64,000 nucleotides of DNA. Source: Nemertoderma westbladi. Lineage: Eukaryota; Animalia; Xenacoelomorpha. How positions within the stretch are numbered: position 1 is the first letter of the stretch; each line of letters starts with the position of its first letter. The position numbers were made by a program, and so were the translations under genes. Under the pieces are notes generated by a model that was not told where the DNA came from, searched no databases, and saw only the letters and a list, made by a program, of their open reading frames with translations. Below, piece by piece: positions 1-64,000 of this stretch. The stretch is from contig JAUCBJ010002007.1 of assembly GCA_032718475.1 (NCBI GenBank), positions 58,835 through 122,834 on the forward strand, written 5' to 3'.

Positions 1-537
1 AGTGTTAATTTATAGGCCTATCAGACCAGAATATCTCTACATACACTAAATAAATAAAATAACACCCTTTAGTTACATGTTCTTTTTTAATATCTACCAA
101 TACATCGCAATTTCAATTTTAATTATTTTTTAAGTCATTAGATATGGTGAAAGCAAACAACAATAGTTTCCATTGCAGGCATGGCCCCTCCCTTCTTTTT
201 TCACTCATTCTCTTTCACCCTCATCATACCCACCCACCTATTAGTCTGTGTGTGGTGATGTACATCTCACCAAAAAATTTTCTTGTGATTCAAATTTAAG
301 CTATGTGTATTATATTTGGTTTGATGGAGGATATTAATAAATAAATTCAATTCAGGACGGAAGTCGATGTTTGCATTTTGGAAAGAGTTGAATAGCGATT
401 GTGTTAATTGATTTACTGACAAGGTCAACATCAATATTATTATTATTATTATAGTTTATTGACAAAAAAGATTCTAAAAGTGTAACTGCTCACGTCAAAT
501 CCAATTGTCACATTATACAGTAATACGTCATAAACAT

Positions 538-642
538 TGTATAACATTAAATAAATATGATAAAAATAATTAAACATTAATGGTCTAAATGTATAACATT
601 AAATAAATATGATATAAATAATTAAACATTAAAGGTCTAAAT
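538..642. repeat. 52-bp tandem duplication (2 copies)
   Basis: TGTATAACATTAAATAAATATGATA...GGTCTAAAT starts at 538 and again at 590. Confidence 0.85.
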
Positions 643-1195
643 CTGTTATATACATACATATATAGTGCATTCTAAATGAATATATAATCTGAATTTGTCA
701 TAGTGTTAGGCGTAAACATTTTAATATTATCAATAAGTCACTGGTCTATTCCAGGACTTTTAATGCTGAGTTTATGAAAGACATATATAGATTGTTGGAG
801 CAGTCAACTGGAGTAACATGCATACCTGAGCTAGAAGTGTGCAGTCCCTAATAATGTGGGATTCCAACATTAGTTGTCCTGCAACAAGTAATATGGGGAG
901 AGACGAGTGGGACTGAGCCTCACAAAGTGTCGGAGGAACTGTGACCGTAAGGAATTCACCCGGAAGGATGAGTGAGGACTGGATCGGCGCATGGAGGATC
1001 TTGGTGGAAGCATGCCGAACAGTTGAGTATTTGGTCCAGTGATTAACAAATAGACAAACCACCTGGGAAAAAATTAGTGACTGGGTGGGTCGAATAGTTA
1101 CATTGTTAGATGCAAGAAACGACATACCATGGAGTAGAGGTGTATTACAAATATATACCATGCCTAATATCCCTAAAATTATAACAGGAATTGGC

Positions 1196-1410
1196 ATTTC
1201 TCTCAACTTAACCAAGAACCTTTTATATTTAAATGCGAGCTCTGTTTCTTTGCGACATTGATCAGAATTTCTCTCAACTTAACCAAGAACCTTTTATATT
1301 TAAATGCGAGCTCTGTTTCTTTGCGACATTGATCAGAATTTCTCTCAACTTAACCAAGAACCTTTTATATTTAAATGCAAGCTCTGTTTCTTTGCGACAT
1401 TGATCAGAAT
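1196..1410. repeat. 71-bp tandem repeat, 3 near-identical copies
   Basis: TCTCAACTTAACCAAGAACC... recurs at 1201, 1272 and 1343. Confidence 0.95.
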
Positions 1411-1760
1411 CTAAGTTGGGTGGGCAAGGAGCAATTTTTAATCTGTTCAGCTGTAACATCAAAAATCCCAAATAGAATTAACCACTTTTCAAAATGGTCC
1501 ATTTCCTCCAAAAATGTACTAATAATGACATGGCAGGCTAATATTGTAACAAATGAAACTTTATCATCAAATGAAATACAGGATTTGGGAAGCCCCATAT
1601 CAAATATCCTCCTCAGGAATATCGCTGATTGAAGTATTAGCTGACAATGCTAACATAAAGTGAAAGGGTTAATGAGTATGGGCCACCAAACCCATTGATA
1701 ATACTCAAGGCGACAATTTTGCTGATTAATTCAAACCATTTAGGTAGTTATAGATTGTGT
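1404..1760 (-). pseudogene. Possible degraded post-RT segment of a non-LTR retrotransposon
   Basis: Minus-strand peptide QSAIFLRRIFDMGLPKSC resembles the F-L-K/R-x-x-L-G-L-P motif also seen in the LINE fragment at 54141-54524; heavily disrupted. Confidence 0.3.
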
Positions 1761-2920
1761 CGAAATTATAAACCACCAGTGTCAACAGATTCCTCACCAA
1801 TGAACCAAACTGCTCTGCTATATATATAGCAGTTGTATATCTTCATCCTCTAAACATTCAAACACATGTTCCACAAGCGTATGATGTAGAAGTTCTAATG
1901 ACAATCAATGGTGGAACAACTGCAAATTCCTTAAAAATTATATTTTTCTGGCCCTGGCCCACAGGGGGTTTGCACATACTGCGCTCATGGGGAGCACCAC
2001 CATGCGCGACAGGGGGAACACCCAGGGGCGGGCGACAAGAAGCTCCGTTAGTGCTAACGGCGCCGTTAACTAACATTATGAGCGACACGAAACCTCCGTT
2101 AAATTAACGGCAACTTTAACTAACGGAAGCCAGCGTCTCGAAGCTCCGTTACACTAACGGAGGACTCTCCGTTAAGGTATTTTACACCATGCGCCAGAAA
2201 GCACCTTTAAGGTTCCGTTAAGAAATGTTTTGTATTCTACTCTACATAACTACAGTAAATGCATTCTGGAAAACAATTTTTTATAGCTTTCATAGTACAG
2301 TATATAGAACTTAAATTCACGTACAGTGTCATTCGTCTGCTCATTATCAAGTTATATTTGGGTACTAAAACTAGGTAAAAAATTTTTTTATTTTTTAAAT
2401 AGCTAGTTTTTGTTTCCTTTTCTTTTAAAAATGTTCTAGAACATATTGTCAATTTATTTTTTTATTAATTTTGTTCTAGAACAAATAATTGTTGTTCTAG
2501 AACAAAATTAATTAATTAGGATTTTTTGTTGTTATCAAAGCTAGTTTTGCTTACTTTTTTCCAATGTTCTAGAACATATCGCCTATTCATTTTTGTAAAA
2601 AGTAATGATCTAGAACAAATATTTTTTGTACCAGAACATTTTAAAAAATTTGTTTTTTTGTGTTTTTTTATTTGATTAGTAAGTGTTAATAACAATTACT
2701 AACAAACTAACTACAAATTTTCATTGTAGCTAGTGATTTTTATAAATATGTGATACAAAGATAACATAGAATATAAAATTCACAGAATTAACAAATTAGT
2801 TAGTTTTTTTTCTAGAACATTTTTTAAAAAAGTAACAAAAACTAGCTATTTAGACAATTTGAGGGGGTGTGCCCAAAACACAGTAGTACCGTTATACAGT
2901 ATTTGTCGGTAGCTCTAATA

Positions 2921-3903
2921 ATGTGGCGCGTTGCAGCCGATGTGGATTTAGATGTACAATCGCGACTTTTCCGTCATCGGTTAGATCCTTTTAGCGATCT
3001 TCGAGATATCGAATTTTACGAACGATACAGGTTCAAAAAAGAAGTTGCGGCAGATTTGTGCGACAGATTCCAGTCGACACTTGAAAGGACGACACAGAGG
3101 TCGGTGCTTTTGCAGCCGCAAATCAAGTTTTTATTAAATCTTAATATTAAAATTTTATAAAATATTTAATAAAATTTTGAAATGTGGGGGAAAGCTGCAA
3201 AACTACTGTAAATTTATAAAGGTCAGAGAGTATGTCTGTAGAAACGCAAATATGCACTGCTCTCCGATATTATGCACATGGTGGTTTCCTTCCTGTTATT
3301 GGTGATATACATGGCATTTCTGATCGCAGTGCCAGTCGTGCAATTCACGCTGTATCATCGGCTATATATGATAGGTACTCCGATTTCATAAAGTGGCCTA
3401 CTTCTGTCGAAATGTCACACAATATGGAACAATATTTCGCATACTCATGTTTCCCCAAGATTGTAGGCGTAGTCGATGGCTGTCATGTCCGTATAGCAAG
3501 TCCTGCGTCTCCATACATTGAATCGGCATTCATAAATCGCAAGCAATTTCATTCAATTAACTGCCACTTTGTCTGCAACCTTAGCTTAGAGCTATTCGAT
3601 GTAAGCACGAAATGGCCTGGATCTACACAAGATGCCTTCATGCTACGTCAATCGCAGAGCTGGGATCGACAGCTCGATTTTGGGGGTGGTTGGTTGTTAG
3701 GTGACTCAGCCTATCCCCTTTCAAGTTGGCTTCTTACACCTTTCGACTATCCGAATGGCAGACCCGAAGAACGTTACAATTTGGCCCATAAACGGGCCAG
3801 GTCGTCTATCGAAAGGTGTAATGGTGCACTGAAAATCAACTTTGCACCGGAGAGGGCATCAAAGATAATAATGGCTTGCGCTTGTCTCCATAATTGGGCT
3901 TGA
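2921..3903 (+). pseudogene. Harbinger DDE transposase (HARBI1/DDE_Tnp_4-like), two exons, probably defective
   Basis: Motifs FYERYRF, ALRYYAHG, GVVDGCHVRI, NRKQFHSIN, WPGSTQDA, LLGDSAYPL, YNLAHKRARSSIER, CACLHN. A GT-AG intron at 3100-3221 joins TTQR|SESMSVETQ in frame. The segment after IERCNGALK looks shortened and the stop follows LHNWA early. Confidence 0.88.
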
Positions 3904-4285
3904 AAGCAATGATCAGATTTATCAACATGGTCCAGTTTTGGGTCAAGGTGTTCAAACTCGAAATAATTTAGTTGCCAATGTATTTGCATATTAATAATTC
4001 GCATATATATTTAATACTACATGAGTACCATTTATTATATGTAAATAATATGTATGATTATTTAAAGGTTCGAGGTGCCTACAGTAAGTTTATATACTGA
4101 ATATACAGTATATATTGTTTTATTTACTATTAATTAAATGTTTAAATTACATGTTGTTTTGAAAAATTAATAGAGTTAGTGCGGTATGCTTTAAAGAGAT
4201 TGAATTTTATATTCAGATGAATAGTCGACATCTACATTGTCATGTTGATATTGAATCGGCTGTTGTGGGTTGATAATGATGTCGA

Positions 4286-4375
4286 TGGGGTGGCTGAACT
4301 TGAGGCTGGTATGTTTGATGAAGTTGTGGTTGGAGTGGCTGAAGTTGAGGCTGGTATGTTTGATGAAGTTGTTGT
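4286..4375. repeat. 39-bp tandem repeat, possibly the Ser/Thr-rich C-terminal exon of the Myb gene on the minus strand
   Basis: GAGGCTGGTATGTTTGATGAAGTTGT repeats with a 39-bp period; minus strand reads TTTSSNIPAS repeats. Confidence 0.6.
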
Positions 4376-5299
4376 TGCGGTGGTTGAACTTCTGCCTGGG
4401 ATGTTTGACAAAATTGTTGAAAATATTCTACTGCAGAATTTCTAAACTTTTCACAGAATACATGTGTACCAAGTTTGGTTATACATTATTTCATCAATGA
4501 TTGGCGGACTTATTTCGGTTTTTATCAAAACTTTGAAACTATCGGTACCAACAGACAGAATGTCTGATATGTGACATTTGATTCCTTAAAGTTCAGATTA
4601 TTTCCAAACTTTTGACAGACTTCATATGTACGTACCAAGTTTGGTTTAATTTCATCTATAAATGACCGAGTTATACAGTATTAGCGATCAAAAATTAGAC
4701 AGATGACAGACAACTCCTCAACGGCACCCATATGCTAAGACTTCGGGTCAATTTGTGGGTCGCCCCACATTTTGCATCCATATCTTGGTTGGAAATACTT
4801 AGTTGCACTTTATTATCACTAATTATCCAGAAATTACTGTTAGGTTAAGTGTAAGATACCATTTTGACCATAACATTCGTACAGGTCCCGTACTTTACTT
4901 AGCAATGTCCCATACTTTACCACACAAACCACACTGTAAAAAATTAGCAATGTAGCAATTCGTCTGATATTTATATTTTTGTTTAAGCTTAATAATACAG
5001 CTTTATCCTAAACATCAACTCAACACGGTACCTGCGCACAATTCGCTAAATTTTAGAATTGAAATCATAAAATAAAAAAAACCATTTCGTACGAATCCGT
5101 ACTTTACCTTAATTGGACAAGCTGGTGTTTTCTCAAAAGTGACTAAGTCCCGCCATAAGCTTCGCGATATCAAAGCTGATATTCGAAAGTTTAATCCAAG
5201 CACAATTTTGTGCACATATGTGATGTGGATATCATTGTACAGGCAATCAAAGTTCAAAATTGTGTACGAATGTCCCGTACTTTACTTTGGAATGAGCCA

Positions 5300-5677
5300 T
5301 CACCGTTTCAGGCGGCAATTGTCGATACACTATCAACTCGATGTCACTAAGGATACCTTCAAGGGTCCCTATTTCTTCCTCCCCTCCCCCTGTTCTCCTT
5401 ATCACCTTCTTTCACCCCTAATGAAATCTGTGGCCTTCTTCTTCACCACCATCTTTAAATTGGACCATTTGTCTTTAACATTTTCTAATGTACGGTTTTT
5501 TCCACCTACGGCATTTACTTTTTCTAATATAATATCGTATGCTCTAGCTTTTTTTTTCTGAGTAACATCGCTTGAGTGCTTGCTCGTTATAATCTCATTA
5601 TTACTTGCAAAACCCGTAAATAATGCTGTCATTTCCTGTTGCGAGAATGCTTCCTTTCTCGTTCGTTTTGCCATCAT
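5300..5677 (-). pseudogene. Harbinger ORF2, Myb/SANT-like (trihelix) DNA-binding protein, frameshifted
   Basis: RKEAFSQQEM...KKARAYDII...RTLENVKDKWSNLK; the characteristic RTGGG motif follows in a shifted frame near 5380-5395. Confidence 0.85.
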
Positions 5678-5836
5678 AAAATTGTGTGCGCTATTGGCTA
5701 AAGCTGGAAATGTACTTGACTGGTAGTATTACTGCTATATGGTGTACCAAAAGTCTGGGATGTTTCAGTTTAAAACGGCACTCCAACCCAAAGGCGTTCT
5801 AAACTATAAGCCATGTAGCCGGAACTTTCTAACTAA

Positions 5837-5963
5837 GGCCCCCCTCACTCGGAGCAACTGGTTTCTGAAACTTGTTGCTGCAACTTGTTTCCGAAACTTG
5901 TTTCTATTTGTGATGAGTCCAGCAACAAGTTTCAAGAAACAAGTTGCTCCATGTGAGGGGGCG
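5837..5963. mobile_element. ~127-bp palindromic MITE (Harbinger/Tourist-like) inside the Harbinger
   Basis: Inverted arms GCCCCCTCAC..GGAGCAACT.GTTTC..GAAACTTGTTGCTG / CAGCAACAAGTTTC..GAAACAAGTTGCTCC..GTGAGGGGGC; flanked by TAA and TTA. Confidence 0.75.
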
Positions 5964-8055
5964 TTACTTGAGGGTTTAGATTACATAGTATAAACACTGT
6001 GGCAATTTCATGTAAATATTAAATATTTCGTAAAAATGTGAATAAATTTTTAATTAGTATTATTGTTCCTCCAAAGCATGCTAACAATAATTTTATTCAT
6101 GTGTATGTGTATATTTTTGAATGTTAGCTAGTGTTTAAAATTGGCGTTTCAACGGCACTAGTTCGTCATTTCGACAACCCCATCTAATTGGTAAAGCTCC
6201 CTTGATTTATATATATTATGTTCCAGAACATAGTCTACATACATCCAACATAATATTTTTTGTGGTAGCTACTAATTTTCAAAATACTAGCTATTAAAAA
6301 ATATTATTTTATTATTTAATTTATTTAAATTTTTTGGTTTCTAGAATGTTTTTGCAATTTAAATTTAGCTAAATTCATTTTCAATACAACCAAAAATACT
6401 ACCAATAATAACAAACACTAGCTACAGTATATAGGGGCCTACTATATAAAACAAGCTATGTAATATAATAAAAACAACTAAATATAATATGAAATATCTG
6501 ACGTTATTTTTTTGCTTGACTACTTTGCCTTTGCTTGCATGAACCCCATTTTTGACTGATGGTACGAATTTTTCAAAATATTTGATTTGATTTACATGAA
6601 AATTCCACTGTTTTTACTATGTAATCTAAACACTCAAATTAGCTAGTAAATTCCTGCTGCATGGCTTAATATTTTAGGACTCCTTTCGCCAACCATCAAC
6701 AATACCTGAATCTAGTTGCTAAGCAGCCACAACAACACTTACGTGTACGCCATCTTATGTCCATTTCAGTAACATCATTTTTAGCATTAACGGAGCATTA
6801 ACGGAAAGCTCACTAACGGAGGCCTAAATACTCGTTCGTGTCCCCATTATGAGTTCTCCGTTAAGTGCACTTCCGTTAAGCCTCCGTTAACTTTAAAATT
6901 AACGGAGCTTCGTGTCGCCCGCCCCTGAGCTCCACAAGGGGCGGAAGGGGGAACACCAAACCCCCTCACTAGCGGAGCATGGACAACAGGGGCTATAACT
7001 TCCAACTGAAGACACTGACATTCAATTGGGACATTGTTGTTAATGGGTGTCACCGATGAGAAATGCAGAGTGGGCAATGATGGAAGTTCCCTTCCGGCGC
7101 TCTGCCTGGCCTTCACCTAACCAATGATGTACCTGTAGCAGTATGCAGCACTAGTGCGAACAGTTTACCAGAAACAACACACCTGTAAGTTAAATAATAT
7201 TCATTAATACCATTAATTTTTAATTATTATACTATTAATATATAACTATTAATAATATTTTTATTATGATCCATTTCTTTCATAATCCAACTTTATTATG
7301 AATGTTTTTATACAATCGCTTTTAAATTTTAACATCAGACATAGTTCTTTATTACTCAAGCGAACGGACGTAGTTTTATTACAAACTTGTAACAATGAGT
7401 TAATAACTAGTTAATGCTCTACTCTAGATTTTATAATTTGTTACATAACAATGTGCTCTTATACTGAAGGCATAAACTAAAATATCAGTAGTAGTAAAAG
7501 TATTAGTAGTAAAATAACCGAGTGTGTGTAACCATGGTATCAAAATAGCATGAAAATTGTTTGAAGCGAGGGAATTTTGTGACGTCACAGATTGTTATCA
7601 TAAAGTAGATCAGTACTTTATAAACGCCCTTATAATCGCGAAATATAAATAACTAATGGAAGTTTTGAATAAACTTCCTTGAATAAAAATAAGTTACGTT
7701 TGTCTTTAACTACAAACTGAGCGTATATCAGTCAAACAAAAATATATCGAACACAAAAGCAGGGGGGGGGGGCTATTAAGCAACCAAAATTCAATAAATA
7801 ATTTAAATTAATACATAAATAAGGATAAGTATTAAGTTTCACAACTTACCTACAGAACACCAGTAAGTTAATTCCTTCTTACCCCTTTTTAGCTCCTTTC
7901 CCGTAGGAAACCTGGAGGGTGGACTTTGCCAGCTTGGTGATGTGGAATATCTGTGATTGCAGTCGCGTGTTCCATACTTACACCCCTCTACCCTGTAACG
8001 AAACGAGTACCTGTCTCCTAAAAGAACAGTCAAGTGGTTCTCGAGATCTGTTCCC

Positions 8056-8155
8056 TCCCGGATGGCTAAGGAAAAGGAAGACTGGGTAGTCATTACAGGT
8101 ATTCTTCCCGGATGGCTAAGGAAAAGGAAGACTGGGTAGTCATTACAGGTATTCT
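8056..8155. repeat. 50-bp perfect tandem duplication
   Basis: TCCCGGATGGCTAAGGAAAAGG...ACAGGTATTCT at 8056 and 8106. Confidence 0.9.
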
Positions 8156-8299
8156 ATGGTATACGGTACGTTAATCTGAAACATAAACATTTATTATGCG
8201 AAATTAATTATAATTAATTCATTAATATAACATCTAAAGATTGATTATGATTAAATAATTGATATTAAATAATTAATTATTTTATTGTATATCCATGTT

Positions 8300-8550
8300 G
8301 CTTCATTCAGTCATTCAAGTGAAGTAAAACAAGTAGAAAGTTCAATTTTATTCAGCTGTTAGACCAGCGATTTCCGTACTCATTTAGCTACCATTTAAGG
8401 AAGCAAGGTAGAGATGCGCCGTGGCAGCCCCTTTAATGCATTCGTGCCAAAACGAAAACTGCCCTGCCCCCATGTGGGGATTGAACCCACGACCTCTGGA
8501 GAGATGTGAATTCTGGAATTTAATGCTAGGGATTTAACCACTATGCCAAG
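8300..8550 (-). mobile_element. tRNA-derived SINE
   Basis: Minus strand has A box TGGCATAGTGG (8548-8538) and B box GGTTCAATCCC (8487-8477), followed by a non-tRNA body containing AAATGAGTAC; no clean cloverleaf. Confidence 0.65.
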
Positions 8551-9729
8551 GTGGAACTTAATATCATTGAAAAGCTCACATTATTATTTACACACATCTA
8601 ATTTTAGTTCATGTGCGCGATAGATATTAAATTAAATACAAAATATAAATAAACAAAATAATTTACGGCTACAGGTTATGTCATTATTTAGAATTAGTAA
8701 TGTGTTGAATATTCAAACTTCTGAACTAACCTTTAATATTTTCTTGCTTCAACTACTTTTTCTCCGGTAACACTCTGAATCTGTAGTTCTATATAGTATT
8801 AATAATAAAATATAACATATCATGTAATGATACAATGGGTGTAAAATTGAAACACAAATTGATATCGGCACTGCGGTACTCGTATAGTCTAAATTAATTA
8901 TATATTTTGTAAAACTAAAATAACATTCAATCGTATCAAATAATATAAAATCAAATTATATAGTCAGACAGTCTACCTACTTGTTTTATTTTATTAAAAA
9001 AACATTATTTTACAACGATGGATCGTGTTCGCGGCGAAACCTCTGAATCGCAGAATCTGAGAGTTGTGTCAGTCTATCATCTGCGTTCTGTAGAACCATT
9101 GCCTACGCCGCTAGACAACGTTTTATTTGGTTGATCACTATTTCCATGGTACAGAATAAGTACAAAAGGGATAATTGTCTTGTTGCTATACAGCTATAAT
9201 ATATTGACATTGGTAATTGTTAAGTTGTATTGGATCAAACTGAGTAAAAAAGATCTATCTAATAATTCTGTAGCCTAATGCTATGTATCTATCTAAGAAG
9301 GTTGCAGATGTGGAGGAAATTGTGCGGAATTCTGAAGTAAGGTCTGAATGTTCTGAAAAGGGCTGAATAGTAGAAAAGGCAATAACCAAATTTGTGGGAA
9401 AGTTAATACAGAAGCAGAAAACAGAATGAATCGGAAAGTCTGATAGTTGAGCTTTATATATGGTCTGAATCTGAATTCTGATTGGTTACTCTATTCTGAG
9501 ACATACTGTACAGTATGTCGAATAAATATATTTATTGAAAATGGCATTTCGCCGATGACAGTCCCCCCTCAAATTTATGGCGAACATTTTCGCAATAAAT
9601 TGGATTGAACTACGTGGCGAAATGTTACGACATGTTTATTTTATTTAATTTTAATTCTGTAGGGATATATTATAATTTTTATTTAATTAGGGTGTGTATT
9701 ATTACAAATTCAATCATATTTAATTGAGT

Positions 9730-9862
9730 GGACGTACAAAGGGCACATATAGGACGTAGAAAGGGCACATATAGGACGTACAATTAAAAGTATGGATTAA
9801 AACCATACGAAAGGGCACATATAGGACGTACAATTAAAAGTATGGAATAAAACCATACGAAA
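9730..9862. repeat. Short tandem repeats (21-bp and 49-bp units)
   Basis: AAAGGGCACATATAGGACGTA occurs three times; CAATTAAAAGTATGGA..AAAACCATACGAAAGG occurs twice. Confidence 0.8.
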
Positions 9863-10254
9863 GGAGAAAGAGGAGAACCATTATTTTTATATTATTTTTA
9901 ATTTATTTTAGTAATGTGAATTTACTCACACATATAAATTATATATGGAATATAATTTGAATTTTATATTTTAGATATATATTCGATTTTATTTAAATAT
10001 TTTAGAGGTACCAATCAGTAATATAAAATAAGACCAATATGAATTTTTTTTGAAAGGGTTGAAATCAAAACAAATCAAAAAGAAAAATAATTGTTGAAAA
10101 AGAAAAATAATTGTTGAAAAAAAATTTTGATATGCAGCCTAAGTAGACTCGCGTAGGTATTATATACCGTCACCAAAATTGCACCGCATAAGTTCATGAG
10201 CTATATAAAATAATATTATAGATGGACGGACGGGGGATATACTGTATATATCAT

Positions 10255-10400
10255 GGTTGAGAGAGTCTGATCTGATGGTGTGTAATTGGCTGAGAGAGTC
10301 TGAAGGCGTCAGTATGATTGAGAGAGTCTGATCTGATGGTGTGAGATTGGCTGAGAGAGTGTGATGGCGTCAGAGTGGCTGAGAGTCTGAAGGCGTTGCA
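10255..10400. repeat. Degenerate minisatellite built on GAGAGTCTGA
   Basis: Five GAGAGT(C/G)TGA units with ~30-bp spacing and a ~61-bp dimer period. Confidence 0.7.
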
Positions 10401-10773
10401 ATTATTGGTCATATCGTAGTAGGTTGGCTGGTTGTTCTTGAGCATATCGTGATCGATCTGGAAGCTTAATGTACTCTGAAAGCAAAAAATACATAGATAT
10501 GTATATGTAATGTAAATGGTAGTATTCTGAAGGTGTCAGTTGTAGCTGTAAGAGCCGACTTAACCCTATTAAACCCGGGGGGGGGGGGGGTCAATATGAC
10601 CCCCCGTGGTTTTTTTATTATAATTCTGAAACAAACGCAGTTGGTTCTATTGTCTTCCTAGTAGTGAAAACCGTTTTCAAAAATATTCGGTAGTTTTCGA
10701 GTTATAGCACCATTTTTTAACCCTACTTTTGGCACTTTCTTTGAGACCTTTTTTGAGAATTACATTTCATTAA

Positions 10774-12436
10774 GGGGGGCACTCTGTAATTAAATTTTTT
10801 TTTTGAAGAATTTTGGTCATTTTTTTTATTTTTTGTTCTAAGCCGATTTTTAATGGAGATTCCAAATATGCAAACGGTTTGACAGAGCGACTTTTAGTTT
10901 TCGAGATATATGGACTTTCGTACACCTTAATCTGGCACAAAAATATCCAAATTTTTCGTATTTTCACTCATAAGAAGTTTATTTTCGGTTTTCTGGTGTA
11001 TCCAGTGTAATGTTGCTTAGCAACTGTATCTAAGCATCAGTGGCGGTAAATTTAAACGAGTATCTGTGAACATTAGTCCCTTTCCCTTGTACTGTCTGAC
11101 TGTGAATTCGGCTCTAACGCAAATCTGTCCCTACCCACACTGCCGTACCGGTAGTGTGGGTTAATTTTTTTGGTTAGGGTCAACATAGTCAGAACCCCAA
11201 CCTAACTGTAATCTAACCCTAACCCCAATATTAACCGTTTGCTCCCTAATCCTAGCTGGAACCGTCTGCCTAACCCTAGCTCATGGTAGCTAGAACAGTC
11301 ACAGCTGTTAGGTTAGCCTAGGATTCTGAAATTCTGATTACACGAATTACAAGATTGCAGTAGTATATGCCCAGAACGTAAATGTCAAAATCACAGGGAC
11401 GGATTTGCATTATTACCGCGGATACTGTACTGCAATAAACTGCAATGTACCCGCAACACTAACCGTGGTACATGTTCCACCGATCAGCATTATACTGCGT
11501 ATACTTGGTCAAGATGGGCCCCAGGGTCTTTCGATCGAGCAGTGAAGTTCAACTTGAGTTGTCAGAGTAAGAGCGCTCTAACGGGATCACTGCCTAAACC
11601 GAAGAAGCAGAAGATGGATATTTCGAACTTTTCGGCTGGTACACAGTCTAAGCACAGTTTGCTCCAGTTTTGATCGTTCCCTATTATATTTTATATTGTC
11701 ATACTCACTATATTTTATTAATTAATTAATATACATCGTATTGGCGATCTTTACTTAAAACCGAAAATTCCGCATGTAGCACATGGAGCACTACATGTTA
11801 AAAAAAATAAATTCGTAAATTGAGTTATTTTAACTGAAAATATTGCAAAACTAAGATATTTTTATCAAACTAATCTGCTTTCGAACTTTAAATTGGATTT
11901 ATTCCTATTTCATTTTTTTGCACTTTTTTATATTTTAAAATGCTACTACTTGTAGGGAATTGGTCAAAACTGGCTGATTTTTGGCATGCGTGGTCTTGAT
12001 GAAGTGTTTTAACTATGCAATTGACAAAATTTTGAAATTTTGATTTTAACCAAAGTTATAGTCAAAATTCGAAATTTTTTGTGACTTTTTCGAGTTTTTT
12101 AGTTATTTTTGGTGAAAAATTTCGAAAAAATGGAATAATTTTAAAAGTAAGACAGATGTTTAAATTCTGTCAATTGCATCGTTTTATAACATTGTTCCGG
12201 ACATTCGAACCAAATTTTGAACAATTTGAATCAAAATTGCGGTTCTAGAAGCCTTTTTTTAAAAATTTGAATAAATTATGTTAATTAGCAAAATTAAAAT
12301 TAAAAAAAAAATTTTTTGCGATTTTCAGTTTTTTGGATCTATATTACATAGGTTTGCCAAATATTACTATTTTTGAACATAGTCCCGCGCCAAAATTAAG
12401 AAAATAAAAACGTCATTCAATTACAGAGTGCCCCCC
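10774..12436. mobile_element. Non-autonomous Kolobok-like element
   Basis: TTAA|GGGGGGCACTCTGTAATT ... AATTACAGAGTGCCCCCC|TTAA: perfect 18-bp TIR, purine-purine 5' end and TTAA TSD. Confidence 0.82.
11109..11418. mobile_element. MITE with internal CTAACC/CCCTAA-like repeats
   Basis: Imperfect TIR CGGCTCTAACGCAAATCTGTCCCT / AGGGACGGATTTGCATTATTACCG; no clear TSD. Confidence 0.55.
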
Positions 12437-14300
12437 TTAAATATTAATTATAACATCTCTATTTTTGATTTACACCGGTTTTTTGGTGTTAGCAATTGGA
12501 TGGAATTCATATAAATTGATTTAGAAATTTCAAACTTGTTTTTTTTGGCGGGTGCCAAATTTTGGTGCCAGCACCAAATTTTGAAATATGTAAATTTTGT
12601 AAATTGATTATTTGAAACTTGATTTTTACACAATTGGGGTTTTTTGGGGTTCTGGTTTCGATGAAATATATACGAGTTGCACCAAGCGTATCAAACTTGT
12701 ATTTTTCGGTGCTGTGTGCAAATTTTGGTGCTAGCACGAAATTTTGAAAATCCATTCAATAGATAAAATTACTTGTGACAATTTATTTCTTGCATTTTAG
12801 AGGTTTATGGCTGTTCTGAATTCAATGGAATATATAATTCTCGAACTAGTCCTCGAAATAGTCCGAACTAGTTCTTGTATTTTGCGGAGGTGGGTGCAAA
12901 ATGTGGTGCTAGCATCAAATTTTGAAAACCATCAAATATATCAATGTCATCTTGTTTCTTGCGTTATAAGGGTTTGTTAGGGTTCTGAATTCAATGGAAT
13001 CAGTAAAAATTTCATAAGAGTTTTCAAACTTGTATTTTTCGCCGGTGGGTGAAAATTGTTGTTTTGCACCAAATTTTGGAAAATGAGTAAATTGATCAGT
13101 ACAATGAGTATGACAATGAGTACAATGAGTAATGAGTGGCCTTACTGCAATCATCTTGTTTCTTGCGTTATACGGGTTTATGAGGGTCCTGAATCCGATG
13201 GAATCAATAAAAACAGCACTGGACATCGCAAACTTGTACTTTTTGGTGATGGGTACGAAATTTGGTGCTAGCACCAAAATTTACCAAATTACGCCGAAAA
13301 ATACAAGTAGCAATTCCATTAGAATTAGAATCCAGCGCCCTAGAAAACCTTAAAATGTGAATTTATAGCATCACATAAGTGAATTAAAAATTTTGTGTTC
13401 TAACTGAAAAGTGCTGGTTACTTGTTTTTTTCATTTTTTTCCTACGCAGAGAGGACTAAACAGCCATTTATAGTATAGTAATCATATCATTTTTAAATAT
13501 TTTCCAATGTATTTTGCGACCCAGAAAACCTGTATTGAAAAACAATTAGCCGAAAAATGTAACTTTCAAATTTTGTGAACATTGTGCACTACTTGTAATT
13601 TTGGTGCTGCAATATAACCACCCCAGTACATTTTTTCGAAATTTTTTTTCGGTCGGATCCAGACTAGTGATACCTACGTACAAACAAAAAATCAGACGTT
13701 TTCGTAAAAATTTGTAGATTTTAGAGGGGGGGGGGGGGGGGGGGGGGTGTCAATATGACCCCCCCCCCCCTGGTATTTGTACAACATTTTATAGCCCGGT
13801 ACTTAATAGGGTTAATATGAAAAGTACAATTTTGAGACATTTTATATCACTGTTGGGAAGCAGGTTGAACAACCTAAAACTGAGAATCAGAAGCAGGGAT
13901 ACCTTTGGCTGAAGCAACACAAACTGGTACGGAAGCACCTTTTGCAGGGGGTACATTTATTGTATTGAATGGAATGGTACAATTTTCTAAAGGATATGCC
14001 AACCCTGGCTGGGGCCGCTGGGGTATGATTACAGATTGGCTAATACTCTGCCATAGTGGAAAATTTGAAAAAGTTTCGGAATCTGAAAGAGAATGCAAAT
14101 CAGTATTAGCCATTGAGTAGGAATGGAATGCTTGGGTTGACATATTTGAAGAAAATAATGGAAGAAATAATGATTGTACCTACGAAATAGTATGCCCCGA
14201 CTGTCTCCCTATAAATAAGTTAAATGTTTCTTTATTACAGGTTGTCATTGGATTTGAGGGACCTTAGAATGGGAAAGATCCAAAGCTAGGTAAATGTTCT

Positions 14301-14837
14301 TGTGACGGGATCCAAGAGGGATCCCGATTTATCCGGTGTGGTATTTAGTCCACGCGTCCCCGCCGTGTGTAAGGGTGAAATAAAGATAATTGAGTTCTGA
14401 AGTTCGGTGTATAATAAGAGGTTATAAGATATAGATATATTGTGAATGTGTACAAGGCGGGATACGGTAACTAAAGTCCCGTGATCCCCTAACTAAACTA
14501 ATTGGCTGTACCCTACGCTAGCACTGCTGCACTGAGATAACTGAATCACTGATTAATAGGTTATTGGTTATATTGCACGGTGGCCTTACTGCTACTCAAT
14601 CGATGCCATTCCCCCCTCTGATTGGTTAATACCCTTGTTGGCGCCCCGTGGAGTATTCCCGTTCACTCCACCTGTTCTCCTTGGGTTAGGGGTTTGGCCC
14701 CTGACCCTCTATTGTGTGCTTCCTTCCCACTCTTATTGGGGTGGCGCGAGTGGGTTAATTGCCCAATCTCGTGGCCCCCAATATTGCTTATCGGCTAATA
14801 ACTTTATGGGGTGTTGGCGGGATTGAATAAGCTAACA
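14301..14837 (-). repeat. 3' LTR (537 bp, TGT...ACA)
   Basis: Begins TGTTAGC immediately after the PPT and ends GTCACA; its last 81 bp are identical to 26448-26528. CCAAT, TATA-like (CAATATAAC, ~14570) and TCAGT Inr-like (~14544) motifs lie on the minus strand. Confidence 0.9.
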
Positions 14838-14846
14838 CTCCCCCCC
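14838..14846 (-). promoter_or_regulatory. Polypurine tract
   Basis: GGGGGGGAG directly abutting the TG of the 3' LTR. Confidence 0.85.
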
Positions 14847-15544
14847 ATGCTATCTTCCCGGTAAGAAGATAGCATCAACCAAAAAAGTGCGCTACAATCC
14901 CGCTGGATCCCGATCTAATATCGGGTGTGGGGTGGAATTCTTTTCTCTCGGGGTCGGCTTTCCAGGCCGCCCCCTATGGGTATGATATCGCTACCCTGTG
15001 TGCCTGGCGTCTCATGTCGGGCCGGTCGCGCTCGCCTCCCACGCAACTTTTGTTTCCCCAACATTTTCCCCTATCTCACCTTCACTCTCATCCTAACTCT
15101 CTCATACCCCCGTACCTCCTCGTCCCTTACTCAGCCTCTCATTCTCCCCCCCCCCACACTAGAATTGCGTTCGCACTCTCTCCGCACTTTACACTCTTAT
15201 TCCGGTTCTCAAGTCCACTTTGACTGTTTTATCTCTCCTGACGAACCTCCCCCCCCTCTCGTGCCGCCGCACTCAAGAAGTGTGAAATTGTCAGTTGTCT
15301 CGTCCATAGTGTCATAGTCAATTGTCCCCCAGTCCCAGTAGCTAATTGAGAAAGGTTGTATGACTATAGTACTTACTCCAAACGTATGTATTTTACTGCT
15401 AATCACTACGTACGTACATACAAATTGCACTTATATAGTTATTTGCATTAATTAAATTTATACTTAATAGTTCGTACGTTACATGCGGCGCCTTCCAGGC
15501 GCACCACGTCCCAGTCTCAGTCTCATTCCCTTGCCTCCGGGAAC

Positions 15545-16558
15545 TCATCTGTACCTCCTCACGTCCTCCTCCCTGGCCCGTTTCTTGGTTATCACTGTTC
15601 CTCTGGCATCATCCGCTTTCTGCTTCCGGACCTTCGCTGCCACTTCCTTGCTGATCCCGGTCGTCGGCTCCTTGGGCGCTGGTGTTATTAAAGCCCGATA
15701 CCGCTTCGCCGGTGGCCCCTCAGAATGGCCTGGTTGTTTCCCTCGTGTGGCGTCCCATAGGATCATCTTCATTGCCTTTGGTACGTGTTCCGCCAAGAAA
15801 TCCCTAAACTTCCCCCAATCCATTGGTTTGTGGCATACGAGCCCCAATAATTGGCCCATCGCCACCGCCCCGCATTGGCCTGAGTTCTCGACCACCCCCA
15901 ATCCATCCGGTGCCGTCATAGCCATAAAGACTTTCTGCATATCCAGGAGGTTGGTGGCGTCCGGACCGATGATCCTCTCCGCGTCCTCGCGAATCGCCGA
16001 TCCCACTTTCGTCGTCGACTTCTCTCTTACTAAGACCTGTACCGCTTTCGGCAGTCGGTCTAATTTCGGCCCGTCCTTCTTCCCATACGTCCCTAGGTCG
16101 AATAAGAAGATGTCCCCATTTGGCGCTGCCAAATGCAAGAGTATGGTCCTGGCCGACCCTGCCGTTCCTCGTCTCGAACCCGCTTCGTCTTCCACGGTTC
16201 CCTCGTCATCTAGGATCATATATCCTCCTCTGTTGACGGACTCTATGAATCTTTTCCAGTCCTTCCTCGGCGATTCCCTCGGATACTTCGGAATCCCGAA
16301 CTTCGCCTCGTCTCCTTTCACTACGTAGTGGAAGTGTTGGAAGATCGCGTTGTCCAGCGACGGCGTCCCGTAGGTCCCGACCAACCGCTGTTCGTGCGCC
16401 TCCCGGAAGTGATCCTGCAGCGCTCGTGCCGCGTGACCCCTTTCCAACCTCTCGTAGTATCCTCTCGTCTTCTCCTCCGGGTGTCTTTCGGTGAAATCCA
16501 CCAATATTTCTTTTCCTCCTGACTCCGCTTTTCTCTTCCTGATCAGCTTACTCGCCAT
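15545..16558 (-). CDS. Extra ORF (~337 aa): DEDD-family 3'-5' exonuclease-like (WRN/EXD2/Mut-7/RNase D-like) with basic termini
   Basis: ExoI-like YMILDDEG; LLHLAAPNGDIFLFDL; LPKAVQVLVREKSTTKVGSAIREDAERI (ExoII D); LLDMQ; candidate ExoIII MILWDA. Uninterrupted, GC-rich like pol, and inside the LTR boundaries. Confidence 0.75.
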   Translation of the reverse strand: MASKLIRKRKAESGGKEILVDFTERHPEEKTRGYYERLERGHAARALQDHFREAHEQRLVGTYGTPSLDNAIFQHFHYVVKGDEAKFGIPKYPRESPRKDWKRFIESVNRGGYMILDDEGTVEDEAGSRRGTAGSARTILLHLAAPNGDIFLFDLGTYGKKDGPKLDRLPKAVQVLVREKSTTKVGSAIREDAERIIGPDATNLLDMQKVFMAMTAPDGLGVVENSGQCGAVAMGQLLGLVCHKPMDWGKFRDFLAEHVPKAMKMILWDATRGKQPGHSEGPPAKRYRALITPAPKEPTTGISKEVAAKVRKQKADDARGTVITKKRAREEDVRRYR

Positions 16559-17073
16559 TCCGAACACTACACTCGCTCACCTGTAGGGTGGTGCCTTACC
16601 AAGGCGCAATACAGATGAGTGATGTACTAAGATGTTTCCTACAGTTCGATAATGGCCTACTTTTCTACTTAACTGCGCCTTTCAAGCTTAATTTAATCTA
16701 ATTAATTTCGGAGCTAGTAAATCAGCCTAATTTACAATTTCCCTCCTTTACTTTTATTATGTTCTAGAACGACTTTCCTTGTGTTACCACTATTTTCCGA
16801 TTTTAGCCCTATTCTATTTATTTATTTATTTTGCTTTGATTCTACTGTCCTACTACTTACTACTGCCTATGGATTTATTCTATTCTCTCTCTGATCCATA
16901 TTCTGGCCTACTCAGTGGGCCTATGCAGTACAGCAGTATGCGTCGTGTGGCCACACGATTTATCCAGCTGCACTCATATGCCCCCCTCTCGCTACTAACT
17001 CTACTTACTGCTATCTAATATCTATATCCTATTTTTTACCCCTTTTACCTCTTACTCTCTCTTTCTAACTAAT

Positions 17074-17691
17074 GGTACTACGTACCCTCTAACTCTAACT
17101 CTAACTAGGTACTACGTACCTACTAACTCTCTAACTATCGGTACTACGTACCCTCTAACTCTAACTAGGTACTACGTACCTACTAACTCTAACTCTATCG
17201 GTACTACCTACCCTCTAACTCTAACTCTAACTAGGCATTACGTACCCTCTAACTCTAACTCTAACTAGGTACTACGTACCTACTAACTCTCTAACTATCG
17301 GTACTACGTACCCTCTAACTCTAACTCTAACTAGGTACTACGTACCTACTAACTCTAACTCTATCGGTACTACCTACCCTCTAACTCTAACTCTAACTAG
17401 GCATTATGTACCCTCTAACTCTAACTCTAACTAGGTACTACGTACCTACTAACTCTCTAACTATCGGTACTACGTACCCTCTAACTCTAACTCTAACTAG
17501 GTACTACGTACCTACTAACTCTGACTCTATCGGTACTACCTACCCTCTAACTCTAACTCTAACTAGGCATTACGTACCCTCTAACTCTAACTATCGGTAC
17601 TACGTACCCTCTAACTCTCTAACTAACTCTAGGTACTACGTACCTACTGACTAACTAACTCTAGGTACTACGTACCTACTGACTAACTAAC
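17074..17691. repeat. Tandem array of 19 units (28-36 bp) with hairpin core GGTACTACGTACC and (CTAACT)n linkers; 166-bp higher-order period
   Basis: Cores at 17074, 17108, 17140, 17168, 17200, 17234 ... 17664; the variant core GGCATTA recurs at 17234, 17400 and 17566. Confidence 0.95.
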
Positions 17692-17801
17692 TTTTATTTT
17701 ATTTTTTATTTTATTTTATTTGTGTGGGAAGGGCGTCTCGCCCTCAATCCCACCCCCCTCAGTCCAAAACTTGGACGACTAAACTTCACTCTAACTCCGC
17801 T

Positions 17802-20800
17802 CTAAGGTGCTCCTTCTAAGAGACAGCATTTACCTACCGCTCTCCTGTAGGTTTTTCTGTTCTTCGCACCTATCTTTCCACCTATCCGCACTTCCACCGA
17901 TCGGACTCTTCCGTCCTCGTCGGAGTAGGTGCCTACAACTCTCGCCAACCGCCATTGGTTGTTGATGATAGTATCATCCGTGACGATTACGAGATCTCCC
18001 TCTCTTAACTCCCTGTTTGGCTTCCTCCACTTGCTTCGCTTATGGAGTGTGGGTAGGTATTCTTCCACCCACCTCCTCCAATACTCTGCGCTAATCGCTT
18101 TAGCTACTTTCCAACTTTGGCGGGAGTGTATATCATCTGGGTCTACACCCCGCATATCGATGGTCGCTGGCCTTTCCATTAGAAAATGGCTAGGCGTCAA
18201 CACGTCTAATGACTCAGGGTCATCATTCTCCGGATATAGCGGTCTGCTATTAATGATCCCCTCGCACTTTGCAAGTACTGTCCGTAAGACGTCTTCAGTG
18301 ACCATGTGGGTGTTCATCAGCTTCGTCATTAGACGTTTTGAACTGCCCACTAGTCTCTCGACGCATCCTAATGTATGTGGTGCATACGGCGTCCTTCTCT
18401 CCCACTTCACTTGTCGTCTTCTCATGGCTGCCCTGACTTCTTCTCCCTCCAAGATGTCTAAGGCCTCTGCCATCTCACTCTCTGCGCCCACAAAGTTGGT
18501 GCCGTTGTCGCTGTATATCACTGCGATCGTCCCACCTTTGCGGTCCCTAAACCTTTCTAAGGCGTTAATGAATGCTGATGCGGTTGCATCTTGGGCGAGT
18601 TCTATCCCTACCGCCCGCGTATTGTTGCATACGAAGATAATACCGTAGCGTTTCTCCGTGTGTCGCATCACCTTGATCTTTATCGGCCCGAACATGTCCA
18701 CACCGCAATGCGTAAATGGCGGGTCGTGCTGTCTTACCCTACTCGCCGGTAGTGGCGCCATCTCCTGTACGGCTCGCTCCTTCTTCGCTCGTCGGCAGGT
18801 CTGGCACTGTCCCACTACCGCTTTCACCTTCTTCCTTAATTGTTTGACCCAATAGGTCCTTCTTATCTCCGTGAGGGTTCGGTTGGTGCCCCCATGCAGT
18901 ATCGATTTGTGGGAGTCCCATATGATCTGGTGGACTATAGGCGATCCTGTGGGAATGATGATGGGTTTTGGTGGCACGACTATACTGTTGTTATATCCCA
19001 CCCTAGAATTCATTACTAGGATCCCATCCTCGTTGAGTTGTGGCGACAGCGTTATCAACTCGCTATCCCGTCGGAGATGTTGTTGGTTACCGACACGTTC
19101 CACCTCGTCGCCGTAGTTCTTGCGTTGTTCATAGCGGATCACTGCCTTGGCCGCTCCTTCCAGATCTATGGTTATCCTGGTCTTCTTGTCCTTGCCGACT
19201 CCCGCAAGGAAATTCCCAAAGGCTCTCCAGTACGCCACTAGTTTCTTGGTCTTATACCAACTGGAACTGTAGCTGAGGAGTTTATCCGTCGGGTTGTCGC
19301 ACAGTTCCCTTCCTGGTTGCACGTCCCTAATCTCCCTCACCATCTGGGAGTATATCTCTTCTCCCTCTGAATCTCCCTCTCCTTCTGATACTGGTTCCGA
19401 GCCCGGGTCCACCTTCTTCATCAGCGGCCAGGCCTCTCTATCGCTCAGAAATTGTGGCCCATGTTGCCACAATACTTCCTTCTTCATGAAAGTGTGGCGT
19501 TCCACGCCCCTCGACAGCAAGTCCGCTGGGTTCTCGTCTGTTGGGCAGTAGTGCCACCTTTCCAGTTCTGTGCTCGCCCTTATTTCGTCCACTCTATTCG
19601 CGACGAATATCGGGTATCTCGTCTTTTCGTTGTGTAGCCAACCAAGCACTACCATGGAGTCCGTCCAGTAGTGTGTCTCCACTATGTTGGGAATTGTATC
19701 CACTAGGTAGGCTGTGGCTCTAACTCCTAGTCTCGCGGCTGTCAATTCTAACTTGGGAACAGATGCTGAATCTGGCGGCGTTGACTTAGCTTTGCTAAAG
19801 GCTAGTCTGGGCTTGTGAGGCCCCTCTCGTTGTACTAAATAGAGTGCCGCTCCGTATGCCTCTAACGACGCGTCGGAGAACATATGTAGGTCCAGATTCG
19901 TCATGTTCCCGTCCGGGAAATACACTCGCGGCATGTTGTATGTTCCCATCCTCTCCAAGTCTCCTGTCCATTTGCTCCACTGTTTCTTGATGTCTTCTGG
20001 TACCTCTACGTCCCACTCATCCTTCAACTTGTATACTCTCTTGAGTATCTGTTTCCCCGTGACTAGTAATGGGGATGCTAGGCCTAAGGGATCGTATATC
20101 CTTGCTATATACGATACGTAACCCCTCTTCGTATGGGTGTCTGCGCCCTCCTGGCTCAGCTGATACTTCAGTTCGTCTGTTTCCCTATCCCACACGATTC
20201 CCAAGGCCTTCTGCTGGGATTCCGTTCTCTTAATCGCCATGTCCTGTCCTTTGGTTGTTGTAGGGTTGTCCATGGTCGATTCTGGTTTCTTGTCTTCTAT
20301 TTCCCTGATAAATTCTTCTGAACTGGATTGGAATTTGGTCAGGTTGAAGCCGGATCCTTTCAGGATGTCGCGAACCTCGCGCCCTGTTTCCAGTATCTCC
20401 TCAACCGTATTTCCAGACTCCATGCCGTCGTCTACGTAGAAACCGCGTCTGATCATGTCGACGGCCCTACTGCCATATCTATCTTCCTTGCCCTTTACCG
20501 TGTCTCTCACTGCCATAGTCGTCGTAAATGAGGACGACTTGGCCCCCATATTTTGTACTACCATCTTATACGCTGGTATTACCGGCGGTTCTTCTTCGCC
20601 GTTATACCATAAGAAGCGTTGACTGTCACTATCTTCCTCTGTTACTCGGACTTGGTTGAACATGCCTTCTATGTCACACGTGAAGGCGTGTTTCCCATTC
20701 CTAAATCTAAGTAGTACTTCTATGCCCGAATTGTATATGTTTGGGCCCTCTAGTAGGTAATCGTTTAAGCACTTTCCGTCGGTCTTTGCCGATGCATCGA

Positions 20801-23800
20801 CTACCATCCTAAGTTTACCTTTCTTTGGGTCTAAAGCTACGTGGAGTGGCAGGTAGTATGTCCTGTCCGTGTTCGGTTCGTCGACCGGTAACTCCACGGC
20901 CCATCCTTTCTCGACGTACTTCTTAATGGTTTTGTGAATGTACTCGTTCTTCTCGGGGCTCCGTTGTAGTGTTTGTTTCAGCTTGCGGAGTCTCGTGAGT
21001 ACCATCCCTCTATTATCGGGTAGCGGTATCTTCGGTAGTTTCCATACCATTCCTATTGTATACCGCCCCTCCTCACACGTCATCGATTCCTCCACACTTT
21101 GTAGAGCCTGCTTGTCTTCTACCGAGGTCCCGACCCCGGTCTCTTTCAGTCCCTCGAAGTCCTGTCTGAGCAGTCTTTTAAGCTGCTCCTCTGCTCCCTC
21201 GTCACCCATTTCCTGCATTGTTCCCGCGAACATGCATCCTGATGTCTCCGACATCCTGAATGGTATCTTGCTCTTAATTGGACCACTCAGCGTCCACCCG
21301 AATGGCGTTAATATGGCCACCGGGTCGCTCTGCTTGTCTTCGCCGAAGACCGTTTGCATTCTCTCGTGGGCTGTTGGGCAGTCCATGCCTACTATGATGG
21401 ATACCTTCCTAACGTCCACGTCTGGGATTGAGAAGTCAATGTTATCCAGGAATTTGTATTGCTCGACCTCGATGTTGGTTGGCCGCCTGGCATTGATGTT
21501 AATTGACTCTATTACTTGGATGGGGTCGATGGTTGCCCCATAATCGCATCCTGGTGCCACTGCTGCAATTGCGCACCGTCCTGTCCTCATCTCTAGGATC
21601 TCGTCTTTGCTAGAGATGGTTGTCACCGCCATCCTGCTTGGCCTCGTTCTCAACCCTATTTCTTCGGCTACCCATTCCTCAACTAATGTGAAGGCAGCTC
21701 CACTATCAACCAGCATTAGTGTTGTTACTGATCGATTGCCTTCCCCGATCACTCGTACTGGTACTACTCCAAGTAGCACTGTTCCTCTCTTCTTCGCCCC
21801 TACTGTGCTCGTTGCCATCGTCTGGCCTCTCCTTTGGCCAAACTTGACCGGTTTCTCTTGGCATTCCCTGGCCTTGTGTCCACTTTTCACACATCGCGAG
21901 CAGATTTTATTGCTCGACGCGTAATCTATCTGGTCTTGCCTCGGTAGCGCCTGCCAGTACCTGCAGTTCATGGTTTTATGAAGCGCATTTGCGTGTAACT
22001 GGCATTTGCTCTTTGGGTCATAGCCCTCTTTATACAATGCATTGCGTATCGCAGTTATATTCGTACCAAAGTCCCTACTATTCTTATTGACTGGGTTTGA
22101 CCTACTGGACGTACTGGGGTTATGTTTATTCATGTTGTTATTGTTCCCCTGTCCGTCCCTTGATGTTGTCTTATCTTCGCTTGTCTGTGGACTTGCAGTC
22201 CCCTGCGTCGCTGCATATGGCAATGATTGCCTGAGTCTCGGTAGCGCGTTCGATGTATTGTGCTCTGGTTTGGGCCTGTAGTGATCTGTCTTTGGTCCCT
22301 TTCCCAGGCTATCTTCACTATAGACTGGGTCCGTTATTAGTTCAGCCTCGTAATTTAAGAAGTTTGACATTTCTTCTAAACCTGGTTCCGCACCCTTCTT
22401 GTCTCGGGTGGAGAAAGCAACCTTCCTCCATTTGTTGCGCAGCCAGCTCGGTAGTGCCTGCGCTATCGTGGTGATGTTATTGGACGCGTTGAGTTCGTAT
22501 GGCGCGTCTAACGTCTTCAGTACGATCAGCGCCTTCTCGACTTTGTTAGCAAACGTCTTAATGCTAACGGGATTATCCTGTAGGCCACCCGATGTTATGC
22601 CTCTCAGCGTTTGCCTGATGATCTTGGCCGGGTGCCCGTATTCCCTATCCAGTGCCCGCCATGCTGTCGTGAAGCCGCCCTCTATTCCTTGGTATTGCCT
22701 CACGATGTCGTATGCTGGGCCTCCCGTGTACACTTGTAGATACTTTAGGCACTCCGCCTGCGTCAAGTTTTTTGTTAGTATTTCGTTACTATACATTCGC
22801 CGAAACTGTAAGTATTCTTCCGGCCTGCTCCCATCGAATTTGAACGGTTCCACGGGTGGTAATTCGATCCTCGTTTTCAACGCATCGATCAACGTGGCCA
22901 TCCCCATTGCCTGCGCTTCTAATGGATTCGACGGGTGCTGTATAGTTTCCCTTGTCTGGTGCGGTTCGTCCGTCCTACTTCTTGATCTTCTCTGACTCGG
23001 ATATGTCATCGGGGGTAGCGGCCCCCTCCATATGTCTGTATCACACGACCTGTTTTCATCTAGGGGTCTCGTTGTTCTTGTTCCTGTCGGGGTATATTGT
23101 TGATATTGTGATGGGGGAATGTCACCCTGTCCCCCCCCCACCGGTATGTCTGGTACTGGGGTTGATGTTAATATGTTGGGGCCCATACACCTATCCGCAA
23201 TAATTCCCCCCTCCCCTGGGTATATGTTATGTCCCTGCATGCTGTAGTCATACTGCTGTGTTGGTACCGGTATAGGCCTATCAGCTTCTGGCCTACCCGC
23301 CGGTATGTATTCCGCGACTCCCGGGTTTAATCCCGTTGTCCGCGCTATCCTATCGCCTACATCGCCTCTCTCAGTATGGCCTACGGTATGTGCAGTAAGA
23401 CCTACAGTATGCCCTACAGTCTGCATGTGTTGCTCGGGATCGAAGTTTATTCTTCTCGAATAATCCTCCCTGCGGCTACCGTATTCTCGATCGGTAGGTA
23501 TATTCCGTCGGAAAGTTTCTCTTCGACCCCCTTTTCCACCGTTTTCATCTTCGTACCGGTACATCGCGTACCCCTCTCTCGGCGCGTAATGCGTCTCATC
23601 GGATCGCATCCCTCCGGGGCGACGGCAATCTCCCGGAGTCCGACCCCACTGACTCTCCGTTCTCATCTCGACTACCGACGGCTCGCTGTCCATCCTCGCT
23701 CTTCCATCTTTTGCGGCGATACTTCTACTACTTTCTTCCTCTCTTCTCCTATCAGTGGAATATTCCCACTCACGAGATCTCTCGTCGACCTCCCGGTTAA

Positions 23801-24059
23801 ACCCCACTGTTCTTCTTTCCTCCTCTGATCGGGCTCGACGCTCCGTCTGCCCTCCCGCGACGTCAACCTGTCCTTCTCTGCTCGATCGCACGTCGCTGGG
23901 GATACTCGCAGTCCCCCTATTACTCTCCGTCGCCGGTTGTTGCGGTTTACCTTGTTCGGCCCTCGCATTGTCCGCTGACGGCTGTGGGACACTCTCTGCC
24001 CCCCCCCCCCTCTCGCCGCTAACTTTCTGTTGTGGGGTGCTCGTAGCCCCCCCCCCCAC
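17802..24059 (-). CDS. BEL/Pao Gag-Pol polyprotein (capsid DUF1759-like, Zn knuckles, aspartic protease, RT, RNase H, integrase, DUF5641-like)
   Basis: FKFDGS; CSRCVKSGHKAREC; LVDSGA; YLPLH, DIEGMFNQV, FYVDDG; HMFSDAS, PKLEL, WTDS, NPADLLSRG; H..LHGG...CQTC, VDMFGP, SDNGTNF, CVERLV; WVEEYLPTLHKRSKW. 2085 codons without a stop. Confidence 0.97.
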   Translation of the reverse strand: MGGGATSTPQQKVSGERGGGAESVPQPSADNARAEQGKPQQPATESNRGTASIPSDVRSSREGQVDVAGGQTERRARSEEERRTVGFNREVDERSREWEYSTDRRREEESSRSIAAKDGRARMDSEPSVVEMRTESQWGRTPGDCRRPGGMRSDETHYAPREGYAMYRYEDENGGKGGRRETFRRNIPTDREYGSRREDYSRRINFDPEQHMQTVGHTVGLTAHTVGHTERGDVGDRIARTTGLNPGVAEYIPAGRPEADRPIPVPTQQYDYSMQGHNIYPGEGGIIADRCMGPNILTSTPVPDIPVGGGQGDIPPSQYQQYTPTGTRTTRPLDENRSCDTDIWRGPLPPMTYPSQRRSRSRTDEPHQTRETIQHPSNPLEAQAMGMATLIDALKTRIELPPVEPFKFDGSRPEEYLQFRRMYSNEILTKNLTQAECLKYLQVYTGGPAYDIVRQYQGIEGGFTTAWRALDREYGHPAKIIRQTLRGITSGGLQDNPVSIKTFANKVEKALIVLKTLDAPYELNASNNITTIAQALPSWLRNKWRKVAFSTRDKKGAEPGLEEMSNFLNYEAELITDPVYSEDSLGKGPKTDHYRPKPEHNTSNALPRLRQSLPYAATQGTASPQTSEDKTTSRDGQGNNNNMNKHNPSTSSRSNPVNKNSRDFGTNITAIRNALYKEGYDPKSKCQLHANALHKTMNCRYWQALPRQDQIDYASSNKICSRCVKSGHKARECQEKPVKFGQRRGQTMATSTVGAKKRGTVLLGVVPVRVIGEGNRSVTTLMLVDSGAAFTLVEEWVAEEIGLRTRPSRMAVTTISSKDEILEMRTGRCAIAAVAPGCDYGATIDPIQVIESININARRPTNIEVEQYKFLDNIDFSIPDVDVRKVSIIVGMDCPTAHERMQTVFGEDKQSDPVAILTPFGWTLSGPIKSKIPFRMSETSGCMFAGTMQEMGDEGAEEQLKRLLRQDFEGLKETGVGTSVEDKQALQSVEESMTCEEGRYTIGMVWKLPKIPLPDNRGMVLTRLRKLKQTLQRSPEKNEYIHKTIKKYVEKGWAVELPVDEPNTDRTYYLPLHVALDPKKGKLRMVVDASAKTDGKCLNDYLLEGPNIYNSGIEVLLRFRNGKHAFTCDIEGMFNQVRVTEEDSDSQRFLWYNGEEEPPVIPAYKMVVQNMGAKSSSFTTTMAVRDTVKGKEDRYGSRAVDMIRRGFYVDDGMESGNTVEEILETGREVRDILKGSGFNLTKFQSSSEEFIREIEDKKPESTMDNPTTTKGQDMAIKRTESQQKALGIVWDRETDELKYQLSQEGADTHTKRGYVSYIARIYDPLGLASPLLVTGKQILKRVYKLKDEWDVEVPEDIKKQWSKWTGDLERMGTYNMPRVYFPDGNMTNLDLHMFSDASLEAYGAALYLVQREGPHKPRLAFSKAKSTPPDSASVPKLELTAARLGVRATAYLVDTIPNIVETHYWTDSMVVLGWLHNEKTRYPIFVANRVDEIRASTELERWHYCPTDENPADLLSRGVERHTFMKKEVLWQHGPQFLSDREAWPLMKKVDPGSEPVSEGEGDSEGEEIYSQMVREIRDVQPGRELCDNPTDKLLSYSSSWYKTKKLVAYWRAFGNFLAGVGKDKKTRITIDLEGAAKAVIRYEQRKNYGDEVERVGNQQHLRRDSELITLSPQLNEDGILVMNSRVGYNNSIVVPPKPIIIPTGSPIVHQIIWDSHKSILHGGTNRTLTEIRRTYWVKQLRKKVKAVVGQCQTCRRAKKERAVQEMAPLPASRVRQHDPPFTHCGVDMFGPIKIKVMRHTEKRYGIIFVCNNTRAVGIELAQDATASAFINALERFRDRKGGTIAVIYSDNGTNFVGAESEMAEALDILEGEEVRAAMRRRQVKWERRTPYAPHTLGCVERLVGSSKRLMTKLMNTHMVTEDVLRTVLAKCEGIINSRPLYPENDDPESLDVLTPSHFLMERPATIDMRGVDPDDIHSRQSWKVAKAISAEYWRRWVEEYLPTLHKRSKWRKPNRELREGDLVIVTDDTIINNQWRLARVVGTYSDEDGRVRSVEVRIGGKIGAKNRKTYRRAVGKCCLLEGAP

Positions 24060-24699
24060 TCGCTACATCTAACTTCGCTACCTCTCTCCCCGCTATTATA
24101 TACCTCTCTAGTCGACACATCAACCCTACCACGGTCGGGTCTGTTCACCCCCGCCTCTCCCTCTGCTATTGCGTGGCCTTCCAGGCCCTCTACTCCCTGC
24201 CTACCAACTACGCGGCCTACCAGGCCCTCTGCTCCCTGTCTACTAACTACGTGGCCTACCAGGCCCTCTGCTCCCTGGTTACGTAGGCCCGACGTGTCTA
24301 CACTAATAGCACCCATATTGGAAACGGAATTAGTTTGCTCATTTGAAACAAAATCATTTGTATTATTCTGCGCGACTACGTTATCTGAATTATTTTGTAA
24401 ATTCGGGCTAAGATCATTATTTGAATTATTCGAATTATTCTGTGTAATTGCGTTATTTAAGTTATTTTGTAGGTCCGAATTCGAGTTATTATTTTGATTA
24501 TTTGAATTATTTTGCGTAACTACATCAATATTAGGATTATTTTCTACATTAACACTGGGATCGTTCTGATTTAAATTTAAATTACTACCACCAGGCAAAG
24601 TATTTCCTGTAATAAAGGTTTGATTAGCGTTATCCCATACGGTACTATTAATATCAACGACGTCTACTGTACCATTATTATTATTATTACCCCCCCCCC
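23999..24699 (-). CDS. Asn-rich middle segment of the Gag N-terminal extension, bounded by G-homopolymer frameshifts
   Basis: Open frame (part of ORF 23672-24715) between the C10 run at 24690-24699 and the C11/C12 runs at 24047-24057 and 23999-24010; QNNSNN repeats and GAEGLVG repeats. Confidence 0.6.
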
Positions 24700-26331
24700 G
24701 CTCGTACGGTCGCACCAGTCTTGAGTCTGTCGTGCGGTCCCTGTCAGTGGAGTATTAACAAATACATCTACGGCCCTCGGCTCCTCAAAAATACTCGAGC
24801 CGGCCCCAGTTCCAGACGGCGGTCCCACTCGCACGTATTCCAACTCGTGCGTCCCTCTAATTATATTTTTCGCATACTCACTCTGCCGTTCCTTTAATTC
24901 CTTGCGCTCCTTTTCACTCTCTGCCACTATCCCCTCACGCTCCTGGGTGTCCTTGGTGGCCGAGTCTGCGGCACTCTTAATGCTCTCCCTTCGTCTCGCC
25001 CCACGCTCTTTACGTTCCTTTTCCTTTCTCGCCTCACGCTCCTTGCGTTCCTTTTCCATTCCCGCCTCACGTTCCTTGCGTTCCTTTTCCATTCTCGCCT
25101 CACGTTCCTTGCGTTCCGCCTCACGCTCCTTGCGTTCCTTTTCTTCTCTCGCTTCACGCTCCTTGCGTTCCTTTTCCATTCTCGCCTCACGCTCCTCGTG
25201 TTCCTTTTCCTCTCTCGCTTCACGCTCCCTACACTCCCTTTCCTCCATCTCATCGTACTCCCTTAGGCTTTTCAAAACCCTTTCGGCCCTTTCTCCGGTT
25301 TCTCTAAGCAATACCGTTTCCCTCTCTAACCGCACTCTTCCCTCCTCTAGCCGTTCCTTCATTTCTCTCTGACCTTGCTCTGCCATGCTGAGACGGTATG
25401 TGGCTCCTATTTTTCTCACCGCTCTTTCTTTCGCGGAGGATGTAGCAGACTTATCGGTTACGACGGACTTCCCCCGCCTTCCCGACCTACTAACTTTCTC
25501 CCCCTTTCCGGAGCTTTCTCCGACCGAGGAGGCCGAATCCTCGGTGTTAACCTCGGATTCGCCCTCTTCGGGTCCCTTCCAACCCACTGGTTTCACTCCC
25601 CGGGCATCGACCAAGTATGGCCCTATGTACACTGACGCTACGCTAGGTTCCATACTCCCACACTCCCATAGTTCAAACAGTTCGCCTGCTATCCTTTCTG
25701 CTCTCTCCCCGGCCAGTTCTCTCTGCCCAAAACGTATTAGGTAATTTAAGTGTTTATCCGACTCACCTAGTCGCTTTCTCAGTCTTACCTCGTCTACCTT
25801 CGCCCCTTCCTTCTTGGCGTCGTTTATCAGCTTCCGGGACGCGTTGTAGGCCCGTCGAAGTCGCTCAGAAACCCCGACGTCCTCGTCGCCGACCTCTCCT
25901 CCGTCCCTCCGGGTTCGACGTCGTACCGGCGGCTCCACCGTCGCCGTTCCGGTGGGCCGTCCGTCGCCCTTGGCCTGTAGCTGGCCGGCGACATCGGTAC
26001 CGATCTCTCCTCCGTCTCTTCGTGTCCGGCGTCGCACCGTCGGCCCCACCGTCGCCGTTTCGGTGGGCCGCCCGTCGCCCTCGGCCGGTAGCTGGCCGGC
26101 GACATCGGCGCGCCGTTCTCCCTCTCCCGTCGACTCGTCTCCATCTCCCTCCATCTCGCTCTCTTTCTCTCTTGGTTCGACTTCGGGTTCCAGGCCCTCC
26201 TCGTCCTGGACTTCCGGTTCGCCCGTTATCGATGGCTCCGTATCGATGGGCCTGTATCGCTTAGTCGCGGCCTCGCGGATCGTTTGATCTTCGTCCGGGG
26301 TCCGCGTCGGTGTCTCGCCCGATTCACTCAT
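24664..26331 (-). CDS. N-terminal Gag extension: acidic region, 37-aa duplication and E/R/K coiled-coil repeat
   Basis: First ATG (26331) lies 116 bp downstream of the LTR end; ~555 open codons; 11-aa repeats EREAR(E/M)EKERK at ~24990-25230; 111-bp duplication (25981/26092). Confidence 0.8.
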   Translation of the reverse strand: MSESGETPTRTPDEDQTIREAATKRYRPIDTEPSITGEPEVQDEEGLEPEVEPREKESEMEGDGDESTGEGERRADVAGQLPAEGDGRPTETATVGPTVRRRTRRDGGEIGTDVAGQLQAKGDGRPTGTATVEPPVRRRTRRDGGEVGDEDVGVSERLRRAYNASRKLINDAKKEGAKVDEVRLRKRLGESDKHLNYLIRFGQRELAGERAERIAGELFELWECGSMEPSVASVYIGPYLVDARGVKPVGWKGPEEGESEVNTEDSASSVGESSGKGEKVSRSGRRGKSVVTDKSATSSAKERAVRKIGATYRLSMAEQGQREMKERLEEGRVRLERETVLLRETGERAERVLKSLREYDEMEERECREREAREEKEHEEREARMEKERKEREAREEKERKEREAERKEREARMEKERKEREAGMEKERKEREARKEKERKERGARRRESIKSAADSATKDTQEREGIVAESEKERKELKERQSEYAKNIIRGTHELEYVRVGPPSGTGAGSSIFEEPRAVDVFVNTPLTGTARQTQDWCDRTSGGGVIIIIMVQ

Positions 26332-26447
26332 CTCGTCTGCTCGGTGGAGTTCGACTAGCAAGCAGTGTAGTTCTCAGAGTTTAACTAGGGCGGCAGCTCG
26401 GTTTTAGTTACTGAGTTTAGCTGGGGAAGCAACACCGATTTAGTTAC

Positions 26448-26528
26448 TGTGACGGGATCCAAGAGGGATCCCGATTTATCCGGTGTGGTATTTAGTCCAC
26501 GCGTCCCCGCCGTGTGTAAGGGTGAAAT
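26448..26528 (-). repeat. 5' LTR remnant (U5 end only, 81 bp)
   Basis: 81/81 identical to 14301-14381; similarity stops abruptly. Confidence 0.95.
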
Positions 26529-27230
26529 TTCTTCGTCTGAATGACCTGTGTCTTCGTTAGGTTTTGTGTAAGCGTAAGGTTCTGAAAATAGAATATTAAT
26601 ACGAGCTTGCATGTCAGGATTTAATAATTTTAAGTCCTCAAAAGCAATGCTTTCATTTATTTCAGCCATTTCCATTAGAGAAATACGTTTTTTAGCCTCT
26701 AATTGCTCGTTAATTTCAGATTCTTTTGCTTCCAAATCACATTGTGATTGTATTAATTTACGTTCATTGCTAGCTTTAAGGAATTTTAAAATTGCATTAT
26801 TCTGAAGCTGATTTGGCTGAACGGCTTGCTGGGTAAGAATATTAATGGCCACTGGTAGATTTACCAGACGATTTACGGTTACATTTACCTGAAGATTTAC
26901 TTATAATGGAAGCAGAATTTGTTAAAGTATGTGTTGGTAAAATACTTTGACTAGAAATTTTCTTTAAAGTTTCTAAATCGAAATTTCTAATGAATTTAAG
27001 TTTGGGTTCTCTACATTTCTTTCAGTATTGAAAGAATGCCTAGATTTAGGTCTAGATACAGAGATTTCAGCCATACCTTTATTACCAAAACTTTGGTTTG
27101 ATCCCACCTGTATCTGAGATTACACTTCCACTAGAATTGATTAACAATCCCGGCGTTCCAGTAACCGTTGGGTCCAGCCAGATCCAATCGTTCCATCAGT
27201 CGACCTTAACATGTCACGTCCCTGCATTAA
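26529..27230 (-). pseudogene. Older degraded coding-like sequence (possibly gag of another LTR element) that was the insertion target; continues below 14300
   Basis: Coiled-coil-like peptide ending ...GHSDEE joins EHLPSFGSFPF* across the shared AGAA; no diagnostic domain seen. Confidence 0.35.
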
Positions 27231-28493
27231 TGTTATACCCGATTGCGTGTTAGCGCCGGTATTGCGGTCCGAATAATACAGTAATACTGTAATAAGCCTA
27301 CAACTTTGACTGGTAATGCTGAAGGCTGAACTGAATTTTCTGAATTAGGCCTATATTGTAATATATGCTTATCTGCATATCTGCCTATGTACTGATGTAC
27401 CGGTACTAGGCAGGGTGAAGGAATGCCGGAATATGAGTGCAGGAATGCTGGAATGTCTGAATATGTGTAGCCTAAGGCTGTGCGATGGATGGATACTATC
27501 ACTAAGTAAGGACTGGTAATAGCAGCATCTCTTTAATGGGGAGGATTACAGTATGGTATTATGGTAATACTCCAAATACGTTATTAATCAATAATAATTA
27601 TGGTTCACTAAGATGAGAACCTATTAAAGCTTTCTTCTCCACAGTAGCCAATTCGAAGTCAAATTTATTTAATGTGGACTGGGAGAGATGTACCATTCCA
27701 CAATGGCTCTAATTCACTAAGACCTCCTTCATTAACTACTCCTCTCGGATTTTAAAACCCTAATATCTACATGGATCCCATAAAGTTTCAAGTGACAAAC
27801 CTGATTTATTAAATAATAACAAGTAATATAATAATTGTTTATATATAATAATATATCAATTGATATCATTATTTTCGACAATCCTGAGCGTATGGAACAA
27901 TAAATTGAGAAGACTTCACTAAACGGTTGCCTGGGTATTTTATGGGGACTTTCCCAAAATTGTGAAATTTATTATGTAAGTAAAGCAGTAGTAAATACTC
28001 ACACTACAACAACTCCAACTGTGGCTTATCTTCTTAGAAGAGGCGACATCCTGTGACACATTAAGTGTACTTACTGTATAGATATCCTTAGTTTCCAGTT
28101 TTATCATATACCTACTGAGAAGGTTTTTTACTTGATAAGCTTCATTCACTTGATTGACTTATTTTAATTTAAATATAAATATTTTACTGGTGCATAAAAA
28201 TTTCATGAGATAAATATAAGTTATGGAAACAAGTACCTTTTCTGTTTCTGGGATGGACGATTTTCCAAATCGTCATCATCATCATCTTTACATGAATTTT
28301 TTACATGACTTTTCATGAATCGAATTGTCGAACTCGAAAAAATTTTGCCCCATGGAAATGTGTATGTTGGGTATCGGAATCCCTTCTCAATTTTTATAAA
28401 TTATTTTCTTTTTTATTATTTTTCTTTTATTTTTTTTCTAGACTCTAATAGGCCACCACACAGCTCTAATCTCGAAGTTCCAAGCTCTCTTTA

Positions 28494-29165
28494 GGTCATT
28501 TGGGACATAATTTAAGTCATAACTCTACATTTCTAAATGCCCCACCTAATATGTAAATTTCTAGATGATAGGCGATCTTTTAATGCTTTGTTAACGTCAC
28601 TGGTTGAATCAGGGTAAGCCACCATTGAGTATATCAGGAAGCTATTTGTTTTTATGCTGTTTTACAGCATTTAAAACTGTGATTACAACAAGTGTTAAAA
28701 TTTATAAAATTGTCAGATGGAAAATTGTTGCTCTTTTCCTATTTTAACTATCTTTCATGTTTAGCAAATGTTGATTGATGTCTGTCACTGGAAGCATTTG
28801 CAATGTGCAAATCTCTTTTCTTTATTGGATTTACTTAAACTCATTTTATCATGTATTTAGGCCCTGAGGTACAGTAGTAGTGTACTGAGTACAGCCAGTG
28901 TGTGCATTTACCACCGGTATGCCACTAAGTTTCTGATATTAGGCCTGTCAACATGATCCATGATAGTGTGAAAGAGCCCCATTACCTTATGCGTACAGCA
29001 GTATCAGAACTTACCAATCTACCATGAACTCACAAACTGTCAGACTTCACCAAGATACAGAAATATTGACATATTGTGGATTGAAGTAGGGCCAGTGTAA
29101 AACTGTTATATGCTGATAGGATGATAGGTCTACAGGTCTAGCTAGGCCTACTGAATACTGGTACT
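28494..29165 (+). repeat. Dispersed repeat, copy 1 (unclassified)
   Basis: Collinear similarity to 45656-46590, e.g. GATAGGCGATCTTTTAATGCTTTGTTAACGTCACTGGTTGAATCAGGGTAA and ACAGAAATATTGACATATTGT. Confidence 0.85.
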
Positions 29166-29299
29166 TAATATTGAAATACATTGTAATAAATATGGGCGAA
29201 ATTGCTGACTATGATGACATTTTCAGGTAAAAATAAAAGGACAATAAACCTGTTGGTAACATCAAGGATAATAACCCAGGTGGTGGTGGGGATCAATCG

Positions 29300-29560
29300 C
29301 AGGATTCCTGGGTGGCGATGGATAGTTTCACCAGCAGATAAGTTAAAAATAATGGAGGCCTATCATTCAGATTTTCTTTCGGTACACCTTGGTGTCCTTG
29401 GTGACAAACCCCAAGAGAAAGTTGGGTCCCAGTATTTCTGGCATACTTGGGCAAAGGATGTTGGCGAATATGTTAAACACTGCGAAATATGGCAGAGGTC
29501 TACTAAGCTGGCTTCGAGGGGAAGTGCGGAACTATATTCCATTCAGATTAAAGCGAATAC
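29300..29560 (+). pseudogene. Gypsy/Ginger-type integrase zinc-binding (H2C2) fragment
   Basis: IMEAYHSD..SVHLGV...YFWHTWAKDVGEYVKHCEIWQR (second Cys lost). Confidence 0.65.
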
Positions 29561-29583
29561 AGAAAATAAACAACTGGGGTGGA

Positions 29584-31080
29584 TCAGGATTCTATAGCAT
29601 CATGGTGGATGAAACAACTGACATAGGTGGCAGTGAGCAGGTGTCATTGTGTTTCCATTATGTTGATGATGACTTAAAGCCAATTGAAGCTTTCATGGGA
29701 CTTCATATGAGGCGACGTCTATACTACGGGTGAGTAAATAAATGTTGCAAATGTGAGGTAATTTAATTTATCTAGTTTAACTAATTTAATTCTACTAATT
29801 CTACTACTAATCTAATTTATCTGAAACGTACATTTTCAAATCTAAATATGTTTAAGAAAGTAAGTTTAAAATTTCATTAGAGTCGCTAATCCAACCCACT
29901 ATCCATTTATTTGTTTATGGATTTATTTATTTATTTGTAGGTGAGGAGTTAGCTCGAATTATCACAGTGCTTCTGATGAAACTTGGAATCCCTCTTACAA
30001 AGCTGCAAGGTCAATGCTACGATGGTGCAGCTAACATGAAAGCGATATACAAAAGGGTGAAGTCGCGAATATTAGAGTTACAGCCGAAAGCGTTGTACGT
30101 ACATTGCTCCAACCATTCACTAAACCTTGTGATGCAAGAGTCGGTTAAGGGTGTCCAGTCCATATGATTAGAGATAGTTTAGAATTAGTGAATAGGGTGG
30201 GCGTGCTTATTGGAAATTCAGCCAACCATATTTCTGTATTTAAAGATGTTGCCCAGTCATCAATTGAGGAAAGTGCAGTTTTTACACGTCCATCCATTCC
30301 GAAGCCACTGTGTGCTACTCGCTGGACCCTGAAAAGTAAAGCATTACAGTGCATTCATTCACAGGATAGTGTTGTGCAAGAAACGATTTTAATAAGATAT
30401 CTGATGAGACTAAAGTTCCAGAAACGGGTGCCAAAGCATCAGGATACTATACTGTTCATTTATTTATGAAGTCAGAAACTCTGTTTGGAATAAAAATATT
30501 GAAGCTTGTATTTGCAAAAACAGAAACTGGCATACACATTACAGAATACCAGCTTATCAGTAAGTGGTGCTAAGGAGGCAGCCAATCAGGTTATACAGTT
30601 TCTCTCCAGTATTCATAGCAAGAGTTATTTTAGCAAGTTGAGGATGGAGATGGAAACGGAGTCAGAACATCTTGACCTGGATCCATTTGTAATGCCAAGA
30701 GCTCGATGTGTTCCAGCCAGACTTGAACACAGCATAGCAGTAGTCCCGCACCATCTCACATTCCTAACTCAACTGAATCCTACTTCCGTTCAAAATATTT
30801 TGAGTTTCTGGACTTAATGATAGGGCTAATGATGGAGCGCTTCAATAAACCAGGAATTTATATTCTAATAAAACTAGAGAACTGCTTGATCGAGAAGGAT
30901 GTCACCCACTTTCGCATTGAGTATGAGTATAAGGATGATGTTGACTGTGAAGTATTAGCACACGAATTCGCTCTATTCCAAAACCCAATTAAATTGGTTA
31001 ATGATGCAGTGGCACAGTTTCAGACTAGGGAAAAGGTAAGCAAGTTTTCATTAAGATCGATTGTCAAAATATTTATATAG
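29584..31080 (+). pseudogene. Degraded hAT transposase (ZMYM1-like/Tip100 type) with intron 29730-29940
   Basis: FYSIMVDETTDI..SEQVSLC; GQCYDGAANM; YVHCSNHSLNL; LCATRW; LQ..S motif; multiple frameshifts. G|GTGAGT...TTGTAG|GT joins TTGEEL. Confidence 0.88.
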
Positions 31081-31732
31081 CAAAATAGTAATAGTGGGTG
31101 ATTTTTTCTCAATATTATATAAGCGTTTTTATGAGAGGCCATTAGGGCTTACTTGTTGAGAGGTCAAGTATATGTGCCACTATAACTCTGTCAAACTGTC
31201 CTTAGGGGCTGATGGTCTTCTTATAGCCAGCTTGCTGGCTTTCTAGTTAATTAGCCGATAGGGGGAGGGCGGGAACTGATGCAATAGAAATTCATCCCTC
31301 TCCAGGGAATGGGAAAGGGAAATGCGATGCAAATTACAGCTAATTACTCTCAAAAATAAAACTGTAACGGGGATGGTTTTGGTTAAAAAGACGTACCACT
31401 TTAACCTGCACCTTTCCCTAAGGCACCTTTGCACCGTTTCTTGAGGCAGGATATAAATTTTCCAAGATGGGATTTGTGTCCAGCCCACCCCCCAACTCAT
31501 AGAGCAACTCATACGGTTGATCCTCCAACTAGTGCGACACTGGAACAGTCGTGTTCTGCATTGAGAAGACTTCTTACCTGACTGCACACCACCATGCGAC
31601 AAGCTAGATTGACTCATTTGGCTGTTCTTCATATGCGCCAACACCTGGCCAATAAACTCGATCTATCAGATATTTGCCAAGACTTTGTTTCATGAGAAAG
31701 CATGGCTGCCATATTTGGGCAAGTTTATTTAA

Positions 31733-32812
31733 GGGGGGGGGGGGGGGGTAGCGCATTCAAAGACGAATTTTTGAAACATATCCTATATATGGAAACATAT
31801 GGAAACCGTTTTCCCATATCTTACTTAGTTTTCGAGATATCTGGGGTAGAAGATACTGGCTCTGATATATTGGTAAAGGCGATGAAGTTTGGGGTTTATA
31901 TTCAATTTCTGCAAATTTCTTAGCTCAGTGGTGCCAATTGGATGTCTCTACGAGAAAGAGCACAATATTTTAATTGAGAAGGTATTTTTTTATGATTATT
32001 GGACCTACTGATCAGTTTATAAGACAACTTCAAGTCTCCAGAATGAAGACGGGACTCGAATAAGTGACTCTGTGGCTTTGTGGGATTACACAAAATAGAC
32101 TTATCAGTCATTGGAGATCTTCAAAATGTATAATCTCCAGTTCTAGTGGTCGTACGAAGTTTGTTTTAGTCTCATTCGAAAGCTCTTTTCTTAGAGAACA
32201 AAGTTACCATTTTATTTAAGATAAAATGGTTGTGAAGCAATATAACATGAATTTGGGTAAAATATGCCATGCAAATTTTGTTCAAGTTATGATTGCTCAG
32301 GCATCTTTCAAGAGTTTGCTAAACCAAATGGTAACTTTGGTCTCTGAGAAAAGAGCTTTCGAATGAGCCCAAAACGAACTTCGTATGACCACTAGAACTG
32401 GAGATTATACATTTTGAAGATCTCCAATGACCGATAAGTCTATTCCGTATAATCCCGCAAAGACAGCACACTCGCTTATTCGAGTCCCATCTTTATTCCA
32501 GAGACTTGAAGTTGTCTTATAAACTGATCAGTAGGTCCAATAATCTTTAAAAATATAGCTTCTCAATTAAAATTATGTGCTCTTTCTCGTGGAGACATCC
32601 TATTGGCACCACTGAGCACAGAAATTGAATGCAAAGCGCATTTACCGATATAGCGATATATCGGAGCTAGTATTTTCTATCTCAGATATCTCGAGAACTA
32701 AGCAAGATATGGGAAAACCGTTTCTATATTTTAATTCATGTTTCAAAAATTTCGAAAATTCGTTCGACTTTTTGGTCAGAAAATGTGCTACCCCCCCCCC
32801 CCCCCCCCCCCC
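31733..32812. mobile_element. Fold-back non-autonomous Kolobok-like element
   Basis: TTAA|G-run-TAGCGCATT ... AATGTGCTA-C-run|TAA; additional ~300-bp inverted arms at 31914-32212 / 32326-32626. Confidence 0.75.
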
Positions 32813-32815
32813 TAA

Positions 32816-35800
32816 CCCTATCGATCCCGAATTAATTTCTGTGGTAAATAAAATTATTTTTTTGTCAAAATACCTTAATTGGGATACAAATGAACTAGTA
32901 AGATGAAAATTAAATAATGTTCATATTATCTTCATTCAGTTTAGAGACATTCCATATATGGTACAACGGGATCTTGGGGTAAATTTATTTAAATTAAAAA
33001 ATTCGTGAAAAATGCATTTCCTTGTTTAATTAATAATAAAAATATTGAAATATTGATAACAATATAACAATTACTAGATTCTATGCCTGTTGTTGGTTCG
33101 TTGGTATGTGTGTGTATTATTTTTTAGTTCACCTAATTCAATGTATTAGGCAATAATTCACATAATCAATAATCATACCAGAGTTCAATAATACAGTTCA
33201 ATCATACCCTAAACAATGGTAGTCTAGAAAGCAGTTTCGATCCGGTCGTATACACAGGAAGATAGAGCATTTAAGGCATGATATCTGTGATTTCATGCCG
33301 CAGTGACGGCAGCGCTGTCGATCAGATACTGGGACCATCCCAGGGAAATGGGCAATTAGATCATGCCGTATATCCATGGCAGGAGAAGGGGCATGGTGAC
33401 GTGGAGTTGACACTCTATCAGTCTCAAATACCACAAACGCCCCCGAAACACTTGGTGCTGGACTAGAGGTAGCAGAGTCTCCTCCTGGACGGCCTCGCTT
33501 CCTCACCAGCGATGGCGGCATCTTATCGAGGAAAAGCGAAGATGTTGATATGGCTTCTGTAAATGACAACAAATCTATTTTTTTGGATTTCAACAAACGG
33601 GTTGTGCCGTTCTTTGCGTCCTTCTTATAATGCAACCATGCATTTACTGTTGCTACATTTAGTGTCCACAAGAAGACTCTTCTATACCATTTCGTACACT
33701 TATGGTCACATACATATAGTGATCTCAACATATCGCAGAGATCCACGCCTCCCATCCTCGAGTTATACTCTTTTACAATCACTGGTTGACCAACAGTAAC
33801 TTTCTTATTTTCGGCCTTTGACCATCTCTGAATCTCTTCTACTGGCTCTAAGGCCACATGGGTCGATGATAACTGCACCATTCGATTGTCTAACCAACGA
33901 ACAATCACAAGACCTGAATTTCGATCTATCTTTGTTGAGGTTGAACCATGCCCACCCCACATTTCATTAAATCAGCTTCACTTTCTAAGTTGCAACCACG
34001 GATCCGATCCTTCCTAGAGTTCCAACTGAATTGAACCCCATACTCTTGAATTGATTGAAGTTCTGGGAAGTTGAAATAATTATCAAAGTACACCAAGTAG
34101 TTACAATTATTAGGAACAGATTCCAGGAGTTTTATCACATAATCACCAGTTTGAAAGCCACAGGATTTGTCTACTTCAACATGACCTACATATATAAAAA
34201 AGTCGTGCATAAACCCAGATATACTGTTGCGACTATAAACTTTGATGCCCCACTGTTTTGGTTTATTTGGTAAATATTGACGCAGAATGGTACGCCCCTT
34301 GAATGGAATCATTTGTTCGTCGATCGATATGAATTCCACAGTTGTAAACAAAATACAAGCCTCTCGAAGAAGATCTAGAAGGGGAAGAATCTTGGCTATC
34401 CTGTCATAGCCAGCATCCCGTGGATTCGTAATTATCGTAGTATTATCTCGAAAATGTAGAAAGCGATTGACATCAAAAAAACGATTTCGAGACATGTGGT
34501 CGGCAATACCGGGGATACGAAATCCATCTTCCCAGTACATTCTGTACCGTGGAAGTCGATATATACCCATACGCAACAACAAAGCTAAGTAAGTTTCTAT
34601 TTCTATTGTAATTGTTCAAAACTAGAACCCTGCTGCACAGATAATATATTTGTTTGTTCTACAATGAGATTAATCATTTCCCTTGAGAAGTATAAAGTAA
34701 AGTAGTCGATTGGGTCCAAAACTTTGTCTGGTATGGTATAAGATACCCCCTTCCATTCTCCTTTAGGTAATTCCTTTCTGGTATCTAAATCCACCCAAGA
34801 AAATTTATCGTTTTTAGAAGGCTTCTTAGTTATCTTTCCAGTCCTCTTACGACCTGTTTTGCTCTTAGACCCTGTCACCTTAGACCCAGTCGCTTTAGGA
34901 TTCATTTTGGCCTTAGATCATGTACTGATCTTTGATAAGACTATACAACTGTCATCACTATTGGAGTCCATATTACAACTTAATTGCCCAGTATCTCTAA
35001 CATTATGATCCTGGTCGTGCCCCTGGAAACCATGAAAATCCGGAAAATTGTCATCACTGTCACAACCACTTAAAGGACCGGAATCGCTAACACTATCACT
35101 AAGGCCAGGACAGTCAAACCCCTCGAAACCCTGAAAATCGCCATCCTCTGAGAATATTTCTGGATCGGAATCATCCGCATCTGGGAGAACAACTAACTGA
35201 GTTTCACTTCTTCCATTTCCTTTGGGACGAATAATAATGTCTCCATCCATAGGCATATTGCTGTATTGTTACGCTACACTGTACCGGTATATCTGCCCAA
35301 CCAGAGAGCAACACCCTACAGCGTGGGTGTAGGTAGGCCTATCTCCAATATTACTATAGGCCTACCTAACTGATGAAATAGATAGCTCTGTAAAACATAC
35401 CGGTCAGTACCAGCAAATGGCGGTGTACCAAGATAGGCCTATCATCTATCAGACATCATTGTTGAATGTTCGTTACACTACACAGTCCGGCGCCCGAGCT
35501 AACTAGGTACTAGGCCATTTACCATCCTACTGTACTTAATTGCTGAATATTACAGTAACACAGAATGGCAATACTGCAATATAGTGCTGTAGAGCAGTAG
35601 TTTAAAAAAATCTAATCATACTGTACATGCCCGGTGGCCCATATATGCCCACCTGTTTAAACTAATCAGCTCATTCAGTGATTTGGTAATGGCCTATTGT
35701 TATTGGTTGGAAATGTTAGTGGAGATGTCAGCCAATTTGCTCATATTTTTTTCAAGAGGTGTACCGTCCATTGTAGTGATTGGGAACTGTCAATATTTCA

Positions 35801-36009
35801 GGAAAAATATTGCCAAGAACAGCTATTATGAAGTTGCCAATATCGGGGACTTGTTGGCAATGGCGCAGTACTGTAAAATTACGTTTTGAGCAAATCCATG
35901 TATTTTTTTTTCTAATTAAATGCAATAGTCCCTGAATTTAAAGTTTCTTTGAATGCAATTTATACCCTAAATGTTGGTGCCCATATATGGTACTTTGGGA
36001 TCGAAAGGG
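32816..36009 (-). mobile_element. piggyBac transposon, full-length but frameshifted
   Basis: TIR CCCT(A/T)TCGATCCC at both ends; right TTAA at 36010-36013; subterminal CCATATATGGTAC..GGGATC repeat; transposase inside. Confidence 0.9.
33198..35256 (-). pseudogene. piggyBac transposase (PGBD-like), split over four frames
   Basis: PIDYF..YF...IVEQTN; MSRNRF; SIDEQMIPFKGR; YLPNKPKQWGIK; YFDNYF; WLDNR; YNSRMGGVDLCD; KWYRR; C-terminal Cys-rich RCRHC...CLKC..FLC....CF..YH. Confidence 0.93.
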
Positions 36010-38004
36010 TTAAGTGAATATTGTAGTGTGCGTTTTAATATTATTATTACGTTTAGTATGGTATATCATATGTTTTATGCAGCACATACACCTTTAATAA
36101 CATTCTGCAGTTAAATCTCACCTCCAATTGCAATGTAAAAATATGTACAATAGTATAAAAAGCATTAAAAAAACATGAAACACGGTTTCAAGCCATTCGT
36201 TAATAAAATTTATTGTCCAGGGTTCTCTATTTTTAACATCTGATATTTAATTGAAATATCTGAGTAGTTTGGAACATAATACGCCCCGCCCCTACTATAA
36301 ATTATTTTTTGGCCTACAGTATTCATATAATCCGCGATACTCCAGAATTGTATTAATTCATTGGTAAATCAATGTGTTACCATGTCAATAATTAACAATT
36401 CAATATACTGTATGTATGTATTATTGACTTGAATTATACAGTATATTGATGTGTTGTTCCTTTGTCTTTTAAGGAACACACAAAACTCAAATTTAACAAA
36501 TTTATGATTAGAGAGCAATTTTAACAATACAAAAGTTGTATTCAAAATTTTATTTTGGCGAAATAAACATTGTAGCTCTGGGTATTCGCAATATGAATCC
36601 GACTACTTATTGGGCTCCGATTGCGCCGAAGCTGTGGACTGACGCTGAACTTAGTAAAGGAATTATTTTCCCAGTTAGAATGAGTTCAACGAAACGCATT
36701 CCATTGGATCCTGTCAAGTCCGAAATCTTCCTCAATGCATGGTCAGTCGATTTAATTAAACTGGATAAATATGACGACATGGATCTAATTCGTTCTTGTA
36801 TTACTGCAGTTAATCAGCTGGGAAGCGATCTTAGCAATGGGAAACGCTATAGGGGCTGTTGCGCTGTCAGTCAGAGAGGTAACGGCCCATGGGGTAAGGA
36901 TTTACCCATGGGGCGCTAACTATCAGATAGTCTGATACCAACTGTCAGACAGTCTTTTTCAACTATCAGATAGATGATCGCCCAGTTACAAGTTGCTGAT
37001 AATAGTTGTATTTTTTAAACCCCCGAGTGTTGTTGACGGAGTCTGTTACTTCCGAAATCGTTGGTCGTGGTGCCGGTGCCGAAATTCTGGCTTTGATTAA
37101 AAGCACTGAACTGCTGAACGATGGCGGAATCTACGAAACCCGGCCGGATTCCTAATCCATAATCCGAGGAGGCGACGGAGTCAATTAAACGTAAACAATG
37201 AAGCGATGGACAATGGAGTCTATTCAATGTATCCAGAACGATAGGATGGCGACAGAGTCTATTACAGTATTAAACATGCAACCAAAGCGATCAGACAATG
37301 TCAATGTATAAGATTTCTAAAGACTAAAGAGCTAACTTTAGGATAATCTGCCTTATATTTTTAGAATTATTATAATTAATTCTGTTATGTTTATAATGAA
37401 TTGTATCTTTTGACAGACTACTTGATGTGCGACCGTGATAATAAAATTAAATGGTGCCGAAATATTTTCACTTAACTGCAGGTAGGGGGGGGGGGGGCAA
37501 TCAATATTCTTCCCTCTCCAGGTGAAAATCGCTTGTTTACTACTGAAATAAAACTGCATCCTGTTCTATAGGAAAAAAACATTATAGGGGAAACTTTAGC
37601 AAGTTGTGTTTATTTTAACCGATAGACAAGATTACATGTTTACCAAGTTTGGTATAATTTAGTCAAAGATTGAATGAGTTATGATTTTAAATTATCAGTG
37701 GAGGGTGAAGGCGGCGGGCCAGGATTCAGTTATACTGAATAAAGAATAGTGATTAAACCAAGGGATACGCGATATGACACTGCTGTATAAGTTCATTGAA
37801 TGACTGTTCGAAACATTTAATTCAAAACTATATAACCATATAAATGTTAATATAATGTTGGATTTTTTTTTGTAATAATTAACAGATGAATTATATTTCA
37901 TTAATTTATTTTTTTATCTAATCACATTATTAAATAACGAAGCACAGAAATAATACTAAGATTGAATATTGAATTGAAGGTACAGTACCGAATTGAATAT
38001 TTGA

Positions 38005-38193
38005 ATGGGAGAATCTTTTAAGCTTGTTAAGCCAAGGAATGTTCACCACCATGGGTGATCTTCCACAGTAAACCCTTCCACTCTGTTTCCCAAGTTGCCT
38101 TGGTTCCCAATCGACCACTGAAGGATGAAAGCCAGGGTTGGGCTAGGCTGCAGCACTGTGCCCAAACAGTATTGCCCCATCTAGGGATCGAAC
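38005..38193 (-). mobile_element. 5'-truncated tRNA-derived SINE with Nin-domain-like core
   Basis: Starts at B box GTTCGATCCC; contains GGCTTTCATCCTTCAGTGGTCGAT; 13-bp TSD ATTGAATATTTGA at 37992-38004 and 38194-38206. Confidence 0.7.
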
Positions 38194-38239
38194 ATTGAAT
38201 ATTTGAGATTGCATAAGATAGAGTATTGAATATTGAATA

Positions 38240-38620
38240 TCTTCGGCCGTCATCCCGTTGGTGACTCCATTGGCAACCATTTCGATTGGATTCGGCTCCT
38301 ATCAGTCCCCGACTAGACCGATGGTCGGTGTGGTTGCTGTCCCCATGACTGAGGCTGCATTACCAACCAAAATTGCCATATCCAGGCGCTGGAGCAGAAA
38401 CTGGTGTGACCGCGGTTCGTGGGTGGCACTGTGGGGACGAGCCCCGATCTCCCGGAGGAAGGTGGATGTCTCTGGACCAGGGCGGCCAAAGGTCTCAAAG
38501 GTCACAGGGTGAAAGAAATGGCCCCGGTCCATTAGGTCGTGATACATAGAGTTTTTAATGCGCTCCGCCCCCTCAGCTGAGTGTCCCCCGGCAATGACTG
38601 AATGATGGTTTGTTGAAGGT
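38240..38620 (-). pseudogene. 3' fragment of a CRE-type non-LTR retrotransposon (restriction-like endonuclease end)
   Basis: FFHPVTFETFGRPGPE...FLREIG...EPRSHQFLLQRLDMAILVGNAASVMGT, followed by an ATTGAAT-type tail. Confidence 0.8.
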
Positions 38621-39728
38621 GGCTGGGGGCCAGTGGATCTAGTAATAATTAATGCAAAGATATGATTAGGTAGGCCTACGTGATATTAGTTTCTTAAACC
38701 AAACCTATCCATCCATTGACGTCAAAATATATCCAATTTCTCAATCCATACTAATCCGTATGTACTAATGTACACTGTAATGCAATACCAGTAATGTCAA
38801 TGTCCAACCAAACAATGCGTTGAGTGTTATCGGGCCAGCCTCCAAGAAATATTAGGCTACCGTAACTGTACCTCGCTCTGTCGCATCAGTTTTTGTAGTG
38901 GTCTAATTCCAGGCTACCAGAATCCGTTAGGCCTAGTGCATGATATAGAATCAGCACATCCTGACATCTATGCAACACCTGAACTCACGCGAGCATTTTA
39001 CAGATGGTGGTCTAATTTATATGGACTTGTACCACGAAACCGTGTATTATTTACAGATGTAGGCTAAATTTCGGGTCTTGTACCGTGCACAGTACTGGTG
39101 GGCCTACACAGCTACTGCTATTTTGCCTAATACAGGTCCCAGAGGTAAATCCTTACCCCATGGGCTGTTACCTCTCTGACTGACAGCGCAACAGCCCTCT
39201 CTCGGGAAATGTCTCGCGTGGTGGCCGCTCATCAGGGACAGGATGATGAGACTGTTAATTGTGATGAGAATGTTAATTAACCCACCGAAGACCGTTTGAT
39301 TCAGGTTACACCCAGGACCTTTTGGGTCAAATTGCCCCACGGTATATTATTGATAATATTATCAATCAAAATGACCAAAAGTGAGGTTTTATCAGTATGG
39401 AAACTCATTTGCGACTTACGGGCAAGTTACTTAGGCTATTTACATCCGATTTGGTTTCAATAACAAGCATAGCGAGTGACACAACGAAACGAGGGTTTCT
39501 CATTTTGTTCAGATATGTATGAACTGTACATAGAAATGTTGACAACTCCACCTGAACAAGCGTGTATATCAATATGAGTTTCATAATATCAATATCATTC
39601 ACTTAAGTACTCAGACTATTTACATCAAACTGGGATTGATTAACGAGAGAAGCGAGTGACACAAAAACCGAGTCCACTTTAATTGAATAATTATTCGCAA
39701 ACAATGAGAAAACATTTGAGTAGCGCCT

Positions 39729-39967
39729 GGTAGCTTTAGGTCCGGAGCATTGGGTCTGTGTCATTAGGTCCTGGCAGGCTGTTAGGGTTAGGGCTGAGCA
39801 ATTTGGTCAGTAAGTCCACTCTGCCTCCATAACCAGGCAGGTTAGTAAAGGAGCAGGTTATAGAGGCGAGTTGAAAGGAACCAAAACAATAAACGAGAGT
39901 TAGGAATAATTTAATGAATGTGTTACAGGACCTAAAGTAAACCGGTTTGGACCTAACGCTACATTAC
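39729..39967. mobile_element. Small MITE-like element with TTAGGG repeats
   Basis: Imperfect inverted ends GTAGCTTTAGGTCC / GGACCTAACGCTAC; internal GTTAGGGTTAGGG. Confidence 0.45.
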
Positions 39968-40337
39968 CAACTACTACTACAACAACTACACCAGCTACAA
40001 CTGGTTTTAAAAGGTTTTGAAATTAGTCAGTTCAGCAGTTATACTAAGACAGTAAAGTAAGATACTGAGATGTGTTGTAGTAATACCTGAATACAGTAAT
40101 AGACCGGTACATGCCCTTTCAATACAGGGTAACAAAACGGTTATATAATCATATTGCTGTATAGCATAACTCCAACTGACCAACACTGTGATCTGGTGCC
40201 TGTCAGCCTGTGGTGATATACCGGTACAGCTATACAGCTATATAAGGATGATTATGTTAATATTATTTACCAGCTACTGTAGCTGGTGGAGTAGTTACCT
40301 TGGCTCTAGCTTGTACCTACCTGAGGCAAGTGGTGGG

Positions 40338-43300
40338 TAGGCTGCATCATTTTGACAAACATTCAAAATATGACCTGTACCTATGATATTTGTGTTACAC
40401 TTCCAAAAAAAACATTCTGTGCAAAATATTAGCAAGGTTGGGTGATATCTAGAGGGGCAACAAGGACCATGAAGTTGACATATATTAGCCGCTATTGATC
40501 ATGATTATCGTAAACACCGGAAAGTTGTTTTCACACTGCCAGTGAGAATTTTACAAACTAATAATGAAATTAAGTCATTTTAAACAAAAGATATTAATCA
40601 CAATACCTCAAAACACTATAATTGCCAAGATTAATAATCAAATTACTGACTTTATACTATGTGAGTTAACAGTATGACAGTATATATATAACGATTAGTC
40701 GTCTTTACGTATACGTAGATTTGGACATCGACTTCTATCCTCCTGAACCACCTGTAAGACATCCTGGTAGTGGGATTCGGATTTTGAACTTTCCAGGAAG
40801 TCTGTACTAAGCTTAACTCCAAGCTCTGCACTGTCATTTATGACATTAAGTTTTGAAGCTCTTCCCTTAGCTTCATTGTAACCAAATGTAGACTTCCAAG
40901 CTTCAACACCTGTCGTAAGAAACTGAGAGTCAACTTCGAGTAAGTTAAAGGTGAACCAAGAGTCAATATCAATAAGATCGGCCAGTGTGGTATTTGGAGT
41001 AATTGGGATTCCAAATTTTGGTTTTCCATATCCTGTACCAAATCGATTTCCTGGAGCTATAACTGGGACATCAGGTTTTATGGCAATGAGCCTCTTCGCT
41101 ACATCCTGTAGAGCACATTCTGGAGCCTTAGAGCTAAACACAGATAGAGCCGCCATTTCTGGATGCAGATACCACTGGTGTCGGGATAATGCTTTTATAG
41201 CACTCTCAGCAACTGGTGGATCAACTTCTCTGTACTGAAACAGCTTCTTATATAATTGCAAATCATACCAAGTAGCATTGACAACAGAGTCACAAGTCAG
41301 CCACCATTCAGAATAGATTAGAGTTGCAAAGGTTACAAATCTTCTCAGCTTTGCCAGTTGTTGATCTGAACATATAGTTCCCTTTGGCAACTGGGTAATC
41401 TGGGACTCTAATAACACCATCTTAACAGAATACAACAATTTCGACATCCATCTTGCTTTGCTAATGGCACCAGGTCTACTAAAATCAAACTCAATATTTT
41501 CATCCAGGTACATTAAAGATAACTGTGTAAACTCCAGGTAGTCTTTCCGTTTGAATGGTAACTTTGCCTTTAAAACTGGTTTCACCTCTTCAATCCATCC
41601 TTTCATCTTGGATTGTGAATCTTCACTGAACTCACTCAACTGAATCTTCTTCCGTATTGTGTTGTCATTATAGGGTAGAAGTTTATAATTATCTCGAAAC
41701 TTTGTAAATATCCCAATTTCTGGAGATTTAGACACCTCAACTTTAAGGTCATTGAAAACCTGGGTAAGAATGACTTCTCCGATGTGATGGCGACAACCAG
41801 ACCATAGTAGTGGACGTTGAAGACCCTGCTGCATCGACACACATGCTGCTGTGACATGCCCAGTGTTGGCTGAAGTGGTGTCAAATACCATATTACAAAC
41901 TGAATCAGCACACTTCCAATCTTGCAGCAGATTTGTGGTCAATCGGCTAATGATATCACCTGCGTGTTGATCTGTACCTGGCTCATAGTTTGGGACACCC
42001 AAGACCTTCACATTGTCGTGGTTTCCAACTGCTACTACGAGACGTTCATGTTTTTTACGGTCATCAGTCAGTGTTGGTACCAATTTCGAGTCCCAATGTA
42101 AAGATGCAAAATTAGGTGCCTTCCATGACTCCTTTGTATTTTTTGCTATTGAAGTAGCTACTTCACGTCTTGCTCTATCAGCTGTTGCATATGACCTGGC
42201 AACATTAGAAACATCACCACCTATTTCTTTGATGATTTCCTCAGTGAATGCTGCTTGAACAGCAGGACTAATTTTAGCTCGAGTTGCTAAGGACACCAGG
42301 TTAGGTCTCTTAAGGATATCTTTAGGAACTGGTGTAGATATTTGTCCACTTTCACCTCGCCTTGGTGTTTTATGGCGTGGTTGAAACGTCGCATCAGCAT
42401 CACTGTCATCATCAAATTCACTGGTATTGGAACTACAGTCAGTAAACTCCATAACATCTTCAATTTCTTTCTGCTCATCTCTCACCTTCTCACGTCGTTT
42501 TGTTTCGTTAGCCATGCGCACAAATTTACGTTTCACTTTGTATTGTAGGCACTTGTCATTTCCCCCAAATGTTGCCTTCCTGTCTGTCTTCATTGAATGT
42601 AGAAACTTCCGATCTTCATCTATTGCCAGCAGTTTCTCAACATCTGTTGGCCATAACTGAAATGTCTTACTTAGTTCTTCTTTCATTTCTTTTACTTTAT
42701 TCAGCACAGTTGTTGATGACCGGCGGTTGACTGGATATCTTCTCAACTTAAGATTCTCATTAGCAAGTTTCACTATTTTCTGGCAGGCTTTATTCGATTT
42801 TATCATTGGGATGTTACCCTTTTCATAAAAAGGAAGTATCTTTACCAGAACGAGTTTAGCAGTTTCATACAGTGTTTGATGAGAAGAACTGCATTCCTCT
42901 TTATGATACAAGAAACATCTAAGAACTTGTTCTGATGTAGGTAGCCTGATTCCTTTTATTTCTGCATCACTTTGAGTTATGCCTTTCCCAAGACCAAATA
43001 TCTCAGTAGATTTCCTTGTGGCTGGTGATTTATCATATGATGAGGAAGTGGATTGCACTGGTTCCTCAATTTCACTCATAGTTAATATATACCAGTATAT
43101 ATAGTTAATTTTAACAATATAAATAAAGAAAAAATCAGTCAAGGTAGGCCTAACCCCTAAATATAGGTAATTCCGATTTGACAAGAGTTTAGGCTTTTAA
43201 ATTCTGTAGTTTGATCACTTTAACCTACCTAATCTGGCCTGCAAGGTGTCAACATGATGTGATGCTGGCTAGCTAGCTGTGGCTGGTGCAAGTCAACATT

Positions 43301-43734
43301 CTAAAATATTACTCTGTCTGATAATAGGTAGGCCTATCATATCTATTGCAGTAGGCTATTGTAGTCAGTCAGGTCAAGTTTGTCAAGTAGTTAATCGATG
43401 AATATAACAAATGTAGCATACTGGTTAGGCCTAACCGGTAACCTACTGTAAGCAACAGTTGTCATGTTATCTGCACTGCCTACAGATATAATAGGCAGAT
43501 AGGTGACGCAACTCCATATGGTTGGATGTTACAGACCCTTTAGCCGATTAAATCTAACGCTAGAGGTTCCGCCAAATAAGTGGTAGCTTTGAGGTCACTG
43601 TTGTCCCTCTAGATAGCAATATTTTTTGGTGAAAATTGGTTTCAGGCACTCTTTTTGCAATTGGAACAAAATGTGACTAGGTACAACTGAAGATAATACA
43701 TTTGAAATTTTCATATTAATTTTGATGCACCCTA
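40338..43734 (-). mobile_element. hAT superfamily (hATm-type) transposon, apparently complete
   Basis: TIR TAGG(C/G)TGCATCA; perfect 8-bp TSD GTGGTGGG at 40330-40337 and 43735-43742. Confidence 0.93.
40695..43079 (-). CDS. hATm-type transposase, 794 aa, uninterrupted
   Basis: LPTSEQVL, LHWDSKL, ERLVV, FDTTSANTG, CRHHIGE, PGA...ARWMSK, HQWYL, VINDSAELGV; first ATG at 43079. Confidence 0.9.
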   Translation of the reverse strand: MSEIEEPVQSTSSSYDKSPATRKSTEIFGLGKGITQSDAEIKGIRLPTSEQVLRCFLYHKEECSSSHQTLYETAKLVLVKILPFYEKGNIPMIKSNKACQKIVKLANENLKLRRYPVNRRSSTTVLNKVKEMKEELSKTFQLWPTDVEKLLAIDEDRKFLHSMKTDRKATFGGNDKCLQYKVKRKFVRMANETKRREKVRDEQKEIEDVMEFTDCSSNTSEFDDDSDADATFQPRHKTPRRGESGQISTPVPKDILKRPNLVSLATRAKISPAVQAAFTEEIIKEIGGDVSNVARSYATADRARREVATSIAKNTKESWKAPNFASLHWDSKLVPTLTDDRKKHERLVVAVGNHDNVKVLGVPNYEPGTDQHAGDIISRLTTNLLQDWKCADSVCNMVFDTTSANTGHVTAACVSMQQGLQRPLLWSGCRHHIGEVILTQVFNDLKVEVSKSPEIGIFTKFRDNYKLLPYNDNTIRKKIQLSEFSEDSQSKMKGWIEEVKPVLKAKLPFKRKDYLEFTQLSLMYLDENIEFDFSRPGAISKARWMSKLLYSVKMVLLESQITQLPKGTICSDQQLAKLRRFVTFATLIYSEWWLTCDSVVNATWYDLQLYKKLFQYREVDPPVAESAIKALSRHQWYLHPEMAALSVFSSKAPECALQDVAKRLIAIKPDVPVIAPGNRFGTGYGKPKFGIPITPNTTLADLIDIDSWFTFNLLEVDSQFLTTGVEAWKSTFGYNEAKGRASKLNVINDSAELGVKLSTDFLESSKSESHYQDVLQVVQEDRSRCPNLRIRKDD

Positions 43735-43863
43735 GTGGTGGGTGGGCCGTAATTGTGAAACCCCCAAGAGGGTGGACTGTAACTGGGGTGTTCACCAGAA
43801 TTGAGACAACAGCCATGCCTATTGCACTTGTCCAGGATACAGAAAACCATAACTTCCAGATTT

Positions 43864-43952
43864 TCATATAAATGATATTTTATTGTGTATATATTTTATA
43901 TATTTAATCATATAAATGATATTTTATTGTATATATATTTTATATATTTAAT
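43864..43952. repeat. 44-bp AT-rich tandem duplication
   Basis: TCATATAAATGATATTTTATTGT.TATATATTTTATATATTTAA occurs twice. Confidence 0.8.
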
Positions 43953-44150
43953 TTGTGACCTACTATTTCGGTTTTAACCATGTTTTATGGTATATGCCAT
44001 ATATTGGTGAAAATTAAATATACATATCATTTCATCAACAGATTGTCCTAAAATTAATCATTGTTTGAGCTGATTGAGGCAGGAACTGTATCACCAAAAA
44101 ATTAAACAAATTACCAATTGTCCTGCACCATAATACTGCCCCTTTATATG

Positions 44151-44722
44151 CAGTGCCGGATTAAGACTCTGGTGGCCCTAAGGCACATTTTAGTAATTTC
44201 CAAAAGGGGCCCGAAAATTGATATTTTTTCGCAAACCATTTCAAAAGAAAAAGCTGCTAAAAATAACTGAAATTGTTGCAGTATGTCCGCGTCCGGGCTA
44301 TATTTTGGGAATCTAATATTTTGTGATAGACAAAGTGTAGATAAAATTAAAAAAGTATAAAAAAAATAAAAAGTATCATTAAAATTAAATTGAAAAGAAA
44401 AGAAAATGCAATTAAATTCTCCATGGCTGCATGGTTCATAATTAGCACTTTAAAGTTTTACTGCCCATGTTTTTTCCCTGCCATCAGGTCTCGAACTAAT
44501 AACACAGCACCCACCTTTCGGTCGACTGAGCTAGAATTTTGCACTTTCTATCACAAATTTAGGGATAGAAAGTAGTCGAAAGATGCACTTTCTTGCTATG
44601 TTTTCTACAAATTTTAGAAAATATTTTTTTCACAGGAATGACTCTTTGAGAAAAAAATGGCCCGTATTTTCGGCTGGCCCTAAGGCACGTGCCTTATATG
44701 CCTTAAGGTTAATCCGGCACTG
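44151..44722. mobile_element. hAT MITE (572 bp)
   Basis: TIR CAGTGCCGGATTAA; 8-bp TSD TTTATATG on both sides; subterminal TGGCCCTAAGGCAC repeat. Confidence 0.93.
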
Positions 44723-45655
44723 TTTATATGGCACAACTACTGTAGTAGTCAGGGTTGTTAAGTCAATTGAATGTTTCCTACCTTAGGAATGCGAGAACTG
44801 TGAAGTCAACTCAGTTCCAGAGTAATTGTATGGTCACCACCACCAATACTGTTTTATGGTAGAGACAACACTGATAGTGCTTGTACAATAGGGCAGGTCG
44901 AAAAAACATTTTTTTTTTTTTCCCAATTGAATCGGCTGGGGCTGGGTGTGCAAAAGTGGCCAAATGGTCTTAAAACAATAAGCACGTTTTTTTTAATTTG
45001 GCTTACATACCAGCCGCAATAACACACAAACGGAAAATTTCGAAAACGGTGTGAAATTTCCACAAATTAACAAAAAATAATAAGTTTTATTTTAGCATTG
45101 GCTGGCCATGCAAAGATGACTTTTAAATGATTTAAAAATAACACAAAACAAAAAAATATTCAATTTAATTTTCAGCAACACCTGCCGCAATTGCGCACAA
45201 ATTGTGCTAAATTTATAAAACGTGATATGGAATGTGATGTCTTTGTTCTTTATCCAACAACCAACAGGTCAAAATTTCCAGAAATTTAACAATAGCGCTC
45301 CATCAGAGACCCAGTGCCAAACAACAAAGTAAATGTGAACCACATGTATAAAAGTTTGTGAGAAAGAACTTAAGGAATATGTGTGGTATATTTGCACTCT
45401 TGTCATATTTTTCTGTAACGCCAATGGCCCCATTCTTTCCCTATAAAAAAGGGCATTTTCGTTTAACAGACAATAATTGCTGATTTGGGCACTTCTCATG
45501 GTTGTATCACCTCAATTTTGGGCATATTGAAACCGCAATATTCGATTTAGTGAGGGCAAATGTTCAGTAACCTATAGAATAAGTAGAACATTGCATTTAA
45601 GTCTTATATGCCTATAACCATATATAATATTATGTATGTAGATGACAGAATCATG

Positions 45656-46590
45656 GTCATTTGTGACAGAATTTAAGTCATAACTGCATTTCCAAATGCC
45701 CCACCTAATATGTGAATTTATAGGTGATAGGCGATCTTTTAATGCTTTGTTAACGTCACTGGTTGAATCAGGGTAAACCGCAGTTGAATATATCAGGAAG
45801 CTACCGGTATTTGTTTTTATGCTGTTTTACAACATGTAAAACTGTGTTTACAACAAGTGTTTTACACTTGTTGATGTCTGTCACTGGAAGCATCAGCAAT
45901 ATGCAAATCTCTTTCTATTATTGGATTTACTTAAACTCATTTTATCACTTATTTAGGCCCTGAGGTACAGTAGTACTGTACTGAGTACACCCAGTGTGTG
46001 AGTATTACCACAGGTATGCCACTAAGTTTCTGATATAGCTGCACCGTTCAGTTGTTTAACTGAATAATGCCATAGGCCGTTCAGCATGATCCATGATAGT
46101 GTGAAAGAGCCCATTACCTTTTGCCTACAGCAGTAACCAGTAACAGAACCTACCGCTACTATGAACTCTACTACTAGGATCGGCATGCTGCATTGCAGCT
46201 GCATTTTTAAGAATGCTGTGCCGGCTTGTCAACAAAATTGCACCGCCACAACTCCCTATCACCCATGACATTTGCTAGATCATCCGCATCTTTAAGGCCA
46301 GTGTCCTTTAAGATGCGTCTCAAGAAAGTCATGGGCTGTCCACCATGCTTATTCACTCCATGAGGCTGCCAAAGTACAAGATTATGCACTGGCTGGTCCT
46401 CACGGCGAAAGCAATGTCCTGCAACTATGAACTCACAGACAGTCAGACTACACCAAATACAGAAATATTGACATATTGTCTTATTGTGGATTGAAGTAGG
46501 GTCTAAGTGTAAAACTGTTATAAGCTGATCTGGTAGTAATAGGCTGATAGGTCTACAGGTATACGCCTACCTGCGACCTAAATACTGGTA
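45656..46590 (+). repeat. Dispersed repeat, copy 2, interrupted by a LINE fragment
   Basis: Collinear with 28494-29165. Confidence 0.85.
46169..46423 (-). mobile_element. 5'-truncated RTE-like LINE (255 bp)
   Basis: GHCFRREDQPVHNLVLWQP...LKDTGL....LANVMGDRELWR; short (TAG)n tail; 11-bp TSD ACTATGAACTC at 46158-46168 and 46424-46434. Confidence 0.85.
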
Positions 46591-48293
46591 CATACAGTCT
46601 TGTTCACAATTAAAATCCATTCTTCAATCTCCATCAATCTCAGTCAATCTAGTCCCATAGAAAAATAATAGTTAGATTGATGAAATTGAACCTACTTTCA
46701 ACTTCTTCAATCCAGACTTTCTGTCTAGATTGATCAGATTTAACGGATTGAAAATGTAGAGCCGAAGTATCCCTCTGTGCAGAGATGCCATGGTTAGTAG
46801 GGCAGGCTTATCCATACCTAAAGGAATAAAGAGCAGGGCGGCTAGGCGGGTAGACTAAGCTCAAAGAGCAGGGCGGCTACTTCAAACATCTATAGGCCAG
46901 GCTACTATTGGAATCCCGCAGAGCTTGAGAGTGATTGACAGGCACAGTAACAATACAGATGGTGTATGGTGACTTTCTGAATTGCAGTTTCAGTACACCT
47001 GCCGTCTGCAGAAGTTATTGTCCAATTTCTCCTTTCCACTCCAACTCCATAAGTCAACATGGCATGGCCTTGTGTAACAATGCCACTAATGAAATGGGCC
47101 GCACTTTTGCCGCCTAGTTGAATTAATGTGCTGCCCTTCCCTGTCAAGCCAGGAATGCCTTTATAAATTTAATCAAGCTACAGTCATACTGATAAATATT
47201 TTCCACTTTATATAAATAAACAAATTTAAAAGCAGAATCAATATTCTTAATTTTCTGAAACTAAAGAAACCGAATGTCCTAACATTCGTTTCTCAGTTAG
47301 TTTAACGGTTATGTCCTTGTCGTCCAAACCTTTGTTACTTTGTTTAACCGCTATATTCCACCACATTCGTTATATAGACTTGAGGCACCTCCGCAGGGCT
47401 AATTAGATTGCAGGGAGTAGGAAATGCCCCCCCCCCCCCCCCGCGTTTGGCCGCCACGTGCAGTAGGCCCGGACATGCCATGGCCATGGTGGTTAATACA
47501 TCGTATTCTACGTACCTATTGAATGTCTAGAAATCGCCGTGTAGACTGCACAAACTGTGTAACGAGTTAACGAGTATCATAATAACCCCCTTGCTTAGTT
47601 AGACAATAGCCTATGCAGCAAGAGGGAATTGATAAGTACAGTAGTAACGTTTTCTGTGGGCCGCATACCCGCATGTATAGATAGAGAGATGTGAGTGTAG
47701 GAAGTAAAGTTAGGCATGGGCGGGGGCGGTTACATTAGGTAGGTTAAATATAATTTTCACTCAGCGCAGTTCGCACTAAAGCGTCTATCGATTATGTTGC
47801 CATTTTTTGTTACTTGTCGTTTCCCACCCTCCGCTCCCTTGCAATCAATATTAAAACAGACCCCTGCGGCAGCGCCCCTGCGAATGTTTGATAGATTGAT
47901 TGTTACCTATAAATAATATTCAAACAAAAAAATAATTGTTCTTGTTCATAATTAATTATATTTATGGAATGATCTCTTTATTAGCTAGACCAAAATGTAA
48001 TCATAGTGAGTAAAACATTTAATTTGTAACAGTTATAAATAATTATGCTTACTACATGTACTTTATTTGCTTGCAACTGCCCCAGAATTATCTGATCCCT
48101 GCAATAATCGCACAGTTCTCCAGTCAATAATAATTAAGAATCTCTAAAAAAAAACCCACCACCAGAACAACCTATCAAATGCAATAAATAACAGACAGAC
48201 AATTAAAATTTGATGTGGGAAATTTAAACTGTAAAACATATCGTCCAACCTATACACCTACAACTACACCCAACCAACCGACCAGCCACCTGG

Positions 48294-49020
48294 CTACGGC
48301 TGTGAAGGTAGGCCGGCCCCATCCTCCTGTCCCAGGCCGCTGCGCCACTTGGTGCGCCACCCGCGCAGGCAGTGGGAGGTCCCACGGATAACCGCAAACA
48401 GTACTTGCGAGTGTACCCAACCCATGACGGACGAGTAAGGCTTACCCCACGAGCGGTGCAATCTGTCCACGATTATCCGCAGGAATCTGTTCGCCTGCGG
48501 GGCCAACACACCATCGCAGGAAACCACGAAAGGCGAGAAGTCTCTACGACAAGCGGTTACTGCGGCTAAATAAAGCCGTTTCTTCTCGTCTTCCGCGGAT
48601 TCCAACATGGACATGGAGGCGCGGTTAACGTACGACCCGGCGTCAAGTTTGGTTGATCGAATACCAAACAACGCCTGAGCCTGTATGTTAAACGCGCCCC
48701 ACACCCCCACGTCACACCGCAGCCCAGCCACGTCTCCCCCCTCCAGCTGCTCCCGCACCACGGGCTCCAACTTGGCATTGCGTGGCCCGAACGCGAGCGC
48801 AGCGAGATCGCCAAAGGTGTCCTGCAATTCGTTGGGACGTTGGATCACGAGGCCGCCCTTCTTGCAGTTCAACCCATGGTTCAGGTCGAACGCAGCCCCA
48901 CACCCATCACAACGGCTCAGCACTCCCAGGAGGGGTCTACCGTACCGCACTGCCAGACCGTCACGGAACTCCTGTGGAGACAGGTCGTAATGGTGTTCAG
49001 TCAGTGGGAGATTCGACGTC
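48294..49020 (-). pseudogene. 3' portion of a CRE-type non-LTR retrotransposon (Zn knuckle + restriction-like endonuclease)
   Basis: LSPQEFRDGLAVRYG, CDGC...H..NCKKGG, LRCDV, AEDEKKRLY, FSPFVVSCDG, IRGTSHCLRG. Confidence 0.88.
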
Positions 49021-49759
49021 CAGCTGCCGGTTTTAAACTTAGTTTTAAACTTTTAAACCAACGGCTCTATTTTGGGGAGCCAAGGTAATTATGTTTTATA
49101 TATAAAAGGAGCCCACTCCTTTGGAAATAAGCTGCAAAGCTTTAGGGGTAATCCTATATGTTATGTTGGTATATACCTATACAATGTTTGGTGTATTTGT
49201 TGGGGGTTTGTACATAATATATAAATAAATCTATCTATCTATATCTGAAGAGAAACTTAATGACGATGAGTTATATCAATCTGTGACTGAATATTATGCT
49301 TCTACTGGTTTCCATACACTAAGGTTTTATATATGGAGTTCCCCTTTGTGAATCATAGCACTGAACTGAATGATAATAATACTTATTTCTAATACAGGTA
49401 CTGTTAGTCCAAGTAATGCTGATAATAATTATATCGCTGGCGAAATTCCTATTGCTGTGGAAAACTCTGGCAGCAATAACGTTATTGAAGTTCCTACACT
49501 TGATGTTGTTGATTCGAGATATGTACTTCGCCCTCGAACCACTGTAAGAGCACCACATAGATTTGGATATTATGATAGTGGTAGCGATGCCATTGAAGAA
49601 GGTGAAGGAGAAGTTTATGAGTTCAGTTCCAGTACCGCAAACACATGACTATTTTATTAATATATTTCCCAACATTAAATCCATTATGGATATCTACGTA
49701 AGTAAATAAGGCTACTGTGCTGTCTGTGATGAGCCTGCTGTCATTGGCAATCCCAAACG

Positions 49760-50045
49760 ATGCGAATGAAAATCAGTCTGAGATATTTACAACAGTTTGT
49801 TCGTGCCCAAAGTGAAGTTAGCATTCAGCAGTTTCTACTATTTGTAACCGGTTCTGACATAATTAATGTGGAGAAAATTGACATAATGTTTATGAAGCCA
49901 GATGATGCCGGGAGCGATGCCCAGTCGCCCATACCTGTGGACCAGTTCTAGAACTACCATCAATGTACAAGGTGACAGACATCTGCAACAGGAATTCGAA
50001 TCAATAATTAACAACCCCAAAACTTTGCTTTTCAATATTGTGTAA
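49760..50045 (+). pseudogene. HECT domain C-lobe fragment (G2E3-like)
   Basis: FLLFVTGSD followed, after a frameshift, by RCPVAHTCGPVLELP (HECT catalytic HTC motif). Confidence 0.75.
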
Positions 50046-50547
50046 TTGTCATATGTTGTTATTTTAGTAGAATTAGTAGTTTTCGCGTTATTGTTTGTGT
50101 TATAGTTTTTTTTTATTATGCTGCAACAGTCGTGGCTATCTCTTATTCCATTTATTAGAAATATCAAAGTTTAAACGTTTAGATTATTAACTTCTTTTGA
50201 TTTAAATTTCAGTTAACCATGGGGTGGATGGGAGATAATTTTGGCCGTGGGGCCATTGAACAAAAATATATACAATTAATTATATATAAACTAAAATATA
50301 TAGTTTTACTGAACATGGAACTACTGAACACGATGTAGGTTGGATAGATGGATTTCCTTGATAGGCAACTTATAATAATTGTATAAAATCGGCTGTGCAA
50401 TGTGCATCCATAGTGGATAATTTCATTGGAAAGGACCTATCTCATATATTGCAGTTCCAATTTCGATACTGGCAAATCCAAAGAAGGGTCTAGTTTCCCA
50501 TAATCATAAGGATTATAATAAAGTACATCAGTTATTCCTCCTGGAAA

Positions 50548-51004
50548 TTATATTTTCCTATTCTTTTGCATGCGGTGTATATACCATGTCAATACAAAAC
50601 TATCCAATTCATCTTGGATGATCCTAAAAAAAACTTGAACGTTTAGTTTATCTATTGTGTTATATATGCCACTATCGACCATGCCTTGAAATATATCCAT
50701 CAGTTCTTGCACAGTATTAGCTCTGAGGTCTCGCCATAACCTTTCAATGCGAATATTATAGACTGAGCTGCCAATTATCACTGGGGTATCTCTTCGCCAG
50801 TCGTCACACAATAATCTGAGTTTTTTGTGTACACGTATAATATCGACATTTTCTGTGCCAGCATCGACTAGAATAAGGTTAGGCAGACGCTTAATGCAAA
50901 GCAATAGATCAAAATAAGCATATATATCTAGCTACCTTGGGATTATTGTTAGTAGGTAACACTTTTAACCAAAATACTTTACGAGAGAACCCATCGATGG
51001 CACC
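50548..51004 (-). pseudogene. IS3EU-like integrase-core transposase fragment
   Basis: GAIDGFSRKVFWLKV..TNNNP; VDAGTEN; GSSVYNIRIERLWRDL; frameshifted. Confidence 0.75.
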
Positions 51005-51540
51005 TAGTCAGATCGAATTGACTTTTAAATACAGTATAATATTAATATAATATATTAGTAAAAAAGTAAAAAAAATTTTCTTAGATTTTTTTTACCGAAA
51101 GTAAAAAAAAGAGGTACGATAAATAACTGCCATTAAAAACATAAAATTAAGTAATTAAACAATAAACGAGAGTTAAGAATAAGTTACATTTTCTTTTCAA
51201 AAAAAAAATATTTTTTTCATATTTTTTTATTGGCAGGACTGGTGTAAACATTGAAATGAAAAAAGTTTCTTGGATCAATACAAGGATAATGTCAATACTA
51301 TTATTTATAAAATATTGTATTTGCAAATTAATTAGGCACTCAAAATGCCATATATCGGCTTAAATTACATTTTGCTGTAAATCCTTCAAATTAGTTTCTT
51401 AGAATTGCTTTGGGAACATCTGTACCAAATTTCATGAAAACACACTATGTCGAAATCGAAAATGGCGTGCATATTCGGATTCAGCACACCAAAATGTACC
51501 TAAATAGTATATTTTATTTTATTATTTTATTTTATAGTAC

Positions 51541-51600
51541 TTTTTTTATTTGTCTGTCATACTTACACAAAGTGTAGGTATGACAGACAGATAAAAAAAG
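51541..51600. repeat. 60-bp near-perfect palindrome
   Basis: TTTTTTAT.TGTCTGTCATAC.TACAC-AAA-GTGTA.GTATGACAGACA.ATAAAAAA. Confidence 0.85.
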
Positions 51601-51608
51601 TCAGTTAA

Positions 51609-53152
51609 CCTCCCTGCACTGTTGGGGTACTATAGTACCCCACAGCCACTTTGAGTAGCTCGTGCTCAGAGTTGCCAGCCTCTTAGAAGCTGGTCTTCTA
51701 GGAATGCCTGCACCATATAGGGGTCTTTCATAATATATTTACGTTTTTTGAAAAATATTTATTATTTTGACATATTTTTAGTTCAACCTCCTACTATGCT
51801 TTGGGGTACTATAGTACCCCAGTACTAAATCTATTGTACTGTAGACTGTAGTCCTGATATTGATATCAGTATATGGGTAGGTACTGTACGGTACCGGTAC
51901 ATAGCCATTGTACAGTTGTATGTTAGCCTGATAGTAGGTATGTACCGGTACTGTATTGTAGCTGAACTGTATTTTACTGTATTCTGCCTACAATTCATTT
52001 TGTGTTTGGATGGATTTGTTCCCTGAATGGAATGACAAGCAGAAGATGCAGAGGAGACGTTTATTCCTAGAACACCTTGGGCGAGAACTTGTTACACCTC
52101 ATATAGAATCCCGAGCAGTTCTTCCCCGGTCTGCACAAGCCGCCACCCTGGTTAGAGATATTCAAGGGACATCATCATCTCCTTCAACAGACAGTCAATG
52201 TCCAACTGTTTCTGATTCAATCGCAGATTCCAGGAAGTCAAAGAAACGGCGCTGCGAGGAATGTCATCGTGAGGACGACGTGAAATCGTCAATGAGTTGC
52301 TGCAAATGCCATAAATGTATATGTGTGAGGCACGCATATTCAGTTTGTTACAACTGCAAACCATAAGGATTGACTCGTATATTTGCCTACTACACTATAG
52401 GCCTACAATATATCTATTGTTATTCTGCAAATATAATATTTCTATCTGTACCTACACTACATTTATTACCGGTATGTATATTGTATATTGGACTATTATG
52501 TAGGGTAATACATTCCTGGGGCCTATATTTTACTGTATATAATACTTAATATATTGTATTATCCCATGTTTTATTATATTTGTGATTGCTTTGAATGTAC
52601 GGGCCCAGGTCACCCTACATTCCTTACTACAACTCCAGTTTTATTATATTTCATGTTTCTCTATGTACTGTAAGTTGCATGTATCAGTATTTGCCTATAT
52701 ATTATCTGAATACTACTATTGTCTTATTGTCTATATAGATATATATATAACACACTGTTTTAGATAAATGATGCAGTTTTTTTGAAAACCTAAATTTGCC
52801 TGACACCAGACTAAATGATTATACCTGCATGGCACGTGACAAAACTTACAGATGGTCTATCTACTATACAATACAACGAGTTTACCAAGTTTGGTGCGAT
52901 TTCGGCAAGCCATTATGGATAAATTGACATTGAAATATTTGACAGACACTCGAACTGACAAACAGACAGACATACACTACTTGGCACTCATGGAATGGCA
53001 TAAAAACACTAGCTGATAACTAAACATGGTTCACACAAGGTAATTACCTAGACTTATCATACATTTGTTATTGAAATTATGGTAAATTAGTGTGGGGTAT
53101 TATAGTACCCCAAGCACTGTAGATGTGTATTGAAACGAACAATGCAGGAAGG
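51609..53152 (+). mobile_element. Internally deleted piggyBac
   Basis: TTAA|CCTCCCTGCACTGTT ... AACAATGCAGGAAGG|TTAA; palindrome GGGGTA(C/T)TATAGTACCCC occurs three times. Confidence 0.9.
52010..52366 (+). pseudogene. piggyBac transposase C-terminal remnant with Cys-rich domain
   Basis: RRLFLEHLGRELVTPHI..R; RRCEEC...CCKCHKCICVRH....CYNC. Confidence 0.85.
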
Positions 53153-54073
53153 TTAAATGACCGTCTTTTTGAAAGTCTGAGCTGTACCGTCAACACCCAA
53201 ATATGGGCATACTTTTCAAATTTGACCATCTAGTGCATTCAAGATTTACAAATTTCCAGATATTAAATAAGTCTGTATATCCACAATTATATTGGCTATA
53301 AGACCTATTTTTTCAATTTTCGGAGTCAGCGCTCCGAAAATATATATTTTTTTTAATTTAAAAGTGCCCATATTAGGGAAAAAAAATATATTCCCCAAAT
53401 ACGGGCACTTAACATTGTATTTCATTTGAATTAGTTAGTACCGTTTCTCGCCTCAAAATGCCCCCTAATATAGTGCCATTCGCAGCTGCATAGACATTAC
53501 ATACTTTAAATTACACCCTAATATGGGCACTTTCCGAATTTTTAAAAAAATTCACATTTGAACTGTTTCAAAATAACAGTTAAAATGTTAAAACATAACA
53601 ACAACAATGAACACATTAATGATATTAATATTATTATATTATATTATTATTATTACACATTATTATTATATTGAATTGCATTTAAAATTGTAATTAAATT
53701 ATATACATTTAAAATTCTACAACAGGTGTATTTTTTTAAAGAAAGATACGCCCCCGTGCGGGGCAAATATATTAGCTCATTTGTCAGGGTAGAATCAACA
53801 GTGAATATATGGAATAAATTTACATACAGTGCACAAATTATACGAGTATAATACAGGAAATAGTATCTATCAGTATTTATGGTACAGTAATCTAAGAGTC
53901 TCAATTAATTTAATATATAACATATCATTAAAAGCGCAAATAATAAAAACAGTTTATTCTCAACCAACATAATATAAAATATATATTTTTATTATATAAA
54001 AATTTTCAGTAAAATTGAGTGTGGGATAGATTATGAAAAATATAAAGGTTTACAAAGTTAAATTATTCGTTTG

Positions 54074-54680
54074 CTAGTGCGGAGAGAGATGGAGATGAGG
54101 AGCATGATACCACGTGGTACTTTTCTTTGCAACTGAGGTTTCAGAATTTGCAAACACAAGAGACGGAGCGGTCATGGAAAGGGCGAGTGTTGGTGCAAAG
54201 CTTGTGATGAAAACCATGTGAGGTGGTTCTTGTGATGACGTGACGGTTTTTCTGTCCGGTTCTTCTCCATGCGGTGTTGGAAAACGCAGGGCCATTAAGA
54301 AAACCTTCAGCAATGAAAGCGTTCTGGCGTTCGGTTCTGAAGACTTTGTATTGTGAAATGGAATCGGAGTTGAACGAGTTCGGGAATTTAAGTAGAGTAG
54401 TCTCAGTGAGGGTTTTCTCGCCGACAAGGTTGTGAGCCAGGGTTGATGAGGCATTTAGTGGCAAGCCAAGCATTTTCTTCAAAAATGAAGATTTTATCAC
54501 GTCTATGTTCTTTAGGTGTTTCAATTTTAAATATTTACCAAAAGTGGAGATTGCATAGAGGGCTTTTGGGGCTACTTTACTGTTAAAAATTTTCAGCCCA
54601 GTATCTACAGATAGTAGTGGTAATACAGATAGCGTCCTATCAAGCTATAGCACTGACGTTTCTTTAGGTCTATGTGCTAA
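54074..54680 (-). pseudogene. 3' fragment of a non-LTR retrotransposon nested in the pogo element
   Basis: LSVDTGLKIFNSKVAPKALYA; IDVIKSSFLKKMLGL; RHVITR...HGFHHKLC...CVCKF. Confidence 0.7.
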
Positions 54681-54983
54681 CAGGTGTATTTTACTGTATT
54701 TTGCTGTATTTTACAGACTGCTCTAACAGGTGTATTTTACGATACTGCATTTAAAGATACCGTATTTGATATTGCATAGATAGATATTGCATTTAAAGAT
54801 ACTGCATTTAAATGGATGTTTAAGATACTGACTGAATTTAAAGAAAGATCATAGCCTAACCAAAACATAACAAAACATTTCAAAAAATATGAGAAGGAGA
54901 ACAAACAATAACAAATACCTAAACAAAACAAAACAACGCTGAACGCATGAGTTTAATACACAGTATATAGTGGTACCTCAAAA

Positions 54984-57531
54984 TTAGCCACAAAATGTTT
55001 TGCAAATATCACAAATATAATCTTCCTCAGCTTCAATATATGTTGATGCAATGCACCGATCACACGCCCACCTTGAACATATATCACAGCCAGCCCAGTC
55101 TGTATCTCTGCCTTGACCATCATCACCACAAATGTAACAGATTGATTCGTCAATGTCGGAGTCAGAATCAATTATTGAACTATGGGCTTTACCCTTTCCA
55201 CATCCCTTAGCCTTAGTAGTACTGGCTTTCTTTTTGTTTTCTTTCTCTTGCAGTTTGCACATTTTCTTTGCTTGGATTTCCTCGACTCGACGTTGCTCAG
55301 CCTCCATTCCACTGAATACTTCGTCAGAAGTTAGAACTCGCGCTTTTGTCTATAAATGTATTGGCTGCTTTTTTCCCTGAGGAATGTAATCAACTGCAGG
55401 TTGAAAAACGCTAGCATAGCTCTCTGAGATTACACCATATGTAACCAAGGGATTCTGCAGAACTGATGTCAGATGACCAGAATTTGAAAGTCCACTGGAA
55501 CCCGGACGTGGACCTAGTCCAGTTGACGTTGATGGAATAGTGTAAGGTATTGGTATAACTGGTCTCTCTGAGACTTGTGGTTGCTGAAAGATGGGAGCGA
55601 TAAGCTGATCATTCCATAATTGTGATGAATTGTCAAGTGGATGATGACAGGACTCAGCAGTCGTGACAGTGCATGTTATAGAACTTGAAAGTCTACTGGA
55701 ACCTGGATGTGGACCTAGTCCAGTTGAGGTTGATGGAATAGTGTAAGGTATTGGTATAACTGGTCTCTCTGAGACTTGTGGTTGCTGAAAGATGGGAGCG
55801 ATAAGCTGATCATTCCATAATTGTGATGAATTGTAAAGTGGATGATGACAGGACTCAGCAGTCGTGACAGTGCATGTTATAGAACTTGAAAGTCTACTGG
55901 AACCTGGATATGGACCTAGTGCAGTTGAGGTTGATGGAATAGTGTATGGTATAACTGGTCCCACTGCATGTGATTGCTGAAAGTTGGGAGTGATGAGCTG
56001 ATCATTCAATAGTTGTGATGAATTGCCAAGTGGATGATGACAGGATTCATCAGTAGTGACAGTAGATGTTATAGAACTTGAAAGTCCACTGTAACCTGGA
56101 TTAGTGACTGTGGCAAGTTGATCGAGCTGATTAAGCTGATTCAGTAAGTTGATGTCAATTGGTGCTGAGATATCACCAGTAGTGCTTGAACGTGTTGAAA
56201 TCGATATCAGAGACGAGGATGCAGTAGTTGTTGTCACAGCAATGGTGCAGGTGGTTGACACAGAACTTCCAGTTGATATAGGCATCAAATCCACATCAGC
56301 ACTATCAATGAGGCCAGAGTGGATCAGCTGTGTCTTATCGATGCTGTTTGGATCGAATGGAACAAGTCCTGCTCCCCTAAACCCAGCTTTGATATTCTTT
56401 CATGTCATGGATTAATCTAATGGAATTCACAGCATCCGCGGTATATATGTTTTGGATATCCACAGTGATCCTCTCAAGCATTGCCCAATGTTTACAAGCT
56501 TTGACAGACAGGACTTGAAGCTCTTATACACTGCAACGTACAGTGGTTGCGTCACATGTGTAGAATTGGGAACGAAAGTAATTAGTAGAACATTGTTAAT
56601 ACGTGCCATACGAATTAGATCAACGTTCAAGTGTGGACCACAACTATCTAACGTCAGAATGTTGACAACGCCTTGTTTCTCGATCTTGTGCTTCAGGAAG
56701 AGCTTGGAGAAATATTTGACCACCAAGTCGTCATCTATAAACCCTGACTCAGACCGGCCATACACTGCTCCAACAGGTCCATTCTTGGCATAATTTCCAC
56801 CAGGAAAGGCACCCTTGAATATGATGAATGGTGGCATGTCATTCCCACTGGCATTAACAGTGCAGCCAGCACTTACATGTTCACCAATGCCAGCCTTCAG
56901 CTTTGTGGCGCGAGTTAATTTCTTCACTGGAATCACCACCTTCGTTGTGTCCTTTGACAGGTCTTTGGAAGTTTCATCAAAGTTCCACAAACAGTCGGGA
57001 TGGATAATATCCAGAAAACCACCTGGTTTTGAAACAGCTATGCCAGCATCAATCAATTCCTTTCTAACCATTCCGAAATAGTCACGGATATCATCAACTG
57101 TGACTGAAACTCGGCCTTTGTCCTGCCGTGCTGGATTTCTCAGCTTTAGATCAGGGTGACGCTTTATAAATCCTTGAAACCAGTGATATTGGTGCGAATG
57201 ATTATTATCAAACACGGGTGTATCATATTTCCCATGTCGAACATTGGCACACACAACGTGCATGTAACATTACTATCCCTGGTGTCATTGGGTACCCCCG
57301 TATTGCAACATACTCCACATACGCTGCTAGAGCTGATTCATCTTCCTCAGACAAGATCGTTGGAGCACCCAATTTGCAGTCAAGTGTTCCTTTCCCGTGG
57401 ACTCGATTTTGTAATGTAGTGCGAGGCACTCCCCAATCACGAGCAGCAGTTTTGATGGGTACTTTCTTGTTTATAACTTCATCGTAGGCTGCTAACATGT
57501 CTCGGTTATCCCACTGTCGCCTTTTTGCCAT
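54984..57531 (-). pseudogene. pogo transposase (HTH-psq, CENP-B-type HTH, DDE_1, repeat linker, C-terminal PHD-like finger), frameshifted
   Basis: AARDWGVPRTTL; WFQGFIKRHPDL; WNFDET; PPFIIFKG; LTLDS..PH; THVTQPLY (third catalytic D changed to Y); IKAGFRGAGLVPFD; CYIC...WAGCDICSRW...C...YICDIC. Confidence 0.9.
55480..56100. repeat. In-frame tandem repeat, 3 units (201, 201, 192 bp)
   Basis: GAA(C/T)TTGAAAGTC anchors at 55480, 55681, 55882 and 56074; encodes ESCHHPL..SSQL.NDQLI repeats. Confidence 0.9.
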
Positions 57532-58264
57532 AATAAAACTTCAATATATAACAGAATAAATAATACCAGAACAGATATTGTAATTTACAAAATAAAGAGA
57601 GGTGCCTATATTATGGTAACGTTTTTGATTGCTCATGATTCCTACCCAAAAACGGGCACCACGTACTAACTACAGAACGGAGTTGTTCTAAGGCCTAACC
57701 TATGTTGTTTCTGCAAGAAGTATATATTCAATATCTAAAAACACCACATTCAACTATGATGGACCTACAGAATTGTGATTCAGCCTATGGTGCAATAAAA
57801 TAGCCTACTGTCGCTCGAGATTTCAGGCGACAGAAAAGCATCAGCTGATTTTCCCCAACAATTTATTGCATCATTACAGGCCCCAGGTCAAATAGCTGTT
57901 GACTAAACTTAAAAAGGGCAGTGATTTTTTATGTCCTTTTATTTGACTTTTTTGTCTTTTTTTTTTACGAATTATGCATAATGACTTTTGTTGTCCTTTT
58001 AATGACTTTTATTGTCCTTTTAATGACTTTTTATGTATGTATTTCTTCAAACTGTCAGACTGCTGATTTCTGGACTGTCAGACAGTTGATTTCACTATGC
58101 CTGTGCCAAAACATTCCATGATTTATAGACTATGAGATAGATTTCCATATCCGCCTGTGGTAAAAAGACTCTATATTTAATAGTTTGTGGTTGTTGTCGA
58201 TAATCGATTACCACATGACGTAGCAAAACACTCATTTTATAGCCAAAAACAATTACCAATTGAT

Positions 58265-59157
58265 GGAAAGGAGCAGGTTAAGGCCGAGTTTTCTAATCAA
58301 AACAATAAACAGTCACTTTACCAAATCAGGGAAAGGAGCAGGTTACAGAGACGGGATTTTCTAACCAAAACAACAAACGATCACTTAACTAATTGAGGGA
58401 AAGGAGCAGGTTACAGAGACGGGATTTTCTAACCAAAACAATAAACGATCACTTAACTTATTGAGGGAAAGGAGCAGGGTACAGAGGCGGGATTTTCTAA
58501 CCAAAACAATAAACGATCATTTAACTAATTGAGGGAAATGGACAGGTTACAGAGGCGGAATTTTCTAACCAAAACAATAAACGATCACTTAACTAATTGA
58601 GGGAAAGGAGCAGGTTACAGAGGCGGGATTTTCTAACCAAAACAATAAACGATCATTTAACTAATTGAGGGAAAGGGGCAGGTTACAGAGGCAGGCCTTT
58701 CTAACCAAAACAATAAACAGTCACTTTACCAATTCAGGGAAAGGACCAGGTTACAGAGTCGGGATTTTCTAACCAAAACAATAAGCGATCATTTAACTAA
58801 TTGAGGGAAAGGGGCAGGTTACAGAGGCGGGATTTTCTAACCAAAACAATAAACGATCATTTAACTAATTGAGGGAAAGGAGCAGGTTACAGAGACGGGA
58901 TTTTCTAACCAAAACAATAAACGATAACATTACCAATTGAGAGAAAGGAGCAGGTTACAGAGGCGGGATTTTCTAACCAAAACAATAAACGATAACATTA
59001 CCAATTGAGGGAAAGGAGCAGGTTACAGAGGCGGGATTTTCTAACCAAAACAATAAACGATCACTTAACTAATTGAGGGAAAGGAGCAGGTTAAGGCCGG
59101 ATTTTCTAACCAAAACAATAAACAGTCACTTTACCAAATCAGGGGAAGGAGCAGGTT
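58265..59157. repeat. 68-bp satellite, ~13 copies, in the pogo 5' non-coding region
   Basis: GGGAAAGGAGCAGGTTACAGAGGCGGGATTTTCTAACCAAAACAATAAACGATCACTTAACTAATTGA units, e.g. at 58331 and 58399. Confidence 0.95.
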
Positions 59158-62100
59158 ATCCGTAACACTACTCAGACAGTAGTCATGATCCATTGTTGAT
59201 TATAAAACTAATACAGTAATAGGCCTAAATTATGTGAAAGGTATATCCACATTTTCCACAATCCTGCAATCCAGTTTGGCCTATCAATTATTTAAAATTT
59301 ATTAGCACAACTGGTAGGCCTACCATTACCGTATTTAAATGGTAGGCTACACAGTAGGCCTATAGCAGTACCGGTGCCGGTACCGGTACTAAAATACAGA
59401 TACACCTGCTTTATACCTACATCTGTACATACAGTACAATACAGCAAAATAGTGCTATATATACTAATACCGGTACTGATAGCCTGAGAGAACAGCAGTA
59501 GAGAAACCGGTAGCATGGAACCTAACATTAGACTTTTGGAGGACATAAAAAATGAAAAAAAAGGACAAAAAAAGGATTTAAACGGACAATAAAAATTATT
59601 GCGCTTAAAAAGGGGTAAGTGGTCAACTTAGAAAACCTCATTTTGAATACTCAATACGAAAATTCAGCCAGATATATCAAAAAATGTTCAAGGGTGACCA
59701 TATTTGGGTGTGCCTATATTCGGGTGTTGACGGTAGTTTAAGAACTTCCTAGGAATTATATTTTCTAAAACTGTGCTCAATTAAGAGTTGCCCGAACTTG
59801 GTCAATTTTGTGGTCAAATCTGGGTTACGTAGCCACAAATCGGCAATTCAAATTGGCAATTCCCGGCATTTTTAAACTCTTATAGTTTAAAAATCGTGCT
59901 GATTATAAATATATTGAGTGTAGCAATTGTAAACGCATTAATTTCCGTAGGTAGCAAATTTTTATAATGGTACATCATATTAAAAATTGCATTATTGTTG
60001 TATTATTTGACCATTTTGAAATTCCCTCTATCAGTCCATTTGAATATTATACACACACCCAACCACTGGTACAACTCTAGCCAATAACAGATAGTTTGTA
60101 TCTTCAGATCCTAGCAGCGGGGACACTTCTTGTAGTGTGAGGCAAGGATAATGAAATCACAGCTGGCTGTGTGGTATCATTGTTTTACTACTGCTGCTAG
60201 CATCAACTTTGCGGCCTTGTGTACTGGCACTGTTCTGCTGCTAGGCCTAGCAATAGTGTTGGAATTTCTATTACTGGTCTGCAGCACCACTGGAATGCCT
60301 GCTGCAGTAGGCTACCGCCACCCGTACTTCCACAGGCTTTACTGCCACACACTTTATACCATGCACTTCTATTCTAGGCATGTCTGCATGTTATCAGGTT
60401 CTGTACAGCTGTACTGTTGTTGTATAATTGGGCCTATTTCATTTATTATTTTTTAATTTTTAGTTAGCCTAATACTGTGATTGAACTAGGCCTAGCATTT
60501 TTGTTTACTCATGTCAACTGTTCTTTCAGTAACAAATCCAGTACCCAGTTGGCTAGTAACCTCAGGATTTTAGTAAACTCAGGAGTCTGACTTCCCTCTG
60601 ATCTAAGTTCCAACTACAGACCTACCTACCTACTGCTTATTTTATACAATCTGCAATCTGCCTGCATTATACTGCAGTTCTAAACTTCGAGTTTGGAAGT
60701 TGTAATCCTTATATCCGAGGATCCATATGAGGTGAGGATAGCTTGCAGCTTATCCTAACGAATCGTCTCCTGTGTAGAGATGACTGCTGAGTCTTCAACA
60801 TTGACGACACAAACTGGAACTGGGTGCCAGCACGTTTGCGATGACGTTCACATTAATCTCTGGATGGTCATGGTCTAGGGAGGGTCGCACCGGATCTCTA
60901 TCATTGCGACTTCCGGCCCTTGACAGCTTGACCTCATTTCACCGAATCGATGTTGAAAGATGCAAAAGCGCGCCTACTGGTCATGCTCGAATCCAGTGAG
61001 AAAACTAATGGTAGTTCCAATGGCATTGTATGTAAGAAGGACTTAGCTAAAAGCAAACATGCAGATGAAACTAAAGAAACTTCATGGTATCAGTAGGATT
61101 ACAGCACGTGGTTTATGGTACTTGCACTTGCAAGGGTTACTGGCTGAAATCTGAGGCTTTAGATCAGTGGCATGAAATACAAAGTGCAAAACTTCCATGG
61201 GTCAACTGCAGTACATCAATTCAGTGCAACAGCAAGCGATGAGTTATTATGGGTTGCGTTCTGGAGCGAGTTGGGATCCCCAGTTTAAATTCGTGAGTGT
61301 TTCGGTGTCTATCAGTCGACCAGACACGTTTTGGTTCGTTGAGTTTTTAACTTTCATGTCTTCGTTTCATCCAAACCGCATCCGGGTAGGGATACCACAC
61401 AATCGCTATATTTAATGCTTTTTTATTTTGTTATTGTCTATCAATTGACAATATATAGACTGTGCCTATATACAGTTACTGTGTTAACATTTATGATGTC
61501 GTATTGTTTTAAATGTATGCCCATGTATTAAATTTGTGGTCCTAAATTGCCATGTGCAGAAATTATTTTATTAATTGAACAACTTGGCCAGATGCCAAAT
61601 AAACTACTGTACTATATAATGCCAGGACCTAATGTGCCCCCAAGACCTCATGACGCAGGCCAGGACGCAGGACCCAACGACCACTCACATGACCTACGAA
61701 GTTCGATTTTGTGTGTACCAGTGTGTGTACACGTACATTGTTGTACTCTATACACTAACACTCGATGGGAACAATATAAAAAATGTTTGTTGTATTATTG
61801 TTTTGTTATATTATGTCACATTCTGTTCTATAACAGTAGACTCTTGTTAGTTTATTAATATAAGATTAAAATATAATATTAAAATGCTGGTATAACCTTG
61901 ATGTAAAAGGGAGGCCAGGCAAAAATATATATGTTTTAATAGACATCCGCATCTGCATCCTGCATCCCACCCAAAAGAGGCAGAGGCAGACCAACATCAC
62001 ACCTCTACCGACGAAGGAGAGTAAAAGATCACTCATTGTTCAAATCAGGATAAGTTTGATCAAGCAATGCAACAAAACCTGTAAGTTAGAAAATGCATGG

Positions 62101-62399
62101 CACCAATATTCTCGAAATAATTACAAAGTCTACATTTATTTTGCATGAGATACTAACTACCTGTCGCTAACCACAACAAACGTAACTGTATATAGTACCG
62201 TAGTCTGTCGTATTCACCCAAATACGGCAGTATAAATCTGGGTTCAGAGAACGTGTACATATTGACAGGCAGCAATCCCCTGACACAGTACCAAGCATGT
62301 GTTTGATATAAATATTAGAAATTGAGAGGAGTTGTCGCGCCCGGGTTACTGTTGAAATCATAATGATAGATAAGGGGAGACTGACCGTCAAGTAACCAA

Positions 62400-63209
62400 A
62401 ATTGACAAATTGAGCAATATTTCGGCCACAGGCCTTTTACTAGCTCGCCGACTCAGTAACAAACAATAATACAGAAACACAACCGGTATGTATGTGCTGA
62501 AGGCTGTACCGTATGATCCAAGGTCTAGGCCTAGCTACAGTAGCTGCTCCAATGTGTGTTGGGGTTGCGGCGGGCATCTACTGTAGGTAGTTCCTACACC
62601 CAATAAAACTACACAATAATCTACAAAGTTACAAATAAATTGCAAATAATTTCAAACACTAAATAAATTGCACCATAATCAGTAATCAATCATTCACCAC
62701 CCTGCGTCATGTTCCCTAACGTGCTGCGTATTCATGGTTGGTGTGTTGTGTGCTATGTGTACTTTCTCAGTGAGTTTTTGGTCAACGTAGTCTCTTGCTT
62801 TCTTGACTATGGATACTGTTACTGGGTGTTGGGTTTGTGCTAAGTCAGGGTGATGTGTAACGAAGTGTGCGCCTACGCCACTTTCGTTCTTAGGGTTCCC
62901 GTTACGGATTGCATTCCTATGGGACATTACCCGCCCACGCACCCAGTCATATGACTCTCCGATGTAGTCCGCACCACAACTGGTGCAGGCTACCTTGTAG
63001 ACCACATTCCTGGTGGTGCACTTACGGACGCCGTGCCCACAGGTGTAGCATTCCGCGTTCTTAGGTCCTGGGCATGTTGGGGGGTCGATGTTAGTTTTTA
63101 TTATTTTTTTTTTTTATTATTTATTTTATTATGGTGCAATTTATTTAGTGTTTGAAATTATTTGCAATTTATTTGTAACTTTGTAGATTATTGTGTAGTT
63201 TTATTGGGT
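62400..63209 (-). mobile_element. 5'-truncated Penelope-like element with inverted terminal segment
   Basis: GIY-YIG coding fragment flanked by an 82-bp perfect inverted repeat (62598-62679 / 63128-63209). Confidence 0.75.
62694..63085 (-). pseudogene. GIY-YIG endonuclease domain with Cys linker
   Basis: ECYTC......CTTRNVVYKVACTSCGADYIGES....RGRVMSH...AHF...E..HI.....MN. Confidence 0.85.
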
Positions 63210-63229
63210 ATCCCGATTCCCTAGAAGCG

Positions 63230-63717
63230 CTAACACCCGCGGCCACTTCCTACTGAAGAAACCCTGTAGCCATGCTCCCACGATCGGAGATTGCACAGAC
63301 GGAGACGAGTACTGCCGTCGAACCTGGCAACTTATGCAGTTGCTATCCCGTCGTTTCGCTGACCATTTCGAGAAACATTATCTGCCCACGCTACAACTTC
63401 GAACTAAGTGGTTTGCGCAACAAGAAAACGTCAGCGCCGGAGATATGGTGCTTATTGTAGATCCAGACCTCCCACGTAAACGGTGGCAGACAGGTCGTAT
63501 CATCGAGACACACATTTCAGATGATGGTTTAGTACGCTCAGTAGAACTCATCGTCATGCGGCGTAACTTCAAGAAGCCAGGCATCATCTTTGAGACGCAA
63601 CAACTCAATCGCCCAGTTGGTCGTTTATGTTTACTGAAAGAGACAGAGAACTCTCTGGAAACTATGGAAGGCAAGACATTCTTCCACGACCACCTCCCTA
63701 ATTCCTCAAACATCTAG
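63230..63717 (+). pseudogene. BEL/Pao integrase C-terminal (DUF5641-like) fragment
   Basis: LTPAATSY-like start; HYLPTLQLRTKW; GDMVLI; PRKRWQTGRI....SDDGLVRSVEL; RPVGRLCLL. Confidence 0.88.
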
Positions 63718-63748
63718 GGACTCCCTAACGTGATACGTCTGGAGTGGG

Positions 63749-63993
63749 TGTATGACTATATTATTTTATCTATTTGTTATATTTTTATATGTGAACTTTA
63801 TTATGTACTTTATTATAATCGTTTTTATTCAATTTTATTAGTAGAATGTTATTTTAGTGATTATTTAGTAGATTAGTGCAATATATTAGTGTTTATTACG
63901 TACGTAATTACTTATAATATATTTAGTGCGACGGTGAGAAATATTTTTTCTCTTTCCTTACTGTCCGTATCATATTATAACAACGTGACTACA
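63749..63993 (+). repeat. Candidate 3' LTR of the second BEL/Pao element
   Basis: Follows the purine tract GGAGTGGG; TGTA...TACA ends; no partner LTR in the window, so the right edge is tentative. Confidence 0.5.
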
Positions 63994-64000
63994 GTAAGAT

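Follow-up and report, generated by a model that had tools for sequence, protein, structure and literature searches.

Introduction

What does the third gene of a retrotransposon do when it does not look like an envelope gene? The question is raised by a locus of Nemertoderma westbladi (Xenacoelomorpha), in a stretch of 64,000 nucleotides called the window here. Few LTR elements have a third gene that encodes an enzyme. The third genes listed for Belpaoviridae are env-like only, priming is by tRNA-Arg or tRNA-Gly, and elements measure 4.2–10 kb (PMC8742986); env-like third genes of BEL/Pao also appear in passages of PMC554778 and, for Atlas virus, PMC9094657. DEDDy ORF3s have been reported in bdelloid Juno/Vesta LTR retrotransposons and in Athena/Terminon, with activity not demonstrated according to passages of PMC5408684 and PMC6431247. 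The role of such retrotransposon nucleases has been an open question since 2017 (passages of PMC5408684). An initial annotation of the window proposed that a BEL/Pao element carries a WRN/EXD2-like 3'-5' exonuclease at the place of env, and its mention of DEDDy accessory ORFs in rotifer retroelements agrees with passages of PMC5408684.

Results

The host element

Copies of the element were viewed through contigs of four of seven public runs (X1, X3, X5 and X6) aligned to the window; contig depth was rejected as a measure of copy number. The element comprises:

17802..24062, minus strand: BEL/Pao gag-pol main ORF, 2086 codons (Pfam domains and motifs)
23672..26373, minus strand: two upstream gag-like frames (24754-23672 and 26373-24664), Asn-rich and with coiled-coil repeats
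17064..17692: tandem array in the spacer between pol and ORF3, periods 32-34/66/100/166 bp
14301..15063, minus strand: probable 3' LTR, 763 bp, TG...CA, alternative starts 15141 or 14837
26448..26528, minus strand: 5' LTR remnant, its last 81 bp, 100% identical to 14301-14381, the rest missing

The main ORF contains DUF1759, a zf-CCHC knuckle, a DSGA protease, a YVDD RT (RVT_1), Peptidase_A17 RNase H (Pfam match 7.5e-40 to Peptidase_A17), integrase (rve) and DUF5641, in this order. This is the Gag-PR-RT-RH-IN order with Pao-type domains of BEL/Pao (Belpaoviridae), and the integrase is 32–43% identical to those of 80 related BEL/Pao loci from metagenomes. BEL relatives were absent from the viral contigs searched. 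The gag-like extension at 23672–26373 is very long, holds 33-bp and 111-bp repeats and an Asn-rich stretch, and is covered by contigs as part of the multi-copy family. Its frame changes are close to G runs of 10–12 nt (24699, 24057 and 24010) and may reflect errors of assembly.

Contigs of a flanking host repeat end precisely at 14300 in three runs, and contig depth beyond 26576 drops to tens. Together with the repeat pair, these two limits place the end of the 3' LTR at 14301 and indicate that the 5' LTR is truncated. The 81-bp repeat was rejected as a whole LTR and represents only the 3'-most part of the truncated copy. Candidate LTR starts, taken as a purine tract followed by TG, are plausible at 15141, 15063 and 14837, and 15063 is favoured because one X3 contig joins 15068 directly to 17787. 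With its purine tract and a length of about 763 bp, its start being uncertain, the 3' LTR corresponds to the 0.2–1.2 kb flanking LTRs with PPT of the family; sites resembling a TATA box (14572) and an initiator (14544) lie within it. Even with its 5' LTR truncated and a stretch missing from ORF3, the element is 12.2 kb long. A coiled-coil-like frame of 171 codons at 26385–26900 (minus strand), in low-depth DNA, reads through the LTR remnant. It possibly belongs to another element, or marks a deletion in which the flank and the greater part of the 5' LTR were lost.

Position and general features of ORF3

15545..16558, minus strand: ORF3 (P0001), 337 aa, ATG at 16558, stop at 15545, frame open throughout
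Layout of ORF3: N-terminus of about 95 aa, basic and helical; DEDDy-like domain at about aa 96-250; C-terminus basic and of low complexity

ORF3 lies on the same strand as pol (24062–17802) and starts after a spacer of 1243 nt from the pol stop; some 480 nt separate its end from 15063, the favoured start of the PPT/3' LTR. It is internal to the element under each candidate LTR start (15141, 15063 and 14837), so the placement between pol and the 3' LTR given in the initial annotation holds. The GC3 of ORF3 (0.67) resembles that of the element (0.57–0.60) rather than that of another ORF of the window (0.33).

Basic, nuclear localization signal-like stretches, which had been claimed for the ends, were found at aa 7, 283 and 325. 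The claim that ORF3 has no obvious signal peptide or TM segment was also upheld: the highest 19-aa window of the hydropathy scan scored 1.07. Hydropathy and sequence scans found none of the env traits sought, namely signal peptide, TM anchor, glycosylation and Cys pattern. With no TM segment, no N-glycosylation site and only two Cys, an env protein was rejected for ORF3.

A DEDDy-like domain in ORF3

16199..16216, minus strand: ExoI-like ILDDEG (D117, E119), aligned to the invariant D-x-E of 46 references
15980..16009, minus strand: ExoII-like KVG...IREDA (D192), from custom profile and alignment

The motif series read by eye in the initial annotation is present, at aa 115, 140, 169, 184, 189, 204 and 265. 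Standard searches were blank. Pfam, which had been suggested as a check for the exonuclease domain, gave no family for ORF3 at E values up to 1, below the gathering cut-off. Relatives were absent from NCBIfam, PHROGs and PDB sequences, from protein sets of 5.8 billion and 1.84 billion sequences, and from the viral, metagenome and genome contigs searched, homologue searches among proteins of near and shorter length were blank as well, and the best E values in plasmid and phage searches were only 8 and 4. The sole match among representative proteins, P0002, was rejected as a tandem-repeat artefact.

Five custom HMMs were built from bacterial PF01612 proteins: mixed (58 sequences), WRN-like, NrnC, RNase D and PolA. 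The mixed DEDDy profile matched aa 100–196 with 9.2 bits (P=3.4e-5), a score reached by none of 2000 shuffles; of the 745 natural ORFs, ORF3 scored best, with E=0.026. The WRN-like profile gave P=0.0027 (3/2000 shuffles), and the other three profiles, NrnC, RNase D and PolA, gave no match. Comparison with DEDDy by hhalign gave P=0.0013 (0/60 shuffles) and extended the alignment to K244/W248, with hhalign probabilities of only 18% and 1.5%. The motif series thus exceeds chance. In an alignment of 47 rows (ORF3 and 46 reference DEDDy proteins), the invariant columns include those of D117, E119, D192, K244, W248 and D269. ORF3 therefore has the ExoI D-x-E of PF01612 (D117, E119) and its ExoII Asp after a KVG strand (D192).

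Searches of the ESM Atlas, taken as leads only, gave a WRN-like PF01612 cluster at 0.88, with the family on 38% of its members; the ten best named matches all share one family or clan. Scores were below 0.9, and shared features numbered 142–149, whereas true members of a family typically share 170. Three unnamed clusters at 0.88–0.89 are mostly basidiomycete; these top clusters hold unnamed proteins of 213–214 aa, commonest in Basidiomycota. An unguided single-sequence AlphaFold model of ORF3 reached pLDDT 35. Guided by the DEDDy alignment, pLDDT rose to 74, with 85–91 around ExoI/ExoII and 53–74 after aa 212. The guided model matches EXD2/WRN/RNase D with Z up to 13 and rmsd of about 3, a circular comparison that speaks for compatibility only. 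Overall, ORF3 very probably has a DEDDy fold.

ExoIII and the junction

15749..15766, minus strand: MILWDA, proposed ExoIII, poor fit
15801..15810: junction at codons 250-253, just after W248, with extra sequence in other copies

In PF01612 proteins ExoIII is Y-x-x-x-D, 16 residues past the conserved Trp, and the window copy lacks this arrangement. MILWDA, which had been offered as the candidate ExoIII, did not stand as a canonical one: the distance from the conserved Trp to the ExoIII Asp is 21 residues in ORF3 against 16 in all 46 references, the Tyr shared by 46/46 references is a Met here, and D269 is not followed by an amphipathic helix.

Contigs of all four runs (X1, X3, X5 and X6) break off on one or both sides of the junction, after 15810 and before 15801–15807, and continue with extra sequence. 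The ten bases at 15801–15810 are common to both flanks of the break, which lies right after W248, where ExoIII is expected to begin. Unaligned contig sequence at the junction amounts to 320 letters in one X5 contig and to 217 on the other side in one X6 contig; other copies probably have more than 290 nt extra here. None of the 28 pieces listed, a list that leaves aside 3530 further pieces, bridged the junction. The frame of the ORF described as intact is open, but the idea that the window copy encodes the complete protein is not supported, given the extra sequence of other copies. In the simplest reading the window copy is probably a deletion derivative, in which short direct repeats flanked a lost segment of probably more than 290 nt. 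The alternative, that the extra stretch is a nested insertion of later date with 10 bp of duplicated target, was judged less likely because contigs with the stretch range from about 82% to 100% identity and carry two organism labels. On balance we would expect ExoIII to lie within the stretch missing from the window copy, which would leave this copy inactive. The proposal of a WRN/RNase D-type exonuclease in the env position is supported for the domain (custom profile, hhalign and the ESM lead) but not for ExoIII or for the completeness of the copy.

In some runs there are more loose ends inside ORF3, at 15562, 15775, 15889, 16098 and 16254, and one X3 contig skips 15998–16176. The additional loose ends point to diverged subfamilies or alternative ends.

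Other copies of the element

ORF3 is part of a multi-copy element family. It was covered in 30/30 bins by 2115 contigs of X1 and 1410 contigs of X3 (two of the four runs), with identity down to about 76–80% in some contigs. The contig alignments listed no indel at a share of at least 10% inside ORF3, and hence no common frameshift. Substitutions were taken from the 40 best-supported of 139 differences, of which six outside ORF3 were dropped. Among the 34 listed inside it, 25 are synonymous, nine nonsynonymous and none a stop, against 30% synonymous expected (p=3e-7). All seven listed in codons 236–321 and 18 of the 27 in codons 3–75 are synonymous; none falls in codons 76–235, and 27/34 come from one or two X5 contigs. 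This synonymous excess, which is not a dN/dS value, indicates that ORF3 would be under purifying selection. The X3 contig joining 15068 to 17787 is a copy without ORF3, and therefore ORF3-less copies exist. The expectation that ORF3 persists in other copies is supported by the coverage of 30/30 bins and the synonymous excess, but it does not extend to every copy.

Among the 80 metagenome BEL/Pao loci, 34 of which reach at least 1500 nt past pol, none had an ORF related to ORF3 by tblastn, phmmer or custom HMM, and PF01612 was not found in the 23 of 39 ORFs downstream of pol that were scanned with Pfam. Two other BEL/Pao loci have sense ORFs after pol, L015:5397-6293 (+, 299 aa) and L042:5973-7082 (+, 370 aa). 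Neither has a Pfam match or similarity to ORF3, and they are possible uncharacterised third ORFs.

The leader

26377..26447, minus strand: leader, no TGG-type primer-binding site, two 36-bp units

No TGG occurs in the 200 nt past the 5' LTR, and the element lacks the 18-nt PBS complementary to tRNA-Arg or tRNA-Gly of BEL/Pao. Since the family is delimited by RT phylogeny, the absence of a tRNA-type PBS marks a variant and not an exclusion from BEL/Pao. Those of the 80 related loci that were long enough were scanned for TGGT(C/T)C; 25 gave a repeat pair, and the motif adjoined it in 19 of these 25, 14 of the 19 coming from one assembly.

Immediately past the 5' LTR, the first 9 nt of the leader (26447–26439), with which the 36-bp units begin, are complementary to 14475–14467 in the LTR, some 65 nt further downstream than the initiator-like site at 14544. 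This match, noticed post hoc, was found in 43 of 20000 shuffles, and the best leader-LTR duplex energy was equalled by 3/100 shuffles. The complement hints at a putative self-priming signal.

Other features of the window

An 833-codon ORF at 40695–43196 (minus) has no convincing Pfam match and may be a DNA transposase, which it resembles by eye. DNA transposon pieces lie among 33198–34615 (minus), 56427–57269 (minus) and 3220–3903 (+), with DDE_Tnp_1_7 in two frames, DDE_1 (Pfam) and a piece that looks Harbinger-like by eye. The C-terminal part of a second BEL-like integrase and two fragments resembling non-LTR retrotransposons were recognized by eye among 63199–63717 (+), 48294–49052 (minus) and 54141–54644 (minus). 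The window also contains a long foldback inverted repeat (31794–32732), a 68-bp tandem array (58145–59192) and a predicted tRNA-Leu(TAA) (8466–8554).

Discussion

In the preferred reading, a BEL/Pao family would encode as a separate third gene a divergent WRN/RNase D-type (DEDDy) 3'-5' exonuclease. An RNase D-like domain is said to have been drawn in nematode Cer7-group elements by Malik et al. in 2000. ORF3 shares with cellular WRN/EXD2/Mut-7/RNase D proteins (PF01612) the order and spacing of ExoI, strand hairpin, ExoII and K...W, but its identity to them is 14–22%, below Pfam detection, it has extra basic N- and C-terminal regions, and the window copy is without a canonical ExoIII.

DEDDy ORF3s in LTR elements are already published for bdelloid Juno/Vesta, and what would be new here is the BEL/Pao setting. 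As described in passages of PMC5408684, the ORF3 of Juno, Vesta and Athena likewise follows pol as an ORF of its own, occupies the env position, is RNase D/WRN-like, lacks TM or coiled-coil env traits, and occurs in only some branches. The rotifer elements differ in being gypsy-like or Penelope-like by description, with dUTPase and a DEED motif, whereas the window element is BEL/Pao. ORF3 would be a second capture of a DEDDy gene, in a different LTR superfamily and apparently independent of the rotifer one. The element resembles Belpaoviridae in pol domain order, Pfam signature, TG...CA LTR, PPT and a further gene downstream of pol, ahead of the 3' LTR. It differs in that this gene is not env-like, in its size above 10 kb and in lacking a PBS of the tRNA-Arg/Gly type. 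The word "exonuclease" did not occur in term counts and passages of PMC3118150, PMC554778, PMC13524379 and PMC9094657. No exonuclease ORF was found described for BEL/Pao in the open-access literature searched. According to passages of PMC3706591, Dada DNA transposons of Laccaria and Ectocarpus carry a WRN-like DEDDy domain whose KVG and K...W motifs (Fig. S1) are similar by eye to those of ORF3. Dada differs in being a DNA transposon, with the domain inside its DDE transposase and all four catalytic residues present. The basidiomycete ESM clusters and the basidiomycete Dada domain (passages of PMC3706591) hint at a mobile-element pool of such nucleases.

The absence of a tRNA-type PBS suggests primer trimming as a job for the nuclease. 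The full-length protein would trim nucleic-acid 3' ends during reverse transcription of the element, most likely those of the primer. The element would prime from its own RNA or from some other RNA of a non-standard kind. Pairing of this RNA with the leader over 9 nt would leave a 3' tail unpaired; the nuclease would remove this tail, and RT could then extend at the LTR edge. To be expressed, ORF3 would require an internal promoter or an RNA that is spliced or subgenomic. Passages of PMC4600332 and PMC6317226 describe self-priming in Tf1/Sushi, Tcn1 and TAR elements and name no BEL/Pao case. The Tf1-type mechanism primes from the 5' end of the transcript (passages of PMC4600332), whereas the complement here lies about 65 nt past the initiator-like site. 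The parts of this proposal differ in strength. Judged from sequence, full-length copies of ORF3 may be catalytically active, which we favour slightly, and we give even weight to an accessory nuclease that acts on the element's own nucleic-acid ends. A non-tRNA primer with an unpaired tail removed by the nuclease is the most speculative step and is tentative, with the balance against it. The whole scenario, in which a BEL/Pao lineage gave up tRNA priming for self-priming and, by an independent capture, gained a WRN-like exonuclease to trim the primer 3' end, is quite unlikely to hold in full.

ORF3 could instead counter host silencing, as a DEDDy-fold protein that degrades or mis-trims the 3' ends of piRNA or siRNA. 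Mut-7/Nibbler and EXD1 are in the fold group closest to it, contigs of this multi-copy family number in the thousands, and a silencing role is raised in passages of PMC5408684. We consider this role unlikely: copies without ORF3 exist, and rotifer DEDDy ORFs have no clear link to copy number in those passages. It is also conceivable, if rather unlikely, that ORF3 retains the DEDDy fold without catalysis and binds RNA as an adaptor, as EXD1 or Egalitarian do, serving RNA packaging or transport, with MILWDA as a degenerate ExoIII following a large insertion. Its basic termini, the missing Tyr, the shifted spacing and the lack of an amphipathic helix after D269 in the window copy would fit such an adaptor, as would the inactive DEDD derivatives of the piRNA pathway mentioned in passages of PMC5408684. 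However, three of the four acidic positions are kept (D117, E119, D192), and the missing stretch explains the poor ExoIII equally easily.

A chance motif match in an unrelated accessory or env-like protein is improbable: every standard search was blank and the unguided fold had pLDDT 35, but no shuffle and none of the 744 other ORFs equalled the mixed profile score, the independent ESM lead agrees, and ORF3 shows neither a TM segment nor glycosylation sites nor a Cys pattern. Least probable is proofreading of RT products to uphold a genome of unusual length, about 13 kb, in the manner of nidovirus ExoN, because, although the 12.2 kb of the element exceed the 4.2–10 kb of its family, ORF3 is separate from RT with no fusion, copies diverge freely (to about 76–80% identity), and ExoN belongs to a different DEDD lineage.

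The preferred reading thus remains a DEDDy accessory nuclease that would act on the ends of the element's own nucleic acids. The missing tRNA primer site yields a specific hypothesis for its role, and a family of many copies that shows signs of purifying selection and includes natural ORF3-less and deletion copies provides material for a comparative test of that role. If the proposal is true, it would give retrotransposon DEDDy accessory genes a first concrete job, and the element would be the first self-priming BEL/Pao element in the literature searched.
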